Below, one piece after another: positions 1 through 63,917 of a stretch of 63,917 bases of DNA. The notes under the pieces were generated by a model. The model saw only the letters and a list, made by a program, of their open reading frames with translations, was not told the DNA's origin and did not search any database. Every line of letters starts with the position of its first letter. Position 1 is the stretch's first letter. This DNA comes from Candidatus Dormiibacterota bacterium. GTDB taxonomy: Bacteria > Chloroflexota > Dormibacteria > Aeolococcales > Aeolococcaceae. The translations under genes were made by a program, and so were the position numbers. The stretch is taken from contig JBAPWO010000138.1 in NCBI GenBank assembly GCA_049283735.1, positions 1 to 63,917 on the forward strand, given 5' to 3'.

Positions 1-1
1 C

Positions 2-3000
2 GGCGAGCCGATCAAACATGACCGGACCGCGCTCAGCGAGGTGCTCGCGAATCTCGGTGCGGAGCACGAGCAGCGCTATCTCGACGCGCTTCGGGCACGG
101 GGCTTGACCGTCAAGGCGTTCGAGGACGACCGCGACCGCTACGCGAGTACCGCCGGCGAACTCCGCGCTCTCGAGGCCGAGACCGTCGAGGCGATGGCTC
201 AGGGTTTCGAGGTCATCTATCAGCCCACCTTCTTCGACGGGCGCTGGATGGGTCGCGCCGACTTCCTGCTTCGAGTCGAGACGCCGAGCGCCCGGTGGCC
301 GTGGGCGTACGAGGCGGCTGACGCGAAGCTCGCCCGCCGCGTGCGTTCTGAGGCGATCCTCCAGCTCTGTGAGTACTCGGCGCACCTGGAGCGGCTCCAG
401 GGGACGCCGCCCGCGCTGATGCAGGTGATTCTCGGTGACGGCGTCGAGCATGCATATCGGATCGATGAGTTCTCCGCGTACCACGCAGCCGTGAAGCGGG
501 ACTTCGAGGTGGCGATGCTCGCCGAGCTCGGCAGCACGTACCCCGACCCGGTCGAGCACTGCAACACGTGTGGATTCGCCGCGCGCTGTGCAGCTCAACG
601 AAAACAGGACGATCATCTTTCCCAGGTCGCGCGCATGCGGTCGGGTCAGGTGCTCGCGCTGAAATCCGTCGGCATCGCCACCATGACCGCCCTCGCCCAG
701 GTTTCCGCCGACGTCGAGCCTCCGGCACGTATGAGCCCGACCTCCTTCGGCGACCTGCGCGCCCAGGCGGCGTTGCAGCACACGGGCCCTCACGCTGACG
801 GGGCGCCGCGACACGAGTTGCTCGATGCACGGGAGGTCGGACATGGTCTGTGTGCGCTTCCGAGTCCGTCACCAGGCGATCTCTTCTTCGACATGGAGGG
901 CGACGGCCTCGCACGCGACGTGCCGCTGGAGTACCTCTTCGGTGCGGTCGACATGCACGGCGTGTATCGAGCGTGGTGGGGCCACGACGATGCCGGCGAG
1001 CGACGTGCGTTCGAGGGGTTCGTCGACCACGCGATCGCGCAACTCGAACGTTATCCGGACATGCACATCTACCACTACGCCGCGTACGAGAAGACCGCAC
1101 TCCGCCGGCTGATGAGCCGCCACGGCACCCGCGAGGAGGAGGTCGACCGCCTGCTCCGCAACGAGGTACTCGTCGACCTCTATCGCGTGGTGCGACAGGG
1201 AGTGCGGCTGTCCACCGACTCGTACTCGCTGAAGAAGGTCGAGCGGCTCTACATGCCGGCACGCGAGGAGTCGATCGCGGACGCAGCGGGAAGCATGGTG
1301 ATGTACGAGCGCTGGCTGAACAGCCGCCGCGATGGCGGCGATGGGGACACCGCGCTCCTCGACGAGATCGCGATCTACAACGAGCGCGACTGCATCTCGA
1401 CCGCGCAATTGCGCGACTGGCTCGAGGCGCGACGCATCGAGGAGGAGACGCTTCGTGGCGCTCCCATCGAGCGCCCGGCGGTCGTCGAGCGCGACGTTGG
1501 TGAAGCGCTCCGCGCAAAGATCGTCGCGACCCAGGAGGTCGCGGCCGCGCTGGCCGATCATGTCCCACCGGACCCGGAGCTGCAGACCGACGCCGAACGA
1601 GCCAGATGGTTGCTGGCGCCGCTCCTGTCCTATCACCGGCGCGAGAACAAGGTCAATTGGTGGCGTCACTACGATCAGCTGGCGATGAGCCCGGAGGAGC
1701 TCGAGCGCGACACGTACGCGCTCGGTCCGCTCGAGATGATCGGCGCGCACGAGGAGGGCCGTCGGATCATCGAGCGGTACCGGTTCGAACCCCAGGAACA
1801 CCGCGTCGGCCTCGGCGACACTCCGCTCGATCCCGAAACCGACGCTCGCTGGGCACCCGTCGCCGGGGAGGTGACCGAGCTCGACTCCGCACGAGGCGCG
1901 ATCACACTGTCGCGCACTCCCGGCCAGGCCGAGCGAGGAGCGGTGCGCTTTCTGATCCCGACGACACCGTTCGCGACCGATGCGCAGGAGGCGGCGCTCC
2001 TCGACCTCGGCCGCTGGGTCGCCGCCAACGGCCCGGACGCCGGCGGACCCAATCGCGCCGGACGCGACCTGCTGCTCCGGCTGCCACCGCGCCTGGGTGA
2101 CGGCACCGATTGCGCGCTCCGGAGCGCAGGGGAGACGGCATCCGAGGCTGCGATACGACTCGTCCTCGGCCTGCAGGGTGGATGCCTCCCGGTCCAGGGT
2201 CCGCCCGGAGCCGGGAAGACGCACACGGCCGCGCTGGCGGCACTCCGGCTCATTGCGACGGGGCGCACACCGGTTGGCGTCACCGCCGTCACCCACAACG
2301 CGATCCGCACCCTGCTGGCGAAGATCGAGGAGCTGGCCCCTTCGCTTGGCATGACCGTGCGCATGCAGCACCGTAAAGGGGACGGAACCGGCACCGCCGC
2401 GATCCAGGTTGTCCGCAGCAACGAGATGGTCGAGGGCGCGGTCGTGGACGGCACCGTCGACGTCGTCGGCGGAACGTCGTGGCTCTTCTCTCGCCCGGAG
2501 TTCGAGGCGGGGTTCGACACGCTCATCGTCGACGAGGCCGGCCAGATGTCACTTGCGGACACGCTCGCGGTTTCGCGCGCCGCCCGCAATCTCGTCCTCG
2601 TGGGCGATCCGCGACAGCTCGCCCAACCGCTCCAGGGGAGCCATCCGCCGGGGGTCGGGGTTTCCGCGCTCGACCATCTGCTCGGCGACGACGTGACCAT
2701 CGCTCCCGACCGCGGCGTGCTGCTCGACCTCACCTGGCGAATGCATCCCGACGTGAGCGCTTTCGTATCGCGTTCCTTCTATGAGGGACGGCTGGGCTCG
2801 GAACCGCGATGCGCGAGGCAGGCGGTCCTCATCGACGGCGCCGTGGTCACCGGCCTGCGGACATCGCTCGTAGAGCACGAAGGCGACCGGGTTCGCTCCG
2901 ATGCGGAGGCGCGGCGTGTCGGCGACGTCATCGACCGGCTCATCCGATCCACGTGGCGGGACGACAGAGGATCCGAGCGTGCACTGTCGCTCGACGACAT

Positions 3001-3364
3001 CGTTGTCGTCGCACCGTACAACGCCCAGGTCGCGTGCCTCGTCGAGTCGCTACCGCCGGGTGCGAGAGTGGGCACCGTCGATCGTTTCCAGGGACAGGAA
3101 GCCGCGGTCAGCATCTTCTCGATGGCGACGTCGAGCGTCGAAGACCTGCCGCGCAATCTCGAATTCCTGTTCAGCCTCAACCGCCTCAACGTGGCAGTGT
3201 CGCGAGCGCGCGGGCTCTCGATCCTGGTCTGCTCGCCCGAACTGCTTCGTGCTCGCTGCCGTACGCCGGAGCAGATGCGACTCGTCAACGCGCTGTGCCG
3301 CTTCGTGGAGATGGCAGAGCCGTGGATCACCGCGCCGGTGGGCGCGATCATGCTGCCGGTATGA
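2..3364 (+). CDS. Nuclease-helicase fusion: RecB/Cas4-like PD-(D/E)XK nuclease, RNase H-fold exonuclease-like domain and C-terminal SF1 (Upf1/DNA2-like) helicase. The 5' end is cut by the window edge.
   Basis: Track ORF 41..3364 stays open in frame back to nt 2, so the true start is upstream. Cys cluster HCNTCGFAARC resembles Cas4/AddB-type Fe-S nucleases. DLFFDMEGD...IYHYAAYEKTAL resembles the TM0106-type RecB-like nuclease family. Helicase motifs: GPPGAGKTHT, LIVDEAGQ, VGDPRQL, VAPYNAQV, VDRFQGQE, NVAVSRAR. Confidence 0.75.
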   Translation, partial: GEPIKHDRTALSEVLANLGAEHEQRYLDALRARGLTVKAFEDDRDRYASTAGELRALEAETVEAMAQGFEVIYQPTFFDGRWMGRADFLLRVETPSARWPWAYEAADAKLARRVRSEAILQLCEYSAHLERLQGTPPALMQVILGDGVEHAYRIDEFSAYHAAVKRDFEVAMLAELGSTYPDPVEHCNTCGFAARCAAQRKQDDHLSQVARMRSGQVLALKSVGIATMTALAQVSADVEPPARMSPTSFGDLRAQAALQHTGPHADGAPRHELLDAREVGHGLCALPSPSPGDLFFDMEGDGLARDVPLEYLFGAVDMHGVYRAWWGHDDAGERRAFEGFVDHAIAQLERYPDMHIYHYAAYEKTALRRLMSRHGTREEEVDRLLRNEVLVDLYRVVRQGVRLSTDSYSLKKVERLYMPAREESIADAAGSMVMYERWLNSRRDGGDGDTALLDEIAIYNERDCISTAQLRDWLEARRIEEETLRGAPIERPAVVERDVGEALRAKIVATQEVAAALADHVPPDPELQTDAERARWLLAPLLSYHRRENKVNWWRHYDQLAMSPEELERDTYALGPLEMIGAHEEGRRIIERYRFEPQEHRVGLGDTPLDPETDARWAPVAGEVTELDSARGAITLSRTPGQAERGAVRFLIPTTPFATDAQEAALLDLGRWVAANGPDAGGPNRAGRDLLLRLPPRLGDGTDCALRSAGETASEAAIRLVLGLQGGCLPVQGPPGAGKTHTAALAALRLIATGRTPVGVTAVTHNAIRTLLAKIEELAPSLGMTVRMQHRKGDGTGTAAIQVVRSNEMVEGAVVDGTVDVVGGTSWLFSRPEFEAGFDTLIVDEAGQMSLADTLAVSRAARNLVLVGDPRQLAQPLQGSHPPGVGVSALDHLLGDDVTIAPDRGVLLDLTWRMHPDVSAFVSRSFYEGRLGSEPRCARQAVLIDGAVVTGLRTSLVEHEGDRVRSDAEARRVGDVIDRLIRSTWRDDRGSERALSLDDIVVVAPYNAQVACLVESLPPGARVGTVDRFQGQEAAVSIFSMATSSVEDLPRNLEFLFSLNRLNVAVSRARGLSILVCSPELLRARCRTPEQMRLVNALCRFVEMAEPWITAPVGAIMLPV

Positions 3365-4074
3365 CCGCCGATTCGCTCAAAACCCGGCTGCTGCAAACGC
3401 TCGATGCGGCCTCCACTCGAGAGGCCGCGCTGCTTGCGCTGTGTGACGATTACCCGCCGTCCGGGGCCGGTCGCTGGACCGCGAAGGACAACGTCGCGCA
3501 CCTCAGTACCTGGCGTGAGCATGCGACCCGTACCCTCGATGCGGTGCGCCTCGGGAAACCGGTCGACGGACCAGCCAATGAGAGCGACCTTGACAGGCGC
3601 AACGCGGAGATCTACGAGGCTCATCGCGATGACTCGGCGGCCACGGTCCGTGCTGCCGCAAGCGACAGTTACGCGGCGCTGATCGAGGCGGTGAATGCGT
3701 GCACCGACGAGGATCTGATTCGTGACCGCCCCGGTGACGCTGGCCCGGTGTGGCGTGTCATCCCCGGCAACGGTCATGGTCACGTGGCCCAGCACCTCTC
3801 GTACTGGGCTGGCGAGCACGACGATCAAGCAGGCGCGGAGGACGCCGCGAGATGGGCATATTCGCTTGACACCGAACTCTTCCCCGACAACCAGGCAATC
3901 GCCGACTACAACTACGGCTGTTTCTACGCGCGGAACGGACGTGCTGACGAGGCGCTGCCGCTGCTGGGAGCCGCCCTCCGGTCGCGTCCTGAACTGCGCA
4001 CGTTTTCGCTCGAGGATGCGGACATCGAGCCCATCCGCGACGACCCCCGCGTGCAGAGTCTGCTCGGCCCCTGA
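3361..4074 (+). CDS. DinB/ClbS-like helical-bundle protein with a TPR-like C-terminal tail
   Basis: ATG 3361 overlaps the upstream stop (ATGA 3361-3364) inside track ORF 2809..4074. N-terminal pattern: WTAKDNVAHLSTW ... GHGHVAQHLSYW. C-terminal YNYGCFYARNGRADEALPLLGAAL looks TPR-like. Family assigned by eye only. Confidence 0.5.
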   Translation: MTADSLKTRLLQTLDAASTREAALLALCDDYPPSGAGRWTAKDNVAHLSTWREHATRTLDAVRLGKPVDGPANESDLDRRNAEIYEAHRDDSAATVRAAASDSYAALIEAVNACTDEDLIRDRPGDAGPVWRVIPGNGHGHVAQHLSYWAGEHDDQAGAEDAARWAYSLDTELFPDNQAIADYNYGCFYARNGRADEALPLLGAALRSRPELRTFSLEDADIEPIRDDPRVQSLLGP

Positions 4075-4174
4075 GCGCCCTTCCTGGATCGCAGCCTCTG
4101 GACCCGTGTGGCTGACCAGATAGGTTCCGATTCAAACTTTTAGCCCACTCTTCAAGCCTGATTCTTTCTGCTAA

Positions 4175-4192
4175 TATCTATTCAAGTAGATA
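4175..4192. promoter_or_regulatory. Perfect inverted repeat TATCTA-N6-TAGATA in an AT-rich leader; candidate operator of the downstream YtrA/GntR regulator
   Basis: Read directly: TATCTA (4175-4180), ttcaag, TAGATA (4187-4192), 27 nt upstream of ATG 4219. The line 4141-4200 has 22/60 G+C by my count, against about 77% in a neighbouring gene line. Confidence 0.4.
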
Positions 4193-4218
4193 AATACCCT
4201 TAGCGGAACCACCGGCCC

Positions 4219-4611
4219 ATGATCCACTTCCGTCTCAACGCCCAATCGGGCGTGGCCACCTATGTGCAGCTGGTTCATCAGGTACGCCACGCCCTGCGGT
4301 CTGGACTGCTCGAGCCCGGGGATCAACTCCCCACAGTGAAAGAGGTCGTTGGATCGCTCGCCATCAACCCCAACACCGTGTTGAAGGCATACCGCGAGCT
4401 GGAGCACGCCGGCCTGGTTGAAGGGCGCCCAGGAATGGGGACCTTCGTCCTGCGCTCGTTGGAGGGTCCGCCTCCCGACAAGCAGGCTGCGCTTCGAAAA
4501 TCATTGCAGCGGTGGCTGCAATCGGCATTCGAAGCGGGCCTGAGTCCCGATGCCGTCCTTGCCTTTGTCGATGCAGCCATACGCGATGTCACAGAGGACA
4601 GCGTGGCATGA
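4219..4611 (+). CDS. GntR-family transcriptional regulator, short YtrA-like subfamily
   Basis: 130 aa. wHTH: YVQLVHQVRHALRSGLLEPGDQLPTVKEVVGSLAINPNTVLKAYRELEHAGLVEGRPGMGTFV. Stop overlaps the next ATG (ATGA 4608-4611). Confidence 0.85.
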   Translation: MIHFRLNAQSGVATYVQLVHQVRHALRSGLLEPGDQLPTVKEVVGSLAINPNTVLKAYRELEHAGLVEGRPGMGTFVLRSLEGPPPDKQAALRKSLQRWLQSAFEAGLSPDAVLAFVDAAIRDVTEDSVA

Positions 4612-5513
4612 CCGCCATCGTCGCGACCGGGCTCGGAATGCGGTACGGCAAACGTGTGGCGCTCCGCGACTGTTCGATGGAGATTCCTTCGGGAAGTGTC
4701 ACTGCACTTGTCGGCCCCAATGGGGCGGGAAAGACCACGTTGCTCCTACTCGCTGCCGGATTGCTCGCTCCGACCGCTGGAACGATCACTGTTCTTGACC
4801 GGATTCCCGATCGGGACGTGGAGCTGATCTCACGAATTGGCTTCGTCGCGCAGGACGTTCCACTCTACGGGTCCTTCACCGTCGCCGAAATGCTTCGCTT
4901 CGGTCAAAAGATGAACCACCACTGGGACCAGCAACTGGCCCAGCAGCGGATGGAGAAGCTGCAAATCCCCTTGAATCAGCAGGTCCATGAACTGTCTGGC
5001 GGGCAGCGAGCGCAGGTATCGCTGGCTCTCGCCTTGGGGAAGAAGCCCGACATCCTGCTGCTTGATGAGCCCCTCGCCAGTCTTGACCCGCTGGCCCGGC
5101 GGGAGTTCATGCGCGTGGTGATGGAGACCGCCGCCGACTCGAAGATCACGATCGTCCTGTCATCCCACCTGGTCGCCGACCTCGAGCGTGTCTGCGACCA
5201 CCTTGTGGTGCTGTCCTCGTCGCGCACTCAGGTCGTGGGAGAGATCGGTACCCTGTTGGACGGTCACCGCGTTCTTGTGGGCCCCCATTGCGACTCCCGC
5301 GAGCCCGACATTGCGGGTGTCGCGTCCATTGTTGAGAGGACGGACTCAGAGCGCCAGACCAGCCTCCTGGTCCGCACCAATGGACCGATTCTTGATCCAA
5401 AGTGGACATCCGAACCAGTCACGTTGGAAGATCTCGTGCTTGCCTACTTGGCACGTCCGGGTGCGACCGCGCTTCCGGCCCCGCGAGCCATGACACAGGC
5501 GCATGCGTCGTGA
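4608..5513 (+). CDS. ABC transporter ATP-binding protein
   Basis: Internal ATG of track ORF 4512..5513. Walker A GPNGAGKTT, signature LSGGQRA, Walker B ILLLDEP. Confidence 0.9.
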   Translation: MTAIVATGLGMRYGKRVALRDCSMEIPSGSVTALVGPNGAGKTTLLLLAAGLLAPTAGTITVLDRIPDRDVELISRIGFVAQDVPLYGSFTVAEMLRFGQKMNHHWDQQLAQQRMEKLQIPLNQQVHELSGGQRAQVSLALALGKKPDILLLDEPLASLDPLARREFMRVVMETAADSKITIVLSSHLVADLERVCDHLVVLSSSRTQVVGEIGTLLDGHRVLVGPHCDSREPDIAGVASIVERTDSERQTSLLVRTNGPILDPKWTSEPVTLEDLVLAYLARPGATALPAPRAMTQAHAS

Positions 5514-6511
5514 TGTGGTTGACGTGGCGCCAACATCGCGCACAGTTCATCGCGGGTGTGGTTCTCTGCGGTGTGCTGGTTGCCTTCCTGGTGGTCACCG
5601 GCTTGGGAATGCGCTCCACCTATGACTCCCTCGGTGTTGCCACGTGCCTGGCCGCTACGCCGGCGCGAGACTGCACCATGCTGTTCAGTCAATTCCAAAA
5701 CCAATACTCGTCGTTGCAGTTCCTCATCCCGCTCTTCCTCCTGCTGCCCGTACTGCTCGGAATCTTCTGGGGCGCGCCGTTGATTGCGCGCGAAGTCGAG
5801 CAGGGGACCTACCGGCTGGCCTGGACACAGTCGGTAACCCGCCGCCGCTGGACCGTCACCAAGCTCTTCATTGTCGGTTCAGTCGCTGTGATTCTTTCGG
5901 CCGTATTCTCGGCGGTATTGTGGTGGTGGGCAGACCCGCTGGTGGGGGACCCATCCGTCCAGCGCTTCAAATACGGCATCTTTGACTTACTCGGGGTTGT
6001 ACCGGTTGCCTACACACTGTTCGCGGTTGCACTTGGTGTGGCTGCTGGAGTGGTGCTGCGGCGTACGACCGTCGCCATGGTGGCAACGCTCTGCGGGTTT
6101 GCCGTTGCGCGGCTGGCAGTGGAATTGGTGCTGCGCCCAAATTACCAACGCGCGGTCACGGCCGCTTACCCTCTCAGCTTCAGCTCCAAGACCGGTCCAC
6201 CCGATGGCGCGTGGGTTCTCGCCGAGAACACCGTTACGGCGTCAGGGTTCGCCGTGGGTGGTGACTCCAGCGGAATCAGCCTCAGCTATGTCCCGATGCA
6301 GCACCTCTGTCCCTATCTCACTCCTGATTCGGCACCTGGGTCCGCTGCGATGCAGCAATGCCTCACCCAGAACGGAATTCACGTCGTCGCCACGTTTCAG
6401 CCGTACGACCGCTACTGGTTGTTCCAGGGGATCGAGTCCGCGCTTTTCATCGTCCTCGCGATCGCGCTGGCCCTGTTCTCCGTTTGGTGGGTCCGCAGAC
6501 GGGTCCGATAG
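5513..6511 (+). CDS. ABC-2-type transporter permease
   Basis: ATG 5513 (or GTG 5510) overlaps the ATPase stop TGA 5511-5513. About 332 aa with multiple long hydrophobic segments. Operon position is typical of YtrA-type ABC exporters. Confidence 0.7.
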   Translation: MWLTWRQHRAQFIAGVVLCGVLVAFLVVTGLGMRSTYDSLGVATCLAATPARDCTMLFSQFQNQYSSLQFLIPLFLLLPVLLGIFWGAPLIAREVEQGTYRLAWTQSVTRRRWTVTKLFIVGSVAVILSAVFSAVLWWWADPLVGDPSVQRFKYGIFDLLGVVPVAYTLFAVALGVAAGVVLRRTTVAMVATLCGFAVARLAVELVLRPNYQRAVTAAYPLSFSSKTGPPDGAWVLAENTVTASGFAVGGDSSGISLSYVPMQHLCPYLTPDSAPGSAAMQQCLTQNGIHVVATFQPYDRYWLFQGIESALFIVLAIALALFSVWWVRRRVR

Positions 6512-6518
6512 CCCGTCT

Positions 6519-7316
6519 TCACGCCTGCGGCGGTGTGACCCGGAGGCGGTCGATGAACAAGCCCTGCAGCGAACGACCGATCGGCCCCCGCTCATCGTAG
6601 AGCCTGCTGTGCGCGACGCCGACACCGTGGCGGTCGACATCGGTGCTCGCGTCAAGGCAGATCCATTCGCCCTCGGGCTGACGGTGCAGATACACGGTCA
6701 GATCGGTGTTGATGAACATGAACTGTTGCCACGACAGCGCCGACGAGACGCCGTTGCCGAAATCGGCCGCGGCAAGCGTGCGCTGCAGCGGCGTCGGTGT
6801 CTGACCCGCGATCAGCGGGATTGCGAGCCGCATCCACACGGTCGCGGGCCCCGGCTCCATGAACGACCCACGCGCGTAGCGCATCTCGACGCCGGTTCGG
6901 TGAAACGCGGGGTCGTCACTCTCGGGGGCGTGTGCGGTCGACTCGGCCGGGCCCGCGAATGGCACCTCAGGCGGCGGCTGCTCGCCGAGGTCGAGGTCCG
7001 CGATGCGCATGCGCCACGCCGTCGCTCGGCAGAGTTCGGTATTGCCGTCGGTGAGTGTTGCGGTCACCAACTGGACGCGGCGGCCCTCGCGCTCCACGCG
7101 GGCGGAGACCTCGACGGGTCGGAGCGGCACCGGCCGGAAGATCTCAACGGTGATCCGGACGAACGCCATGGGCGCCTCGGTCCGAAGCGCCTCCATGGCT
7201 GCGGCCATGAGCGCTGCCGGCGGGCCGCCGTGCATGGCGCCGCGATCCCACGGCCCGCGTGCATGCTCGCTGGGCACGTAGCCGCGCTTGTTGGGAGTGA
7301 ACAGCGCGTCGGGCAT
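6519..7316 (-). CDS. Thioesterase-like (hotdog fold, acyl-CoA thioesterase II-like) protein
   Basis: Track ORF 6519..7358. ATG at 7316 (MPDALF...) is preferred over GTG 7358. The RGPWDRGAMHGGPPAALMAAAME pattern and double-hotdog length are typical of the thioesterase-like superfamily in GC-rich Gram-positives. Confidence 0.6.
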   Translation of the reverse strand: MPDALFTPNKRGYVPSEHARGPWDRGAMHGGPPAALMAAAMEALRTEAPMAFVRITVEIFRPVPLRPVEVSARVEREGRRVQLVTATLTDGNTELCRATAWRMRIADLDLGEQPPPEVPFAGPAESTAHAPESDDPAFHRTGVEMRYARGSFMEPGPATVWMRLAIPLIAGQTPTPLQRTLAAADFGNGVSSALSWQQFMFINTDLTVYLHRQPEGEWICLDASTDVDRHGVGVAHSRLYDERGPIGRSLQGLFIDRLRVTPPQA

Positions 7317-7420
7317 CGCCGCATGGTGCACCAAGAAAGGTCGTGAGCGGAACGTCACTCGGGCCGCCTGCTACGCTCGTCCTCGTGGCGGCGAGGCGCA
7401 GGACGATAGCGGCGCGGGGC

Positions 7421-8236
7421 ATGCGCTTCGACGCGCTCGCGGCAGGTCCCGCCGATGGTGCGCTCGTCCTCCTGCTCCACGGCTTTCCGCAGACCGGTAC
7501 GTGCTGGCTCGACGCGCTGAACACTCTGGCCGATGCCGGATATCGAGCGGTCGCCCCGAGCCAGCGCGGCTACTCGCGCGGCGCTCGTCCCGAGGGTGTC
7601 GAGGCGTACACGGTCACGGAGCTCTGCGCGGACGTGCTTGCCATGGCGGACGCCTTCGGGAGGGAACGCTTCCACCTCGTCGGGCACGACTGGGGCGGGT
7701 CGGTCGCCTGGGCACTGGCCGGTGACCATCCCGCGGCGGTGGCGTCGCTGACCGCGGTTTCGACGCCGCATAGCGGTGCGCTTCGAAAGGCGCTCCGGCG
7801 ACCGCAGCAGCGAATTCGGATGGCATACATCCCCGTCCTCCGCCTTCCACTGATCCCTGAATCGCTGATCGAGGCTGGGGGCGGCATCGCCGCCGAGTCA
7901 CTGCTCACCGCGACCGGTCTCAGCCCGGCGCATGCGCACCGCGATGTCGCGGCACTCCGCGAGGTCGGTGCGACCGGCGCCCTCAACTGGTACCGGGCGC
8001 TCGGCACCGAGCGGCCCCACGCCGCCCGGGTCGCGGTCCCCGTGCTCCACGTCTGGGGCGATCACGACCCTGTCTTCACGCGCGAGGCGACCGAGCTGAC
8101 CGCCGAGCAGTGCACCGGCGACTATCACCTGCTCGAGCTCGAGGGTGGATCACACTGGATCCCCGACGAACACTGGGGTGACGTCGCCGACCTCTTCCTC
8201 GAACATCTCGCCGCCAACCCGCTCGCCGGCCGCTGA
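7421..8236 (+). CDS. Alpha/beta hydrolase, epoxide hydrolase/haloalkane dehalogenase-like
   Basis: ATG 7421 within track ORF 7343..8236. HGFPQTGTCW and the GHDWGG nucleophile elbow (Asp nucleophile type). Confidence 0.8.
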   Translation: MRFDALAAGPADGALVLLLHGFPQTGTCWLDALNTLADAGYRAVAPSQRGYSRGARPEGVEAYTVTELCADVLAMADAFGRERFHLVGHDWGGSVAWALAGDHPAAVASLTAVSTPHSGALRKALRRPQQRIRMAYIPVLRLPLIPESLIEAGGGIAAESLLTATGLSPAHAHRDVAALREVGATGALNWYRALGTERPHAARVAVPVLHVWGDHDPVFTREATELTAEQCTGDYHLLELEGGSHWIPDEHWGDVADLFLEHLAANPLAGR

Positions 8237-8246
8237 GCCGGCGTCG

Positions 8247-9314
8247 ATGGCCGGGATCGAGGTCACGGGGACCGCTCAACGGCGTTCCTGGGAGTCGGTG
8301 GGGCTCCCCGAGGTCGAACGTGTCCGCCCCGGGCTCTGGTCGGTTCCCGTCCCGCTGCCGAACAACCCGCTGCGTTACGTCCTCGTCTATCTGCTCGAGC
8401 TGGACGCGGGCGTCGCGGTCATCGACACCGGCTGGAGCACCGATGAGGCCTGGAATACGCTCGTGGCCGGGATGGCGGTGGCCGGGTACGCCCCCGCTGA
8501 CGTCCAGGCGATCCTGATCACGCACATCCATCCCGACCACTACGGGCTTGCCGGCCGGCTGCGCGAGGCCTCGGGAGCGTGGGTCGGGCTGCATCCGGCG
8601 GACGCCGCGCTCATCCCGGCTCGCTACGGCCTCGGTATCGACGACCTGCTCGCGAACATGGATGCCCTGCTCATCGACGCCGGGGTTCCCGACGAGGTAC
8701 GGACGGAGCTGACCATCGCTTCGATGGGGATCCGCGAGCTCGTGGCCGCCACCGAACCGGACGTGCTCTTCGAGGACCGGGTGAGGGTGCCCCTGCCGGG
8801 ATGGGACCTCGTCACCCTGCACACGCCCGGCCATTCGCCCGGTCATGTCTGCTTCCACGATCGCCACGGCCGCCTGCTCTTCAGCGGTGACCACGTGCTC
8901 CCGAGGATCAGTCCGAGCGTGGCGCTGCACGTGCAGCAGCCGATCAATCCGCTCGCAGATTTTCTCGATGCGCTGCGCGGGGTGCGCGACCTGGACGTCG
9001 ACGAGGTGCTGCCGGCGCACGAATGGCGGTTCCGCGGCCTGGACGCGCGTGTCGACGAGCTGCTCGACCACCACCGCCGCCGGCTCGAGGAGACGCATCA
9101 AGCAATCAGTGAGACGCCGGGGCTCACCTGCTGGGAGACCACGCTCCGGATGCGCTGGTCCCGAGACTGGTCGCAGATCGTCGGCTACATGCGTCGCGCC
9201 GCGGTGGGCGAGACGCTCGCGCACCTGGTCCTCCTCGAAAGTTCGGGACGGGCGCGCCGAGACCAGGAGCGGCCCGTGCACTGGTACCCGGCGGGTGACT
9301 CTTCAGGCGGATGA
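8247..9314 (+). CDS. MBL-fold metallo-hydrolase with C-terminal winged-helix-like extension
   Basis: ATG 8247 within track ORF 8145..9314. HIHPDHYG (HxHxDH) metal motif, and TPGHSPGH further on. Confidence 0.8.
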   Translation: MAGIEVTGTAQRRSWESVGLPEVERVRPGLWSVPVPLPNNPLRYVLVYLLELDAGVAVIDTGWSTDEAWNTLVAGMAVAGYAPADVQAILITHIHPDHYGLAGRLREASGAWVGLHPADAALIPARYGLGIDDLLANMDALLIDAGVPDEVRTELTIASMGIRELVAATEPDVLFEDRVRVPLPGWDLVTLHTPGHSPGHVCFHDRHGRLLFSGDHVLPRISPSVALHVQQPINPLADFLDALRGVRDLDVDEVLPAHEWRFRGLDARVDELLDHHRRRLEETHQAISETPGLTCWETTLRMRWSRDWSQIVGYMRRAAVGETLAHLVLLESSGRARRDQERPVHWYPAGDSSGG

Positions 9315-10751
9315 GGGGGCGCGGACGGCCGATCCCGGCCAGGTCACGCTGATCACCCCGGCGAGAAGCGCCACGGCAACCAGCAGCACGGCGACCGACG
9401 CGATCCCTCGTCCCGAGGCGATCACGAGCGATGTCAGGGCGACGCCAAGCGCGGCCCCGAGACCGCGCGCCATGTTCAGCAGTCCTCCGGCCGCACCGGC
9501 CCGCTGCAAAGGAGCCGAGAACATGGTCGCCGCGTTGTTCGCCGCGACGAACAGCCCCAGACCGGCCCCGGCGACCGCCAGCGCGACCACGGTCAGATCG
9601 TCCCGGCTCGCCGGGACGGCAAGCAGCGCCATTCCGGCGGCCGTCAGGAGCATGCCGGCGCCGGTCGGCACGCGGGATCCGATCCGGTCTCGGATCGCTC
9701 CGCCCAACGGAGCCACGACCATAAGTGCCACGGGAAGCGCGCTGAGCTCGAGTCCCGCCTTCACCGGGCCGATGCGGCCCAACCGCTCCAGGAAGATCGG
9801 CACGGAGACGAGGCAGCCGAAGAGGACCACGTACGAGAGCAGCGCCGCGATCGCCCCCGCCACGAAGGGCGGGATGCGTATCAACGCCGCGTCGACCACC
9901 GACCCGATCGCGCTCCGCTGTCGCATCACCGCGCCGACAACCAGGATGCAGGTGAGGCCGATGAGCACGGGCTCCGTCCACACCGGCGTCCCCGATTGGG
10001 CGGCGAAGGACAGGGCTGCGAGAACCGCCGCCGGGATAGCCGCGAGGAGCAGGGTGCCGTAGGGATCGATGCGGCTCTCCGGGTCGTGCTGCGTGCTCCT
10101 CGGCAGCAGAAACCATCCCAGCGTCAGGCCGATCAGACCGATCGGGATGTTGACCAGAAAGATCAGACGCCAGCCACCGAGCGCGGTGAGCACGCCGCCG
10201 AGGGCCGGCCCGACGCTGAGGCCGGCCGCCTGCGCCGCGCCCTGAACGCCCAGCCCGGTGCCGAGCCGAGAGGGGGGAAGCACGTCGCGGATCAGCGCGA
10301 ACGAGTTCGCCTGGAGCATCACGGCGCCGATCGCCTGCACGAGCCTCGCCAGCACGAGAAGACCGAGCGACGGCGCCACCGCGCAGGCGGCAGACCCGGC
10401 CACGAAGATGCCGAACCCGTATGTGTAGAGCAGCTTCCGACCGACCCGATCGGCGATCCTGCCCACCGCCGCAACCGTCCCCGCGAGGACGAGCACGTAC
10501 ACGAGCACCACCCATTCGACACTGGCGATGGATCCGTGTAGGTTTTTCCCGATGACCGGAAGGGCTGTGGACACGATGCTGGCGTCGAGCTGGCCCATGA
10601 AGGCGCCGACGCAGACCGTCCCCACCGCGAGCCACGGGGCGGCGTGCAATGCTCTGATGCGCGCCGGACGTCGCGGTTCGGTGAGGATTCGCGGGGTGGC
10701 GCGGCGCGGTGCCTTGGGCTCAGACACGGGTGGTCGAGCCTTCTCGCTCAA
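9303..10751 (-). CDS. MFS transporter, DHA2 (EmrB/QacA-like, 14-TM) drug-efflux type
   Basis: 482 aa, hydrophobic throughout, MFS motif A GRIADRVGRKLLY. TTG start at 10751 is uncertain (GTG 10727 also possible). The 3' end overlaps the convergent MBL gene by 12 nt. Confidence 0.85.
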   Translation of the reverse strand: MSEKARPPVSEPKAPRRATPRILTEPRRPARIRALHAAPWLAVGTVCVGAFMGQLDASIVSTALPVIGKNLHGSIASVEWVVLVYVLVLAGTVAAVGRIADRVGRKLLYTYGFGIFVAGSAACAVAPSLGLLVLARLVQAIGAVMLQANSFALIRDVLPPSRLGTGLGVQGAAQAAGLSVGPALGGVLTALGGWRLIFLVNIPIGLIGLTLGWFLLPRSTQHDPESRIDPYGTLLLAAIPAAVLAALSFAAQSGTPVWTEPVLIGLTCILVVGAVMRQRSAIGSVVDAALIRIPPFVAGAIAALLSYVVLFGCLVSVPIFLERLGRIGPVKAGLELSALPVALMVVAPLGGAIRDRIGSRVPTGAGMLLTAAGMALLAVPASRDDLTVVALAVAGAGLGLFVAANNAATMFSAPLQRAGAAGGLLNMARGLGAALGVALTSLVIASGRGIASVAVLLVAVALLAGVISVTWPGSAVRAPSSA

Positions 10752-10928
10752 TCCGGGCCTGTGTGACCGCCATCACCCCATCATCCAGCACGGCTGTGCC
10801 CTTCACCGCGCGGTCCGGCGGCACATGTCTCCACCCGGTGACGGAACGATGGTCGGCGAGATCAGATCGCTCCGGCGCTCCGATACTGCTATGACGCACC
10901 TGTCCACGCGCCCGGGAGGCCGCAACCC

Positions 10929-11318
10929 TTGACCCAGCAGCGCATTCTTCTCGCTGACGACGAACCGCGCCTCCTGCACGTGGTCGGTCTGTATCTCAGC
11001 ATGGAAGGATTCGAGGTGCGAGAGGCGTCGGATGGGACCGAGGCGCTCTCGATGCTCGAGACCGAAGAGTTCGACCTTGCCATCCTCGATGTGATGATGC
11101 CCGGGATCGACGGTATCGAGGTGTGCCGGCACATCCGCTCGCAGCCCGGCACGCAGTCGATGCCGGTGCTGGTGTTCACGTCACTTTCCTCGGACAAGGA
11201 TGTCGAGCGGGCTCGTCTGGCCGGCGCGAACCACCTGATCACCAAGCCGTTCAGCCTGCCGGGACTCGGTGCGGTGGTCCGCTCGTGCTTCGAGGACGCC
11301 CCAGCACTCACCGGCTGA
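10929..11318 (+). CDS. Stand-alone response-regulator receiver domain (CheY-like)
   Basis: 129 aa, TTG start. LLADDE, phospho-acceptor context LAILDVMMPGIDG, VFTSL, ITKPF. No output domain. Confidence 0.85.
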   Translation: MTQQRILLADDEPRLLHVVGLYLSMEGFEVREASDGTEALSMLETEEFDLAILDVMMPGIDGIEVCRHIRSQPGTQSMPVLVFTSLSSDKDVERARLAGANHLITKPFSLPGLGAVVRSCFEDAPALTG

Positions 11319-11357
11319 CCGTTCCTGGATGCTCGCCTCGTCAGGCGCAGTGCGGCC

Positions 11358-12119
11358 TCAGGCGATCGCCCGGCTGAAGCGCCGGGCGCCCACCAGGACT
11401 CCGACCACCGCGAGCGCCGCCATGATCGCGAGGCCCTTGAAGACGTCGGGGTCTGCGCCGTGGCCGTTGAAGACGTCGCGGGCTGCGGTGACGGCGTAGG
11501 AGAGCGGGTTCGCCTGTGCGACGTGCTGCAGCCACTGGGGTGCGAGCTGCAGGGGGAGCAGCACGCCGCTGAGCAGCAGCAGCGGCAGCGAGAGCGTGAA
11601 GATGAGCGGCGCGTAGGAATCCTCGCTCTTTAACGCGAGCGCGGCCGCGTAGGCGAGCGACGACATGCCGAGACCGATGAGCGCGACCAGTCCGAGCATG
11701 ACGAACACGCCTGACACCGTCGGTTGCAGCCCGAAGGGAATCGACAGCAGCAGCAGGATCATCGACTGCACGACCAGCGTCAGGATGTCGCGGAGCGCGC
11801 GCCCGAGAAGGAGTGCGAACCGGCTCACCGGCGTCACCCGGAAGCGCTCGATGACACCGGCGCGCAGCTCCGCGATCAGTCCAAAGCCGACGCCGCTCGC
11901 GCCGAACAGCCCGAGCTGGATGAGCAGCCCGGGGACGAACACGTTGTACGCGCCCCCGGACGGGAAGCCGCGCGTCTCGGTGAGCGATTTGAGCAGCGGT
12001 GCGAAGAGGACCAGGTAGAGAACCGGCTGGAGCACGCCGATGGCCACCCATGCCGGGTTGCGCAGGAACACGAAGAGATATCGCTGGAACATCAGCCACG
12101 TGTCTTTGAGGAATTTCAT
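11358..12119 (-). CDS. ABC-2-type exporter permease (DrrB-like)
   Basis: 253 aa, ATG 12119, six hydrophobic segments, immediately downstream of a DrrA-like ATPase. Confidence 0.8.
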   Translation of the reverse strand: MKFLKDTWLMFQRYLFVFLRNPAWVAIGVLQPVLYLVLFAPLLKSLTETRGFPSGGAYNVFVPGLLIQLGLFGASGVGFGLIAELRAGVIERFRVTPVSRFALLLGRALRDILTLVVQSMILLLLSIPFGLQPTVSGVFVMLGLVALIGLGMSSLAYAAALALKSEDSYAPLIFTLSLPLLLLSGVLLPLQLAPQWLQHVAQANPLSYAVTAARDVFNGHGADPDVFKGLAIMAALAVVGVLVGARRFSRAIA

Positions 12120-12131
12120 GGCGAAACGCTC

Positions 12132-13076
12132 CTATGCCGCGTCGCGCAGCGAACGCCCGGTCTGACGTAGAAACACGTCGTCGAGGCTTGGACGGGTCAG
12201 CGATAGCGACTCGAGCACGATGCCGTCGGCGTCGAGCGCGCGCAGGATCTGCGGCATCGCGGTCTCGCCGCGGTCGACGTAGAGGCGGACAACGCCGTCT
12301 CCCGAGGTGGCCTCGCGCACGAACGCCTGGCCGCGCAGCAGCTGGAGCACCCGGTCGCTCGCGTTGTCGGTGCCGACGATGACCACGTCGCCGGCGACCT
12401 GACGCTTCAGCTCGTCGGGTGTGCCGAGGGCGACGATCTTGCCGTGATCGATGATGGCGATCCGGTCGCAGAGCGCGTCGGCTTCCTCGAGGTAATGGGT
12501 CGTGAGGAAGACGGTCGTTCCAGTGTCGCGCAGCTTGCGCACCTCGTCCCACATCCGAGCCCTGCTCTGCGGATCGAGCCCGGTGGTCGGCTCGTCGAGG
12601 AACAGCAGTTGGGGCAGGTGCATGAGGCCGATCCCGATGTCGAGCCGGCGTTTCTGCCCGCCCGAATAGGTCTTGGTCGCTCTGTCGGCGCAGTCGGCGA
12701 GCTCGAGCGCGGTGATGAGCTCGGCGGCGCGCTCCTGGGCTCGCGCCTTGGTCATGCCGTAGAGCCGGCCCTGGATGACCAGCTCGGCTCGCCCCGGAAT
12801 CTCCGGCGCGCTGCTGCCCTCCTGGCTCACGTAGCCGATCTCGTAGCGCACCTTGGCCGGGGCGTGGAGGAGGTCGAAGCCCGCGACCGTTGCCTCGCCG
12901 TTGGTCGGCGGCAGCAGCGTCGACAGCATGCGCAGCATCGTCGTCTTGCCCGCGCCGTTGGGCCCGAGAAAGCCGAAGATCTCGCCCTTCCTGACGTCGA
13001 GGTCGACGCCCGCGACGGCCTCCACAGCTCCCTTGCGCGACTTGAACGTCTTGCGCAGATCGTGGGTCTCAATCAA
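12132..13076 (-). CDS. ABC transporter ATP-binding protein (DrrA/daunorubicin-resistance type)
   Basis: Track ORF 12132..13178. TTG at 13076 (LIETHDLRKTF...) is preferred because it overlaps the PadR stop by 8 nt. Walker A GPNGAGKTT, signature YSGGQKRRL, Walker B LLFLDEPTTGLD. Confidence 0.85.
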   Translation of the reverse strand: MIETHDLRKTFKSRKGAVEAVAGVDLDVRKGEIFGFLGPNGAGKTTMLRMLSTLLPPTNGEATVAGFDLLHAPAKVRYEIGYVSQEGSSAPEIPGRAELVIQGRLYGMTKARAQERAAELITALELADCADRATKTYSGGQKRRLDIGIGLMHLPQLLFLDEPTTGLDPQSRARMWDEVRKLRDTGTTVFLTTHYLEEADALCDRIAIIDHGKIVALGTPDELKRQVAGDVVIVGTDNASDRVLQLLRGQAFVREATSGDGVVRLYVDRGETAMPQILRALDADGIVLESLSLTRPSLDDVFLRQTGRSLRDAA

Positions 13077-13779
13077 TTCGTATCCCCTCAGGCGGTGTGT
13101 GCTCGCGTCGTGGCGGATGGAGCAATTTGGCGAGATGATGGTCGCGATGTCGATTGCGGCGCTCCGCGTCGGCGGCATGCATGGCCTCGAAATGCGCTCT
13201 GATCAGCGCCTCGTTCCACATGAGCGCGCCTGACTGCATGTCCGCGGTGATCGATCGGATCCACTCGATCTCGGCTGCGCCGAGGGCGATCGCATGCTCC
13301 AGCTCGAGCAGCACGAGCCTCGGAAGGCCGAGGTCGTCCTGGGCCATCCTGAGGGTGGCCTCGAGGCCGGCCACCCGTACCCGGAGGCTGACCATGCGGC
13401 TCGCCAGCGCAGCCTCCGCACGCTCCTGGGTGATGTAGCCGAGGAGGCCGACCGCAACGCGGAACACGGGCGTCTCATCGACGGGCGTCGAGAGCAGATC
13501 GGCCAGCCAGTTCTCGAGCTCCTCGCTGCCCTCGGGTGTGATCCGGTAGACGGTTCGCTCCGGTCGCCGGCCCTCGCGGCTCGTCTCGATCGGCTCGATG
13601 TACCCGGCCGCCTCCAGCTCCTCGATGGCCCGGTAGAGGGTGCGGGTCTTGCCCACCGCGTATGCCTTGTGGCGCTCCTTGAGCAGGCGCTGGATCTCGT
13701 AGGGATGGCAGGGCTGCTCGCTGAGCAGGCCGAGAGTGGTCAGGGCCACCATGTCCTTGGGTTGTGTGCGGATTTCCAT
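13069..13779 (-). CDS. PadR-family transcriptional regulator (long form)
   Basis: wHTH HPYEIQRLLKERHKAYAVGKTRTLYRAIEELEAAGYI. ATG 13779, with ATG 13752 as an alternative. A TATAGT -10-like box lies about 16 nt upstream. Confidence 0.8.
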   Translation of the reverse strand: MEIRTQPKDMVALTTLGLLSEQPCHPYEIQRLLKERHKAYAVGKTRTLYRAIEELEAAGYIEPIETSREGRRPERTVYRITPEGSEELENWLADLLSTPVDETPVFRVAVGLLGYITQERAEAALASRMVSLRVRVAGLEATLRMAQDDLGLPRLVLLELEHAIALGAAEIEWIRSITADMQSGALMWNEALIRAHFEAMHAADAERRNRHRDHHLAKLLHPPRREHTPPEGIRID

Positions 13780-13829
13780 ATTGCGAACCGCACTATAGCA
13801 CGACGCACTGCGCCGGCAAGAGAAGGCCC

Positions 13830-15044
13830 TCAGTCCTCGGAGTGTCGGGCGACCTCGTGGTGCTCCTGGAGGTATTCGCGGATCGCGATCAGCGCAGCGA
13901 TGCCGTCTCCCACAGCGGATCCCAGCTGCTTGGTCGAGCCCCGGCGGACGTCGCCGGCGGCGAACACCCCGGGAATGGAGGTCGCGAAACCGCCCTTGGT
14001 GTCGACGAACCCCCAGGCATCGAGATCCACGCTGCCACGGAGAAATTCGGTGTTGGGATCGAGACCGATGAAGACGAACGCGGCACGCGGGGTCACCACC
14101 TGCTCCTCGCCGGTGGCGCGGTCGCGGAGCCTGACCGACTCGAGCCGGTTCTTTCCGGTGAGCTCGACGACCTCGGTGTTGCGTTGCACCGTGAACTGCG
14201 GGTCGTTGTTCACCTTGTGCTGGAGGAGGCGTGAGGCGGTGAGCTCCGGCTCGCGCTGAACGACCCGGATGCGCTTGGCGAACTTCCGGAGGTACAGGCC
14301 CTCCTCGAGTGCCGAGTTGCCGCCACCGATGACCAGAAGTTCCTCGGCGCCACGGTAGAACGGCCCGTCGCAGGTCGCGCAGAAGTGAACGCCGGCGCCG
14401 ATCAGGCCGTCCTCGCCGGGAACACCGAGGCGCCGATACGACGATCCGGTGGCGATCAGCACCGCGTGCGTCTCGATCTCCTGGCCGCTTGCCAGGCGGA
14501 GGCAGAGGTCACCCGCCTCCGCGCCCTCGGCGGCGACGCGCTCGACGCTCACCGCGCTGAGGAGTTCGACCTCGTAGCGACGGGCCTGGGCGATGAAGCG
14601 CTCGGCCAGGTCCGCCCCGCCGATGCCGTCTGGGAACCCCGGGTAGTTGTCGATGCGCTCGGTGACGCCCGCCTGGCCGCCCAGCCCGCTGCGCTCGACC
14701 ACCACGGAGTCGATGCCCTCTCGCGCCGCGTAGATGGCGGCGGCGAGACCCGCCGGGCCGCCGCCGATGATCGCCAGGTCGTAGCAGGTCCGCGTGGCCT
14801 CGAGTGTGAGCCCGAGCTTGTGCGCGAGCTCCTCGTTGGTCGGATCGACGAGCACGTCCGTCGCGTCGAAGACGATCGTCGGAATCGTGCGCCCGCCCTT
14901 CTGGAGCTCCTCGACGTGTTCCAGGCCGGCGGCGTCCTCGTCGATATCGACCCAGTCGTAGGCGACGCGCTGCTCGGCCAGGAAGCGCTTCGCGCGCTTG
15001 CAGTCGGGGCACCACGGGGCGCCGTAGACGGTGACCTGGGCCAT
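13830..15044 (-). CDS. Glutaredoxin/NrdH-like domain fused to a low-Mr thioredoxin reductase
   Basis: ATG 15044 inside track ORF 13830..15635. N-terminal YGAPWCPDCKRAKRFL (CPDC). FAD site AIIGGGPAGLAAA, redox-active CATC (HFCATCDG), second dinucleotide site VIGGGNSALEE. Start overlaps the upstream stop (ATGA). Confidence 0.85.
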   Translation of the reverse strand: MAQVTVYGAPWCPDCKRAKRFLAEQRVAYDWVDIDEDAAGLEHVEELQKGGRTIPTIVFDATDVLVDPTNEELAHKLGLTLEATRTCYDLAIIGGGPAGLAAAIYAAREGIDSVVVERSGLGGQAGVTERIDNYPGFPDGIGGADLAERFIAQARRYEVELLSAVSVERVAAEGAEAGDLCLRLASGQEIETHAVLIATGSSYRRLGVPGEDGLIGAGVHFCATCDGPFYRGAEELLVIGGGNSALEEGLYLRKFAKRIRVVQREPELTASRLLQHKVNNDPQFTVQRNTEVVELTGKNRLESVRLRDRATGEEQVVTPRAAFVFIGLDPNTEFLRGSVDLDAWGFVDTKGGFATSIPGVFAAGDVRRGSTKQLGSAVGDGIAALIAIREYLQEHHEVARHSED

Positions 15045-15550
15045 CAGGTGAGCCGGGTCAGATCGGCGCTCACGCCGGACAGGGTCCCGAGGAATCGATC
15101 GACGATATTGCCCTTGGAGTCGACGATGATCACCGTCGGCGGGTCGATCACGTTGTACTCCGAGGCGATGACCTCGCTGGCGTCGTTGACGCTCGGGTAG
15201 GGGACGTTGTAGTGCTGTTCGTAAGCGGCCCCGTTGGCGCTGGATTCCTGCTCGTCCACACCGAGGAACAGCACGCCTTTCGGCGCCCATTGCGCCCCGA
15301 GTCTGTTGAGGTCCGGTTGCTCGGCGTTGCACGGGCTGCACCACGATCCCCAGAAGTCGATGACCACGACGTGCCCGCGCGTCGACGACCAGACGAACGG
15401 CAGCCCCGACAGGGTCGGGGCGGTGATCGGCGTCGCCGGGCCGGTCGGCCCGTTGCCCAGGCTCGGCACGGATGAGAGCTCCTGCTGCAGCCCGCAACCC
15501 GCCAGCATCACGGTGCACGCGAAGGCTGTCGCGACGATCCGCATGTTCAC
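15044..15550 (-). CDS. TlpA/ResA-like thiol-disulfide oxidoreductase lipoprotein
   Basis: 168 aa. Signal peptide with lipobox MLAGC. Thioredoxin-fold active site FWGSWCSPC. GTG 15550 or ATG 15544. Confidence 0.8.
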   Translation of the reverse strand: MNMRIVATAFACTVMLAGCGLQQELSSVPSLGNGPTGPATPITAPTLSGLPFVWSSTRGHVVVIDFWGSWCSPCNAEQPDLNRLGAQWAPKGVLFLGVDEQESSANGAAYEQHYNVPYPSVNDASEVIASEYNVIDPPTVIIVDSKGNIVDRFLGTLSGVSADLTRLT

Positions 15551-16374
15551 GGCGTGACCGCCATGTCCTCGAGCACGCCGCGTGCCAGGTTCTGGTCACC
15601 TTCGACGAGAACTCGCGAGCGCGCGCCGGGGTCATCGGATCGCCCGCAGGCGAGCACCGTCAGTGTGGGCAGGTCGAGCCGCAGCGTCGAGGCCGGCTCC
15701 GCGGGAACGGTCGCTGCGGAGCGCCCTTGCTCGCCGTCGAACGTGATCGAGCGCAGGGCGCCACCGGGACCGGTGACGTCGAAGACGATCACCGTTGCGG
15801 CGGGCGGGCCGACATGCTCCTGGGTTCGATTGCCCACGCCCATCAGCATCCGCTCACGGCTGTGCGCCGCGGCGATACCGTCAAGGCCACCGGGCTCATG
15901 GAGCGCGCGGCGGATGTCCTGCTCGTGAGCCCAGAGATCGAACACCCGGATGGCGAGCAGCGAACGCATCCTGGCCTCACCGAAGAGTCCACGGCCCATG
16001 TCTTTGAGCTGCGAGTCCTCGAGGGTCGCGAGACGGGCCATCCGCTCCGCCGTGACGTCGCGATACTCGGCGATCAGGTCCGCGAGGGGGACGCCACGCC
16101 GGGCGTCGACACCGACCTCCATGAACACCCCGGGTTTGCTTCGAATGTACGGGAGGCCGTCGGGCACGATGTGAGCGGCGCGCGCCCGTCCGACCAGGAT
16201 GCTTTCGAGATCGGTGATGTGGGCGACATGGTCGCGCACCGTCCAGCCGGGGCACCCGGTCGCGCGCATCGATCGCTCATCGTCGAGCGCTTCAGCCAGC
16301 TCGCCGACGTTCGAGAAGACCTCGGCGTAGGCGGTGCGGAAGCCTTCCGCGGTGCTGATGTTCCCGCTCTCCAT
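15547..16374 (-). CDS. DinB-fold protein, maleylpyruvate-isomerase-family (mycothiol-dependent enzyme-like)
   Basis: Track ORF 15547..16461. ATG 16374 (MESGN...) is preferred because it avoids overlap with the divergent gene. Signature CPGWTVRDHVAHI. Stop overlaps the TlpA start. Confidence 0.65.
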   Translation of the reverse strand: MESGNISTAEGFRTAYAEVFSNVGELAEALDDERSMRATGCPGWTVRDHVAHITDLESILVGRARAAHIVPDGLPYIRSKPGVFMEVGVDARRGVPLADLIAEYRDVTAERMARLATLEDSQLKDMGRGLFGEARMRSLLAIRVFDLWAHEQDIRRALHEPGGLDGIAAAHSRERMLMGVGNRTQEHVGPPAATVIVFDVTGPGGALRSITFDGEQGRSAATVPAEPASTLRLDLPTLTVLACGRSDDPGARSRVLVEGDQNLARGVLEDMAVTP

Positions 16375-16447
16375 CGACGTGCAGCCTAGCGCGTCGCCAC
16401 AATCAATCGCGATGCGACCAGGTGCAGATTCCGGCGGCGCCGCCGCC

Positions 16448-17149
16448 ATGACCGCCGTCAACTCGTCGGGATTTCCGGCTCCCGCGGGCGTCTACGCCGT
16501 CCCGGTCGTGCTGGCGCCACTGTCGGGGCGGCTCCACGTGCTGCTGGTGCGGCGCGCAGAGGCGCCGTTCGCCGGGACGTGGGTGCTCCCCGGTGGCTTC
16601 ATGAGCCCGAGCGAGCGGCCCGAGGAGACCGCCCAGCGCAAGCTCACCGAGAAGACCGGGGTCGGTGCCGTGTACCTCGAACAGCTGGAGACGTACGGCG
16701 ACCCGGAGCGCGATCCGCGAGGCTGGATTCCAACGGTCGCGTACCTGGCCCTCATCGATGCGGCGGTGCTCCGGGCCGACGAGTCCAGCGCGAGGTGGGA
16801 ACCGGTCGACGCGCTCCCGCCGTTGGGGTTCGACCACGCGCGCATCGTCGTCGACGCGGTTGAGCGGTTGCGCGGGAAGCTCTGGTGGTCGAACATCGCC
16901 GTCGGGCTGCTCCCGGAGCGTTTCACCATGCCCCAGGCCAGACACGTATTCGAAGCCATCAGCGGCGTGACCTACGAACCGTCGAACTTCCGGCGCGAGC
17001 TGGAGCAGTCCGGGCTGGTGCGAGCGACCGGCTCGCTCGCCAAAGGTGGTCCTGGACGCCCCGCTGCGATGTACGAGTTCGTCGAGCGACAACCGGCATG
17101 GAGCCTGCGCCGCTCGCGTCCGCCGGCGATGGTGCGACGCCGAGCCTGA
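16448..17149 (+). CDS. NrtR-like Nudix-related transcriptional regulator (Nudix domain plus C-terminal wHTH)
   Basis: ATG 16448 in track ORF 16334..17149. The Nudix box is degenerate: GFMSPSERPEETAQRKLTEKTGV, that is RK and EK instead of RE and EE. The C-terminal LLPERFTMPQARHVFEAISGVTYEPSNFRRELEQSGLV matches my memory of the NrtR wHTH. Confidence 0.65.
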   Translation: MTAVNSSGFPAPAGVYAVPVVLAPLSGRLHVLLVRRAEAPFAGTWVLPGGFMSPSERPEETAQRKLTEKTGVGAVYLEQLETYGDPERDPRGWIPTVAYLALIDAAVLRADESSARWEPVDALPPLGFDHARIVVDAVERLRGKLWWSNIAVGLLPERFTMPQARHVFEAISGVTYEPSNFRRELEQSGLVRATGSLAKGGPGRPAAMYEFVERQPAWSLRRSRPPAMVRRRA

Positions 17150-17247
17150 CCCGCGGCGGCCCGGCTGCACTCAAAACCGCGGGCATCATTCACGATTCCG
17201 GCAATCGGGCGCCCACCTCCGAGTGCCCTCCGCGAGGAGACCTGACG

Positions 17248-17763
17248 ATGACAGACCAACCCATGCCGCCCACGCCGATTCCCAGGGTGGAGGAGCTGTT
17301 CACGCACATTCCGCATCCGCGCATCGCTCAGCGCAAGCACGACAAGCCTGTGAAGGTCGACGACGGGCGCGTTGGAGTCAACGGCAAGGTCGCGCTGATC
17401 ATCACCGCGGTGGTCGGGACCATGTGGTGCGCCTACATCTTCACCTTGATCGCGCTGATCTCGCTGCCATCGGCGATCTCCAGCGGGCAGGCGATCGTGA
17501 TCGTGGCCTGGATCGCGCAAACGTTCATCCAATTGGTATTACTGCCGATCATCATCGTGGGGCAGAACATCCAGGGCAAAGCAGCTGACAAGCGGTCCGA
17601 GCAGACGTACAAGGATGCCGAGGCGATCCTCAGCGAATGCCTGCAACTGCAGGCGCATCTCCAGGCGCAGGACACGGTGCTCGACAACGTCGTCGCGCAC
17701 GTGAAGGAGCATCACGTGGAGTTGCAGAAGCTCTCCGCGAGAGTCGGACCCGCGACCGCATAG
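17248..17763 (+). CDS. Small membrane protein, DUF1003-like (two TM helices plus coiled-coil tail)
   Basis: ATG 17248 with GAGGAG 7 nt upstream, inside track ORF 16885..17763. Two hydrophobic helices, then IIVGQNIQGKAADKRSEQTYKDAEAIL, reminiscent of the DUF1003 core. Assignment is tentative. Confidence 0.5.
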   Translation: MTDQPMPPTPIPRVEELFTHIPHPRIAQRKHDKPVKVDDGRVGVNGKVALIITAVVGTMWCAYIFTLIALISLPSAISSGQAIVIVAWIAQTFIQLVLLPIIIVGQNIQGKAADKRSEQTYKDAEAILSECLQLQAHLQAQDTVLDNVVAHVKEHHVELQKLSARVGPATA

Positions 17764-17870
17764 GCGCGGGCCGGCGCCCGGGGCTGAGCCATCATCGTGC
17801 GTCGTGAGGGTGTGTTCGGCATCTAGCGTTCTGGTGTGCCGTCTGTCCATATCAGCGCGCCGGTGGGGCG

Positions 17871-18899
17871 GTGACCGTGATCACGTGCGCGCTCGGTCCG
17901 GACGCAGCCGGCACGGTGCTCATGCAGGTCCTGCGCGGTGCGCGTCGCAGCATCGACGCGGCGATCTACGAGGTCGGGCCTTCGTACCGGTGGGCGCTGG
18001 TCCGGGCGGCCGAGCGGGGGCTGCGCGTCCGCCTGGTGCTCGACGCGCATATCTCTGACGGCAATGGCGCAACCGCGCGGGCCCTGATCGCCGCCGGCGG
18101 GGAGTGTCGCGTGGCCGGGCTGGGAGCGGACTCGGCACACGGAAAGCTGCTGATCGTGGACTCCACGGTGGCTGTCGGTACCGGAAACCTCATCTGGCGG
18201 GACGCGCCGAGAGAGCGCCACCGTCGGTTCCATCCGGGCGGCTCACTGCTCGCGGGGACGCGCGAGTGGTGGGTGACCGCAGCCGGGTCGGGGCGGCTGC
18301 ATCGCGCCGCCGCCGAGGCGTTCCGTGCTCACTGGACCAGGTCGACCGCGCCCCCTCAGGCCTGGGAGGCGGCTCCGCAGCGGGTGGCGCCGCCGATCGG
18401 CACGCCGATGCCCCAGGTTGCGCCGAGGATCCTGTGCATGGCGCCGCGCCGGCTTCGCCTGGTCATTGGAGGAACGGAGGTGGGGCAGACGCTGGGGGCG
18501 ATGATCACCGCCGCCCGCCGGCGGGTGCTGGTGACGGTCCCGTACGCGCATCCCAGTGCCCTGCCGGTTCGCGACCTGCTCGATCGGATGACCGAGGCAT
18601 GCTCACGCGGGGTCGCCTGCGCACTCCTGCTCGGCGGCATTCCTGGCCCGAACGATGCCCACGCGCTGACCGCATTGCCGTTCCCGATACGCCGGATGGA
18701 CCCGGCTCGCTCCACCTCGGGCCATGCCAAGGGCATCGTCGTCGACGCCTCGGCGCTCGTCTCCTCGGCGAATTGGAGCGCATCAGGCCTCGGCGGCAAC
18801 TGGGAGGCCGCGCTGCGCATCGAGCACCCCGGCGCGGCCGCCTACTACGCCGCCGCCTGGCGCCGCGATTGGGAGACGGGGCTCCTCGTCGAGGTTTGA
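17871..18899 (+). CDS. Phospholipase D-superfamily protein with two HKD motifs
   Basis: 342 aa, GTG start. HKD 1: HGKLLIVDSTVAVGTGNL. HKD 2: GHAKGIVVDASALVSSANWS. Confidence 0.75.
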   Translation: MTVITCALGPDAAGTVLMQVLRGARRSIDAAIYEVGPSYRWALVRAAERGLRVRLVLDAHISDGNGATARALIAAGGECRVAGLGADSAHGKLLIVDSTVAVGTGNLIWRDAPRERHRRFHPGGSLLAGTREWWVTAAGSGRLHRAAAEAFRAHWTRSTAPPQAWEAAPQRVAPPIGTPMPQVAPRILCMAPRRLRLVIGGTEVGQTLGAMITAARRRVLVTVPYAHPSALPVRDLLDRMTEACSRGVACALLLGGIPGPNDAHALTALPFPIRRMDPARSTSGHAKGIVVDASALVSSANWSASGLGGNWEAALRIEHPGAAAYYAAAWRRDWETGLLVEV

Positions 18900-18928
18900 C
18901 GCCGGAAAGGCCCGGCTATTCTCTTCGG

Positions 18929-21709
18929 ATGCCCGACGTCGAGCCACCGGGGCCCTCCGACCCCGCTCCGGCCGCTCCCGGACCCGCCTCGCTGACGCTC
19001 CCGGCGGTCCCGCTCCGGGACAACGTCGTCTTTCCTTCGCAACTTGCGCCGCTTGCGGCCGGCCGGCCTCGTTCGGTCGCCGCCCTCGAGGCAGCCGTCA
19101 ACGGAGACGGGCGGGTTGTTCTCGCCATCCAGCGCGATGCGGAGCGTGACGAAGCCTCGATCGACGACGTGCACACGATCGCCGTCATCGCCCATGTCGG
19201 CGCATTCCGGCGGCTGCCGGGCGGCGGCGCCCACGCGCTCGTCGAAGGCAAGGAGCGCGTGCGCATCGATGCCTTCGACGCCTCGGGTGATGCCTGGATC
19301 GCGACGGTCACGCCGATCCCGATCGAGACCGTCGAAGGGACGGAGGTGGACGCGCTCTTCGGATCGGTCCGCACGCTCTTCGCCGAATACGTCAACGCGG
19401 GCGCTCAGGTCGGCGCCGATACCGCGGTCGCGATGGCCCGCGCCTCCCAGCCCGAGTTGATCGCCGACATCGCCAGCACGTGTCCCGATTTCGGATTCGA
19501 CGATCGTGTCGCCCTGCTGCAGGAGACCGACACGATCGCGCGCCTGCGCAAGCTCATCCCGCTGCTCGCGCGCGAAGTCGAGGTCGCGCAACTGCGCACC
19601 AAGATTCACGAGGACGTCCAGAAGACGATCAACAACTCGCAGCGCGAGCACATCCTTCGCGAGCAGTTGCGCGCCATCCGCAAGGAGCTGTCCGAGCTTG
19701 ACGACGCCGGCGAGGATGACGAAGACCTGAGCGCCCGTGTGGAAAAAGCCGGTATGCCGGACAACGTCAAGCAGCGCGTCCTCAAGGAAGTCCATCGCCT
19801 CGAGCAGATCCCGAGCGCCTCACCCGAAATGGGCATGGTCCGCACCTGGGTCGACTGGCTCCTTGACCTCCCCTGGTCCGACCCACCTGCCGAAACGCTC
19901 GACATCGAACGCGCCGCCGCGATCCTCGACGAAGACCACTACGGCCTGACGAAAGTCAAGGACCGCATCCTCGAATGGCTCGCCGTCCGCGAACGCATCC
20001 GAGCCAAGAGCATCGCCGAGCTCGCGGCAGCAGAAGCTGTGAAGGCAGAGTCAGAGCGTGCAGCTCCGGCTGAAGCGGGCGTTGGCAGCGAAGACGCCGC
20101 CCAGGAGGCGGATGGCGTTGCAAGCGAAGATGCAATCCAGGAGGCGGGTGGCGGAGCGGGGGGAAGCGCCGATCGCAGGCCGGGCAAGCCACTCAGTGCA
20201 CCAGACACGCAAGACGGGTCAGACCCGGCTGGAGAGCGGCGAGGGGTCCCCGCTCCGACAGGACCCGCCGCAATCATGCCGGCGCCCACAGGACCCGCCG
20301 CACTCCACACAGCTCCCAAGAGACGCACCTTGCAGACCCCGATCCTCTGCTTTGTAGGCCCCCCCGGCGTCGGCAAGACGTCGCTGGGAAGGTCCATCGC
20401 GCGTGCGCTCGACCGCAAGTTCGTGCGCATGAGCCTTGGCGGAATCCGCGATGAGGCGGAGATTCGAGGTCATCGTCGCACCTACATCGGAGCATTGCCG
20501 GGACGGATCATCCAGTCGATGCGCACGGCCGGGACGCGCAACGCGGTCATCATGCTCGACGAGATCGACAAGGTGGGCGCCGACTTTCGCGGGGATCCGT
20601 CGGCGGCATTGCTCGAGGTGCTCGATCCGGAACAGAACTGGGAATTCAGCGATCATTATCTCGAGGTCCCGTATGACCTGTCGCAGGTGCTGTTCATCAC
20701 CACCGCGAATATCGCCGAGACCATCAGCCCTCCGCTTCGCGACCGGATGGAGATCATCCGCATCACCGGATACACCGAGCAGGAGAAGGTCCAGATCGCG
20801 GAGCGCCATCTCGTTCCCCGACAGCTCGATCAGCATTCACTCGACGCGAATGAGCTGACGATTCCACGCGACACCATCGTTGCGATGCTCCATGGATACA
20901 CGCGCGAAGCCGGTGTCCGTCAACTCGATCGCACCATCGCCGAGGTCGCGCGCAAGGTGCCGCGCAAGCTCGCTGCCGGTGCGACACCTCCCGTGGTCAT
21001 CAGCCCCGAGGACCTGTCCGACCTTCTCGGTCCACGGCGGCACGACTACGGCGAAGCGCAGGAACAGGATGAGATCGGTGCGGTCACCGGGGTCGTGGTG
21101 AGCGAGGTCGGCGGCGACATCATCACCGTCGAGGCGCTCGCGATCGAGACCAAGCCGGACCTGGTGCTCACCGGGCAACTCGGCAGCGTCATGGAGGAAT
21201 CCGCCCGCGCCGCGCTGTCGTGGGCGAAGGTTCATGCGGTCGAATACGGCGCGCCGCGAGATTTCTTTGACACCCATGCGATCCACGTGCACGTCCCCGC
21301 CGGTGCGATCCCCAAGGATGGTCCGTCGGCAGGAGTGACCATGGCGACGGCGATGGTGTCGGTGGCGTCCGGCCGCCGGGTGCGGCGCGACCTCGCGATG
21401 ACCGGCGAAGTCACCTTGCGCGGCAAGGTGCTGCCCATCGGCGGTGTCAAGGACAAGCTGCTCGCGGCGCATCGCTCCGGGTTGAAGACGTTCATCCTGC
21501 CCGCCAAGAACGTGCGCGACCTGTACGAAGTCGACAAGGAGATCCTCGACGCGATCGTGGTGGTGCCGGTCGATAACGTGGGCGAGGTGCTCGACCGCGC
21601 CCTGGTCGAGTCGGACGCGCCGCGCCGGCGCGAGCGTCGGGGTGCGGGGTTCGTGCTCCCGATCACCGCTGCTGACGTCATAGGCCCGATCAACGCCGGC
21701 CCCGCCTAG
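18929..21709 (+). CDS. lon: ATP-dependent Lon protease (LonA architecture) with a large insertion before the Walker A motif
   Basis: ATG 18929 inside track ORF 18104..21709. LON N-domain (PLRDNVVFP). AAA+ motifs: [17 protein letters not shown]. S16 protease motifs: DGPSAGVTM (Ser) and the [12 protein letters not shown] region (Lys). Confidence 0.9.
   Translation: [926 protein letters not shown]
20078..20149 (+). repeat. Imperfect 36-nt tandem duplication inside lon
   Basis: ggcgttggcagcgaagacgccgcccaggaggcggat (20078-20113) followed by ggcgttgcaagcgaagatgcaatccaggaggcgggt (20114-20149). They encode [12 protein letters not shown] / [12 protein letters not shown]. Confidence 0.8.
20258..20302 (+). 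repeat. 15-nt direct repeat with 30-nt period inside lon
   Basis: acaggacccgccgca at 20258-20272 and again at 20288-20302. It encodes PTGPAA twice. Confidence 0.8.
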
Positions 21710-21719
21710 TCTTTCGGTC

Positions 21720-22373
21720 GTGACCGACACGCTCCGCGACCTCGTCGAGCTGGCAATCGTCGTCGATCCCACGTTCGATCAGAACTGCTACGTGCTGCGC
21801 CGGCGCGACACCACCGATGTGCTGATCGTCGACCCTGGATTGCAGCATCCGCAGGCACTCGCGCTGCTGGAGCAGCGTGGATTGCGCTGTGATCGGATCC
21901 TGCTCACCCATGGTCATCCCGACCATGTGAGTGGGGTTCCGGCCGTCAAGGCCGCCTTCGGATGCGCGGCCGCGATCCATCCGGATGATCGCGAACAACT
22001 CGAGGCGGTGCATTATCTTCCCGGCGTTCCCGACGACCTTCCCGATGTGGTCTGCGAGGAGGATCTGAAGGACGGCGAGATGCTTCGCTGGCACGGCCTC
22101 GACATCGAGGTGGTGCACACGCCGGGTCACACGCGCGGATCCGTGTGCTTCCGGATCGGACCGGATCTGCTCTCCGGCGATACGCTCTTCAACCGGGGTG
22201 TCGGTCGCTGTGATCTGCCCGGCGGGTCATGGCCGGCGCTCGTCTTTTCGATCGAGCAGCGCATCTACACGCTGCCTCCTGAGACGGTCGTCTACCCCGG
22301 GCACGGGCAGCGGACCACGGTGGAGGAGGAGATGCGCGCCAACCCGTTTGTGGTGCATCCGCGATACCGCTGA
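21720..22373 (+). CDS. MBL-fold hydrolase, hydroxyacylglutathione hydrolase (GloB)-like
   Basis: 217 aa, GTG start 10 nt after the lon stop. THGHPDH motif, and HTPGHTRGS. Confidence 0.8.
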   Translation: MTDTLRDLVELAIVVDPTFDQNCYVLRRRDTTDVLIVDPGLQHPQALALLEQRGLRCDRILLTHGHPDHVSGVPAVKAAFGCAAAIHPDDREQLEAVHYLPGVPDDLPDVVCEEDLKDGEMLRWHGLDIEVVHTPGHTRGSVCFRIGPDLLSGDTLFNRGVGRCDLPGGSWPALVFSIEQRIYTLPPETVVYPGHGQRTTVEEEMRANPFVVHPRYR

Positions 22374-22410
22374 TCCCGGGAGCGTGTGCTACGGTGATCG
22401 GGAGGGGGCG

Positions 22411-23043
22411 ATGAGAATGAGCTACATCACGCGTGCAACACTGGCGATCGGCGCCTGCGCTGTCATGGGCGCGACTGCCGGATGCGGCGGCGATGCAACG
22501 GTCGCAAACACAACATCGGACCCCGCCGCCGGGCTCCCGTCGGTATCGGCGTCGCCCTCCGTCTGTGCCAATCCTCAGGTCACCTCCGCGACGTCTCCAG
22601 TCATCAGGCTCGCGCTCACTGTCAGCGATCTTCCCGCCGGTGGACCGCCGCTGGAACAGATCAGCGACGGTGAGATGAACAAGACAGCGAATACCGATCA
22701 ACGTGGATTTGCAAATACCGGCAACACCTATCGCGTCGAGGATGACGTCGTGCTCGACACCTCGACACAGGCGGCGGGCGCGGACTATCCGCAGTTGCGC
22801 GATGCGGTGAAGGCGCAGTTTGCGACGCTCACGAGCACATCGTCGCCGGCAACGCTCGGCTGTCAGGCCGATGAGTTCGCGGGCAAGGCATCGACCGGCT
22901 ACAGTCAGGTCGGCATCGCGTTTCAGGACGGCGATGTCATTGTTGTGGTTCTGGTGGTCAACTCCGCGGGTCCGGTCGATGCAGCGTTCGCCGCGGCGGT
23001 CGCATTGGCGCAGGATCAAAAGATCGTCGCTACGGCGAGCTGA
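22411..23043 (+). CDS. Putative lipoprotein of unknown function
   Basis: ATG 22411 with GGGAGGGGG upstream, inside track ORF 22198..23043. Signal peptide ending in a lipobox-like ATAGC. No family recognised. Confidence 0.6.
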   Translation: MRMSYITRATLAIGACAVMGATAGCGGDATVANTTSDPAAGLPSVSASPSVCANPQVTSATSPVIRLALTVSDLPAGGPPLEQISDGEMNKTANTDQRGFANTGNTYRVEDDVVLDTSTQAAGADYPQLRDAVKAQFATLTSTSSPATLGCQADEFAGKASTGYSQVGIAFQDGDVIVVVLVVNSAGPVDAAFAAAVALAQDQKIVATAS

Positions 23044-23046
23044 TCG

Positions 23047-23628
23047 TCAGTCGGTCCTCCCCAGGCGCTCCAGGAGCTCGTGCAGGATCGCGCCGGTGAC
23101 GCCCCAGATGACGCGACCCGACGCCTCGTAGTAGTGCACCCGCCCGCGCACGCCGTTGCGTTCGACCTCTCGAACGGTGTGCGGCGCGGTCATGAGGTCG
23201 GCGATATCGATGCGAAACCATTCCGCGATCTCGAAGTCGTCAGTTCGCAACTCGATCGGGCCGCGCTGCAGCCCGACGACGGGCGTGAGCCAGCGACCGG
23301 ATACCACCGTCGAGAAGGGGGAGAGGACGCCGAGAACCTCGACGCTGTCTGGTCGGATGCCCAGCTCCTCCTCGGCCTCTCGCAGTGCCGTCGCGATCAC
23401 ACCGTCATCGACCATCTCGGTGCCGCCACCCGGGAACGCGATCTGACCGGGGTGGTGGCGAAGCTCCTCGGAGCGGAGCACGAAGAGCAGCGGCACCCCG
23501 GGCGTCGCCGGATCGCACAGGAGCAACACCGACGCCGGCCGGAGACCGTCAGGCGCGATCTCCACCAGTTCGCGCGGATCGCGGACCGCCATGCGGAGTC
23601 GATCGATGATCGACGCCGCGGTTGTCAC
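23047..23628 (-). CDS. Nudix hydrolase, CoA pyrophosphatase type
   Basis: Track ORF 23047..23808. GTG 23628 or ATG 23592 is the likely start. CoA-type motif LLFVLRSEELRHHPGQIAFPGGG and an intact Nudix box ALREAEEELGI. Confidence 0.7.
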   Translation of the reverse strand: MTTAASIIDRLRMAVRDPRELVEIAPDGLRPASVLLLCDPATPGVPLLFVLRSEELRHHPGQIAFPGGGTEMVDDGVIATALREAEEELGIRPDSVEVLGVLSPFSTVVSGRWLTPVVGLQRGPIELRTDDFEIAEWFRIDIADLMTAPHTVREVERNGVRGRVHYYEASGRVIWGVTGAILHELLERLGRTD

Positions 23629-23678
23629 CGGGCGACCCTGCAGCCTGCGCACCGGGTCGAGGCCGTACGCTTGGATCG

Positions 23679-23969
23679 ATGACCACCGGAACGCCTGCTG
23701 AGACAAAGCCTCGACGACGCTGTGCGAAATGTGGTGGCGAGTTGCGCTTCTCGCACCGCGAGTACGCCGGCCGGAGAACGTCGGCCGCTGTCCTGCGTTG
23801 TGCCGCATGCGGTGACGTGATCCATGACGCAGCGCGTGAGACCGTCCAGGCGCCGCAACGCCATACGTCGAAACGTCATCGCGATCTGGACGAGGGCCCT
23901 CCTCCGAACCCGGTCATCGATCCGGACCTTGCCGCGCGGCTGCTGGAATCGAGCGGCGATCCCGGCTGA
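23679..23969 (+). CDS. Small zinc-ribbon protein (CxxC...CxxC), unknown function
   Basis: ATG 23679 inside track ORF 23622..23969. CAKCGG...CAACGD. It fills an otherwise roughly 340-nt gap between two minus-strand genes. Coding status is not certain. Confidence 0.4.
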   Translation: MTTGTPAETKPRRRCAKCGGELRFSHREYAGRRTSAAVLRCAACGDVIHDAARETVQAPQRHTSKRHRDLDEGPPPNPVIDPDLAARLLESSGDPG

Positions 23970-23970
23970 C

Positions 23971-24777
23971 TCATCGTCCCGCGGTCGCGGTCGCGCGCCC
24001 CGCCGGTGCGAAGCGCTCGAACCACTGCAGAACCTGGGCATTGACGGTGTCGCGGTCGACATCGACGGAGATCGCGTGGCCGCTTCGCGGCAGCATCGTC
24101 AGCTCCACCGCAGCGCTGCCGATCAGCCGTCGCGCGATCTCTCGCGCGCAGCGCGGATCGATGGATCGATCCCGTTCGCCATGCAGGACCAGCACCGGGG
24201 CGCGGATTTCGGCGAGCTCCTTGCGGACTGCGGCGCACAGGCGGCGGAGCTCGTCGATGCTCCGCGTGGGACGGAGGCCGTAGCTGTACAGCTCCTCGAC
24301 CGCGTCGGGGTGCCAGAGGTCGACGTCGTCGCCCGCGCGGTGCCAGCGCACCACCCGTTTGATCACCGGCAGCAACGGCGCAAGCGGCCCGCTCAACCAG
24401 ATCGGCGCCGCAAGCGACGCGACCGCGCGGACGCGCAGATCGCGCGCGGCGAGGTGGAGCGCGAGCGTCGCACCCATCGACTGGCCGGCAACCACAACGT
24501 CGTCGCACTCGGAGGCGAGATCGTCGAACGCCGCCGCGACACTCGCCGCCCAGTCCTGCCAGCGCGTCCCCTCGAGATCCTGCGGGGTTGTGCCGTGACC
24601 CGGGAGCACCGGTGCGTGGCACGTGAATCCGTGTGCAGCGAGCGTCTCGCCGAGGCGGCGCAACTCGGGCGGGGTACCCGCGAACCCATGGATCAGCAGC
24701 GCGCCCCGAGGGCCATCACCGAGGTGCCACGGCCGGACCGCGTCAGGGTCGAAGGGCGCGAGCGTGCGGGCGGTCAT
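23971..24777 (-). CDS. Alpha/beta hydrolase (carboxylesterase/monoacylglycerol lipase-like)
   Basis: ATG 24777 inside track ORF 23971..25050. HGFAGTP oxyanion region, and nucleophile elbow GQSMGA. Confidence 0.8.
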   Translation of the reverse strand: MTARTLAPFDPDAVRPWHLGDGPRGALLIHGFAGTPPELRRLGETLAAHGFTCHAPVLPGHGTTPQDLEGTRWQDWAASVAAAFDDLASECDDVVVAGQSMGATLALHLAARDLRVRAVASLAAPIWLSGPLAPLLPVIKRVVRWHRAGDDVDLWHPDAVEELYSYGLRPTRSIDELRRLCAAVRKELAEIRAPVLVLHGERDRSIDPRCAREIARRLIGSAAVELTMLPRSGHAISVDVDRDTVNAQVLQWFERFAPAGRATATAGR

Positions 24778-24830
24778 GACTTCGAGTATATGGATCGCCC
24801 TCGCGAGCCTCGGTGCTACCGTCGCCCGCC

Positions 24831-25859
24831 ATGGGCGAGGAGGTGATGCGACAGGCGCTCGAGACGGTCGTGGCCGGCCGCTCACTGGATGTTCCGACAG
24901 CTCGGGCGGTGATGGACACGATGATGGAGGGCAAGGCGTCAGCAGCCCAGGTGGGGGCGCTGGTTGCGGCGTTGCGCACCAAGGGCGAGACGGTCGATGA
25001 GCTCGCGGGCATGGTCGAGTCGATGCGAGCCCATGCCACACCGGTCCCACTGCAGGTCGATGCGGTGGACACCTGCGGCACCGGTGGGGACGGTGCGGGG
25101 ACGTTCAACATCTCGACCGCCGCGGCGCTGGTTGCGGCGGGCGCCGGATGCCCGGTCGCGAAGCATGGCAACCGCGCGGCGTCATCACGGTGTGGCAGCG
25201 CAGACGTGCTCGAAGCACTCGGCGTCGTGATCTCCCTCTCGCCGCAGGGCGTTCGCCGCTGCGTGGAAGAAGCCGGGATCGGCTTCCTGTTCGCTCCCGA
25301 CTTTCACCCGGCGTTGCGCCACGTCGCCGGCGTTCGTCGCGAGCTCGGCATCCGGACGGTTTTCAACGTGCTCGGCCCACTCGCGAATCCCGCTCGGGTT
25401 CGCCGTCAGTCCCTGGGTGTTTCGAACGCGAGGCTTGCGCCGATGATGGCCGAGGTGCTGCATCGATTGGGACACGTCCACGCGCTCGTCTTCACGGGCC
25501 CTGACGGCGTTGACGAGCTTGGTGTTGCCGGGAGCGCGCGATGCTACGAGGTGACGCTCGAAGGCGTGCGCGATTTCGTCCTCGACCCGCGCGATGTCGG
25601 GCTCGAGGCGGCCCCGCTCGACGCCGTGCGCGGCGGTGATGCCGCGGCCAATGCCACAACCATCCGGTCAGTTCTCGACGGTGAGCGTGGACCGCGTCGT
25701 GACGTCGTGCTGCTCAACGCCGCGGCGGTTCTGGTCGCGGCCGACCACGTGACGACCCTTCTCGATGGCGTCGCCGTCGCCGGCCGGTCGATCGACTCCG
25801 GAGCCGCGGGGCGCGCATTGGAGCAGCTCGCTCGGGTCTCGCACGAGGTGGTCGCGTGA
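24831..25859 (+). CDS. trpD: Anthranilate phosphoribosyltransferase
   Basis: ATG 24831 in track ORF 24813..25859. DTCGTGGDGAGTFNISTAAALVAAGAGCPVAKHGNRAASSRCGSADVLEALG. Confidence 0.9.
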   Translation: MGEEVMRQALETVVAGRSLDVPTARAVMDTMMEGKASAAQVGALVAALRTKGETVDELAGMVESMRAHATPVPLQVDAVDTCGTGGDGAGTFNISTAAALVAAGAGCPVAKHGNRAASSRCGSADVLEALGVVISLSPQGVRRCVEEAGIGFLFAPDFHPALRHVAGVRRELGIRTVFNVLGPLANPARVRRQSLGVSNARLAPMMAEVLHRLGHVHALVFTGPDGVDELGVAGSARCYEVTLEGVRDFVLDPRDVGLEAAPLDAVRGGDAAANATTIRSVLDGERGPRRDVVLLNAAAVLVAADHVTTLLDGVAVAGRSIDSGAAGRALEQLARVSHEVVA

Positions 25860-26551
25860 GCCGTGCGTCATCGCTGCTCAGCCTTCAGCAGATCGACGAT
25901 CGGATCGCGACGCTCACCTCCGACATCGCCGCGCTCGAAGCCTCGCTCCGGGGTGATCCCGAGCTCGATCGCCTGCGTGCCGCCGAGGCCGCGGCGCACG
26001 AGGAACACCGGACGCTCGGCGCCGGTGCGAGGCTCGCGGAGCTCGAGGCGGCCTCGCTGCAGGCGCGCATCCGCGAGCTGGACCGCCGTTTGTACGGAGG
26101 CACGGTGCGCAACCCCGCCGAGCTCATGGAGATGCAGCGCGAGCTGGAGGCGATGCGTGCGAGACTGTCCACCGCTGAGGACGACGCTCTCGAACGCATG
26201 GAGCAGGTGGATCTGTCGCTCGCGAACCTGAAGAGCGCATCCGCCGGCGTGGCCGCGCGTGAATCGCAACGAAGCAGCGCGATGGAACCGATGCGCGCAC
26301 GCCTCGCATCCCTGATGGCCGAGCGCGTTGTCCTCACCGCCGAGCGCGATGCGCTCCGCGCCGAGGTGGACCCCGGCGATCTCTCGCTGTATGCGCGAAT
26401 CGCCGCTCACCGTCGCCCTGCGGTTACCGGACTTGCGGGGGAGTTCTGCGCGGGGTGCCACATGCCGGTGTCGAACGAGGAACGCCGTGCGGTGCGCACC
26501 GGGACCGGTCTCACGCAGTGCGCGAACTGCGATCGGATCCTCGCCCCGTGA
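25856..26551 (+). CDS. Coiled-coil protein with C-terminal C4 zinc ribbon (COG1579/DUF164-like)
   Basis: 231 aa, GTGA overlap with trpD. Long heptad-like region, then CAGCHMPV...CANCDRIL. Confidence 0.75.
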   Translation: MSRASSLLSLQQIDDRIATLTSDIAALEASLRGDPELDRLRAAEAAAHEEHRTLGAGARLAELEAASLQARIRELDRRLYGGTVRNPAELMEMQRELEAMRARLSTAEDDALERMEQVDLSLANLKSASAGVAARESQRSSAMEPMRARLASLMAERVVLTAERDALRAEVDPGDLSLYARIAAHRRPAVTGLAGEFCAGCHMPVSNEERRAVRTGTGLTQCANCDRILAP

Positions 26552-26994
26552 CCGCGACCGTGATCGCCTACACCGACGGCGCCTGCTCCGGAAACCCGGG
26601 TGCCGGCGCATGGGCATACCGGATCGAGTGGCCCGACGGCGCCATCGACGAAGCCGCCGGTGGTGGCCTCGAGACCACCAACAATCGCGAGGAGTTGAAG
26701 GCGGTCCGCGAAGCGCTGCTGCGCATTCGCGCGCGCATCGGTGACGATCCCGCGTGGCGGATCGTGGTGCGCACCGACAGCCTCGGCGTCATCAACTGGC
26801 TCACCGGGTCGTGGAAGCGCAAGAAGAATCTCGACCTCTACCCGACCATCGATCCGCTCATCGACAGCCGGGTGCGATTCGAGCACGTGCGCGGTCACAG
26901 TGGCAATCCGGGGAACGAACGCGTCGACAGCCTCGCCGTGGAGGAGACGCAGCGGATCATGGCCGGCCGCGCCGGCGGAGGTGGTGCGCGATGA
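26548..26994 (+). CDS. rnhA: Ribonuclease HI
   Basis: GTG 26548 (GTGA overlap) in track ORF 26455..26994. YTDGACSGNPG, TNNREEL, VRTDS, HSGNPGNERVDSLA. Confidence 0.85.
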   Translation: MTATVIAYTDGACSGNPGAGAWAYRIEWPDGAIDEAAGGGLETTNNREELKAVREALLRIRARIGDDPAWRIVVRTDSLGVINWLTGSWKRKKNLDLYPTIDPLIDSRVRFEHVRGHSGNPGNERVDSLAVEETQRIMAGRAGGGGAR

Positions 26995-27887
26995 CATATT
27001 CGATAGTGGCTCGGGACCCGCAGACCGGAGACCTCGGCGTTGCGGTGCAGTCCCACTGGTTCTCGGTGGGCTCGGGGGTGACCTGGGCGGAATCCGGTGT
27101 CGGTGCGATCGCCACCCAGTCGTTTGCCGAACCTGCCTACGGACCCCGCGGGCTCGCCCTCCTGCGTCTCGGCGTCGACCCGGTGACCGCGCTCGCGGCG
27201 CTGACCGGCGCGGACGCCGATCAGAGCCGCCGCCAGGTCGCGTTTGTCGACGCCGGTGGACGGGTCGCTGCGCACACCGGTGACCAGTGCATCGAGGCTG
27301 CCGGGCACGTGACCGCCGGCGGGGTCTCGTGTCAGGCGAACATGATGCGCGGTCCCGGGGTGTGGCCGGCGATGCTCGACGCGTACCAGGTGTCGGACGG
27401 CGATCTCGCCGACCGTTTGATGGCCGCGCTCGACGCCGCCGAGGCCGCGGGTGGCGACATTCGCGGGCGTCAGTCGGCGGCGATGCTGATCGTCAAGGCA
27501 ACGGCTTCTGGCCAACCATGGCAGGATCGCATCGTCGACCTGCGCGTGGACGATGCGCCGGATCCGCTTGGCGAGCTGCGCCGCCTGCTGTCGGTGCACC
27601 GCGGCTACGAGCAGATGGAGGTCGCCGAGCAGCGCGAGAACGCCGGTGACATGATTGGGAGTCTCGAGGCTTACGAGCGGGCGCGCACGCTGCTTGCCGG
27701 CAACGACGAGGCGACCTTCTGGGCGGCGATTCTCATGGCCGGCGCCGGGCGAGCGGATGAGGCACGCGAGCTGCTCGCCGACATCACGTCGCGCGAACCA
27801 GGTTGGCGCGATCTGCTCCTGCGCCTGCCGGCGGCGGGGCTCCTGACCGACGGCGATTCGACGCTGGCGACCCTGCTGGGGTCGTGA
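26991..27887 (+). CDS. DUF1028-family (Ntn-hydrolase-like) protein with a TPR-like tail
   Basis: ATG 26991 (ATGA overlap) in track ORF 26754..27887. The N-terminus MTYSIVARDP is typical of DUF1028. Confidence 0.7.
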   Translation: MTYSIVARDPQTGDLGVAVQSHWFSVGSGVTWAESGVGAIATQSFAEPAYGPRGLALLRLGVDPVTALAALTGADADQSRRQVAFVDAGGRVAAHTGDQCIEAAGHVTAGGVSCQANMMRGPGVWPAMLDAYQVSDGDLADRLMAALDAAEAAGGDIRGRQSAAMLIVKATASGQPWQDRIVDLRVDDAPDPLGELRRLLSVHRGYEQMEVAEQRENAGDMIGSLEAYERARTLLAGNDEATFWAAILMAGAGRADEARELLADITSREPGWRDLLLRLPAAGLLTDGDSTLATLLGS

Positions 27888-27894
27888 GGGGAGT

Positions 27895-28269
27895 GCAAGC
27901 CGGCCGATAAGCCGGGTTCTGTCCTCCTCCGCGCGGCGGATGAGGGACGGTCATCCATCTGGGACGCCGGTTGCCCGGCGCCTCGAGCGGCCCACCTGAG
28001 ACGCGGGAAGCGAGCAACTCCTGAGCGCCGAAGCGCTCGGTCTCTGTTCGGCCTTGCTCCGGGCGGGGTTTACCTGGCCGGCCGGTCACCCGGCCGCCGG
28101 TGGGCTCTTACCCCACCATTTCACCGTTGCCCCGGACAGGTCCGGGGCTGTGTCATTTCTGTGGCACTCTCCTTCGGGTCACCCCGACTGGGCGTTACCC
28201 AGCGCCCTGCTCTGCGGAGCCCGGACTTTCCTCGGACGGTGTACGTCCGCGACCGTCTGGCCGGCTTGC
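27895..28269 (-). ncRNA. rnpB: RNase P RNA, bacterial type A
   Basis: The reverse complement contains GAGGAAAGTCCGGGCTCC (plus-strand 28216-28233) and ACAGAACCCGGCTTAT (plus-strand 27908-27923). P1 pairing joins 5' GCAAGCCGGCC to 3' GGCCGGCTTGC. The 5' end CAAGCCGGCCAGACGGTCGCGG parallels E. coli GAAGCUGACCAGACAGUCGCCGC. A TAGACT -10-like box lies 7 nt upstream on the minus strand. Confidence 0.9.
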
Positions 28270-28332
28270 GTGTCGAGTCTATCCTCTGGAGCTGCCGGAC
28301 ACGACATCCGCTTTGAGGAGGATCCGCCGACC

Positions 28333-29037
28333 ATGCACAGGCGTCTGCTGCTCCACGCCGGGGGTGACGCGGCGTCCGCGCGCCCGGCGGTGATCGACCA
28401 CCTTCGCGGGGCGCGCCGAGCGGTGATGATTCCGTACGCGCAGAGCGATCACGACCGCGCGACGGCCTGGTTCGCCGAGTGGCTTGCCCCACACGGTATC
28501 GAGATCGCCGGGGTGCACACCGGAGCCGATCCCGCCGCGGCCATCGCCGGCGCCGAGGCGATCTTCGTCACCGGCGGCAACAGCTTCCGGCTGGTCAGCG
28601 CGCTCCATCGACTGTCGCTGATCGACCCGGTTCGTGCCGCGATCGACGGCGGGATTCCCTATTTCGGCGCGAGCGCCGGCGCCAACGTCGCGTGCCCGAC
28701 CATCCGGACGACCAACGACATGCCGATCGTGCAACCGCCGAGCTTTGCCGCCTTCAACCTGGTGCCATTCCAGATCAACGCGCACTACATCGATCCGCCG
28801 CCGCCGGAGGCCCGCATCGGCGAGACCCGCGAGGAGCGCCTGATCGAGTTTCTCGAGGAGAACGAAGCGACCGTGGTGGCACTCCGGGAGCAGAGCTGGC
28901 TCGAGGTCGACGGCCCCTCGATGCGCCTGCGGGGGACGGGCGGGGCGGTGCTGTTCCGGAGGGGCGCCGAGCCCGGGCAGCTGTCCGGCGGAGTGGATCT
29001 GTCCTGGCTGCTCCTGGAAACCCCGCGCTACGGGTGA
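28333..29037 (+). CDS. pepE: Peptidase E-like (S51 family) dipeptidase
   Basis: ATG 28333 with GAGGAGGA upstream. The longer track ORF 28054..29037 would run through rnpB. Nucleophile region FVTGGNSF, and FGASAGAN. Confidence 0.75.
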   Translation: MHRRLLLHAGGDAASARPAVIDHLRGARRAVMIPYAQSDHDRATAWFAEWLAPHGIEIAGVHTGADPAAAIAGAEAIFVTGGNSFRLVSALHRLSLIDPVRAAIDGGIPYFGASAGANVACPTIRTTNDMPIVQPPSFAAFNLVPFQINAHYIDPPPPEARIGETREERLIEFLEENEATVVALREQSWLEVDGPSMRLRGTGGAVLFRRGAEPGQLSGGVDLSWLLLETPRYG

Positions 29038-29055
29038 TGCGTACATTTGTTTGCG

Positions 29056-29084
29056 TTGACGCCTCACCACACACCTGTTAGGGT
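29056..29084 (+). promoter_or_regulatory. Sigma-70-like promoter of the dcw cluster (Pmra candidate)
   Basis: TTGACG (29056-29061), 17-nt spacer, TAGGGT (29079-29084). Read directly. Confidence 0.4.
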
Positions 29085-29095
29085 TCGGCCCGCCG

Positions 29096-29120
29096 GTGGA
29101 GAAAAGTGGTGAGTAGTGGG
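29096..29120 (+). promoter_or_regulatory. Three direct GTGG(A/T/G) repeats at exact 10-bp spacing; candidate MraZ operator
   Basis: GTGGA 29096, GTGGT 29106, GTGGG 29116, just downstream of the -10 box and upstream of mraZ. This matches the known MraZ operator organisation (TGGGN/GTGGG repeats with 5-nt spacers). Confidence 0.5.
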
Positions 29121-29177
29121 GATACCGACGTGACGACGGCGAGGCTTGAGCAGACGGCGGTCGATGGGCGCGTCCCG

Positions 29178-29636
29178 ATGACGTTCTGCGGAACGTATCG
29201 GCACCACATCGACGAGAAGGGAAGGGTCGCGATTCCCGCCCAGTTGCGCCGCTTCCTGCCTGAGGGCAGCGTCGTCGCCCCCGGACCCGAGAGCCGCCTG
29301 ATGATCTGGCCACCTGACGAGTGGGCCGTGCAGAAGGATCTCTTCCGGCGCACCGCTGAGACACCGGCCCAGGAGCGCCGGTTCATGCGCTGGCTCACCG
29401 GGAACAGCTCGCTCTTCGAGGTCGACACCCAGGGGCGCCTCCTGCTCTCGGCACAGCAGCGGGCGTTTGGCCAGATCGTCGACCAGGTCGTCTTCGTCGG
29501 CCTCGACACCGGCGTCGAGATCGTCGCGGGCAAGCTCTGGCAGTCAGAACAGGCGGAGCTCAGCCCCGCGGAATTCACCCAGGTCTGGGACCTGGTCCAC
29601 CAGCGCGGCACGTCCGCATCTCCGTCTCCGGCGTGA
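29178..29636 (+). CDS. mraZ: Transcriptional regulator MraZ
   Basis: ATG 29178 in track ORF 29106..29636. Two SpoVT/AbrB-like repeats: DEKGRVAIPA and DTQGRLLLSA. Confidence 0.85.
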   Translation: MTFCGTYRHHIDEKGRVAIPAQLRRFLPEGSVVAPGPESRLMIWPPDEWAVQKDLFRRTAETPAQERRFMRWLTGNSSLFEVDTQGRLLLSAQQRAFGQIVDQVVFVGLDTGVEIVAGKLWQSEQAELSPAEFTQVWDLVHQRGTSASPSPA

Positions 29637-29663
29637 GCGCCCCAGACGGATCGGCCTCGTTAC

Positions 29664-30680
29664 ATGACCATCCCCCTGTCGTTCGTGGCCGGCATGGGGA
29701 CGCTCGTCGGTGCCACGCCCGGTGCCCCGTCGCTTGACGGCGCGGGCCACCGGCCGGTCCTTCTCACACCCCTCATAGAGAGCCTGCAGCCCCGGCCCGG
29801 GCAGATCGCCGTCGACGCCACCTTTGGCGCCGGCGGGGTCACGGCCGCGCTCCTCGAGCGCGTCGCCCCGGGCGGCCGGGTAATCGCGATCGATCGCGAT
29901 CAGAGCGCTGTCGACGCCGGTCGCGCCCGTTTCGGCGCAGACGGCGCCGTCGAGATCGCCCAGGGTGACTTCGCCGACCTCGAAGCCATCGTCCACGCGC
30001 ACGGCGTGGCGGCGGCAGACGTCGTCGTCTTCGACCTCGGCATCTCGTCCCTCCAGCTCGACGACCCGGCCCGCGGCTTCAGCTTCCGCCTCGACGGGCC
30101 GCTCGACATGCGCATGAACCCGAGCTCCGGCATGACCGCCGCGCACCTTGTCGACTCGCTGACAGCGGACGAGCTGACCTCGATGATCCGTGACTACGGC
30201 GACGAGCGGTTCGCGCGGTCGATCGCAACCCGAATCGTCAGAGCCCGGGAGCGGACGCCGATCACCACCACGACGCAGCTTCGCGAGCTGGTCGAGCAGG
30301 TGGTGCCCCGGCGGTTCTGGCCGAAGCGGATCCACCCGGCGACGCGCACCTTCCAGGCGCTTCGCATCGCGGTGAATCACGAACTGGAAAGCCTCGAACG
30401 AGGCCTGCAGGCAGCAATCAGCATCCTCCGGCCCGGTGGGCGTCTTGGGGTCATCTCCTTCCACTCTCTCGAGGACACCCTTGTAAAGAATGCACTCCAC
30501 GTCGCAGCTCAGAATTGTGTCTGTCCGCCCCAACAGCCCCACTGCACCTGCGTCCACCGGGCCACACTCTTTCTCCTCACCCGCAAGGTGATCCGGCCGG
30601 ATTCCGCGGAACTGGCCACGAATCCGAGATCGCGCTCGGCGCGCCTGCGGGTGGCGGAGAAGCTCGCCACCGAGGGGTGA
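29664..30680 (+). CDS. rsmH: 16S rRNA (cytosine1402-N4)-methyltransferase
   Basis: 338 aa. SAM site DATFGAGG, and FHSLEDTLVK. Located after mraZ. Confidence 0.9.
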   Translation: MTIPLSFVAGMGTLVGATPGAPSLDGAGHRPVLLTPLIESLQPRPGQIAVDATFGAGGVTAALLERVAPGGRVIAIDRDQSAVDAGRARFGADGAVEIAQGDFADLEAIVHAHGVAAADVVVFDLGISSLQLDDPARGFSFRLDGPLDMRMNPSSGMTAAHLVDSLTADELTSMIRDYGDERFARSIATRIVRARERTPITTTTQLRELVEQVVPRRFWPKRIHPATRTFQALRIAVNHELESLERGLQAAISILRPGGRLGVISFHSLEDTLVKNALHVAAQNCVCPPQQPHCTCVHRATLFLLTRKVIRPDSAELATNPRSRSARLRVAEKLATEG

Positions 30681-30832
30681 CGAGCGCCGCCACATCTCGA
30701 CGCCTCACGTCGCGCCCCAGGGGGGAGCCGCGCCCGGCGCGACTCTCCCCGCCACCACTCCCGTCGCCGGCCCGGCACCGTCGGTGCCCCTCCATCGTCC
30801 ACCTCAACGTTTCACCACTGGAGATCAGGGCA

Positions 30833-31315
30833 GTGCCCAACTTGCGTTTCGCACATGGCGTCGACCGCGCGTCGACGCCCACGGCCGCCGGCGTCGACGA
30901 CGTCCCGTTCGAGCCACTGGTTCGGCGGCTGCGCATCCGTCGCGGCGGCCCCCGCACGCCGTTGCCATTGCTGCCGGTGATCGCGATCGCCGCCGGGATC
31001 GGCATCGCGTACGTCAACCAGACGGCGCACGTCACCACGGCCACCTACCAGGCCACACGCCTCGCCTCCCAACAGCAGCAGCTCGTCGCCCAGGACTCGC
31101 AGCTCGGCGCTGAGCTCTCCCGCCTGCAGTCGTCGGAGCGGATCATCTTCGCGGCTCAGGGGATGGGCATGCGCCCGGCTGGGAAATGGGCGTACGTCGT
31201 CTCAGCGCCGCATAACGTGCTCACGTCGCCACCCGCCGAGCAGCTCACCGGCAGCGACACCAACGGCACCCTGCAGCAGCTGATCGGCGCACTCGACGGC
31301 GCCTGGGGTCGATGA
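30833..31315 (+). CDS. ftsL: FtsL-like cell-division protein (single TM plus coiled coil)
   Basis: GTG 30833 preceded by GGAGATCAGGG, inside track ORF 30515..31315. An alternative GTG 30677 overlaps the rsmH stop. TM helix LPLLPVIAIAAGIGIAYV, then a Gln/Leu-rich coil. Assigned from position and topology rather than strong sequence similarity. Confidence 0.5.
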   Translation: MPNLRFAHGVDRASTPTAAGVDDVPFEPLVRRLRIRRGGPRTPLPLLPVIAIAAGIGIAYVNQTAHVTTATYQATRLASQQQQLVAQDSQLGAELSRLQSSERIIFAAQGMGMRPAGKWAYVVSAPHNVLTSPPAEQLTGSDTNGTLQQLIGALDGAWGR

Positions 31316-33084
31316 ATCCTCGCCGCGGCACGCCGGGATCGGCACGGTCGGCGCACGCGCACGCGCTCTCCGACGCACCCGATCTGCGGCGTCGCGGGCT
31401 CTGGCTGGTGCTCGCGTTCCTCGCCATGGCAACCGCCGTCTTCGGCCGCCTGGTGCAGGTCCAGGTGATCCAGGGGAAGGCGCTCGCCCGCGCCGCGGCC
31501 GCGTCGCACACGACGTCGATCACGCTGCACGCCACTCGCGGGTTGATCCTCGACCGTAACGGACGCGTCCTGGTGAGCAACGTCCAGGTCTTCGACGTGT
31601 TCGCCGATCCGGCGCTCGTGCCGGCCGCGGATCGCGTGCAGGTGGCGGGCATGCTCGCCCCGATCCTGCAGCTCACGGCGAGCCAGGTCCTGCGCGTGCT
31701 CACTCAGCCCAACCAGTTCGACTACCTCGCCAAGGGCGTCTCCCAGGATGTCAACGACAAGCTCCAGGCACTCGGCCTCAGCGGTGTCGGCACCATCCCT
31801 TCCGAGCAGGCCGTCTACGATCCGTCGCCCGTGCCCGGCGATTCGTTCGCCGCCAACCTGCTCGGCTTCGTCAACGCCGGCGGTGTCGGTCAGTACGGTC
31901 TCGAGGGGTACTACAACTCGATCCTGTCCGGCGTCACCGGACACGAGTCCACCCTGACCGACGTCAACGGCAACGCCATCGTCCTCGGCAGGCAGCAGAT
32001 GGTTCCTGCTAAAAATGGCGATAACCTGCAGCTCGGGCTCGACTCGCAGATCCAGTACTGGGCCGACCTGGCGATCGCTAACGGGGTGAACTCGTCGAAG
32101 TCCACGTCGGGCACCCTGATGATCATGGACACCAAGACCGGGGCGATCGACGCCTGGGCCCAGTACCCGTCGTACAACGCCAACGACTTCGCCTCCGCGA
32201 GCATCGCGGATTTCCGCGACCTGGCGGTGACCCAACCCTACGAGCCCGGTTCGATCATGAAGGTCATCACCTTCGCGGGCGGTCTCAACAACAACGCCTT
32301 CACCCCGAGCACGGTCATCGACGAGAAGCAGCAGCGGATCGATGGATACCTCATCCATGACTGGGATCGGAAATCGCATGGCAACGTCACCATGCAGTGG
32401 GTGCTCGACGACTCACTGAACAACGGGGCCATCGACGCCGAGAAGATGGAAGGCCAGAACGCGTTCTACAACAACCTGCTCGCCTTCGGGATCGGCGCCC
32501 CCACCGGGATCGACCTGGCCGGCGAGGTCAACAACCCACTGGCGCCGACGTCGTCGTGGAATGACCTGCGGTACGCGGAGGCGTCCTTCGGGCAGGGGCT
32601 CGTGACCACGCCGGTGGAGATGCTGGCCGCGGTGAACGCGGTCGCCAACGGCGGCATCTGGGTGCAGCCGCACGCCGTCGATGCCGTCGTCAACCCCAAC
32701 ACTGGCAAGGCCACGCCATTCGTGCCGGTGACCCGCCGTGTCATCTCCGCCGCCGCCGCGACGACCCTCGCGCACATGATGGTGGGTGTGGTGAACGACC
32801 CCGGCGGCGAGGGCAAGCGGGCAAAGATCCCCGGCTACAGCATGGAGATCGCGGGCAAGACCGGGACGGCTCAGGTCGCGCTCCCCAACGGGGGAGGGTA
32901 CGGCCCCAACGTGGTGGCGTCCTTCGTGGGCTTCCTACCGGTCACCAACCCGCGGTTCACCATGATGGTGATCCTGAACAACCCACAGGTGAGCGCCGGT
33001 AACCGGTTCGGCTCCATCCTCGCCGCGCCGATCTGGAAGCAGATGGCCGAGATGATGATCGACGACTGGCGCATCGAACCGTGA
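31312..33084 (+). CDS. ftsI: Class B penicillin-binding protein (FtsI-type transpeptidase)
   Basis: 590 aa, ATGA overlap with ftsL. N-terminal TM helix, SxxK as SIMK, SxN as SLN, KTG as KTGTA. Confidence 0.85.
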   Translation: MNPRRGTPGSARSAHAHALSDAPDLRRRGLWLVLAFLAMATAVFGRLVQVQVIQGKALARAAAASHTTSITLHATRGLILDRNGRVLVSNVQVFDVFADPALVPAADRVQVAGMLAPILQLTASQVLRVLTQPNQFDYLAKGVSQDVNDKLQALGLSGVGTIPSEQAVYDPSPVPGDSFAANLLGFVNAGGVGQYGLEGYYNSILSGVTGHESTLTDVNGNAIVLGRQQMVPAKNGDNLQLGLDSQIQYWADLAIANGVNSSKSTSGTLMIMDTKTGAIDAWAQYPSYNANDFASASIADFRDLAVTQPYEPGSIMKVITFAGGLNNNAFTPSTVIDEKQQRIDGYLIHDWDRKSHGNVTMQWVLDDSLNNGAIDAEKMEGQNAFYNNLLAFGIGAPTGIDLAGEVNNPLAPTSSWNDLRYAEASFGQGLVTTPVEMLAAVNAVANGGIWVQPHAVDAVVNPNTGKATPFVPVTRRVISAAAATTLAHMMVGVVNDPGGEGKRAKIPGYSMEIAGKTGTAQVALPNGGGYGPNVVASFVGFLPVTNPRFTMMVILNNPQVSAGNRFGSILAAPIWKQMAEMMIDDWRIEP

Positions 33085-34040
33085 GGGAGACCATCCTCCT
33101 CGGGGTAATCGCCTTCGTGGCGGGTGTGGTCCTGTATCCAGCGTTCATCGGCCTGCTGGTGCGGTTCGGGGCGCGTCAGCACGTCGCCTCATACAGTCCG
33201 GCGAGCCACCGCGCCAAGGAGGGAACACCGACGCTCGGCGGTGCGCTGTTCTGCCTGGTGGTGCTCGTCGCCTGGCTCGCCGTCGATCGCTCCCGCCAGG
33301 GCTTCATCCCGCTCTTCGCGCTACTCGCCGGGGCAATCGCGGGCGGCCTCGACGACATCGTCAACATCAACGACGCCGGGCGGCTCGGGCTCTCGGTGTG
33401 GCAGAAGCTCGGTCTTCAGGGCGTCACCGGCGTGCTCGTCGGGGTCGGGCTGACCATCGCCGGGTTCACCCATCAGTTCTTTCCCGGGCTCGGCGCGCCG
33501 AACCTCGGCTGGGGTCTGGCCGTGGTGGTGGCGATCGCGGTCGTCGCCACCAGCAACGCCGTCAACCTCACCGACGGTGTCGACGGCCTCGCCGCGTCAT
33601 GTACGTCGCTCGTGCTCGTCGGCATCACGATCATCGCGGTGATGCGAGGCGACCACTCGGTCGCGATCCTCGCCGCGGCACTCGCCGGGTCAGTGGCCGC
33701 ATTCCTGCTCTTCAACTGGTTCCCGGCCCGGGTGTTCATGGGTGACGCGGGGTCGCTTGCTCTCGGATCCGCCATCGTGGCGCTGTCCGCGGAGTTGCAC
33801 CTCATCTGGTTGCTCCCGGTGCTCGGCATCGTCTTCGTTGTCGAGGCGGCGAGCGTCGTGGTCAACGTCACCGCGATACGAAGGTTCGGCACTCGCGTGC
33901 TGCGCGCGAGCCCGATCCACCATCACTTCGAGGAGCTCGGGCTCCGGGAGCAGCGACTCGTCGCGGCCTTCGCAGCGGCGGCGGCGGCCGGCGCGGCGAT
34001 CACCGTGCTGTTCGCGCGCGTCGCCGGGCCGGCGTCGTGA
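33081..34040 (+). CDS. mraY: Phospho-N-acetylmuramoyl-pentapeptide transferase
   Basis: 319 aa, GTGA overlap with ftsI. NLTDGVDGLA, MGDAGSLALG, PIHHHFE. Confidence 0.9.
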   Translation: MRETILLGVIAFVAGVVLYPAFIGLLVRFGARQHVASYSPASHRAKEGTPTLGGALFCLVVLVAWLAVDRSRQGFIPLFALLAGAIAGGLDDIVNINDAGRLGLSVWQKLGLQGVTGVLVGVGLTIAGFTHQFFPGLGAPNLGWGLAVVVAIAVVATSNAVNLTDGVDGLAASCTSLVLVGITIIAVMRGDHSVAILAAALAGSVAAFLLFNWFPARVFMGDAGSLALGSAIVALSAELHLIWLLPVLGIVFVVEAASVVVNVTAIRRFGTRVLRASPIHHHFEELGLREQRLVAAFAAAAAAGAAITVLFARVAGPAS

Positions 34041-35401
34041 CCGGCAAGCCGGTGGTGGTGATCGGAGCGGGGCGGAGCGGCCTCGCCTGCGCGCTGACGC
34101 TCGCCAGAGAAGGCCATCACGTCGTGCTCGTCGATCGCTCCGACACCCTCGCAATCCGGGAGCGCATCGCGCTCCTCCCCGCCAAGGTCGACGTGCGTCT
34201 GGGCGGCTACCCCGACGACGTCGCGGCGGACGCGCTCATGGTCTGCCCCAGTCCGGGCGTGCCGTGGAATGCGCCCGAGCTCGAGATCGCCCGCGCCCAC
34301 GGCGTGCCGGTGCGCAGCGAGATGGACCTCGTCTTCGAACGCTGCCGTGCGCGCATCTGCGGCGTCACCGGCACCAATGGCAAGACGACGACGACCGCGC
34401 TGGTCGCCGCGATCCTCGAGCGCGGCGGAGAACGCGTCCACCTCGGCGGCAACATCGGCGTGACCATGCTCGACCGCCTCGACGCGGTGAGCGACACCGA
34501 CTGGGTGGTGCTCGAGCTGTCGTCGTTCCAGATCGAGTCGGTGAGCGAGCCGCGCTGTGCGATCGCGTGCGTGCTCAACGTGACACCCGATCACCTCGAC
34601 CGCCACGGCGATTTCGCGGCCTACGCCGAGACCAAGCGACGCCTGGTGCAGTTCGCGTTCGATGACGCAGTCCTTGGCTTCGACGATCCGATCACGCGAG
34701 CGATGGCCGAGGTCGCACAGTGCCCCGTGCACGAGTTCGGCATCGGCCCCGGCATCATCGACGGCGCCACACGCAGCGGCGACGACGTGGTCGTCGTCGA
34801 GCAGGGTGCGGTGACGCCGGTGCTGCCGGTGGGAGACATCCCGCTTTTCGGGGAGCACAACCTGCAGAACGTGCTCGCCGCGGTCGCGGTCGCGCGTGCC
34901 GCCGGGGTCGCGACGTCGCCGATCGCCGGCGCGGTGCGCGATTTCCACGCGGTACCCCACCGGCTGCAGACCATCCACGACCAGGATGGCGTGCTCTGGG
35001 TCAACGACAGCAAGGCGACCAACGTCGAATCCGCGACCGCGGCGTTGCGCTCCTTTCCGGGCCGAACCATCGTGTGGATCGGCGGCGGCAAGGGCGCGGG
35101 CACGTCGATCGAGCCACTCGCCGACGAGATCGCAGCTCGGGCGCGCCACGCGGTGCTCAACGGAGCGAGCGCGGGCGAGCTCGACGAGGCGCTCTCGCGG
35201 CGGGGCTTTGCCGCCCGCACCGTCGTCGCCACCCTCGAGGATGCGGTCGTCGCTGCAGCCGGGCTCGCGCGAGACGGCGACGTGGTGCTGCTCGCCCCGG
35301 GATACAAGAGCTTCGACCAGTTCCGCGATTTCGAGGATCGCGGTCACGCGTTCCGTGAAGCCGTCGAGCACCTCTCGACGCACGCGGTGAGCAGGGACTG
35401 A
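34037..35401 (+). CDS. murD: UDP-N-acetylmuramoylalanine--D-glutamate ligase
   Basis: 454 aa, GTGA overlap. Rossmann-like VVVIGAGRSGLA, P-loop GVTGTNGKTTT, GGNIG. Confidence 0.85.
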   Translation: MTGKPVVVIGAGRSGLACALTLAREGHHVVLVDRSDTLAIRERIALLPAKVDVRLGGYPDDVAADALMVCPSPGVPWNAPELEIARAHGVPVRSEMDLVFERCRARICGVTGTNGKTTTTALVAAILERGGERVHLGGNIGVTMLDRLDAVSDTDWVVLELSSFQIESVSEPRCAIACVLNVTPDHLDRHGDFAAYAETKRRLVQFAFDDAVLGFDDPITRAMAEVAQCPVHEFGIGPGIIDGATRSGDDVVVVEQGAVTPVLPVGDIPLFGEHNLQNVLAAVAVARAAGVATSPIAGAVRDFHAVPHRLQTIHDQDGVLWVNDSKATNVESATAALRSFPGRTIVWIGGGKGAGTSIEPLADEIAARARHAVLNGASAGELDEALSRRGFAARTVVATLEDAVVAAAGLARDGDVVLLAPGYKSFDQFRDFEDRGHAFREAVEHLSTHAVSRD

Positions 35402-36696
35402 TGGCGGCGCGGACGGGCAGGCTCACCGACGGCCTCGCCGGGAAGTGGCGCTGGCGTGGTGGTGCCCGCGTGGCCGGTGCCTTCGCATCGGCGGATCGCG
35501 CCGCCGCGGCCGCCGGGGTCGACGGCTGGCTGATGATCATCGTCGTCGGCCTGGTCGGGTTCGGGCTGGTGATGGTCTACAGCGCATCCGAGGCGCTCGG
35601 TTTCCTCTGGTACAACGACCCCAACTACTTCTTCGCCCATCAGCTGCTCGGAGCGGCACTGGGCGGCGTCGGTCTTGTCGTGGCCGCGAAGGTCGACTAC
35701 CACCGCCTTTCCCGGCTTGCGCGCCCGGCCATGTTCCTCATGCTCGTCCTGCTCGTGGTGGTGCTGATCCCCCACGTCGGTGCGCGGCATTTCGGCGCGC
35801 AGCGCTGGTTCCAGGTCGGTCCGCTCTCGGTGCAGCCGTCGGCGATCGCCGTCGGGGTCGCGATCGTCTTCTTCTCGCGCTGGCTCACCGACCGCGAAGG
35901 TTCGGTGCGCACCCTGCGCGGCGTTCGCGACTACGTCATCGTGCTCGTGGCGCTCCTCGGTCTCGTGCTCGCGGAGCGCGACTTCGGTAGCTCGATCGTC
36001 ATCGCCGCGACGGCACTGATCCTGCTCGCCCTGGCAGGCGCCCGCAAGCGGCACCTCCTGTTGATCATCGTCGGCTTCGGTGGGCTGAGCTTTGCCCTGG
36101 TCGACCTGGTCGCCTACCGGGCCGACCGCCTCGCTCATTTCCTGAATCCGTGCGCAGCCGCGCTCGGCTCGGGGTTCCAGAACTGCCAGGCGCTCTACGC
36201 CTTCGGCTCCGGCGGGATCTTCGGGGTGGGGCTGGGCAACTCGGTGCAGAAGTACGAGTGGCTCCCCGAGGCGCACACCGACTTCATCTTCGCCATCATC
36301 GGCGAGGAACTCGGGCTGATCGGAACCGTCGCGGTCCTCGGGGCGTTCCTGTTCCTTGCGTGGCGCGGCGTTCGCGCCTCGCTTCGGGCGCCCGACCGAT
36401 TCGGCGCCCTGCTCGCGGGAGGCATCACATCGTGGATCTGCATGCAGGCGTTCATCAACGTGATGGCGGTCACCGGGGTCATCCCGACCACGGGCATCCC
36501 GCTGCCCTTCATCAGCTACGGTGGCACCTCGCTGGCGACCACCCTCGTGGGCATGGGCATCCTGCTCAACATCTCCGCCCAGGGTCGACGGCAAGGGACG
36601 ACGAATCGTGCGCACGTTGATCGCTGGGGGGGGAACTGGGGGTCACTTGACCCCGGCCCTGGCGGTCGCGCTCGCGCTGCGAAGCGATCGGCCTGA
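35401..36696 (+). CDS. ftsW: SEDS-family peptidoglycan glycosyltransferase FtsW
   Basis: 431 aa. The ATG shares 1 nt with the murD stop. Polytopic. PEAHTDFIFAIIGEELG and LPFISYGGTS. If murG starts at 36608, the last 89 nt overlap murG in another frame. Confidence 0.85.
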   Translation: MAARTGRLTDGLAGKWRWRGGARVAGAFASADRAAAAAGVDGWLMIIVVGLVGFGLVMVYSASEALGFLWYNDPNYFFAHQLLGAALGGVGLVVAAKVDYHRLSRLARPAMFLMLVLLVVVLIPHVGARHFGAQRWFQVGPLSVQPSAIAVGVAIVFFSRWLTDREGSVRTLRGVRDYVIVLVALLGLVLAERDFGSSIVIAATALILLALAGARKRHLLLIIVGFGGLSFALVDLVAYRADRLAHFLNPCAAALGSGFQNCQALYAFGSGGIFGVGLGNSVQKYEWLPEAHTDFIFAIIGEELGLIGTVAVLGAFLFLAWRGVRASLRAPDRFGALLAGGITSWICMQAFINVMAVTGVIPTTGIPLPFISYGGTSLATTLVGMGILLNISAQGRRQGTTNRAHVDRWGGNWGSLDPGPGGRARAAKRSA

Positions 36697-37711
36697 GGAC
36701 GAGGTGGCCGTGGTCGGCCGCCGGGACGGGGTGGCCGAGCGCCTCGTGGTCGCAGCCGGGCTTCACCTCGAGACCCTCGACATCAGTGGAGTCGATGTCG
36801 GCAGCGCCGGAGGCGTTGCCCGCGCCACGACCCAGTTGACGCGGGCCACCATCGCCGCGCGCCGGCTGCTGCGCCGGATGCGGCCCGACGTCGTCGTCGG
36901 CGTCGGGGGGTATGTGTCCGTCCCCGTGGTGGTGGCAGCGCTCGCCCAGCGCATCCCGGTGGTGTTGCTCGAGCAGAACGCGGTACCCGGCCGGGCGACC
37001 CGGATGCTCGCCCGTCGAGCCAGGGTCGTCGCCGCCTCGTTCGCGGAGACGGCGGCGCATCTTCCCCACGCCCGGGTCGTCCATACCGGCAACCCGGTTC
37101 GCGCCGAGATCCGCGCGATCACCGCCCGTCCCATCGGCGACCGGCTTCGCTCGATCCTCGTCACCGGTGGGTCCCAGGGCGCGAGGCGGCTCAATCGAGC
37201 CGTGGCCGGATGCATGGTCGAGCTGCTCAGCGCCGACCCGGAGCTGAGCATCGTCCACCAGTGCGGCAGCCTCGACTACGCCGCCGTGGAGCGCGCCGCC
37301 GCGGCGCTTCCCCCGCGGCTGGCCACCAGGTACACCGCCGGCGCCTTCTTCGACGACATGGCGGAGCGGATCGCGCAGAGCGATCTCGTGGTGATGCGGG
37401 CCGGGGGATCGTCGATCGCCGAGTGCGCGGCGCTCGGCCGCCCGATGATCGTGGTCCCGTACCCGCATGCCGGCGGGCATCAGCGCCACAACGCCGCCCC
37501 CTACGTCGCGGCAGGTGCCGCGATGCTCATCGACGACGCCGAATGCACCCCCGAGCGGCTCCGGGCCGAAATCACCGGGCTGGTCTCCGACCCGTCGCGG
37601 TGGCGATCGATGGCAGCCGCGAGCGCGGCCCTCGGCCTTCCGCACGCCACCGACTCGGTGATGCGGCTCATCGTCGAGGCAGCGGGGCCGACCCGGAGCC
37701 AAGCCGCCTGA
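36608..37711 (+). CDS. murG: UDP-GlcNAc:lipid I N-acetylglucosaminyltransferase
   Basis: GTG 36608 in track ORF 36521..37711. N-terminal G-loop GGGTGGHLTPALAV. Confidence 0.85.
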   Translation: MRTLIAGGGTGGHLTPALAVALALRSDRPEDEVAVVGRRDGVAERLVVAAGLHLETLDISGVDVGSAGGVARATTQLTRATIAARRLLRRMRPDVVVGVGGYVSVPVVVAALAQRIPVVLLEQNAVPGRATRMLARRARVVAASFAETAAHLPHARVVHTGNPVRAEIRAITARPIGDRLRSILVTGGSQGARRLNRAVAGCMVELLSADPELSIVHQCGSLDYAAVERAAAALPPRLATRYTAGAFFDDMAERIAQSDLVVMRAGGSSIAECAALGRPMIVVPYPHAGGHQRHNAAPYVAAGAAMLIDDAECTPERLRAEITGLVSDPSRWRSMAAASAALGLPHATDSVMRLIVEAAGPTRSQAA

Positions 37712-37713
37712 CG

Positions 37714-39114
37714 ATGCACGTGCACGTTCTCGGTATCTGCGGCTACGCGACCTTCGGCGCGGCAAACCTCGCCCGCGAGCGCGGCGACCTGGTGACCGGC
37801 TCCGACGACCACGCCTATCCGCCCATGAGCGATGCGGTGATCGCCGCCGGGATCGAATGGGAGAACCACAGCGACCCGGCCAATCTCGATCGGTGGGGTG
37901 TTCCCGATCTCGTCGTGGTCGGCAACCAGACGCGCCCGGCCAACCTCGAGCTCGAGGCCGTGCGCCGGCGCGGTATCCCGTGCGTCAGCGAGATCGAGTT
38001 CTACGTGGCCCTCGCCGGCGACCGCTCCCGGCTCACCGTCTGCGGCACCCACGGCAAGACCACCACGGCGGCGCTGCTGGCCCACATCCTCGATCGCGCT
38101 GGTTTGGATCCCGGCTTCCGTCTCGGCTCCACATCGCTCGACCTGGGTGGCACCTCGAGACTGGGCACCGGGCCGTTCGTGTTCGAGGGCGACGAGTACA
38201 CGTCGGCACCGTGGGATCCACGCCCGAAATTCCTGCACACCAGGCCGAACGGTGCGTGCGTCACCCGCCTGGAGCTGGATCACCCCGACGTCTACGCAAG
38301 CCTCGAGGCGTACCGCGCGCCGTTTGTCGAGCTGGCCGCGACCATGCCATCGGACGGGGTGCTCGCGCTCTGCGCGGACGACCCCGAATGCCTCGCCCTG
38401 CGCGACGCGGCGACCGCTGTTGCTGTCACCTATGGCACGAAGGCGGGGAGCGACTGGTTGATCCGGCATCCCCACGAGCAGGACGGCATGCAGCGCTTCC
38501 GCGTCGAGCGGAACGCCGGGGCACCGCTCGACGTGGTCCTCACGTTCCCCGGGCTCCACAACGCGCAGAACGCCTGCGCGGCGCTCATCCTCGCCGAGTT
38601 TGCCGGTGTCGACCCGGCGATCGCGATGGGCGCGTGCGCGGACTTCCGCGGGCCCGCGCGCCGATTTCAGATCCTCGGCGAGGTTGCGGGCGTGGCGGTC
38701 GTCGACGACTACGCGCACCATCCGACCGAGGTCGGCGCCGCGATCGACGCCGCGCGGGAGCGCTACCCGGGACGCCGCCTGATCGCCATACACACACCGC
38801 ACACCTACTCGCGCGTCAGCCGGCTGCTCGAGGATTACCGGCGCAGCTTCACCGGCGCCGACGTGGTGATCATCGGACCGATCGAGGAGGCCCGCGAGCG
38901 TGGCATGCCCAGGACCGTGTCGAGCCGGGACGTCGCCGATCGCGCCGGGCCGTCTGACGCCGTCCACGTGGCGGCATCGAGCGACGAGGCGCTCGACATG
39001 GTCACGCGGATCGCTCGGCCCGGTGATGTGCTCCTGGTGCTCTCCCTTGGGGGCTTCGACAAGCTGGCGCCGCGGCTCCGCGATGCCCTGGAGGCTCAGG
39101 GTGTCCGCAGGTGA
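37714..39114 (+). CDS. MurC/Mpl-family Mur ligase in the murC position, with Mpl-like signatures
   Basis: ATG 37714 in track ORF 37210..39114. HVLGICGYATFGAANLA...VTGSDDHAYPPMS, GTHGKTTT, FEGDEYTSAPWDPRPKFLHTRP, LELDHPDVY, DDYAHHPTEV. See findings. Confidence 0.8.
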   Translation: MHVHVLGICGYATFGAANLARERGDLVTGSDDHAYPPMSDAVIAAGIEWENHSDPANLDRWGVPDLVVVGNQTRPANLELEAVRRRGIPCVSEIEFYVALAGDRSRLTVCGTHGKTTTAALLAHILDRAGLDPGFRLGSTSLDLGGTSRLGTGPFVFEGDEYTSAPWDPRPKFLHTRPNGACVTRLELDHPDVYASLEAYRAPFVELAATMPSDGVLALCADDPECLALRDAATAVAVTYGTKAGSDWLIRHPHEQDGMQRFRVERNAGAPLDVVLTFPGLHNAQNACAALILAEFAGVDPAIAMGACADFRGPARRFQILGEVAGVAVVDDYAHHPTEVGAAIDAARERYPGRRLIAIHTPHTYSRVSRLLEDYRRSFTGADVVIIGPIEEARERGMPRTVSSRDVADRAGPSDAVHVAASSDEALDMVTRIARPGDVLLVLSLGGFDKLAPRLRDALEAQGVRR

Positions 39115-40021
39115 CTGGCTCGACACGTATCCGCGTGTGCTCGTCAACGAGCCTCTCGCGCGCCACAGTCAGTTCGGTGTCGGCGGTCCGGCGGACTGGT
39201 TCATCACCACCCGAGACGTCGCCGTGCTCGCTGAGCTGCTGCGCCGCTGCACCGCTTCCGGGATCTCGGTGACCATGGTCGGAGCAGGCAGCAACGCGCT
39301 CATCAGCGACTCGGGCATCCAGGGACTTGTGGTGCGCCACAACGATCGCCGCGTCCGGGTCGCCGATGCGCACACCATCGAGCTGGGCGGGGGCTGCATG
39401 ATGCCGCGCGTGGCACTCGACTGCGCGTCGCGCGGCCTTGCCGGACTCGAGTTCGGCATCGGCGTGCCGGGCACGTGCGCCGCAAGCGTGTTCGGCAACG
39501 CGGGCGCCTTCGGAACCGAGGTGGCTGACGTGCTGATCGACTGCACGTCGCTGAGTCCGAGCGGGGAGCCGCTGACACTCCCGGCGGCGGCGTGCGGCTT
39601 CAAGTACCGGCACTCCCGCTTCAAGGACGACCTTCGCGGCCATGCCATCGTCAGCGCGCGGCTGCGCGTCCATGAGGACGACCCCGACCGCGTTCGCGAG
39701 CGCACCGATTCGATCCAGGCGGAGCGCAAAGCGTCGCAGCCATACGGGATTCGCAGCCTCGGCAGCGTCTTCAAGAATCCGCCCGATGACCGGGCCGGGC
39801 GGCTCATCGAGGCGGCCGGCCTCAAGGGGCGACGATCCGGCGGTGCGCAGATCTCACCGAAACATGCGAACTTCATCGTCAACGTCGACCAGGCCACCGC
39901 CGCGGACGTCCTGAATCTCGTCCGCGTCGCGCACGACGCTGTCCACGAGCAATTCGGCGTCGATCTCGAGCGGGAGATCATCGTCCTCGGCGGACTGGAA
40001 CCGGGCGATCACCATGACTGA
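39101..40021 (+). CDS. murB: UDP-N-acetylenolpyruvoylglucosamine reductase
   Basis: GTG 39101 in track ORF 38900..40021, with a 14-nt overlap with the upstream gene. FAD-binding FGVGGPADWF and GAGSNALI. Confidence 0.85.
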   Translation: MSAGDWLDTYPRVLVNEPLARHSQFGVGGPADWFITTRDVAVLAELLRRCTASGISVTMVGAGSNALISDSGIQGLVVRHNDRRVRVADAHTIELGGGCMMPRVALDCASRGLAGLEFGIGVPGTCAASVFGNAGAFGTEVADVLIDCTSLSPSGEPLTLPAAACGFKYRHSRFKDDLRGHAIVSARLRVHEDDPDRVRERTDSIQAERKASQPYGIRSLGSVFKNPPDDRAGRLIEAAGLKGRRSGGAQISPKHANFIVNVDQATAADVLNLVRVAHDAVHEQFGVDLEREIIVLGGLEPGDHHD

Positions 40022-41207
40022 GCAGGTCAAGGTCGGCGTCTTCTTCGGCAGCCGGTCGGTCGAGCACGAGGTGTCGGTCATCACCGCGCAGCAGGCGATG
40101 GCGGCCATGCCCGCGGATCGCTTCGTGCCCGTACCCGTGTACATCGCGAAGTCGGGCGCGTGGTACACCGGCGACCCGTTGCTCCAGCTCGACCGCTACA
40201 AGGACATCGATCGGCTGATCGCGGCGTCGACGAGGGTCACCATGCGCCCCGACCCGTCCAGCGGCGGGGAGCTCATCGAGGTCGAAACCCGCCGCGGGCT
40301 GCTCGGAGGATCCGCTCGCACGGCGGCGCGCTTCGACGTTGCGATGCCGCTCGTGCACGGGTCCAACGGTGAGGACGGCACGCTCCAGGGCCTGTTCGAG
40401 CTGGCGGCACTGCCGTACTGCGGATGCGACGTCGTGTCGGCGGCGGTGAGCATGGACAAGCGCATGTCTCGAACCACGCTCCGCGGGGCGGGCATTCCCG
40501 TGCTCGACGACGTGATGGTCTCGCGCGCTCGCTGGCTCGAACACCCCGACGACGTTCGCGCGCGACTCGCGGAGCGTCCCGGATTCCCCATGTATGTGAA
40601 GCCGCGCCGCCTCGGGTCGAGCATCGGTGTGGCCCGTGTGGACGGTGACGCAGCGCTGCGCGATGCGCTCGAGGTCGCCTTCAGCTACGACACCTCGATT
40701 CTCGCCGAGCAGGCTCAGGACGGCAGCATCGAGGTCAATTGCTCCGTGCTCGGGTGGGGCGACGATGTTCGGGCGTCGGTATGCGAGCAACCCGTGAGCA
40801 GTGGCACGCTCAGCTATGCCGACAAATATCTGAGCGGCGCCAAGGGAAAGGGCGGTGCCAAGGCACCGGCGTCCGGGATGAAGAGCTCACAGCGAATCAT
40901 CCCCGCACCCATATCCGACTCGCTCACCAGCCGGATCCAGGACGCGGCGATTTCATCGTTTCGCGCCATCGGCGCCGCCGGCGTGACACGGGTCGACTTC
41001 CTGGTCTCGCCGGAGCGGGATTCCTTTGTCGTCAACGAGTTGAACACGCTCCCCGGCTCACTGTCCTTCTACCTCTGGGAAGCATCCGGACTGCGCTTCG
41101 ACGCCCTGCTCGTCCGCCTCATCGAGATGGCGATGGCGCGCCATCGCGAGCAGCAGGCAACCACATCGTCAATCGAGACGTGGCTGCTCACCGGCCGGCC
41201 GGGCTGA
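40014..41207 (+). CDS. ddl: D-alanine--D-alanine ligase family (ATP-grasp), long form with an internal Gly/Lys-rich insertion
   Basis: 397 aa, 8-nt overlap with murB. VGVFFGSRSVEHEVS, HGSNGEDGTLQG, NELNTLPG. Confidence 0.85.
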   Translation: MTEQVKVGVFFGSRSVEHEVSVITAQQAMAAMPADRFVPVPVYIAKSGAWYTGDPLLQLDRYKDIDRLIAASTRVTMRPDPSSGGELIEVETRRGLLGGSARTAARFDVAMPLVHGSNGEDGTLQGLFELAALPYCGCDVVSAAVSMDKRMSRTTLRGAGIPVLDDVMVSRARWLEHPDDVRARLAERPGFPMYVKPRRLGSSIGVARVDGDAALRDALEVAFSYDTSILAEQAQDGSIEVNCSVLGWGDDVRASVCEQPVSSGTLSYADKYLSGAKGKGGAKAPASGMKSSQRIIPAPISDSLTSRIQDAAISSFRAIGAAGVTRVDFLVSPERDSFVVNELNTLPGSLSFYLWEASGLRFDALLVRLIEMAMARHREQQATTSSIETWLLTGRPG

Positions 41208-41229
41208 GCTGCGACCTGCCGGGGATCGA

Positions 41230-42021
41230 GTGAGCATCGCCGGGGCCGCCGGAGAGATCCCGCGCGCGGCGTTGGAGCAGCGGGGCAACGGCCGGCCACT
41301 GTTGCTCCTCCACGGCTGGGGCGTGTCGTCCGAGCTCTTCGCCCCGATTCTCGACGGGCTGCAGGCGGGAAGCCGCCTGATCGTCCCCGACCTGCCCGGG
41401 TTCGGCGCCACGGCGGAGCCGGACGCTCCCTGGTCGGTGCACGAGTATGCCGCCTGGTGCATCGCGCTGCTCGACCGGCTTGGGGTCGACAGCTGCGACC
41501 TGGTCGGACATTCGAACGGCGGCCGGATCGGGATCGTCATCGCCGCCACGTACCCCGGACGGGTGCGGCGGATGGTGCTGACGGGAAGCGCCGGCCTCCG
41601 GCCGCGAAGGACGTTGCGCGGCGCCGCGCGGGTCCGATGGTACAAGGCGCTCCGAGCCCTGCAGCGGTCGGCGGTGATGCCCGAGGCGTTGCGCCGCGCT
41701 GCCGGCCGCAATGCCGACCAGCGCGGCTCCGCGGACTATCGCGCGGTGTCGGGGGTCATGCGCGGCACGCTCGTCCGCATCGTCAACGAAGACCTCCGAC
41801 CACTCCTTCCCACCCTCGACCTTCCGGTCCTGCTCATCTGGGGGGACCACGACACCGAGGCGCCGGTCGAGGACGGCCGGGTGATGGAGCGCCTCATCCC
41901 CGACGCCGGGCTGGTCGTGTTCGAGGGCGCGGGTCACTTCGCGTACCTCGAGCAGCCTGGACGCTTCTGCCGGATCGTCGGCGTCTTCCTGCGTGACCAG
42001 CTGGACGAGGGCTCGGCGTGA
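41230..42021 (+). CDS. Alpha/beta hydrolase embedded in the dcw cluster
   Basis: 263 aa, GTG start 22 nt after the ddl stop. HGWG oxyanion region, nucleophile elbow GHSNGG, and a C-terminal GAGHFAYLE (catalytic His region). Confidence 0.75.
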   Translation: MSIAGAAGEIPRAALEQRGNGRPLLLLHGWGVSSELFAPILDGLQAGSRLIVPDLPGFGATAEPDAPWSVHEYAAWCIALLDRLGVDSCDLVGHSNGGRIGIVIAATYPGRVRRMVLTGSAGLRPRRTLRGAARVRWYKALRALQRSAVMPEALRRAAGRNADQRGSADYRAVSGVMRGTLVRIVNEDLRPLLPTLDLPVLLIWGDHDTEAPVEDGRVMERLIPDAGLVVFEGAGHFAYLEQPGRFCRIVGVFLRDQLDEGSA

Positions 42022-43682
42022 GCCCGCTCGTCGGCCCGCTGGTCGCGCTTGCGGCGATCGTCTGGCTCATCCTCATCTTTCGGATCGTCCTCGTCGCGGC
42101 TCGGATGTTCCAGATCGAGGAGTACGAATCGGTTCGCTTTCTGCGCTGGGGGCTGACCCGCGAGTGGCTTGCCCATCGCGCGGTCTGGCTCGGTCTCCTG
42201 GTTGGAGCAGTGGGGCTCAGCGTCGCGGCCGTGCTCCCCGCGGCGCGACCGATCGGCATCGCGATCGCGTGGCTGGCGTCGGCCGCGGCGGCGCAGTTCA
42301 CGTGGCGATGGACGTCGCCCAAGCGACCGCTGGTGATGACCGCCCGGATGCGCCGCCTGCTCATCGCCGGCGGATTCCTCGCGGTGGTGCTCGCCGCCGG
42401 GCTTGCGCTCGGCATCGTCACCCTGCACCCGGTCATCTCCGCGATCCTCGTGCTGATCGCAGGCGGCGTGGTCACCGCCCTCAGCGAGATCCTCCTGGTT
42501 GCTGCCAATGTCGTCACCAAGCCGGCGGAGGCGCGGATCCGCCGCCACTATCTCGGGCTCGCCGCAGCGCGAATGAAGATCGTCGACCCGGTCGTCGTCG
42601 CCGTGGTCGGCAGCTTCGGCAAGACCAGCACCAAGCACATCCTCGCGCAGCTGCTGCAACCGAGTGTGAACACGCTGCCAACGCGAAAGAGCTTCAACAC
42701 GCTGATGGGCGTGACCCGGGTGATCAACGAGGATCTCACCCCCGGGCACCGGGTTTTCATCGTCGAGATGGACGCGTATGCGCAGGGCGAGATCGCGGCG
42801 ATGAGCGACCTCGTGCACCCGCGGATGGCGATCATCACCGCCATCGGCCCCCAGCACATGGAGCGCTTCGGCACCATCGAGCGAATCGCCGCCGCGATGT
42901 ATGAAGTCGCGAGCGCGCTGCCGGCCGATGGGACATTGATTGTGTACACCGGTGACCAGGCCGGCGCCGTGCTCGCAGCGCGGGCGCGGGCGGACCAGCG
43001 TCAGCTGATCCGCTATGCGCTCGCCGATGACGCCGAGACGGTGGACGCCGACGTCGTCGCGTCATCCATCCGGATCGATTCGCACGGTGGCGCATTCCGC
43101 TGGCGTTGGGACGCCGAGGGCCTCGACCGCGAGGTGACGATTCCGCTGCTCGGACGCCACCAGGTTGCCAACGTGAGCGCGGCGCTGGCCGCGGTCCGCA
43201 CGCTCGGGTATTCGATCGACGACGCGATCACCGCCGCCGCCTCACTCGAGCAGGTCGAGCACCGACTCCAGTTGATGGCCAGCGCAGGTCCGCTCACGGT
43301 GATCGACGACTCGTACAACGCCAACCCGGTCGGCGTCCACAACGGCCTGGAGGTGCTCGCCGCCATGAGCGGGGCTCAGAAATTCCTGGTCACGCCCGGG
43401 CTCGTCGAGCTGGGCAGCGTCGAGACCGAGGAGAACCGGCGCTATGGCGAGCACGCGGCGAAGGTGTGCGACCACGTGATCGTCATGTCCGCCAAGACGA
43501 GCGCGGCGCTGTGCGCCGGTTTGCGCGACGGCGGCATGAGCGAGGATCGTATTCACGTGGTCGAAACCCTCGACGAGGCGACGACGCTGCTCCGGCGGCT
43601 GTCGCGCCCCGGGGACGTCGTGCTCTTCGCCAACGATCTCCCCGACACATATCTGCCCGTGGCGCGCGCACCTCGCGCGTAG
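42018..43682 (+). CDS. MurF-type Mur ligase with an N-terminal polytopic membrane domain
   Basis: 554 aa, GTGA overlap with the hydrolase. aa 1-165 are about five hydrophobic helices. The P-loop GSFGKTST is at aa 198-205 (nt 42609). Then FNTLMGV, IVEMDA, ITAIGPQHMERFG, DDSYNANP. See findings. Confidence 0.75.
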   Translation: MSPLVGPLVALAAIVWLILIFRIVLVAARMFQIEEYESVRFLRWGLTREWLAHRAVWLGLLVGAVGLSVAAVLPAARPIGIAIAWLASAAAAQFTWRWTSPKRPLVMTARMRRLLIAGGFLAVVLAAGLALGIVTLHPVISAILVLIAGGVVTALSEILLVAANVVTKPAEARIRRHYLGLAAARMKIVDPVVVAVVGSFGKTSTKHILAQLLQPSVNTLPTRKSFNTLMGVTRVINEDLTPGHRVFIVEMDAYAQGEIAAMSDLVHPRMAIITAIGPQHMERFGTIERIAAAMYEVASALPADGTLIVYTGDQAGAVLAARARADQRQLIRYALADDAETVDADVVASSIRIDSHGGAFRWRWDAEGLDREVTIPLLGRHQVANVSAALAAVRTLGYSIDDAITAAASLEQVEHRLQLMASAGPLTVIDDSYNANPVGVHNGLEVLAAMSGAQKFLVTPGLVELGSVETEENRRYGEHAAKVCDHVIVMSAKTSAALCAGLRDGGMSEDRIHVVETLDEATTLLRRLSRPGDVVLFANDLPDTYLPVARAPRA

Positions 43683-43921
43683 AGCGGTCACGCCGGCTTC
43701 GCCTGGGAGATAATCGGCGCGGCCCGGGCGGCCATAGCGTCTCAGCACACGTCTCAGCCTGCGTATATGCAACGTCCTCACCGCACAAAGCACGCCCTGT
43801 GAGCACCGAGGTGCTCGACGAGCGCTCGCGCCATGTCGCTCTGGTTCGCGCCCAGGCGGCGCTCATCGCCGATTCGTCGCGCGCCGTGCGCCGTTTGGTG
43901 GTGAGCCCCGGAGCGAAGCTC

Positions 43922-44920
43922 ATGTCGTCGCCGCGCAAACGGCGTCACGCGCGCCGCGGCCCGCCGCCGCCGCCACAGGTGGCCCGGCGGCACACCTCCT
44001 GGAGACGGCGGCTGATCGCGGCCGCGGCGCTCACGGTGCAGGTCGGCCTCCTGGCACTGGCGCTGACGCTCCCGGGGTTCCAGGTGCGGCGGGTGACCGT
44101 GGTCGGCACCCACCTGCTCACCACCGGCGCCGTGGTCGCTGCGGCCGAGGTGCCCGAGCAGAGCATCTTCACGATCAACGGCGCGGCGATCCAGGGCCGC
44201 GTGCAGTCGCTGCCCTGGGTCGCCAGCGCGATGGTCACCACCGAGCTTCCCGCCACCGTGGAGATCTCGGTCGTCGAACGCGCGCCGATGCTCCGCATCC
44301 GCCGTGACGGCACCGACACGCTGATCGCCTCGGACGGAGCCACGCTTCCCGGGATCGATGCGACCCCGGCGGCGCGAAGCGGCATCCCGGTGCTGATCGA
44401 TGACCGCGCCGGGTCCGCGCAACCGATCGACCCCCTGCTGGTCCAGCTGCTCGGTTCCATCGCTCAACGCTTCCCGCCGGTCTTTGGCTGCCCGGTTGCC
44501 GCGTACCTCTGGGGGGCCGACGACGTGGTCAGCCTCTGGACGAGCACCGGATGGCGTGCGGTGCTGGGCCACCTCGACAACGAGGACGCCATGCGCGCTC
44601 TCCCCGCGCAGATCGAGACGCTGGCCGCCCTCAAGGGCCGGCTCAACTTCGTCAAGCCCACCTTCGGCTACGTCGACGTCGAGGCCCCCGCCTACCCGGT
44701 CAGCGGCGGCCACCCGGGCCTCCCGGCCGAGGTGACCGCAGCGCTCCTTCCGGTCGCACCCACGACCCAGCTGCCGCCGGCGGCGTCCGCCGTGGCTCCG
44801 CCCACGGCGCCGCCGACCCCCCGTCCGACCCCGACTCCGTCGCCGTCGCCGAGCGTCAGCCCGGCCTCTGGGATCACGCTGGTCACCCCGCCGGCGAGCA
44901 CGCCCACGGCGCCACCCTGA
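43922..44920 (+). CDS. ftsQ: Cell-division protein FtsQ (TM plus POTRA) with a Pro/Thr-rich C-terminal tail
   Basis: ATG 43922 (alternative GTG 43799) in track ORF 43106..44920. Basic N-terminus, TM helix LIAAAALTVQVGLLALALTL, POTRA-like FQVRRVTVVGTHLL. The tail is PPTAPPTPRPTPTPSPSPS. Confidence 0.7.
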   Translation: MSSPRKRRHARRGPPPPPQVARRHTSWRRRLIAAAALTVQVGLLALALTLPGFQVRRVTVVGTHLLTTGAVVAAAEVPEQSIFTINGAAIQGRVQSLPWVASAMVTTELPATVEISVVERAPMLRIRRDGTDTLIASDGATLPGIDATPAARSGIPVLIDDRAGSAQPIDPLLVQLLGSIAQRFPPVFGCPVAAYLWGADDVVSLWTSTGWRAVLGHLDNEDAMRALPAQIETLAALKGRLNFVKPTFGYVDVEAPAYPVSGGHPGLPAEVTAALLPVAPTTQLPPAASAVAPPTAPPTPRPTPTPSPSPSVSPASGITLVTPPASTPTAPP

Positions 44921-44925
44921 CCGCA

Positions 44926-44944
44926 CACGGGGGAATCCCCCGTG
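44926..44944 (+). terminator. GC-rich hairpin after ftsQ (8-bp stem, 3-nt loop)
   Basis: CACGGGGG-aat-CCCCCGTG, read directly, 6 nt after the ftsQ stop. There is no U-tract. Confidence 0.45.
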
Positions 44945-44977
44945 AACCCCCTGTCTTTCACACGGGAATCTCCGGTG

Positions 44978-44995
44978 ACGCCCCTGTCGGGGTGT
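44978..44995 (-). terminator. Hairpin adjacent to the metF stop (7-bp stem including one G-U pair)
   Basis: acgCCCCtgtcGGGGtgt, read directly, between the convergent ftsQ and metF. Confidence 0.35.
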
Positions 44996-45885
44996 TAGCG
45001 CACGCGGTCCCAGGGGCGCGCCGCCCGCAACGCCGAGAGGATCGCGCGTGTCGCCGGCGAGCGATTCATCGTGTAGAAATGCACGCCGGGTGCACCCCCC
45101 GCGAGCAGCTCGGCGCACTGGAGCGTGGCCCACGCCACCCCCAGCTGCAGCACCGCCTCGGGGTCGTCCTCGCGAGAGCGCAACGCCTCGAGGAGCGGCT
45201 CCGGGATGCTGGCGCCGATCTTCAACGTGAATCGGCGGATCTGGCCGACGTTGGTGACCGGCATGATGCCCGGGATGATCGGCACGGTCACCCCGGCGGC
45301 GCGCGCCCTCGGCACGAAATCGAAGTACGCCCGGTTGTCGAAGAAGAGGTTCGTGATCAGGTAGCTGGCGCCCGCGTCCTCCTTGCGCTTCGCGGAGCGG
45401 ACGTCCTCGTCGGCGTCCACCGACTCCGGGTGCTTCTCGGGGTAGCAGGCGCCGCCGACGCAGAACCCGTATCGCGCCGTGATCAGCTCCATCAGCTCGC
45501 TGCCGTGGGCGAGCCCGCCCGCACTGGCGACGAAGCGGTCGACACCGTCCGGGGGATCACCGCGCAGCGCGAGCACGTTGTCGATCCCCGCGTCGCGCAG
45601 CCCGTTGAGGATGCCCTGCAGGTCGTCGACGGTCGCGTCGACGCAGGTGAGGTGCGCGACCGGCTCGATGTCGAGCTCTCGACGGATGCGGGTCACGAGG
45701 TCGACGGTGCGCGTGCGCACCGAGCCCCCGGCGCCATACGTCACCGACACGAACGTCGGCTCCAGCTCACGCAGGTGTGAGATCGCCTCGAAGAGCTGGC
45801 GCACGCCGTCGTCGGTCTTCGGAGGAAAGAACTCGAACGAGAAGACGGGCTGCCGGCGGCCTTCGAGGACGGTGTCGAGACGCAT
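44995..45885 (-). CDS. metF: 5,10-methylenetetrahydrofolate reductase
   Basis: ATG 45885 (or 45897) inside track ORF 44995..47304. FSFEFFPPKT, VSVTYGAGG, LALRGD, YPEKHPE. Confidence 0.9.
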   Translation of the reverse strand: MRLDTVLEGRRQPVFSFEFFPPKTDDGVRQLFEAISHLRELEPTFVSVTYGAGGSVRTRTVDLVTRIRRELDIEPVAHLTCVDATVDDLQGILNGLRDAGIDNVLALRGDPPDGVDRFVASAGGLAHGSELMELITARYGFCVGGACYPEKHPESVDADEDVRSAKRKEDAGASYLITNLFFDNRAYFDFVPRARAAGVTVPIIPGIMPVTNVGQIRRFTLKIGASIPEPLLEALRSREDDPEAVLQLGVAWATLQCAELLAGGAPGVHFYTMNRSPATRAILSALRAARPWDRVR

Positions 45886-45912
45886 GGTGACCACCATGCT
45901 ACGGTCCGCCAA

Positions 45913-46956
45913 ATGCTTGCGGTGTACGCGTCGGCGGTCGGCGGCGATGACCCGCTGGCGAATCTCGCCGTCGGCGACCTGCCGGCACCGGTGCCGCGAG
46001 CGGGCTGGGCCCGGGTCAAGGTGCGTGTCGCATCGCTGAACCACCACGACATCTGGACCCTGCGCGGCGTGTCCTCGTCGGAGGTCACCCCGCCGCAGAT
46101 CCTCGGCTGCGACGCTGCCGGCGAGGTCGACGGGTACGGCGGCGAGCCGCCATCGGGCGCGCCGGCGGTGGGGGCGAGGGTCGTCGTCTACCCGATCGTC
46201 ACCTGCGGACAGTGCCCGGCCTGCCTCGCCGACGAGCCGCTGGGCTGCCGGTCCTTCCGCATGCTCAGCGAGGCACCACTCGGCGGTGCGCTCGCAGAGT
46301 ACGTCGAAATCCCGGTCGCGAATCTCGTCGCGCTGCCCGACCAGGTCAGCTTCGCCGACGCGGCATGCCTGCCCACCGCCTACCTGACCGCATATCGAGC
46401 GCTCTTCGTTCGGGCCGCTCTGCGGCCCGGGATGAGCGTGCTCGTGCAGGGGGCAAGTGGCGGCGTCGCAACAGCGTGCATCCTGCTCGGACGGCTCGCA
46501 GGCATCACTGTCTATGCGACGTCGCGCGATGAGGCGAAACGGGCATTCGCCGTCGACCTCGGCGCCGAGGCGGCGTTCCCGGTGGAACGCCAGACGGCGC
46601 GTGCGGTCGTCGGTGCGACCGGCGGCATCGGCGTGGACGCCGTCGTCGACACGGTCGGCGAGCCGACCTGGGACCTGAGCCTCCGCGCGGTGAAACCGGG
46701 GGGCGTCGTCGTCGTCCCGGGATCGACCGGCGGTCCGAACCCGCCGGCGCAGCTCAACCGGATCTTCTTCAGAAGCCTCACCATCGCCGGAACCACGATG
46801 GGAAGTCGTGGCGAGCTGCGACGCTTGGTCGATCTGACCGCCACCGGCGCGCTCCGCCCCCTGATCGGATCGACGCATCCGCTGGGCGACGCCGCACGGG
46901 CGTTTGCCGAGATGGCGAGCGGCGACCTGCGCGGGAAGATCGTTCTCGAGGTGTGA
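45913..46956 (+). CDS. Zinc-type alcohol dehydrogenase/quinone oxidoreductase (MDR superfamily)
   Basis: 347 aa. Structural-zinc-like CGQCPACLADEPLGC. Nucleotide site VQGASGGVA. Confidence 0.8.
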   Translation: MLAVYASAVGGDDPLANLAVGDLPAPVPRAGWARVKVRVASLNHHDIWTLRGVSSSEVTPPQILGCDAAGEVDGYGGEPPSGAPAVGARVVVYPIVTCGQCPACLADEPLGCRSFRMLSEAPLGGALAEYVEIPVANLVALPDQVSFADAACLPTAYLTAYRALFVRAALRPGMSVLVQGASGGVATACILLGRLAGITVYATSRDEAKRAFAVDLGAEAAFPVERQTARAVVGATGGIGVDAVVDTVGEPTWDLSLRAVKPGGVVVVPGSTGGPNPPAQLNRIFFRSLTIAGTTMGSRGELRRLVDLTATGALRPLIGSTHPLGDAARAFAEMASGDLRGKIVLEV

Positions 46957-46961
46957 GCACA

Positions 46962-46981
46962 CGCGGCGAAGACCCGCCGCG
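46962..46981 (+). terminator. Hairpin after the dehydrogenase gene (7-bp stem, 6-nt loop)
   Basis: CGCGGCG-aagacc-CGCCGCG, starting 6 nt after stop 46956. Confidence 0.35.
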
Positions 46982-47276
46982 AAGCGTAGACGCCATGGAC
47001 GCGCGGTGTTACGGTTGCCCGGCTTCAGCGGTCCAGTGACCGCGGCGGACGGGGCCTCGTCCAGAAGGTGCAGTGGCGAGGTCCTGTCCGCGTCTCCAGG
47101 GTTGGTTGGAGACGGGTGCTCCGATCTCCGGAGCCCGGGGTTTGACGGGCCCCCGCCTCTCGAGGACAACCAACATGTTGTGGCATACTGGGCGTGCGAA
47201 CCCAGCATCTTGCGGTTTTGCGCCTGAAAACCCTTGTAGGGCGCACCCGCGACGGCTACACTCGGAGACCGATACA

Positions 47277-48512
47277 GTGACCCGTCCTCGCCGCGTCTTC
47301 GCACTCGATCTCGGAACCACCAAAGTCTGCTGCGCCGTCGCAGACCTTGAGACCACCGGTCTCCGAGTCCTGGGTGTCGGTATGGTCGCGTCGAGGGGGG
47401 TTCGCAAGGGGGCCGTCGTCGAGATCGACCGGGCTGCCGAGGCGGTCGCCGAGGCGGTCGACATGGCCGAGCAGATGTCCGGGGTGGCGATCGACTCCGC
47501 CGTGGTCGGGATCGCCGGCGGGCACATCACGTCGCAGAACAGCCGTGGCGTCGTGGCCGTCGAGGCGGGCCACCGCGAGGTTCGCGACCAGGACGTGCAT
47601 CGCGCCATCGACGCCGCGCGCGCGGTGAGCGTGCCCTCCGAGCGGCGCATCGTGCATGTGCTGCCGCAGCAGTTCACCATCGACGGGCAGGAGGGCGTGC
47701 GCGACGCCATCGGCATGGCCGGGAACCGGCTCGAGGTCGACGCGCACATCATCACCGGTGCCAACACCGCGATCCAGAACGTCGTCAAGGTCGTGCACAA
47801 GGCCGGACTCAACGTCGACGACATGGTGTTGCAGGTGCTCGCATCCGCTGAAGCGGTCGTCACCGAGGACGAGATCGAGCGCGGCGTCGTGGTGGTCGAC
47901 GTCGGCGGTGGTACCAGCGATATCGCGGTCTTCGCACGCGGCAGCATCGTGCACACCAGCGTGATTCCGGTCGGCGGCAACCACGTGACCGCGGACCTCG
48001 CGGTCGGGTTGCGCTGCGACCTCGAGACCGCCGAAACCGTGAAGCGCAACTTCGGTCACTGTCTGCAGCTCACGCTGCCCGCCGACGCGGAGGTGACCCT
48101 GACGCCGATGGGCTACGACGAGCCGGTCGGTGTGCCGCAACGCTATCTCGCGGAGATCATCGGGCCGCGCGCACGCGAGATGGCGTCGCTGATCGCCGCC
48201 GAGGTGGAGCGGGCCGGACCGCTCGGCATGTTCCCAGGTGGCATCGTGATCACCGGCGGGGGCGCGCTGCTCCGCGGGTTCGCGGAGATGGTGCAGCAGC
48301 AGACCAATCTTCCCGCGCGCGTCGCCGCACCGCAGGGATTGCACGGCATGAACGACGAGATCCGCGGGCCGAGTCACGCGACCGTGGTCGGTCTGCTGCG
48401 CTGGGGAGCCCGGAGCAACCTCGGACGCAAACCCTCGCGCTCCAACGGCAAGAGCTCGGACGGCCCTGCCGCCGGAGTCAAATTCTCGAGGTGGTTTCGT
48501 GACCTATTTTGA
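47277..48512 (+). CDS. ftsA: Cell-division protein FtsA
   Basis: GTG 47277 in track ORF 47073..48512. Actin-fold phosphate motifs ALDLGTTKV and [14 protein letters not shown]. Confidence 0.85.
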
Positions 48513-48624
48513 TCATCTGCGCACTCAGGGACTCGACCAACCTGGGGATGCACTGGCCCGCCGGAGATCGTCACAGCATTCGCCCCCAACCCGAGAAACG
48601 CCAACGCAACGCGAGGAGAAACTC

Positions 48625-49731
48625 ATGGCAGACCTCGACCGGACACTTGAAGGCAACGCCCGCATCCGCGTCGTGGGGGTCGGCGGCGGCGGCAGCAATG
48701 CCGTGAACCGCATGATCCGGAGCAACCTCAAGGGCGTTGAGTTCATCGCGATCAACACCGACCACCAGGCGCTCAGTTCGTCCTCCGCGCATCTCAAGAT
48801 CCGCATCGGCGGCAAGCTCACTCGCGGGCTCGGCGCCGGCGGCGATCCTCAGAAGGGACAGGACGCAGCCGAGGAGTCGCGTGACGAGCTCACCAAGGCG
48901 CTGGCGGACAGCGACATGGTGTTCATCACCGCCGGCATGGGCGGTGGCACCGGCACCGGCGCCGCGCCGATCATCGCGGAGATCGCTCGCGAGACCGGAG
49001 CGCTGACCATCGGCGTGGTGACCAAGCCCTTCCGGTTCGAGGGTCTGCGCCGTCAGAAGTCGGCCGAGGAGGGCATCGCCAACCTCCAGGGTCGCGTCGA
49101 CACGCTCATCACCATCCCGAACGAGCGGCTCATGCAGGTCGTCGACAAGAAGACTCCGATCGGCGACGCGTTCAAGGTTGCCGACGATGTGCTCCGTCAG
49201 GGCGTGCAGGGCATCAGCGACCTCATCGTCTTCCCCGGACTGATCAACCTCGACTTCGCGGACGTGAAGACGATCATGCAGGGCCAGGGGCAGGCGCTCA
49301 TGGGCATCGGATTCGGCAGCGGCGACACGCGCGCCGCGGACGCCGCGAAGGACGCGGTCGCGAGCCCACTCCTCGAGACCACCATCGCCGGCGCCAAGGG
49401 CATCCTGCTCAACGTCACCGGCGGACCGGACCTCACCCTCTACGAGGTGAATGAGGCGGCGCAGCTGGTGAGTGAGTCGGCGGACTCCGACGCGCAGATC
49501 ATCTTCGGCACGGTCATCGACGAGCACATGAAGGGCGAGGTGAAGATCACCGTGATCGCCACCGGGTTCACCGGCCAGATCGATGTGATCGGCACGCTCA
49601 GCTACGAGCCGTCGGCGCGCCCCGTGGTCTCCGACCAGCGGCAACCGGCCTTCACGGTCGGCGGCAGGCCGACGGGTCCATACAGCGTCGACGACCTCGA
49701 CATCCCCGCGTTTCTGAGGGACCGTCGGTAG
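48625..49731 (+). CDS. ftsZ: Cell-division GTPase FtsZ
   Basis: ATG 48625 with GAGGAG upstream, in track ORF 48499..49731. [23 protein letters not shown], and the C-terminal DIPAFLR peptide. Confidence 0.95.
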
Positions 49732-49807
49732 GTTTGGGTTCGGTGCGGCGCCGGCCGGCGCAACGCGGTCGTCCGGCGCTGCAGACCAAGCCTATAGGGG
49801 GCAGCAG

Positions 49808-50347
49808 GTGAAGTGCCCGTTCTGCGGCGAGACGGACATCAAGGTCGTCGACTCGCGCGATTCCGAAACCGGTGAGGCGATTCGCCGCCGTCGGGAATGC
49901 CTCGGCTGCGGGAAGCGTTTCACCACCTACGAGCGTGTCGAGGCGCCGCCGCTGTACGTTGTCAAGAAGGATGGCAGGCGCGAGGAGTTCAGTCGTTCGA
50001 AGCTTCTGTCGGGGCTCGTGATGGCGTCGAAGAAGACGCGGCTTGCTCCGGCGAATCTCGAGTTGATGGTGGCGGAGATCGAGAACGCACTGCGCAGCCA
50101 GAACCTGACGGAGGTACCCAGCCGTGAGGTCGGCGCCATGGTGATGGCGCGATTGCGTGACGTCGACGAGATCGCATACATTCGATTCGCTTCGGTGTAT
50201 CGATCCTTCAAGGATGCGCAGGAGATGCGCGCAACCATCGAGGATGTGCTCGCGCATCCTCCTGGCACGCGCCCGGATTCCGCGCGCCGGCAGCGCAAGC
50301 GCCGTGACACCGAAGGTAGAGAGTTACCCCTCGACATGGGCAAGTGA
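49808..50347 (+). CDS. nrdR: Transcriptional repressor NrdR
   Basis: 179 aa, GTG start. Zinc ribbon CPFCG...CLGCGKRFTTYE plus ATP-cone. Confidence 0.9.
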   Translation: MKCPFCGETDIKVVDSRDSETGEAIRRRRECLGCGKRFTTYERVEAPPLYVVKKDGRREEFSRSKLLSGLVMASKKTRLAPANLELMVAEIENALRSQNLTEVPSREVGAMVMARLRDVDEIAYIRFASVYRSFKDAQEMRATIEDVLAHPPGTRPDSARRQRKRRDTEGRELPLDMGK

Positions 50348-50348
50348 A

Positions 50349-51053
50349 ATGGCGGTGGTGGAGGAGGATTCGCCGCTGGCGGACCGGCTCGAGGCGGTGC
50401 GTGCCCGGATCGAGGCTGCCGCGGCGCGCTCCAACCGCGACCCACTCGAGGTGCGCCTGATCGCCGTGACCAAAGGGATGCCCGCCGCCCGTGTCGACGA
50501 GGTGATCGCCGCGGGCGTCGGGGACATCGGCGAGAACCGGATCCAGGAGGCCGCCGACAAGCAGCGTGAGGTGCGCAGCCCTGCGCGCTGGCACCTGATC
50601 GGCCACCTGCAGACCAACAAGGCCGGACGCGCGGCAACGCTGTTCGACTTCATCCATTCGGTCGACAGCACGCGCGTCGCGGATGCGCTGTCCGCACATC
50701 GACCCGCGGGACGTGATCCCCTCGGCGTCCTGCTCGAGGTCGAGTTGACCGGCCTGCCAACCCGGTACGGTGTCGCTGAACCGGATGTCGAGGGAGTGGT
50801 GCAGCGGCTCGTCAACGTCTCGTCGCTGCACCTCATGGGGCTGATGACCATCGCTCCGTATTCCGAGGATCCCGAGGGGTCGCGCGCCACGTTCACGCGG
50901 CTCCGTCGCCTGCGCGACCACATGGAGCACGTGACCGGTTGGGCCCTCCCCGAGCTCAGCATGGGCATGAGCGACGACTTCGAGATCGCAATCGAAGAGG
51001 GCGCCACCATGGTGCGGATCGGTCGAGCGATCTTCGGCGAGCGGCCGGCGTAG
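50349..51053 (+). CDS. yggS: YggS-family pyridoxal-phosphate homeostasis protein
   Basis: ATG 50349 in track ORF 50157..51053. LIAVTKG (PLP Lys), HLIGHLQTNK, LSMGMSDDFE. Confidence 0.85.
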   Translation: MAVVEEDSPLADRLEAVRARIEAAAARSNRDPLEVRLIAVTKGMPAARVDEVIAAGVGDIGENRIQEAADKQREVRSPARWHLIGHLQTNKAGRAATLFDFIHSVDSTRVADALSAHRPAGRDPLGVLLEVELTGLPTRYGVAEPDVEGVVQRLVNVSSLHLMGLMTIAPYSEDPEGSRATFTRLRRLRDHMEHVTGWALPELSMGMSDDFEIAIEEGATMVRIGRAIFGERPA

Positions 51054-51102
51054 AGAGCGCGCGACGATTCGGGAGCCAACGATCTGCCGGTATCCTTGAG
51101 CG

Positions 51103-54000
51103 ATGCCCAGGTATTCGGCCGTCAGCGCCCGCGCGGGTTTTCCCGAGGCGGAGCTCGAGATCCTCGAGCTCTGGCAACGCACCCGCGTCTTCGAGCGCAG
51201 CCTGGCGATGCGTCGCGACGCGCCCCCGTACGTGTTCTACGAGGGACCGCCAACAGCCAACGGGCTGCCGGGTCTCCACCACGTGCTCGCCAGGTCGTAC
51301 AAGGACGTGTTCGCACGCTACAAGCAGATGACCGGGTTCTCGGTGGCTCGAAAGGCCGGGTGGGACACCCACGGACTCCCCGTCGAGCTCGAGATCGAGC
51401 GCGCTCTGAAGATCAGCGGCAAGAAGCAGATCGAGGAGTACGGGATCGCGGAGTTCAACGCGCGCTGCAAGGCGTCGGTGAACGAGTACATCGACCAGTG
51501 GCGCGAGATGAGCGAACGCCTTGGCTTCTGGCTCGACTTCGACCATCCCTACCGCACCTATGACGGCACCTACATCGAATCGGTGTGGTGGAGCCTGAAG
51601 GAGCTCTGGGAGGACGAGCGGCTCTATCAGGGTTACAAGGTCACGCCGTACTGCCCGCGCTGTCAAACCACGCTGTCCTCGCACGAGCTGAGCCAGGGAT
51701 ATGCGGAGGACACGCCCGATCCATCCGTTTACGTCAAGTTCCGCCTCAACGACTCGGACGACAAGACCTTCCTGCTGGCCTGGACGACGACGCCATGGAC
51801 GCTCCCCGGCAATGTCGCGCTCGCGGTCCATTCCGGCAAACGCTACGTCCGGGTCGCGCAGGGCGACGAGTCGTACATCCTCGCCAAACAGCGACTCGAC
51901 GTGCTCGAGGGACCATACGAAGTCCTCGACGAGATGGATGGCGCGGACCTCGTCGACAGCACCTACGAGCCGCTGTTCACCGACATGCTCCCGGAAGGCC
52001 TCGCGTTTGTCGTGCTCGACGCACCCGAGCTGGTGAGCATGGACGAGGGCACCGGAATCGTCCACACCGCCGCGGCATACGGCGTCGCCGACCTCGAGCT
52101 CTGCCAGCGCATGGGCGTCGCCATCCGTCACGTGGTCGGGCTCGACGGACGGTTCCTGGACGGCCAGACACGATACCGGGGGATGTTCGTCAAGGACGCC
52201 GATCCGAAGATCATCGAGGACCTCCGCGAGCAGGGCAGTCTCTACCGAGCCGAGCGGATCCTGCACACGTACCCCTTCTGCTGGCGCTGCGACACGCCGC
52301 TGCTCTATTACGCGATCACGTCCTGGTTCATACGCACCACCGCCGTGAAGGATCGCCTGCTCGCTCACAACCGCAGCGTGCACTGGCAGCCGGAGCACAT
52401 CCGAGACGGCCGCATGGGCAACTGGCTCGAGAGCCTCATCGACTGGAACCTGTCGCGAAGCAGGTACTGGGGCACCCCGCTCCCGATCTGGGTCTGCGAG
52501 GAGTGCGATCAAAAGTTCTGCGCCGGGAGCGCGGCCGAGGTTGGATTGACGGTGGACGACGATCTCCACCGGCCGTTCATCGACGAGGTCACGCTCCCGT
52601 GCACCGCCTGCGCCGGAGTGATGCGTCGAGTTCCCGACGTCATCGACGCCTGGTACGACTCCGGAGCGATGCCCTTTGCGCAAAAGCATTACCCATTCGA
52701 GAATCGAGAGCTGTTCGAGCGCACTCATCCCGCGGACTTCATCTGCGAGGGAGTCGACCAGACCCGCGGCTGGTTCTTTTCGCTGCTCGCCGAGTCCACG
52801 CTGCTGTTCGACCTGCCTGCCTATAGGAATTGCGTGGTGGTGGGAACGCTGCAGGACAAGCACGGCAAGAAGATGTCGAAGTCGCGTGGCAATACGATCG
52901 AACCGAGCACCATCTTCGATCAGTTCGGTGCCGACGCCGCACGCTGGTACTTCTATGCGCAGGGCGTCGAGAACGCCGAGCTGCGCGTGAGCCCGGCGTC
53001 GTTCCAGGACGTGGTGCGGCTCTTCATGCTGACGCTCTGGAATGTGTACTCGTTCTTCGTCACCTACGCGCTGACCGACGGGTACGACCCGGCATCGGCA
53101 GCCCCCGCGGTCATCGAGCGCCCGGTGCTCGACCGCTGGTGTCTTTCGCGATTGGCCGAGACGGTCGATGGAGTTCGCGAGGCGATGGAGCGCTACGACG
53201 CGTCGGACGCTGTCCACGCCGTCGAGGCGTTCGTCGAGGATCTCTCCAAGTGGTACGTGCGCCGTTCACGCCGCCGCTTCTGGAAGAGTGCCGGGAGCAG
53301 TGACGACGCCCAGGCAGCGTTCGCGACGCTGAACACGGTGTTGCTGACGCTGTCGGGGCTGGTCGCGCCGTTCATGCCCTTCATGGCGGAGCGCATGTAC
53401 CGCAACCTCAGCGGCTTCAACGGCGACCCGCCTTCGGCGCCGGGAGTGCCCGACTCGGTGCACCTCACCGACTACCCCAAGGTGGCGGGGGCGTGGCGTG
53501 ACCCCGACGTTCTCATCGAGATGAGCCGGCTGCGCAGGCTCGTCGAGGATGGGCTCGCCGCGCGCACGACCGCCGGCGTGCGCGTCCGCCAGCCGCTCGC
53601 CACCGCGACGATCGCGAGCGCCCCACTCGACCCCGAGCTCGAGGCGATCTTCATGGAGGAGCTCAATGTCAAGGGCGTGCGCTACGCGGACCCCGACGGC
53701 GGGCGCGCCCTGGTCGTCCTCGACACCACGATCACCGATGAGCTTCGCCTCGAGTGGCTGGCGCGCGAAGTCAGCCGCAAGGTCAACGAGCTGCGCAAGC
53801 AGGCGGGGCTCCGGGTCGAGGATCGGATCACGCTGCTGGTCGACGCCGATGGCGACGCGCGGCGCGCGCTCGACGCATATCGCGACTGGTTGCAGGGGGA
53901 GACGCTCGCGCTGGCGATCGAGGACCGGCGCGGAGAAGCGCTCGCCGAGTGGGAAGGCGAGCTGGGAGGCGCACGGTGCTGGCTGGGAGTACGGCGGTAG
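51103..54000 (+). CDS. ileS: Isoleucine--tRNA ligase (type 2, Thermus-like architecture)
   Basis: 965 aa. Near-collinear with my memory of T. thermophilus IleRS: YEGPPTANGLP..., GWDTHGLPVE, WTTTPWTLPGN, KMSKS. Confidence 0.95.
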   Translation: MPRYSAVSARAGFPEAELEILELWQRTRVFERSLAMRRDAPPYVFYEGPPTANGLPGLHHVLARSYKDVFARYKQMTGFSVARKAGWDTHGLPVELEIERALKISGKKQIEEYGIAEFNARCKASVNEYIDQWREMSERLGFWLDFDHPYRTYDGTYIESVWWSLKELWEDERLYQGYKVTPYCPRCQTTLSSHELSQGYAEDTPDPSVYVKFRLNDSDDKTFLLAWTTTPWTLPGNVALAVHSGKRYVRVAQGDESYILAKQRLDVLEGPYEVLDEMDGADLVDSTYEPLFTDMLPEGLAFVVLDAPELVSMDEGTGIVHTAAAYGVADLELCQRMGVAIRHVVGLDGRFLDGQTRYRGMFVKDADPKIIEDLREQGSLYRAERILHTYPFCWRCDTPLLYYAITSWFIRTTAVKDRLLAHNRSVHWQPEHIRDGRMGNWLESLIDWNLSRSRYWGTPLPIWVCEECDQKFCAGSAAEVGLTVDDDLHRPFIDEVTLPCTACAGVMRRVPDVIDAWYDSGAMPFAQKHYPFENRELFERTHPADFICEGVDQTRGWFFSLLAESTLLFDLPAYRNCVVVGTLQDKHGKKMSKSRGNTIEPSTIFDQFGADAARWYFYAQGVENAELRVSPASFQDVVRLFMLTLWNVYSFFVTYALTDGYDPASAAPAVIERPVLDRWCLSRLAETVDGVREAMERYDASDAVHAVEAFVEDLSKWYVRRSRRRFWKSAGSSDDAQAAFATLNTVLLTLSGLVAPFMPFMAERMYRNLSGFNGDPPSAPGVPDSVHLTDYPKVAGAWRDPDVLIEMSRLRRLVEDGLAARTTAGVRVRQPLATATIASAPLDPELEAIFMEELNVKGVRYADPDGGRALVVLDTTITDELRLEWLAREVSRKVNELRKQAGLRVEDRITLLVDADGDARRALDAYRDWLQGETLALAIEDRRGEALAEWEGELGGARCWLGVRR

Positions 54001-54485
54001 CGGCCGCCCCGCGCACCTCGCGGCGGCGGATCTACGCAGTGATGCTCGGTACCGCCGCGATTGTGGCGCTGGTCGACCACATCACCAAGTGGCTCGTGGC
54101 TTCGCAAATCCCCCTCGGACAGCAGATCTGGCGCGGCTCGTTCGTGTCCATCGACCATGTCGAGAACAGCGGCGCCGCGTTCAGCGTGCTTCCCCAGCTG
54201 CACTGGCTCTACCTCGCGGTCGCGCTGATCGTGAGCCTCTACATCGCGTTTGCGGGCTACCGGTACGGGACCACGTGGTATCGCCAGGTCCTGCTCGGCA
54301 TGATCCTCGGCGGAGCGCTGTCCAACGGGGTCGACCGGCTCGTGCAGGGGGCGGTCGTCGACTTCATCGACTTCCACTTCTGGCCGGTGTTCAACGTGGC
54401 CGACAGTTGCATCGTCGTCGCGATCGTGCTCCTGCTCGTGCTCAGTTTCGTCCCGTCGTCACACCCATCCTCGGCGCGATCATGA
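53976..54485 (+). CDS. lspA: Lipoprotein signal peptidase II
   Basis: GTG 53976 overlaps the ileS end and keeps the RRR plus TM1 N-terminus. ATG 54042 is the alternative. VENSGAAFS and FNVADSCI. Confidence 0.8.
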   Translation: MLAGSTAVAAAPRTSRRRIYAVMLGTAAIVALVDHITKWLVASQIPLGQQIWRGSFVSIDHVENSGAAFSVLPQLHWLYLAVALIVSLYIAFAGYRYGTTWYRQVLLGMILGGALSNGVDRLVQGAVVDFIDFHFWPVFNVADSCIVVAIVLLLVLSFVPSSHPSSARS

Positions 54486-55399
54486 GCGCCGGCATCGTGT
54501 CGGTCGTCACGCCGCGGCTCGACGTGTGGCTCGCCGACGCCCGAGGGATCACGCGCCACGCCGCCCGGACCCTTATCGACGCAGGTCTGGTGACCGTCGA
54601 CGGGCGACCGGGCAGACCAGGGCAGCGCGTTCGCGACAGCGCCGGCGTCGTGGTCACGCCTGCGGTTTCGTACGGCATCACCACGGGGTCGCGCTCCCCG
54701 TCGATCGCCCCGCCGGTCAGCGGCCTGTGCATCCTCGATGAGGACGACTGGCTCGCCGTGGTCGACAAGCCGTCCGGCATGGTCGTCCACCCTGCCCCAG
54801 GCCATCCCACAGGGACCCTCGCCGACGCACTCAAGGAGCGGGGGACGACCTGGTCGTTGCTCGGCGGCGCGGAGCGCGCGGGGATCGTGCACCGGCTCGA
54901 CCGCGACACGAGCGGACTGCTGGTGGTGGCGAAGACCGAGGCCGCGCACCGCAGCCTGGCCCGGCAGCTCAGCGACCGCTCACTCGGGCGGACCTACTGG
55001 GCGCTCGTGCACGGTGGCTTCCGGGAGGACACGGGGACCATCGACGCGCCGATCGCCCGTCACCCTCGCGACCGCAGGCGCATGGCGATCGTCGAAGGGG
55101 GCCGCGAGGCGATCACCGATTTTCGCGTCCTCGAGCGTCTCAGCGGGGCGACGGTCCTCGAGGTCTCGTTGCGGACGGGACGCACCCACCAGATTCGCGT
55201 GCACCTCGCCTCGATCGGGCATGCGATCGTCGGTGACGTGGTCTACGGGCGCCCCGACACGACGCTCCCGCGTCCGGCACTGCACGCCATGCGCCTGCGC
55301 CTCCGCCATCCTGCCGACGGTACCGAGCGGTCGTACGAGTCGCCGATCCCGGTGGAGCTGATCGCCGCCACCGACCGTCTGCGTCCCGCGCCCGCATGA
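54482..55399 (+). CDS. rluD: RluA-family 23S rRNA pseudouridine synthase (RluD-like, N-terminal S4 domain)
   Basis: ATG 54482 (ATGA overlap) in track ORF 53549..55399. Catalytic HRLDRDTSGLLVVAK. Confidence 0.85.
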   Translation: MSAGIVSVVTPRLDVWLADARGITRHAARTLIDAGLVTVDGRPGRPGQRVRDSAGVVVTPAVSYGITTGSRSPSIAPPVSGLCILDEDDWLAVVDKPSGMVVHPAPGHPTGTLADALKERGTTWSLLGGAERAGIVHRLDRDTSGLLVVAKTEAAHRSLARQLSDRSLGRTYWALVHGGFREDTGTIDAPIARHPRDRRRMAIVEGGREAITDFRVLERLSGATVLEVSLRTGRTHQIRVHLASIGHAIVGDVVYGRPDTTLPRPALHAMRLRLRHPADGTERSYESPIPVELIAATDRLRPAPA

Positions 55400-55983
55400 G
55401 CTCGGAGGGCAGGCTCATCGTGTTGACCGGGCCGAGCGGTGTCGGCAAGGACACCGTGCTGCGTGAGCTGTTCGACATCGATCCCGCCCTCGAGTACTGC
55501 GTCTCGTACACCACGCGCCCGCCTCGTCCCGGCGAGGTTGACGGCGTGTCCTACTTCTTCGTCGACGAGCCGGCGTTCCGGGCGATGATCGCTCGCGACG
55601 AATTCTTCGAATGGTCGACGGTCTACGGCGAGCTCAAGGGGCGGACCTACGAGACGGTGAACAAGGCCCTCGCCAGCGGCAAGGACACGGTGATCAAGAT
55701 CGACGTCCAGGGTGCGGAGAAAGTACGGTCGCGGATCGGGGACCGCGCGATCTACATCTATCTGCTGCCCCCGAGTGTCGAGGCCCTCGAGCAGCGTCTC
55801 GTCGAGCGCGCCACCGAGGACCCGGCAAGCCTCCAGGCCCGCCACGAGCGTGCGCTCGCCGAGCTTGCGCTCAAGGGCACGTACGATCATCAAGTGGTGA
55901 ACGATGACGCCAGGCGCGCGGCGCAGGAGATTGAAGCGATCATCCAGGGGGCGCGGTCGGCGGCCGGGGGCGGCCTCGAATGA
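55396..55983 (+). CDS. gmk: Guanylate kinase
   Basis: 195 aa, ATGA overlap. GPSGVGKDT, and the Y..TTR region. Confidence 0.9.
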   Translation: MSSEGRLIVLTGPSGVGKDTVLRELFDIDPALEYCVSYTTRPPRPGEVDGVSYFFVDEPAFRAMIARDEFFEWSTVYGELKGRTYETVNKALASGKDTVIKIDVQGAEKVRSRIGDRAIYIYLLPPSVEALEQRLVERATEDPASLQARHERALAELALKGTYDHQVVNDDARRAAQEIEAIIQGARSAAGGGLE

Positions 55984-56552
55984 CCCTCGTCGCCCTCGAT
56001 GCGCGTCGTGTCCTGGTCGGCGTCGGCGGCAGCGTGGCGGCGTTCAAGGCCTGTCAGGTGGTGACCGACCTCCGCCGCGATGGTGCCGACGTGAAGGTCG
56101 CGATGACCGAGGCAGCAACCCGTTTCGTGACCCCGACGTTGCTCCGCGCCCTGAGCGGCCACCGGGTCGCCTCCAGCATCTGGGACGACGATCCCGCCGA
56201 GGCCGGACATGGGATGACCCACCTGGACCTTGCATCCTGGTGCGAGGTCCAGCTGGTGGTCGCCGCCTCAGCGGATCTCATCGCCCGGCTGGCGCTCGGG
56301 CTTGCCGGCGACCCGGTGACCGCGACCGCGCTGGCGTGCCGCGCGCCGCTGCTCGTTGCACCCGCCATGGAGTCGGCGATGTGGGAGCACCCTGCGACCC
56401 AGGGCCATGTGGCCACGCTGATCGCACGCGGCGGCCGGATCATCGGACCCGTCTACGGACGGCTGGCGAGCGGCCACGAGAACACCGGCCGGATGGCCGA
56501 GCCCGATGCGATCGTGTCGGTGGTGAGGGAGCTCCTTGTCGCCGGGGCCTGA
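55980..56552 (+). CDS. coaC: Phosphopantothenoylcysteine decarboxylase (flavoprotein; CoaC half of CoaBC)
   Basis: 190 aa, ATGA overlap with gmk. GVGGSVAAFKA, and PAMESAMWEHPATQ. Confidence 0.8.
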   Translation: MTLVALDARRVLVGVGGSVAAFKACQVVTDLRRDGADVKVAMTEAATRFVTPTLLRALSGHRVASSIWDDDPAEAGHGMTHLDLASWCEVQLVVAASADLIARLALGLAGDPVTATALACRAPLLVAPAMESAMWEHPATQGHVATLIARGGRIIGPVYGRLASGHENTGRMAEPDAIVSVVRELLVAGA

Positions 56553-57207
56553 CCCCACCATCAACGGTCTGCGTTTCGTGGTCACCGCGGGTGGAACTCG
56601 TGAACCGATCGACCCGGTGCGCTTCATCGGCAATCGATCGAGCGGCAAGATGGGCAACGAGATCGCCGCCGCCGCGATCCGGCAGGGAGCGACGGTCACG
56701 CTGGTCACCGCCGCGATTCCGCCCGCCGCGGACGCCGGGCTCGAGGTCATCGCCGTGGAGACCGCCGGCGAGATGAACGCCGCGGTGCGAGCCGCGCTCG
56801 CCGGGGCGAGCGTGCTCGTCATGGCCGCTGCCGTGGCCGACTGGCGGCCGCGCGACGTGGCGCGCAACAAGCTCAAGAAGGGAGCCGACACGCTGACCAT
56901 CGAGCTGGTTCCGACCGTCGACATCCTCCGCGCGCTGCGCGACGACGGCGCGGCGGAGGGTGTCTTCGTGGTCGGTTTCGCGGCGGAGACCGAGAACGTC
57001 ATCGACAACGCCCGGACAAAGCTCGACACCAAGCAACTCGATCTCGTCGTCGTCAACGACGTCTCACGCGACGGCATCGGTATGGGCGCCGACGACAACG
57101 AGGTCACCATCATCGGCCGCGACGGCAGCGTGCGGACGATCGCGCGCGCACCCAAGTCGGTCGTCGCCGACGCGATCGTGCGCATCATCGCGAGCAGATT
57201 GCGATGA
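56536..57207 (+). CDS. coaB: Phosphopantothenate--cysteine ligase (CoaB half of CoaBC)
   Basis: 223 aa from TTG 56536, in a different frame and overlapping coaC by 17 nt. TAGGTREPIDPVRFIGNRSSGKMG. This could instead be the 3' part of a frameshifted fused coaBC (see findings). Confidence 0.75.
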   Translation: MSPGPDPTINGLRFVVTAGGTREPIDPVRFIGNRSSGKMGNEIAAAAIRQGATVTLVTAAIPPAADAGLEVIAVETAGEMNAAVRAALAGASVLVMAAAVADWRPRDVARNKLKKGADTLTIELVPTVDILRALRDDGAAEGVFVVGFAAETENVIDNARTKLDTKQLDLVVVNDVSRDGIGMGADDNEVTIIGRDGSVRTIARAPKSVVADAIVRIIASRLR

Positions 57208-59195
57208 CCTTCGCCTCGGTCGTTCCCGAGACGCGATCGCAGCTGCCACGGGACGCGTACACGTACTCGATTCCCGACGATCTGCTCGAGCTCGTCCTTC
57301 CGGGCGTGCGTGTCGAGATCCCGTTCGGCAAGCGGTCGATCCTCGGCTACGTCGTGGAGCGATCGGAGGAGACGGAGTTTGCGGAAGTCCGCGCCATCGA
57401 TCGGGTCATCGAGGAACCGCGACTGCTGCTCGATCATCACCTTGCGCTGGCGCGACAGATCGCCGAACGATACTGCGCTCCGCTCGGTGAGGTGCTCCGG
57501 GCCATGCTGCCCAAGGGCGTTCGCACGCGCCCGTCGCGCAGAGCGGGGCCGAGGTCAATCTCGCGCGCGGTTGCCGAAGCAGGCGCCTCCGGGCCACCGG
57601 AGCCGCCGCCGCCCCTCAACCACGCGCAGCGGGCCGCGGTCGCACCTCTGCTCGAGGCGATCGCCGCGCGCGCCCACCGGCGCATCCTGCTCCACGGCGT
57701 CACCGGGAGCGGGAAGACCGAGGTGTATCTCGCCGGGATCGACGCGGCACTCGGCGTGGGTCGCGGCGCGATCGTGCTGGTGCCCGAGATTGCCTTGACA
57801 CCGCAGATGATTCGTCGCTTCGCGGTGCGTTTCCCCGGGTTGATTGCGGTTGTCCACTCGGCGCTCACCGACGCCGAGCGCGCGGCCGAATGGCGGCGCA
57901 TCCGCAGCGGCGAGCACACAGTTGTCATCGGATCACGGAGTGCGGTCTTCGCCCCGGTTCCCGACCTCGGCATCGTTGTCGTCGACGAGGAGGATGCGCC
58001 CGCGTACAAGCAGGATCGCGTCCCCCGATACCACGCGGTCGACGTCGCATTGATGCTCGGGGCGCTCTGCAGCGCGCCGGTCGTCATGGGCAGCGCGACC
58101 CCACGCGTCGAGAGTTTCTACCGGGCGCACACCGGGGATCTCGAGCTCGCCACCCTCCCCGAGCGGGTGAGCGGCCGCCCGCTGCCGCCGATCGAGGTCG
58201 TCGATCTTCGCGACGAGTTGAAGGCGGGCAACACCAACGCGCTGTCGCTGACCCTCGACCGCGCGCTGCAGGAATGCCACGCCGACGGTGGTCAGTCGAT
58301 CCTGTTTCTCAACCGTCGTGGTACCTCGACGGTGGTCCTCTGCCGAACCTGCGGCGAAGCCGTGACGTGCGGCAACTGCAGCGTGTCCCTCGTGCACCAC
58401 GTCGACCGCGGGAGCTGTGACTGTCACTACTGTGGTCTGTCAATCCCGATGCCGAGCGCGTGTCCCGCATGCGGCTCGCGCACGATCCGCGCGCTCGGCA
58501 TGGGCACGGAGCGGCTCGAGCGCGAGGTGCGCGAACGCTTCCCGGCGCTGCGCCTGATTCGCATGGACCGCGACACCACGCGATCGCGGGATGCCTACTT
58601 CGACATCTACGACCGCTTCCGCCGGCATGAGGCCGATTGCCTGATCGGGACCCAGATGGTCGCCAAGGGGTGGGACCTCGGCAACGTGCGTCTCGTGGGC
58701 ATCGTCAACGCCGACACCTCGCTGCACTTCCCCGACTATCGAAGTGGCGAGTTGACGTTCTCGCTGCTCACCCAGGTGGCCGGGCGCGCGGGACGCGGTG
58801 ACGAGCCGGCGCGGGTGGTGCTTCAGACGTACAGCCCCGGTCATTACGCGGTCCGCCACGCGACCACCCATGACTACCTCGGATTCGCGCACGACGAGAT
58901 CCGCGTGCGCAAGGCGTTGCGATTTCCGCCATATGCGCGCCTCTGCGTCTGCACGTATGTGCACAAGGACGACCGCGAGGCTGAGGTCGAAGTTCGCCGG
59001 GAAGCTCAGCGAGTGTCTGATACACTCGGAATTGGCGCCGGGCTTGACGTCCTCGGTCCGACGCCGGCGTTCCTCCACCGCCTCCGAGGCGAATACCGCT
59101 GGCAGATCACGGTGCGAGGCACCGATATCGAGAGGGCATTTCCTCACCTTCCCAGGGCTCGGGGCTGGAGCATCGACGTCGACCCCGGGGCGTGA
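57204..59195 (+). CDS. priA: Primosomal protein N' (replication-restart helicase PriA)
   Basis: 663 aa. GVTGSGKTEVY, VVDEED, and the Cys-rich zinc fingers CRTCG...CGNC...CHYCG...CPACGS. Confidence 0.9.
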   Translation: MTFASVVPETRSQLPRDAYTYSIPDDLLELVLPGVRVEIPFGKRSILGYVVERSEETEFAEVRAIDRVIEEPRLLLDHHLALARQIAERYCAPLGEVLRAMLPKGVRTRPSRRAGPRSISRAVAEAGASGPPEPPPPLNHAQRAAVAPLLEAIAARAHRRILLHGVTGSGKTEVYLAGIDAALGVGRGAIVLVPEIALTPQMIRRFAVRFPGLIAVVHSALTDAERAAEWRRIRSGEHTVVIGSRSAVFAPVPDLGIVVVDEEDAPAYKQDRVPRYHAVDVALMLGALCSAPVVMGSATPRVESFYRAHTGDLELATLPERVSGRPLPPIEVVDLRDELKAGNTNALSLTLDRALQECHADGGQSILFLNRRGTSTVVLCRTCGEAVTCGNCSVSLVHHVDRGSCDCHYCGLSIPMPSACPACGSRTIRALGMGTERLEREVRERFPALRLIRMDRDTTRSRDAYFDIYDRFRRHEADCLIGTQMVAKGWDLGNVRLVGIVNADTSLHFPDYRSGELTFSLLTQVAGRAGRGDEPARVVLQTYSPGHYAVRHATTHDYLGFAHDEIRVRKALRFPPYARLCVCTYVHKDDREAEVEVRREAQRVSDTLGIGAGLDVLGPTPAFLHRLRGEYRWQITVRGTDIERAFPHLPRARGWSIDVDPGA

Positions 59196-59719
59196 ACGGA
59201 GAAATCAGCGTGGCAGTCCTTCCCATCATCCTCGTCTCGGACCACAAAGACGTGCTCACCACCAAGGCGATTCGCGTGCCGCGGGTGGACGACGAGATAC
59301 GCCGCCTGATGGACGACATGGTCGAGACGATGTTCGCCGCCAACGGGGTGGGTCTCGCCGCTCCCCAGGTGGGGGTATCGCTGCGGGTCATCGTGCTTCG
59401 CGTCGACAATCAGATCTACCAGCTCGCCAACCCGGAGATGGTGCGTAACGACGGCGATCAGACCGGCTTCGAGGGTTGCCTGTCGGTGCCGGGATGGGTG
59501 GGCGAGGTCACCCGCCGGATGCGGGTCGTCGCCAAGGGACTGAACCGCCATGGCAAGGAGGTCCGCGTCAAGGGCGACGGCCTGCTCGCCCGGGCGGTGC
59601 AGCACGAGCTGGATCACCTCGACGGCATCCTCTTCACGAGCAGGGTGAACGAGGGGACGCTCCGCGAGGTCGAACCCGCAGAGGAGGCTGAGGAGCCCGG
59701 CGTCGTCAGCGCTGTGTGA
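59192..59719 (+). CDS. def: Peptide deformylase
   Basis: 175 aa, GTGA overlap. GVGLAAPQVG, EGCLSVPG, QHELDHL. Confidence 0.9.
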   Translation: MNGEISVAVLPIILVSDHKDVLTTKAIRVPRVDDEIRRLMDDMVETMFAANGVGLAAPQVGVSLRVIVLRVDNQIYQLANPEMVRNDGDQTGFEGCLSVPGWVGEVTRRMRVVAKGLNRHGKEVRVKGDGLLARAVQHELDHLDGILFTSRVNEGTLREVEPAEEAEEPGVVSAV

Positions 59720-60636
59720 GGCTCGTCTTCTGTGGCACCGCCTCATTTGCGGTGCCCTCGCTCCGGGCAACCGCCGCGCGCCACGAGGTCGCGGCGGTGG
59801 TCACCAGGGCGGATCGGCCGGGAAGCAGGGGCCGGCCGGCGCCGCGCCCGGTCGGCGAGGCGGCGCGTGAGCTCGGCCTCGAGGTGCTGACCCCGGCGAG
59901 AATCGGCGCGCCCGACGTGGTGCGCGACCTGCTCGCGCTGGCACCGGAGTGCCTGGTGGTTGCCGCCTATGGCCAGATCCTGCCCACGGCGCTGATCGAC
60001 CCGCCGCCGCACGGCGCTGTCAACGTCCATGGGTCGCTGCTGCCGCGCTGGAGGGGCGCCTCGCCGATCGCGCACGCCATCCTCGCCGGCGATGAAGAGA
60101 CCGGCGTCTCGATCATGCGCATGGAAGCAGGTCTCGACACCGGGCCGGTGTACGCGACGGCTCGCGTGCGCATCGACGTCGGCGCGACGACGCCCACGCT
60201 CACCGCGATCCTCGCGGACCTGGGTGCCGCCCAGCTCATCGCTGTGCTCGACGCACTGCAGCGTGGGGACGCGATCGCGACGCCGCAACCGGACGAGGGC
60301 GTGACCCTTGCGCCGCGGCTCGGTCGCGCCGACGGGCGCGTGGACTGGTCGGCGAAAACGGCGGTCGAGGTCGAGCGGATGGTGCGGGCGCTGCAGCCAT
60401 GGCCCGGCGTGCTCGCGCCGCTGGACCGGGTCGACGTCCAGATCGAGGCCGGCGCGCTCGCGGACCTGGCCACCGGGGCGGCCCCCGGCAGCGTGGCCGG
60501 TCGCGAGGGTGAGTCGGTGGTGATCGCCACGCGCGAAGGCGGTTACCGTGTCGACCAGATCACGCCGCCCGGCAAGCGAACCATGACACCGGCGGCGTTC
60601 CTGCGCGGCCGGCATTCCAGCGAGGGGAGGCGCTGA
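59716..60636 (+). CDS. fmt: Methionyl-tRNA formyltransferase
   Basis: 306 aa, GTGA overlap. NVHGSLLPRWRGASPI. Confidence 0.9.
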   Translation: MRLVFCGTASFAVPSLRATAARHEVAAVVTRADRPGSRGRPAPRPVGEAARELGLEVLTPARIGAPDVVRDLLALAPECLVVAAYGQILPTALIDPPPHGAVNVHGSLLPRWRGASPIAHAILAGDEETGVSIMRMEAGLDTGPVYATARVRIDVGATTPTLTAILADLGAAQLIAVLDALQRGDAIATPQPDEGVTLAPRLGRADGRVDWSAKTAVEVERMVRALQPWPGVLAPLDRVDVQIEAGALADLATGAAPGSVAGREGESVVIATREGGYRVDQITPPGKRTMTPAAFLRGRHSSEGRR

Positions 60637-61100
60637 TGCCGCCGGCGCGGAAACCAGGCGACAACCTGCTCGCCAACAACCGCCGGGCGCGGTACGAGTA
60701 CAGCATCGTCGAGACCCTCGAGGCCGGCATCGAGCTGACCGGCACCGAGGTGAAATCGCTGCGAACCGGCCGGATCCAGCTGCGCGACGGCTACGTGCGG
60801 ATCGAGAACGGGCAGGCGTGGCTAATCCAGGTCAACATCGCCTCGTATCAGCAGGGCAACCGGAACAACCCCGAGCCAGAGCGCCGCCGCCGCCTCCTCC
60901 TGCACAAGCGCGAGATCGAGTATCTCGACGGACGGGTCCGGACCCAGGGGCTCACGATCATTCCGCTCAAGCTCTACCTCGTCCGCAACCGAGTCAAGGT
61001 CGAGATCGGCCTCGCGCGCGGCAAGAAGCTCTGGGACAAGCGCCAGGATGTCGCCAAACGTGATGCCGAACGGGACATGGAGCGCGCGATAAAACGCTGA
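60636..61100 (+). CDS. smpB: SsrA-binding protein
   Basis: 154 aa. The ATG shares 1 nt with the fmt stop. NRRARYEY, TGTEVKSLR, and the basic C-terminal tail. Confidence 0.9.
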   Translation: MPPARKPGDNLLANNRRARYEYSIVETLEAGIELTGTEVKSLRTGRIQLRDGYVRIENGQAWLIQVNIASYQQGNRNNPEPERRRRLLLHKREIEYLDGRVRTQGLTIIPLKLYLVRNRVKVEIGLARGKKLWDKRQDVAKRDAERDMERAIKR

Positions 61101-61109
61101 GCGCAGAGG

Positions 61110-62318
61110 TCAGCCGGCGGCGGCGTGTGGTGCGGCCCGGGACGCCGCGCTCGGACGGTTGGCCCTGATATCGGGGACAACCTGTGCGGCCAGCCCGTCG
61201 ATGCGCTGGCGCAGCTCGCGCAGGCCGGTCCCGCGGGTCGCGCTGACGGCCAGCGCCGACACCCCGGCGACGTCGCCGAGGCGCAGCCGTGCGGCGCGGA
61301 CCTCCGACGCTGTGAGGCGGTCGACCTTGCTCAGCGCGAGGATCATCGGCTGCTCGCAGTCCATCGATCGCAGAGTCTCGAGCACGGTGACCAGCTGCTG
61401 CTCCGCGTCCGGATGCGACGCGTCGACCACGAGGCAGAGCATGTGTGCCTGGCGGACCTCCTCGAGGGTCGCCGCGAAGGCCTCGACCAGCTCGGTCGGG
61501 AGCTTCTGGATGAACCCGACCGTGTCGGTGAGGATGACCAGTTTGCCGGACGGCAGCTCGAGGCGCCGGGAGGTGGGGTCGAGGGTCGCGAAGAGCAGGT
61601 CGTCGGCGAGCACCTGGCTGTGGGTGAGCACGTTGAGCAGGGTCGACTTGCCGGCGTTGGTGTACCCCACCAGGGCGCACGACGCGAGGGGAACATTGGT
61701 CCGCGCGGTGCGCCGCGTCCGGCGCTGCCGTTCGATCACCACGAGGCGTTCGCGCAGGCGCTTGAGCTGCTGGCGGATGAGGCGCCGGTCGACCTCGATC
61801 TGCTTCTCCCCAGGACCGCCTCGTAGCCCGACGCCGCCGCGCTGGCGCTCGAGGTGGGACCACCCGCCGGCCAACCGGGGCAGCAGGTGCTCGAGCTGCG
61901 CCATCTCGACCTGCACCCGGCCCTCGGCGGTGATGGCCCGGCGCGCGAAGATCGCGAGGATCACCTCGGTGCGGTCGAGCACCGGGACGCCCCATTCCTC
62001 CTGCAGGTTTCGCTGCTGGCGGGGGGTCAGCTGGTCGTTGCAGAGCACCGCCGGGCTGTCGAGCTCGGCGAGATGGGAGGCAAACGCCGCGACCACCCCG
62101 GAGCGAAAGAAGGTGGCGGGATGCGGCTCGCGCAGGGAGATCAGGCTGCGCTCCAGGACCTCGGTGCCGAGCGTGCGAGCCAGCTCCTCGAGCTCGTCGA
62201 GCTCGATGTCGCGCTGCTCGCGCTCATCCCGTCCGGCGGCGGTGCCGATCACGATCACCCGCTTCAGCTTCGCGCCGACCGCGGGGTCAGCTCCCGATGG
62301 CGCGTCGAAATGGGGCAA
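61110..62318 (-). CDS. hflX: GTPase HflX
   Basis: 402 aa, TTG start is uncertain. G1 GYTNAGKSTLLN, G3 DTVGF, G4 SKVD. HflX N-domain QVEMAQLEHLLPRL. Confidence 0.9.
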   Translation of the reverse strand: MPHFDAPSGADPAVGAKLKRVIVIGTAAGRDEREQRDIELDELEELARTLGTEVLERSLISLREPHPATFFRSGVVAAFASHLAELDSPAVLCNDQLTPRQQRNLQEEWGVPVLDRTEVILAIFARRAITAEGRVQVEMAQLEHLLPRLAGGWSHLERQRGGVGLRGGPGEKQIEVDRRLIRQQLKRLRERLVVIERQRRTRRTARTNVPLASCALVGYTNAGKSTLLNVLTHSQVLADDLLFATLDPTSRRLELPSGKLVILTDTVGFIQKLPTELVEAFAATLEEVRQAHMLCLVVDASHPDAEQQLVTVLETLRSMDCEQPMILALSKVDRLTASEVRAARLRLGDVAGVSALAVSATRGTGLRELRQRIDGLAAQVVPDIRANRPSAASRAAPHAAAG

Positions 62319-62409
62319 CTAGCGAGTCACCGGCCGGGACACCACCTGAGGCATCCGATCAGCCTACCAACGGGACCGGCTGTCTGCTGAGGAACGCGGC
62401 CGGCTCGGC

Positions 62410-63654
62410 TCACGCAGCTGGGGCAACCGCGGGGATCTTGAGCTGCATGACGGCGCTGCCGGCGAGGGTCAGCGCGGCCGCGAACACGATCGCAAAAGTC
62501 GTCGACACTCCGAGGACCGGCCCCGCCAGGGCGGATCCGATCGGCACGCCTGCGAAGTTGAGGCCGATCGAGACGGCGAAGGCGCGCCCGAACCACGCCC
62601 GCGCGGTCCGGCGCTGGCGGAGCGAGAAGGCGCTGACGCTGGACGCCGCGTCCGCGCCACCGGCGATCGCGATGCCGATCGCGATCACGGCGATGGAGGG
62701 CACGAGCAGCGCCAGCACGGCGAGACCCATGACGGCGCCGAAGAGGGCCATGGACTCGCGTTCCCGTCCCTCGGTCCGAATCCGCCCGGCCACGAGCGCC
62801 GCGGGCACTCCTGCCGCACCGGCAAGAGCCAGGATGAGACCGACCACCGCGGCATTGCTGTGCAGATTGAAGACGACGACCGGCAGCGCAACGATGACGA
62901 TGCCCCAGCCGACGTTGAGCGTCGAGAACGAGATGGCGATCCAGCGCAGCGTGCGGTTGGTCACGACGTAGCGGAAGCCGCGCCAGGCTTCGTGGAGGAT
63001 CCGGCCGGTCACCTCGCCGGCGTGCGCCGGCTCCGCGACCCCCTGCAGCGCCAGCGCGCCGGCCACGAAGCCGACGGCCGCCCCGGCGAGCGCCGCCTCA
63101 CTGCCGAGCAGCGCGATCAGCGCTCCGGCGAGACCCGGACCGGCGATGTTCGCAACCCCGTACAACACGCTGTCCGCGGCGTTGCCGCGGTCCCACAGGT
63201 CGCGGGGCACGATCAGCGGGAAGAACGAGCGGGCGCCCGCGAGGCTGAGCGTGCTGGTGACCGAGCCGCCGACCAGCAGCGCGTAGAGCCCCCAGACCGG
63301 CAGGCGATTGGCGGCGGCCAGGACGACGATGACCACGAGGCAGACCGCGGCCACGATGAAATCGAGCGTCATGAGGCGCTTGCGTCCATGCCGATCGAGC
63401 AGCGCTCCGGCGATCGGGCTGAGCATCAGTCCTGGAAAGATGAGGAGGAAGAGACTCAACCCGGCGACGCCCGGCGAGTGATATCGCTGCAGCGCAAAGA
63501 TCACCAGACCGACGGTCCACATCTGCGCCGCAGTGCGCGTCAGCAGCGAGCTGACCAGCAGCCGTCGGAATCCAGGAACGCGCAGCAGCCGGCGGTAGGT
63601 CGGGGGGCTCGCCGCGGCGCGGTGGGCCGCGCTCAGATCGACGTTTGACGGCAC
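62410..63654 (-). CDS. MFS transporter (12-TM)
   Basis: 414 aa, GTG start. Motif A GALLDRHGRKRLM. Hydrophobic throughout. Confidence 0.8.
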   Translation of the reverse strand: MPSNVDLSAAHRAAASPPTYRRLLRVPGFRRLLVSSLLTRTAAQMWTVGLVIFALQRYHSPGVAGLSLFLLIFPGLMLSPIAGALLDRHGRKRLMTLDFIVAAVCLVVIVVLAAANRLPVWGLYALLVGGSVTSTLSLAGARSFFPLIVPRDLWDRGNAADSVLYGVANIAGPGLAGALIALLGSEAALAGAAVGFVAGALALQGVAEPAHAGEVTGRILHEAWRGFRYVVTNRTLRWIAISFSTLNVGWGIVIVALPVVVFNLHSNAAVVGLILALAGAAGVPAALVAGRIRTEGRERESMALFGAVMGLAVLALLVPSIAVIAIGIAIAGGADAASSVSAFSLRQRRTARAWFGRAFAVSIGLNFAGVPIGSALAGPVLGVSTTFAIVFAAALTLAGSAVMQLKIPAVAPAA

Positions 63655-63813
63655 GGCAACGTCGATCGAGCCGCATGGGCGTGCGGAGACGTCAGAACGG
63701 AAACCACGTTGCAGACACTACCAACTCCCCGCCAAACGGTGCGGGCGTCGTGGCAGCGTCTCCGGCGTTGTATGCTTGATCGAGCACGCTGATCTCGGAC
63801 AGCTGCGTTCCAT

Positions 63814-63917
63814 GGGGGCGTACTGGTTTCGACGGGGTCGTGGGTCGTGCGAATGCGAGTCGAGCCCCGGGCTCGTAAAACCGGGAAAAATATACGTGCG
63901 AATAACGCACCCCTCGC
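63814..63917 (+). ncRNA. ssrA: tmRNA (SsrA), 5' portion; truncated by the window end
   Basis: GGGGGCGTACTGGTTTCGACGGGG matches the tmRNA 5' acceptor/T-arm-partner consensus (E. coli GGGGCUGAUUCUGGAUUCGACGGG). CTCGTAAAA...AAAAATA precedes a probable resume codon, GCG AAT AAC GCA CCC CTC GC (ANNAPL...). Confidence 0.85.

Follow-up and report, generated by a model that had tools for sequence, protein, structure and literature searches.

A Candidatus Dormibacterota genome was found to encode, within the 64-kb stretch of DNA analysed here (the window), a MurF-type ligase in which five transmembrane (TM) helices with conserved motifs of their own stand in the place of domain 1 of canonical MurF. 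The best overall explanation, for which we judge the case to be about even, is that this TM-ligase is the predicted D-Ala-D-Ala-adding enzyme of the Dormibacterota cell and represents a widespread, uncharacterised variant of MurF at the membrane.

The gene and its family

The ligase gene and its neighbours are as follows.
40014..41207, + strand: ddl, D-alanine--D-alanine ligase, third member of the cassette (Pfam Dala_Dala_lig_N and Dala_Dala_lig_C)
41230..42021, + strand: alpha/beta-hydrolase, partner of the ligase (Pfam Abhydrolase_1 and Abhydrolase_6); start codon uncertain
42018..43682, + strand: TM-MurF-type ligase, the main finding; a single ORF of 554 aa with a GTG start
43799..44920, + strand: ftsQ (Pfam POTRA_1), next gene 3' of the ligase; GTG start at 43799 probable

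A preliminary description of this DNA had reported one 554-codon ORF whose GTG overlaps the hydrolase stop codon as GTGA, and the ORF coordinates confirmed it: the GTG at 42018-42020 runs into the TGA at 42019-42021 that ends the upstream ORF, and a GAGG-type site lies a few bases 5' of the GTG. The ftsQ orthologues in loci L001-L003 are 371-375 aa long.

The GC content of the window is 0.69, and such a high value yields long spurious ORFs; numerous antisense ORFs are indeed present in the ORF list. The gene might therefore be an artefact arising from mis-assembly, from a frameshift that joined a membrane-protein gene to a truncated murF, or from a false start upstream. However, independent assemblies, contigs of 1-3 Mb among them, yield more than 120 protein clusters with orthologues of 549-564 aa, and low-GC taxa and isolates retain the architecture at identities as low as 30%. 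Compared with the L001 orthologue, pN/pS was 0.13 for codons 2-180 and 0.16 for the ligase part, so the membrane part is under purifying selection. GC3 in the ligase reading frame was 0.88, and an AlphaFold2 (AF2) model was confident across the domain boundary. Since hundreds of assemblies carry the architecture and the membrane part is constrained, the artefact reading is refuted, its probability being negligible, and the fusion first seen in the window is real.

The family, defined here by the motifs QxExY, KKPLVxTxRxxR and C-terminal NDLPDxY together with hydrolase and ddl neighbours, comprises at least 147 clusters at 60% identity from well over ten phyla, with a patchy distribution across them. 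Therefore, the architecture is not peculiar to the genome of the window. Cultured carriers include Gracilibacillus and Peptoniphilus as well as Bacillaceae isolates, and other carriers are metagenome-assembled genomes (MAGs) labelled Tenericutes and Erysipelotrichaceae. The ligase of the window has the family marks Q32, Y36, T108, R110, R113, N539, D540, L541 and D543, as well as the hydrolase and ddl neighbours. The preliminary description had allowed that the architecture might turn out to be both common and characterised as ordinary MurF. It is common, in many phyla, but the database labels are automatic and read plainly "MurF", and our literature search found no publication describing it. 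This membrane-built, probable form of MurF is thus widespread yet apparently undescribed.

Five TM helices instead of domain 1

The N-terminal part of the protein contains the following features.
42018..42512, + strand: membrane domain, aa 1-165; five TM helices, N-terminus outside and C-terminus inside (hydropathy, AF2, positive-inside rule)
42102..42173, + strand: cytoplasmic loop 1, aa 29-52, motif Q32-x-E-x-Y36 ... R40 ... W44, with an amphipathic helix at 38-47 (AF2)
42303..42356, + strand: cytoplasmic loop 3, aa 96-113, basic motif K-K-P-L-V-x-T108-x-R110-x-x-R113 (family alignments)

Kyte-Doolittle windows above 1.6 covered residues ~1-34, 51-87 and 111-167. The AF2 model of the 554-aa ligase (pLDDT 86.5, pTM 0.81) placed helices at 5-33, 53-72, 74-95, 109-135 and 138-189, close to the five hydrophobic stretches originally reported, and a short amphipathic helix at 38-47. 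In agreement with the positive-inside rule, K+R values were 3.9, 5.2 and 5.0 on the cytoplasmic segments versus 0.1 on the outer segments. The membrane domain had no Pfam match even at E < 5, and PF01225, the N-terminal domain 1 of MurF, was absent from the ligase in a Pfam scan that did find it in the MurC of the window. Solved MurFs align only from their residue ~82-90 onwards, past domain 1. These results agree with the original proposal that a polytopic membrane domain takes the place of domain 1.

In alignments of 35-38 family members (30-58% identity), Q32 and Y36 of loop 1 and T108, R110 and R113 of loop 3 were invariant, and R40, W44, K102, L105 and V106 were conserved in at least 90%. 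All the invariant residues of the membrane domain are on the cytoplasmic face, while the module exposes next to nothing outside the cell. Because these residues make up the motifs QxExY...R..W and KKPLVxTxRxxR, which adjoin the entry of the long TM5 helix into the ligase domain, the membrane domain is more than a tether. The same N-terminal domain is kept in low-GC Bacillota and Bacteroidota. The TM helices themselves show low conservation, and in a Scalindua-type variant the loop 3 motif is fused straight onto loop 1, so that the TM2-TM3 hairpin is dispensable.

Two readings lead, both raised in the preliminary description: a membrane-tethered MurF that feeds MraY, and a ligase whose acceptor is lipid-linked. 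In the second, the pathway would be re-ordered: MraY would first transfer UDP-MurNAc-tripeptide to the carrier, and D-Ala-D-Ala would then be added to the tripeptide in its lipid-linked form (undecaprenyl-PP-MurNAc-tripeptide, lipid I or lipid II). We regard this as possible, though doubtful. The complete loss of the UDP-binding domain 1 speaks for it, as does the integral membrane module present instead, with invariant basic and polar residues at the membrane-cytoplasm interface; at the membrane surface, the basic juxtamembrane motifs would bind the pyrophosphate-sugar head group. The loss of a recognisable UDP-binding domain likewise counts against a MurF with a UDP-linked acceptor. Known Mur-ligase relatives without domain 1, such as MurT, PgsB/CapB and FPGS, use non-UDP acceptors, and MurT, which is paired with GatD, acts on lipid II. 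On the other hand, the poor conservation of the TM helices and the dispensable TM2-TM3 hairpin give no sign of a conserved intramembrane polyprenyl-binding groove. To our knowledge, the lipid I/II enzymes MurG, MurT/GatD and Fem need no TM domain, which also argues against a membrane module serving a lipid acceptor. As the sole route to the pentapeptide, the re-ordered pathway would further require MraY to take the tripeptide nucleotide routinely, and the repeated replacement of murF in its own slot (see below) is harder to account for.

Ligase domains are close to MurF

The membrane domain is followed by the two remaining Mur-ligase domains, with the following features.
42609..42632, + strand: P-loop GSFGKTST, aa 198-205 (sequence and family alignments)
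42765..42773, + strand: E250-M-D252, Mg-binding Glu and an extra Asp (family alignment)
42897..42899, + strand: Met294, in the place taken by the carbamoylated lysine in MurD/E/F (IAAAMYEV aligns with VAKAKGEI of E. coli MurF)
43305..43328, + strand: DDSYNANP, start of the C-terminal domain, aa 430-437; motif identical in E. coli MurF
43632..43652, + strand: family-specific C-terminal motif N-D-L-P-D-T-Y, aa 539-545; aligns with KGSR of E. coli MurF

As had been anticipated, Pfam matched Mur_ligase_M (residues 196-393, E = 4.9e-34) and Mur_ligase_C (415-538, E = 5e-16) and not PF01225. The P-loop and the other MurF-like motifs previously pointed out (FNTLMGV, IVEMDA, ITAIGPQHMERFG and DDSYNANP) were all present in the translation. 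GSFGKTS, E250 and H280 are invariant in the family and common to E. coli MurF, and D430-N436 is invariant in an alignment that includes E. coli MurF. A sequence search of the PDB returned MurF structures (4cvk, E = 1.9e-39; 1gg4, E = 1.1e-33) far ahead of MurC (6e-10) and MurE (3e-7). With Foldseek, the AF2 model matched 4qf5 at E = 1e-25 (TM-score 0.70, rmsd 2.8 A), and the nine best matches were all MurF. Among NCBIfam profiles, TIGR01143 (murF) ranked first with 203.4 bits over profile positions 60-403 of 418. The ligase region is 33% identical to E. coli MurF, while E. coli MurF and Streptomyces MurF2 share 37%. Judged by sequence, the ligase domains are thus as near to MurF as MurFs are to one another.

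The central ATP-binding and C-terminal domains are therefore MurF-like in sequence and predicted fold, resembling those of E. coli (1GG4), A. baumannii (4QF5) and P. aeruginosa (4CVK/4CVM) MurF; the P-loop, the Mg-binding Glu, the His and DDSYNANP are common to both forms, as are the association with ddl and dcw genes and, in six loci, the murF position. The two differ in that the KGSR region of canonical MurF corresponds to ENDLPDxY in the TM-ligase. N539, D540, L541 and D543 of this motif are invariant in the family alignments, and pLDDT falls below 50 from residue 541, so that NDLPDTY is partly predicted to be disordered in the monomer. Also in contrast to canonical MurF, the TM-ligase has an obligate alpha/beta-hydrolase partner, and its TIGR01143 score is below the curated MurF cutoff of 288.6, which counts against the MurF reading.

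This low score would also fit a ligase that adds D-Ala-D-Ala or another amine to a membrane-associated capsular or teichuronopeptide-like polymer, as would the parallel with PgsB/CapB, membrane-anchored amide ligases of Mur-ligase type that likewise lack domain 1. PgsB has a single N-terminal anchor and the partners PgsC and PgsA, and it polymerises glutamate. However, the TM-ligase is much nearer to MurF, and PgsB-type families were not among its Pfam or NCBIfam matches. A non-peptidoglycan acceptor is very unlikely in view of the MurF-level closeness of the ligase domains, the adjacent Ddl of D-Ala-D-Ala type, the embedding of the gene in dcw clusters at the murF position, and the finding that no polymer-export or glycosyltransferase genes are co-conserved around the cassette.

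MurT-type membership was rejected as well: the profiles NF052464 (E = 4e-6, 26 bits) and NF045635 (17 bits) scored far below the cutoff of 800 bits, and DUF1727 was absent among the Pfam matches.

Substitution of the carbamoylated lysine

A carbamoylated lysine after the HxExFG motif has been described as essential in MurD/E/F (PMC3060825). The ligase of the window has Met294 instead, and the missing lysine counts against the MurF reading. Lysine is found at this position in 130 of the 147 family clusters, whereas the clade of the window is without it. In this clade, D252 and a hydrophobic residue at 294 occur together (152 of 153 sequences, all from this one clade), while residue 252 is G in the rest of the family; other lineages have Asp or Glu directly at position 294. 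MurC and Mpl also have no carbamoylated lysine and place a further acidic residue close to the Mg-binding Glu (PMC3060825). The change from Lys to Met294 with the gain of Asp252 (VEMDAY) is, as read from the alignment, a MurC/Mpl-like arrangement in which the loss appears to be compensated. The resemblance is partial: in MurC and Mpl the compensating Glu belongs to an E-x-D-E motif universal in both families, while the Asp of the TM-ligase lies two residues past the Glu and is restricted to one clade of a family that otherwise has the Lys.

A conserved cassette with hydrolase and Ddl

The alpha/beta-hydrolase, the TM-ligase and Ddl form a conserved three-gene cassette; only these three genes are co-conserved, the flanks being otherwise variable. 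The hydrolase, previously treated as incidental, lies directly upstream of the ligase and in the same orientation in 60 of 75 loci. Its catalytic triad is intact, with HGW, GHS95xGG, D208 and H236 conserved at 93-100% and a near-invariant GS167xD169Y motif. Natural hydrolase-ligase fusions exist in both orders (P0171 and P0134), and in P0171 an additional TM helix keeps the hydrolase cytoplasmic. The hydrolase is thus an obligate partner of the ligase. An L,D-transpeptidase gene adjoins one fusion locus.

Ddl is directly adjacent in 54 of 75 loci, upstream of the hydrolase in the window and downstream of the ligase in most other lineages. The ddl of the window scored 291 bits against NCBIfam NF002528 (cutoff 262). 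Cassette Ddls keep the E. coli DdlB residues E15, S150, K215, Y216, R255, D257, E270 and N272 in 53-55 of 55 sequences, a signature indicating the D-Ala-D-Ala type.

A serine hydrolase is not required by ordinary MurF chemistry, and this counts against the MurF reading as a full account. The pairing and fusions recall MurT-GatD, and by this analogy they would suit a lipid-linked acceptor. MurT is a Mur-ligase-family protein without the UDP-binding domain that forms a complex with the hydrolytic GatD, encoded adjacent to it, and acts at the membrane stage. The TM-ligase likewise is without domain 1 and is paired and fused with a hydrolytic enzyme. However, MurT is soluble with a C-terminal DUF1727 domain, its partner is an ammonia-supplying glutaminase rather than an alpha/beta-hydrolase, and no Ddl is involved.

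Cassettes and chimeras built around Mur ligases have precedents. MurF2 of glycopeptide-resistance clusters (L085, Streptomyces plasmid, beside vanH-vanO-vanX) is a second MurF that also stands beside a Ddl-family ligase and a hydrolase (VanX), in a cassette that as a whole re-tools the stem-peptide end. However, MurF2 is a soluble MurF of the ordinary kind that retains domain 1 and the lysine; the ligase beside it produces D-Ala-D-Lac, and VanX belongs to the metallo-dipeptidases, whereas the Ddl of the TM cassette has the D-Ala-D-Ala signature. Natural Mur chimeras include MurE-MurF, MurC-Ddl, MurC-MurB, MurG-MurC and MurD-FtsW (PMC10214165). They similarly couple a Mur ligase with an adjacent function in wall synthesis, and MurD-FtsW joins a ligase to a membrane protein (PMC10214165). 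In the TM-ligase, by contrast, the membrane part replaces the catalytic-substrate domain and is not added onto a complete enzyme. The chimera survey, which took only Mur proteins above 600 aa, contains no MurF with a membrane domain for domain 1 and no hydrolase fusion (PMC10214165).

The cassette could also be an accessory or repair system beside a canonical MurF encoded elsewhere, restoring D-Ala-D-Ala termini to precursors that had been recycled or damaged. Tetrapeptide or mis-terminated stems would be cut back to tripeptide by the hydrolase before the ligase attached the dipeptide anew. This would give the hydrolase a natural role and would suit a self-contained cassette of three co-conserved genes with variable flanks and patchy spread over phyla, as well as the L,D-transpeptidase gene mentioned above. 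In Bacillaceae an ordinary ddl-murF pair is expected. The presence of the cassette in Bacillaceae isolates thus favours an accessory role; where carriers probably have an ordinary murF too, a purely redundant role would be odd, which speaks against the MurF reading, and the co-occurrence would be easier to account for with a differing, lipid-linked acceptor. The gene neighbourhood nevertheless makes an accessory role unlikely, as described next.

The cassette takes the murF slot in six loci

33081..33084, + strand: ftsI/mraY junction, a 4-nt overlap of ORFs 31312..33084 and 33081..34040

The overlap of ftsI and mraY leaves no room for murE/murF in their usual slot, and the identical junction is found in L001 and L002. 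In Dormibacterota, the murE-murF slot is empty and the cassette follows murB, with identical synteny in a 3.3-Mb Dormibacterota contig. The order ddl (40014-41207), hydrolase, ligase bears out the earlier remark that the gene sits behind ddl and not in the murE-murF position. The 64-kb window has three Mur ligases only (MurC, MurD and the TM-ligase). Another murF was absent from the window, and across 80 genome loci and four megabase contigs none lay within 10 kb; the cassette ddl is the sole ddl of the dcw cluster in the window and its relatives. In six loci of other lineages (L008, L010 and L088-L091), the cassette fills the murF slot of an otherwise textbook dcw cluster (ftsI-murE-[hyd-lig-ddl]-mraY-murD...), and it abuts dcw genes in L034, L037 and L067.

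The empty murF slot in the window and its occupation by the cassette in six loci favour the cell's MurF over an extra ligase. A stable housekeeping neighbourhood of the cassette in Tissierellia also argues against an accessory role, as do the Tenericutes and Erysipelotrichaceae MAG carriers, in which two MurF systems are unlikely if the genomes are reduced, as we assume.

Proposed function

The interpretation offered in the preliminary description is thus partly supported. A MurF function at the membrane is likely and, given such a function, a UDP-linked acceptor is somewhat to be preferred. UDP-MurNAc-tripeptide is favoured because the cassette would then be a plug-in replacement for murF and ddl. 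In the membrane MurF reading, Ddl would make D-Ala-D-Ala; the ligase at the inner membrane face would hold the stem-tripeptide precursor on a juxtamembrane platform that stands in for domain 1. ATP would activate the terminal carboxylate, the second Mg2+ site being completed by Asp252 and not by a carbamoylated lysine. The ligase would then join D-Ala-D-Ala to the precursor and set the product free beside MraY. The hydrolase is predicted to be cytoplasmic, in a 1:1 complex with the ligase, where its probable task is to condition or proofread the stem peptide at its C-terminus; this is the weakest-supported step.

It is doubtful, but conceivable, that throughout whole phyla (Dormibacterota, Poribacteria, parts of Chloroflexota and others) the final cytoplasmic stage in making the peptidoglycan precursor has shifted onto the membrane: MraY would lipid-link the tripeptide, and the membrane ligase, in a fixed complex with a peptide-end-editing serine hydrolase, would then build D-Ala-D-Ala on lipid I/II. 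If true, lipid-stage addition would be a new membrane step in a re-ordered pathway, beyond a relocated MurF. On either leading reading, D-Ala-D-Ala addition, cytoplasmic in textbooks, may occur at the membrane in the carriers of this family.

Coding sequence and domain content of the ligase

The preliminary description had proposed an uninterrupted 554-codon ORF with a hydrophobic N-terminus, several MurF motifs and a start codon overlapping the stop codon of a hydrolase gene. All of these features were recovered in the window (about 69% GC), with every quoted motif in its place. Residues 1-167 are strongly hydrophobic. The GTG start of the membrane-helix-bearing ligase (TM-ligase) and the TGA of the hydrolase gene overlap within GTGA, and a GAGG-type site lies just upstream.

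41230..42021, + strand, alpha/beta-hydrolase ORF upstream of the TM-ligase
42018..43682, + strand, TM-ligase ORF, GTG start, 554 aa

Pfam recognised only Mur_ligase_M (196-393) and Mur_ligase_C (415-538) in the TM-ligase. The N-terminal Mur ligase domain, which the same search finds in the window MurC, was not found, as had been predicted. The best NCBIfam model was murF (TIGR01143), with 203 bits versus a cutoff of 288.6 and only profile positions 60-403 covered. Alignments of solved MurFs to the TM-ligase begin at about MurF residue 82-90, i.e. past domain 1, in agreement with the proposed replacement of domain 1. Pfam returned nothing for the N-terminal part in six divergent members, even with the threshold relaxed to E<5, and the idea that this part is a diverged MurF domain 1 or some other known domain was rejected. 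The membrane domain thus has no Pfam relative.

The N-terminal part of the TM-ligase is genuine coding sequence. Its in-frame GC3 is 0.88, and the pN/pS relative to the orthologue at the Dormibacterota locus L001 (L-numbers denote genome loci with homologues) is 0.13 for codons 2-180 and 0.16 for the ligase part. The closest homologues (77-100% identity, 549-564 aa) fall into more than 120 protein clusters; the named ones are from Candidatus Dormibacteria or Dormibacterota MAGs, some on contigs of 1-3.3 Mb. Because homologues of the same length recur in so many clusters, the assembly or frameshift artefact that the preliminary description had considered is excluded. Full-length distant homologues and the pN/pS likewise leave no room for such an artefact or for a false start.

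The dcw cluster of the window

The dcw genes of the window are ordered mraW, ftsL-like ORF, ftsI, mraY, murD, ftsW, murG, murC, murB, ddl, hydrolase, TM-ligase and ftsQ, followed by a methylenetetrahydrofolate reductase gene (minus strand), an alcohol dehydrogenase gene and then ftsA and ftsZ.

31312-33084, ftsI
33081-34040, mraY
40014-41207, ddl
43799 (probable start), ftsQ
44995..47304, - strand, long ORF containing methylenetetrahydrofolate reductase (domain in the C-terminal 280 aa)
45913..46956, + strand, zinc alcohol dehydrogenase, assigned by synteny with L001-L003

The unusual position behind ddl that had been claimed for the ligase gene was borne out, as it follows ddl and the hydrolase gene. 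The usual murE-murF slot is empty, since ftsI and mraY overlap by 4 bases. The same gene order was found on a 3.34-Mb Dormibacterota contig and in two other assemblies. MurC, MurD and the TM-ligase are the Mur ligases of the window: a phmmer search with these three against stop-to-stop ORFs of at least 100 codons recovered just the queries, and a hidden murE or canonical murF in the window was therefore rejected.

Several other features of this region were observed. murE is absent along with murF from the 64-kb window (no MurE-like ORF), and likewise from the Dormibacterota loci L001, L002 and L006. Two unrelated genes (44995-46956) split the cluster between ftsQ and ftsA, an arrangement conserved in L001-L003. 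Upstream of the cluster, one gene (26754-27887) encodes a DUF1028 protein that has a TPR repeat and another (28054-29037) a peptidase S51 of the cyanophycinase/dipeptidase E family. The mechanically called murC ORF (37210-39114) extends about 170 codons 5' of the MurC domain and overlaps murG; judged against the L001 MurC (467 aa), the true start is near 37711.

A hydrolase-ligase-Ddl cassette

Neighbouring genes were counted over the 75 loci where the TM-ligase gene could be called. An alpha/beta-hydrolase gene lies directly upstream on the same strand at 60 of them, with 3 more at contig ends, and a Ddl gene directly downstream at 54; both are present at 46 of 75. Intergenic gaps are mostly -4 to +20 nt. 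When 1270 flanking ORFs were clustered, only hydrolase, TM-ligase and Ddl proved co-conserved; no transporter, glycosyltransferase or murE emerged as a further conserved neighbour. The order is rotated in Dormibacterota (ddl-hydrolase-ligase). In Tissierellia, the cassette occupies a stable housekeeping neighbourhood of phosphoglycerate mutase, enolase and RNase R genes (assigned by eye), and this stability suggests vertical inheritance. By eye, L011, L013, L014, L016 and other Tissierellia loci read gpmI-eno-(small ORF, perhaps secG)-...-hydrolase-ligase-ddl-rnr. This region resembles the Bacillus order eno...secG-est-rnr, where a carboxylesterase gene precedes rnr.

The hydrolase keeps its HGW oxyanion motif, GHSxGG nucleophile elbow, Asp208 and His236 in 93-100% of 61 sequences, in which a hydrolase-specific GSxDY motif is also near-invariant. 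Its solved relatives are generic esterases and meta-cleavage-product hydrolases only. The cassette Ddl keeps E15, S150, K215, Y216, R255, D257, E270 and N272 of E. coli DdlB in 53-55 of 55 sequences, whereas the VanO ligase, included as a contrast, departs at K215/Y216. A D-Ala-D-Lac or D-Ala-D-Ser product is unsupported, given the DdlB-type E15/S150/K215/Y216. These Ddls (the window gene and 54 loci) are long, about 390-435 aa, with an insertion of 15-20 residues directly behind the omega-loop KY and a Tyr at the DdlB Ser281 position in 52 of 55. The insertion and the Tyr may mark a cassette-specific Ddl subfamily.

Natural fusions of hydrolase and TM-ligase occur in both orders (P-numbers denote family proteins or protein clusters). 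P0171 (864 aa, a cluster of 11 members) has the order hydrolase-TM-ligase and P0134 (869 aa) the reverse; P0379 is a further ligase-hydrolase fragment and P0268 probably another. P0171 carries, between its hydrolase and the first helix of the family, a basic proline-rich linker and one extra TM helix. Provided that the core has five helices and is N-out, such a helix is required for an N-terminal hydrolase to stay cytoplasmic. In P0134, the hydrolase is attached at the cytoplasmic C-terminus. Therefore, the hydrolase is cytoplasmic, beside the ligase, in both. Structure prediction of the hydrolase-TM-ligase fusion confirmed the extra helix, with pLDDT below 50 for the hydrolase part (shallow alignment), and a homologue search with the fusion protein returned one further fragment only. 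The existence of fusions argues for a coupled step of hydrolase and ligase. At locus L086 (1011-5269), the gene downstream of the P0171 fusion encodes a YkuD-type L,D-transpeptidase instead of Ddl.

The cassette in the murF slot of other lineages

Six loci carry the cassette inside an otherwise textbook cluster, mraW-ftsL-ftsI-murE-[hydrolase-TM-ligase-ddl]-mraY-murD-ftsW-murG-murC. They comprise two Poribacteria genomes (L008, L010) and L088-L091, which are on contigs of 4.0-5.8 Mb, represent four different family clusters and run on into ftsQ-ftsA. Related arrangements are hydrolase-ligase-mraY in Chloroflexota (L067), a hydrolase-ligase pair abutting an ftsI-murE-(152 aa)-mraY...murB cluster in a MAG (L037) and a cassette among dcw genes in Bdellovibrionota (L034). 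No protein matching E. coli MurF better than the window TM-ligase was found at these loci. Gene position thus argues strongly that MurF function is supplied by the TM-ligase in these lineages.

Distribution of the family

The 150 best matches among 1.8 billion 50%-identity representatives are nearly all 510-570 aa long, with identity down to 31%; they include the membrane domain, since they align from query residue ~8-30 to 545. Scanning one genome for each GTDB species yielded 80 loci. Their labels (for MAGs, as given by depositors) are Dormibacterota, Ktedonobacterales and other Chloroflexota, Poribacteria, many Bacillota (including Gracilibacillus massiliensis, Peptoniphilus stercorisuis and a Pseudalkalibacillus isolate), Bacteroidota, Bdellovibrionota, Terriglobia, Spirochaetes, Chlamydiae, a Coriobacteriia genus and others. 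Further carriers are Anaerolineaceae, Nitrospinota, Entotheonellaceae and anammox Scalindua. The 445 collected sequences form 147 clusters at 60% identity. At locus L005 (4.8 kb, labelled Candidatus Acidiferrales), the genes follow the Dormibacterota-type order ddl-hydrolase-ligase-ftsQ and the ligase is 61% identical to the window protein; the label of this contig may stem from mis-binning.

The architecture was absent in full length from all plasmid records, and a mobile, plasmid-borne cassette was accordingly rejected. The best partial plasmid match proved to be a MurF2 of the ordinary type, encoded next to vanH-vanO-vanX in Streptomyces. At this locus (L085, the 1.27-Mb plasmid of Streptomyces sp. 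NBC_01591, 1766-6263), the murF2 is divergently transcribed, encodes a canonical soluble protein (503 aa) and carries no annotation in the PLSDB table.

The preliminary description had allowed that the architecture might be common and already characterised as ordinary MurF. Common it is, across many phyla, but no characterisation of it came to light: the database label throughout, including the RefSeq isolate entries WP_058308014.1, WP_073203250.1 and WP_210061564.1, is an automatic "UDP-N-acetylmuramoyl-tripeptide--D-alanyl-D-alanine ligase", and neither a membrane-integral MurF nor the cassette was described in the full-text literature searched, which covers part of the journals. A survey of Mur chimeras, covering proteins of more than 600 aa only, describes neither (PMC10214165).

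Membrane module and C-terminal motif

An AlphaFold2 model (35 sequences; pLDDT 86.5, pTM 0.81) placed helices at 5-33, 53-72, 74-95, 109-135 and 138-189 and an amphipathic helix at 38-47. The last helix continues from the membrane directly into the ligase domain. Structure prediction thus reproduced the five N-terminal helices of the preliminary description as well as a MurF-like ligase: Foldseek matched the two ligase domains only, with MurFs of A. baumannii, P. aeruginosa, T. maritima and E. coli as best hits, which likewise spoke against a known domain in the N-terminal part.

In 38 divergent members, the predicted cytoplasmic segments contain on average 3.9, 5.2 and 5.0 Lys+Arg and the outward segments 0.1 each. 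The three outward segments are 2-3 residues long. Nothing is therefore displayed outside the cell. The TM helices are conserved in hydrophobicity only. Invariant residues are Q32 and Y36 (with R40 and W44) in loop 1, K102, T108, R110 and R113 in loop 3, and P169 at the membrane exit. A Scalindua-type variant of 495 aa is reduced to three helices by the absence of the TM2-TM3 hairpin, so that its two cytoplasmic motifs are joined directly. Its members are P0369 (Candidatus Scalindua rubra) and the related 495-aa clusters P0347, P0358 and P0374. Some representatives of about 400 aa retain the last helix only; their starts may be mis-called. Because only the loop motifs are invariant, the helices are merely hydrophobic and the hairpin is dispensed with in one variant, the membrane part looks like an anchor or scaffold for a conserved basic juxtamembrane platform at the location of domain 1.

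An invariant ENDLPDxY motif takes the place of the KGSR region of E. coli MurF, and residues 541 onward are predicted to be disordered in the monomer model. The motif may be a partner-binding or lid element.

Metal site in the clade of the window

MurD, MurE and MurF carry a carbamoylated lysine downstream of the HxExFG motif; it stabilises the second Mg2+ and is for that reason described as essential, whereas MurC and Mpl lack it and rely on an extra glutamate (PMC3060825). In the window protein, Met294 occupies the position of this lysine. Lys294 with Gly252 occurs in 130 of the 147 family clusters. In a clade of Dormibacterota, Ktedonobacterales and a few relatives, residue 294 is Met, Leu or Ile and is paired with Asp252, two residues past the Mg-binding Glu250, in 152 of 153 sequences. 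Because this pair is limited to one clade (5 of 147 clusters), the loss of Lys294 and gain of Asp252 were probably a single event; multiple independent events were rejected on the same ground. Elsewhere, Asp or Glu stands directly at 294, in the P0171 clade (Asp), P0147 and P0250. We read this pattern as a side-chain carboxylate having repeatedly taken over from the carbamate, which implies that the enzyme is compensated and active rather than dead.

Function and acceptor

The ligase domains of the TM-ligase and E. coli MurF share 33% identity, versus 37% between two canonical MurFs. Given this MurF-level divergence, the Ddl encoded alongside and the replacement of murF in place, we consider it likely that the TM-ligase is the D-Ala-D-Ala-adding enzyme of the cell, acting at the inner face of the membrane. 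If it has MurF function, its acceptor is somewhat more probably UDP-MurNAc-tripeptide than not, because a cassette that repeatedly displaces murF across phyla should suit the MraY of its host, and because a conserved intramembrane groove for the polyprenyl chain is absent. The same two points weigh against a re-ordered pathway, in which D-Ala-D-Ala is added to lipid-linked tripeptide. We regard this pathway as rather unlikely, although the nucleotide-binding domain is wholly lost, a basic platform lies at the membrane interface, MurT/GatD offers a precedent and the cassette probably occurs alongside an ordinary murF in some Bacillota. As a low-confidence working guess, the hydrolase might trim or proofread the peptide C-terminus.

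Significance

MurF, a long-standing antibiotic target, is essential and, in textbooks, a soluble enzyme. The TM-ligase would represent a second form of MurF that is membrane-integral, lacks the nucleotide-binding domain and is tied to a serine hydrolase and a dedicated Ddl. Canonical murF is replaced within otherwise standard dcw clusters; therefore, the pentapeptide-forming step would have an alternative solution, one masked by the current "MurF" annotation. As the family scores below the TIGR01143 cutoff, trusted-cutoff surveys would call its carriers murF-less. The cultured carriers Gracilibacillus and Peptoniphilus make experiments feasible. The cassette hydrolase is an extra enzyme in a pathway thought complete. 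The family also bears on the coupling of cytoplasmic and membrane steps of wall synthesis, hitherto backed mainly by soluble Mur chimeras, and the order of these steps could differ in some phyla, a possibility that can be tested.
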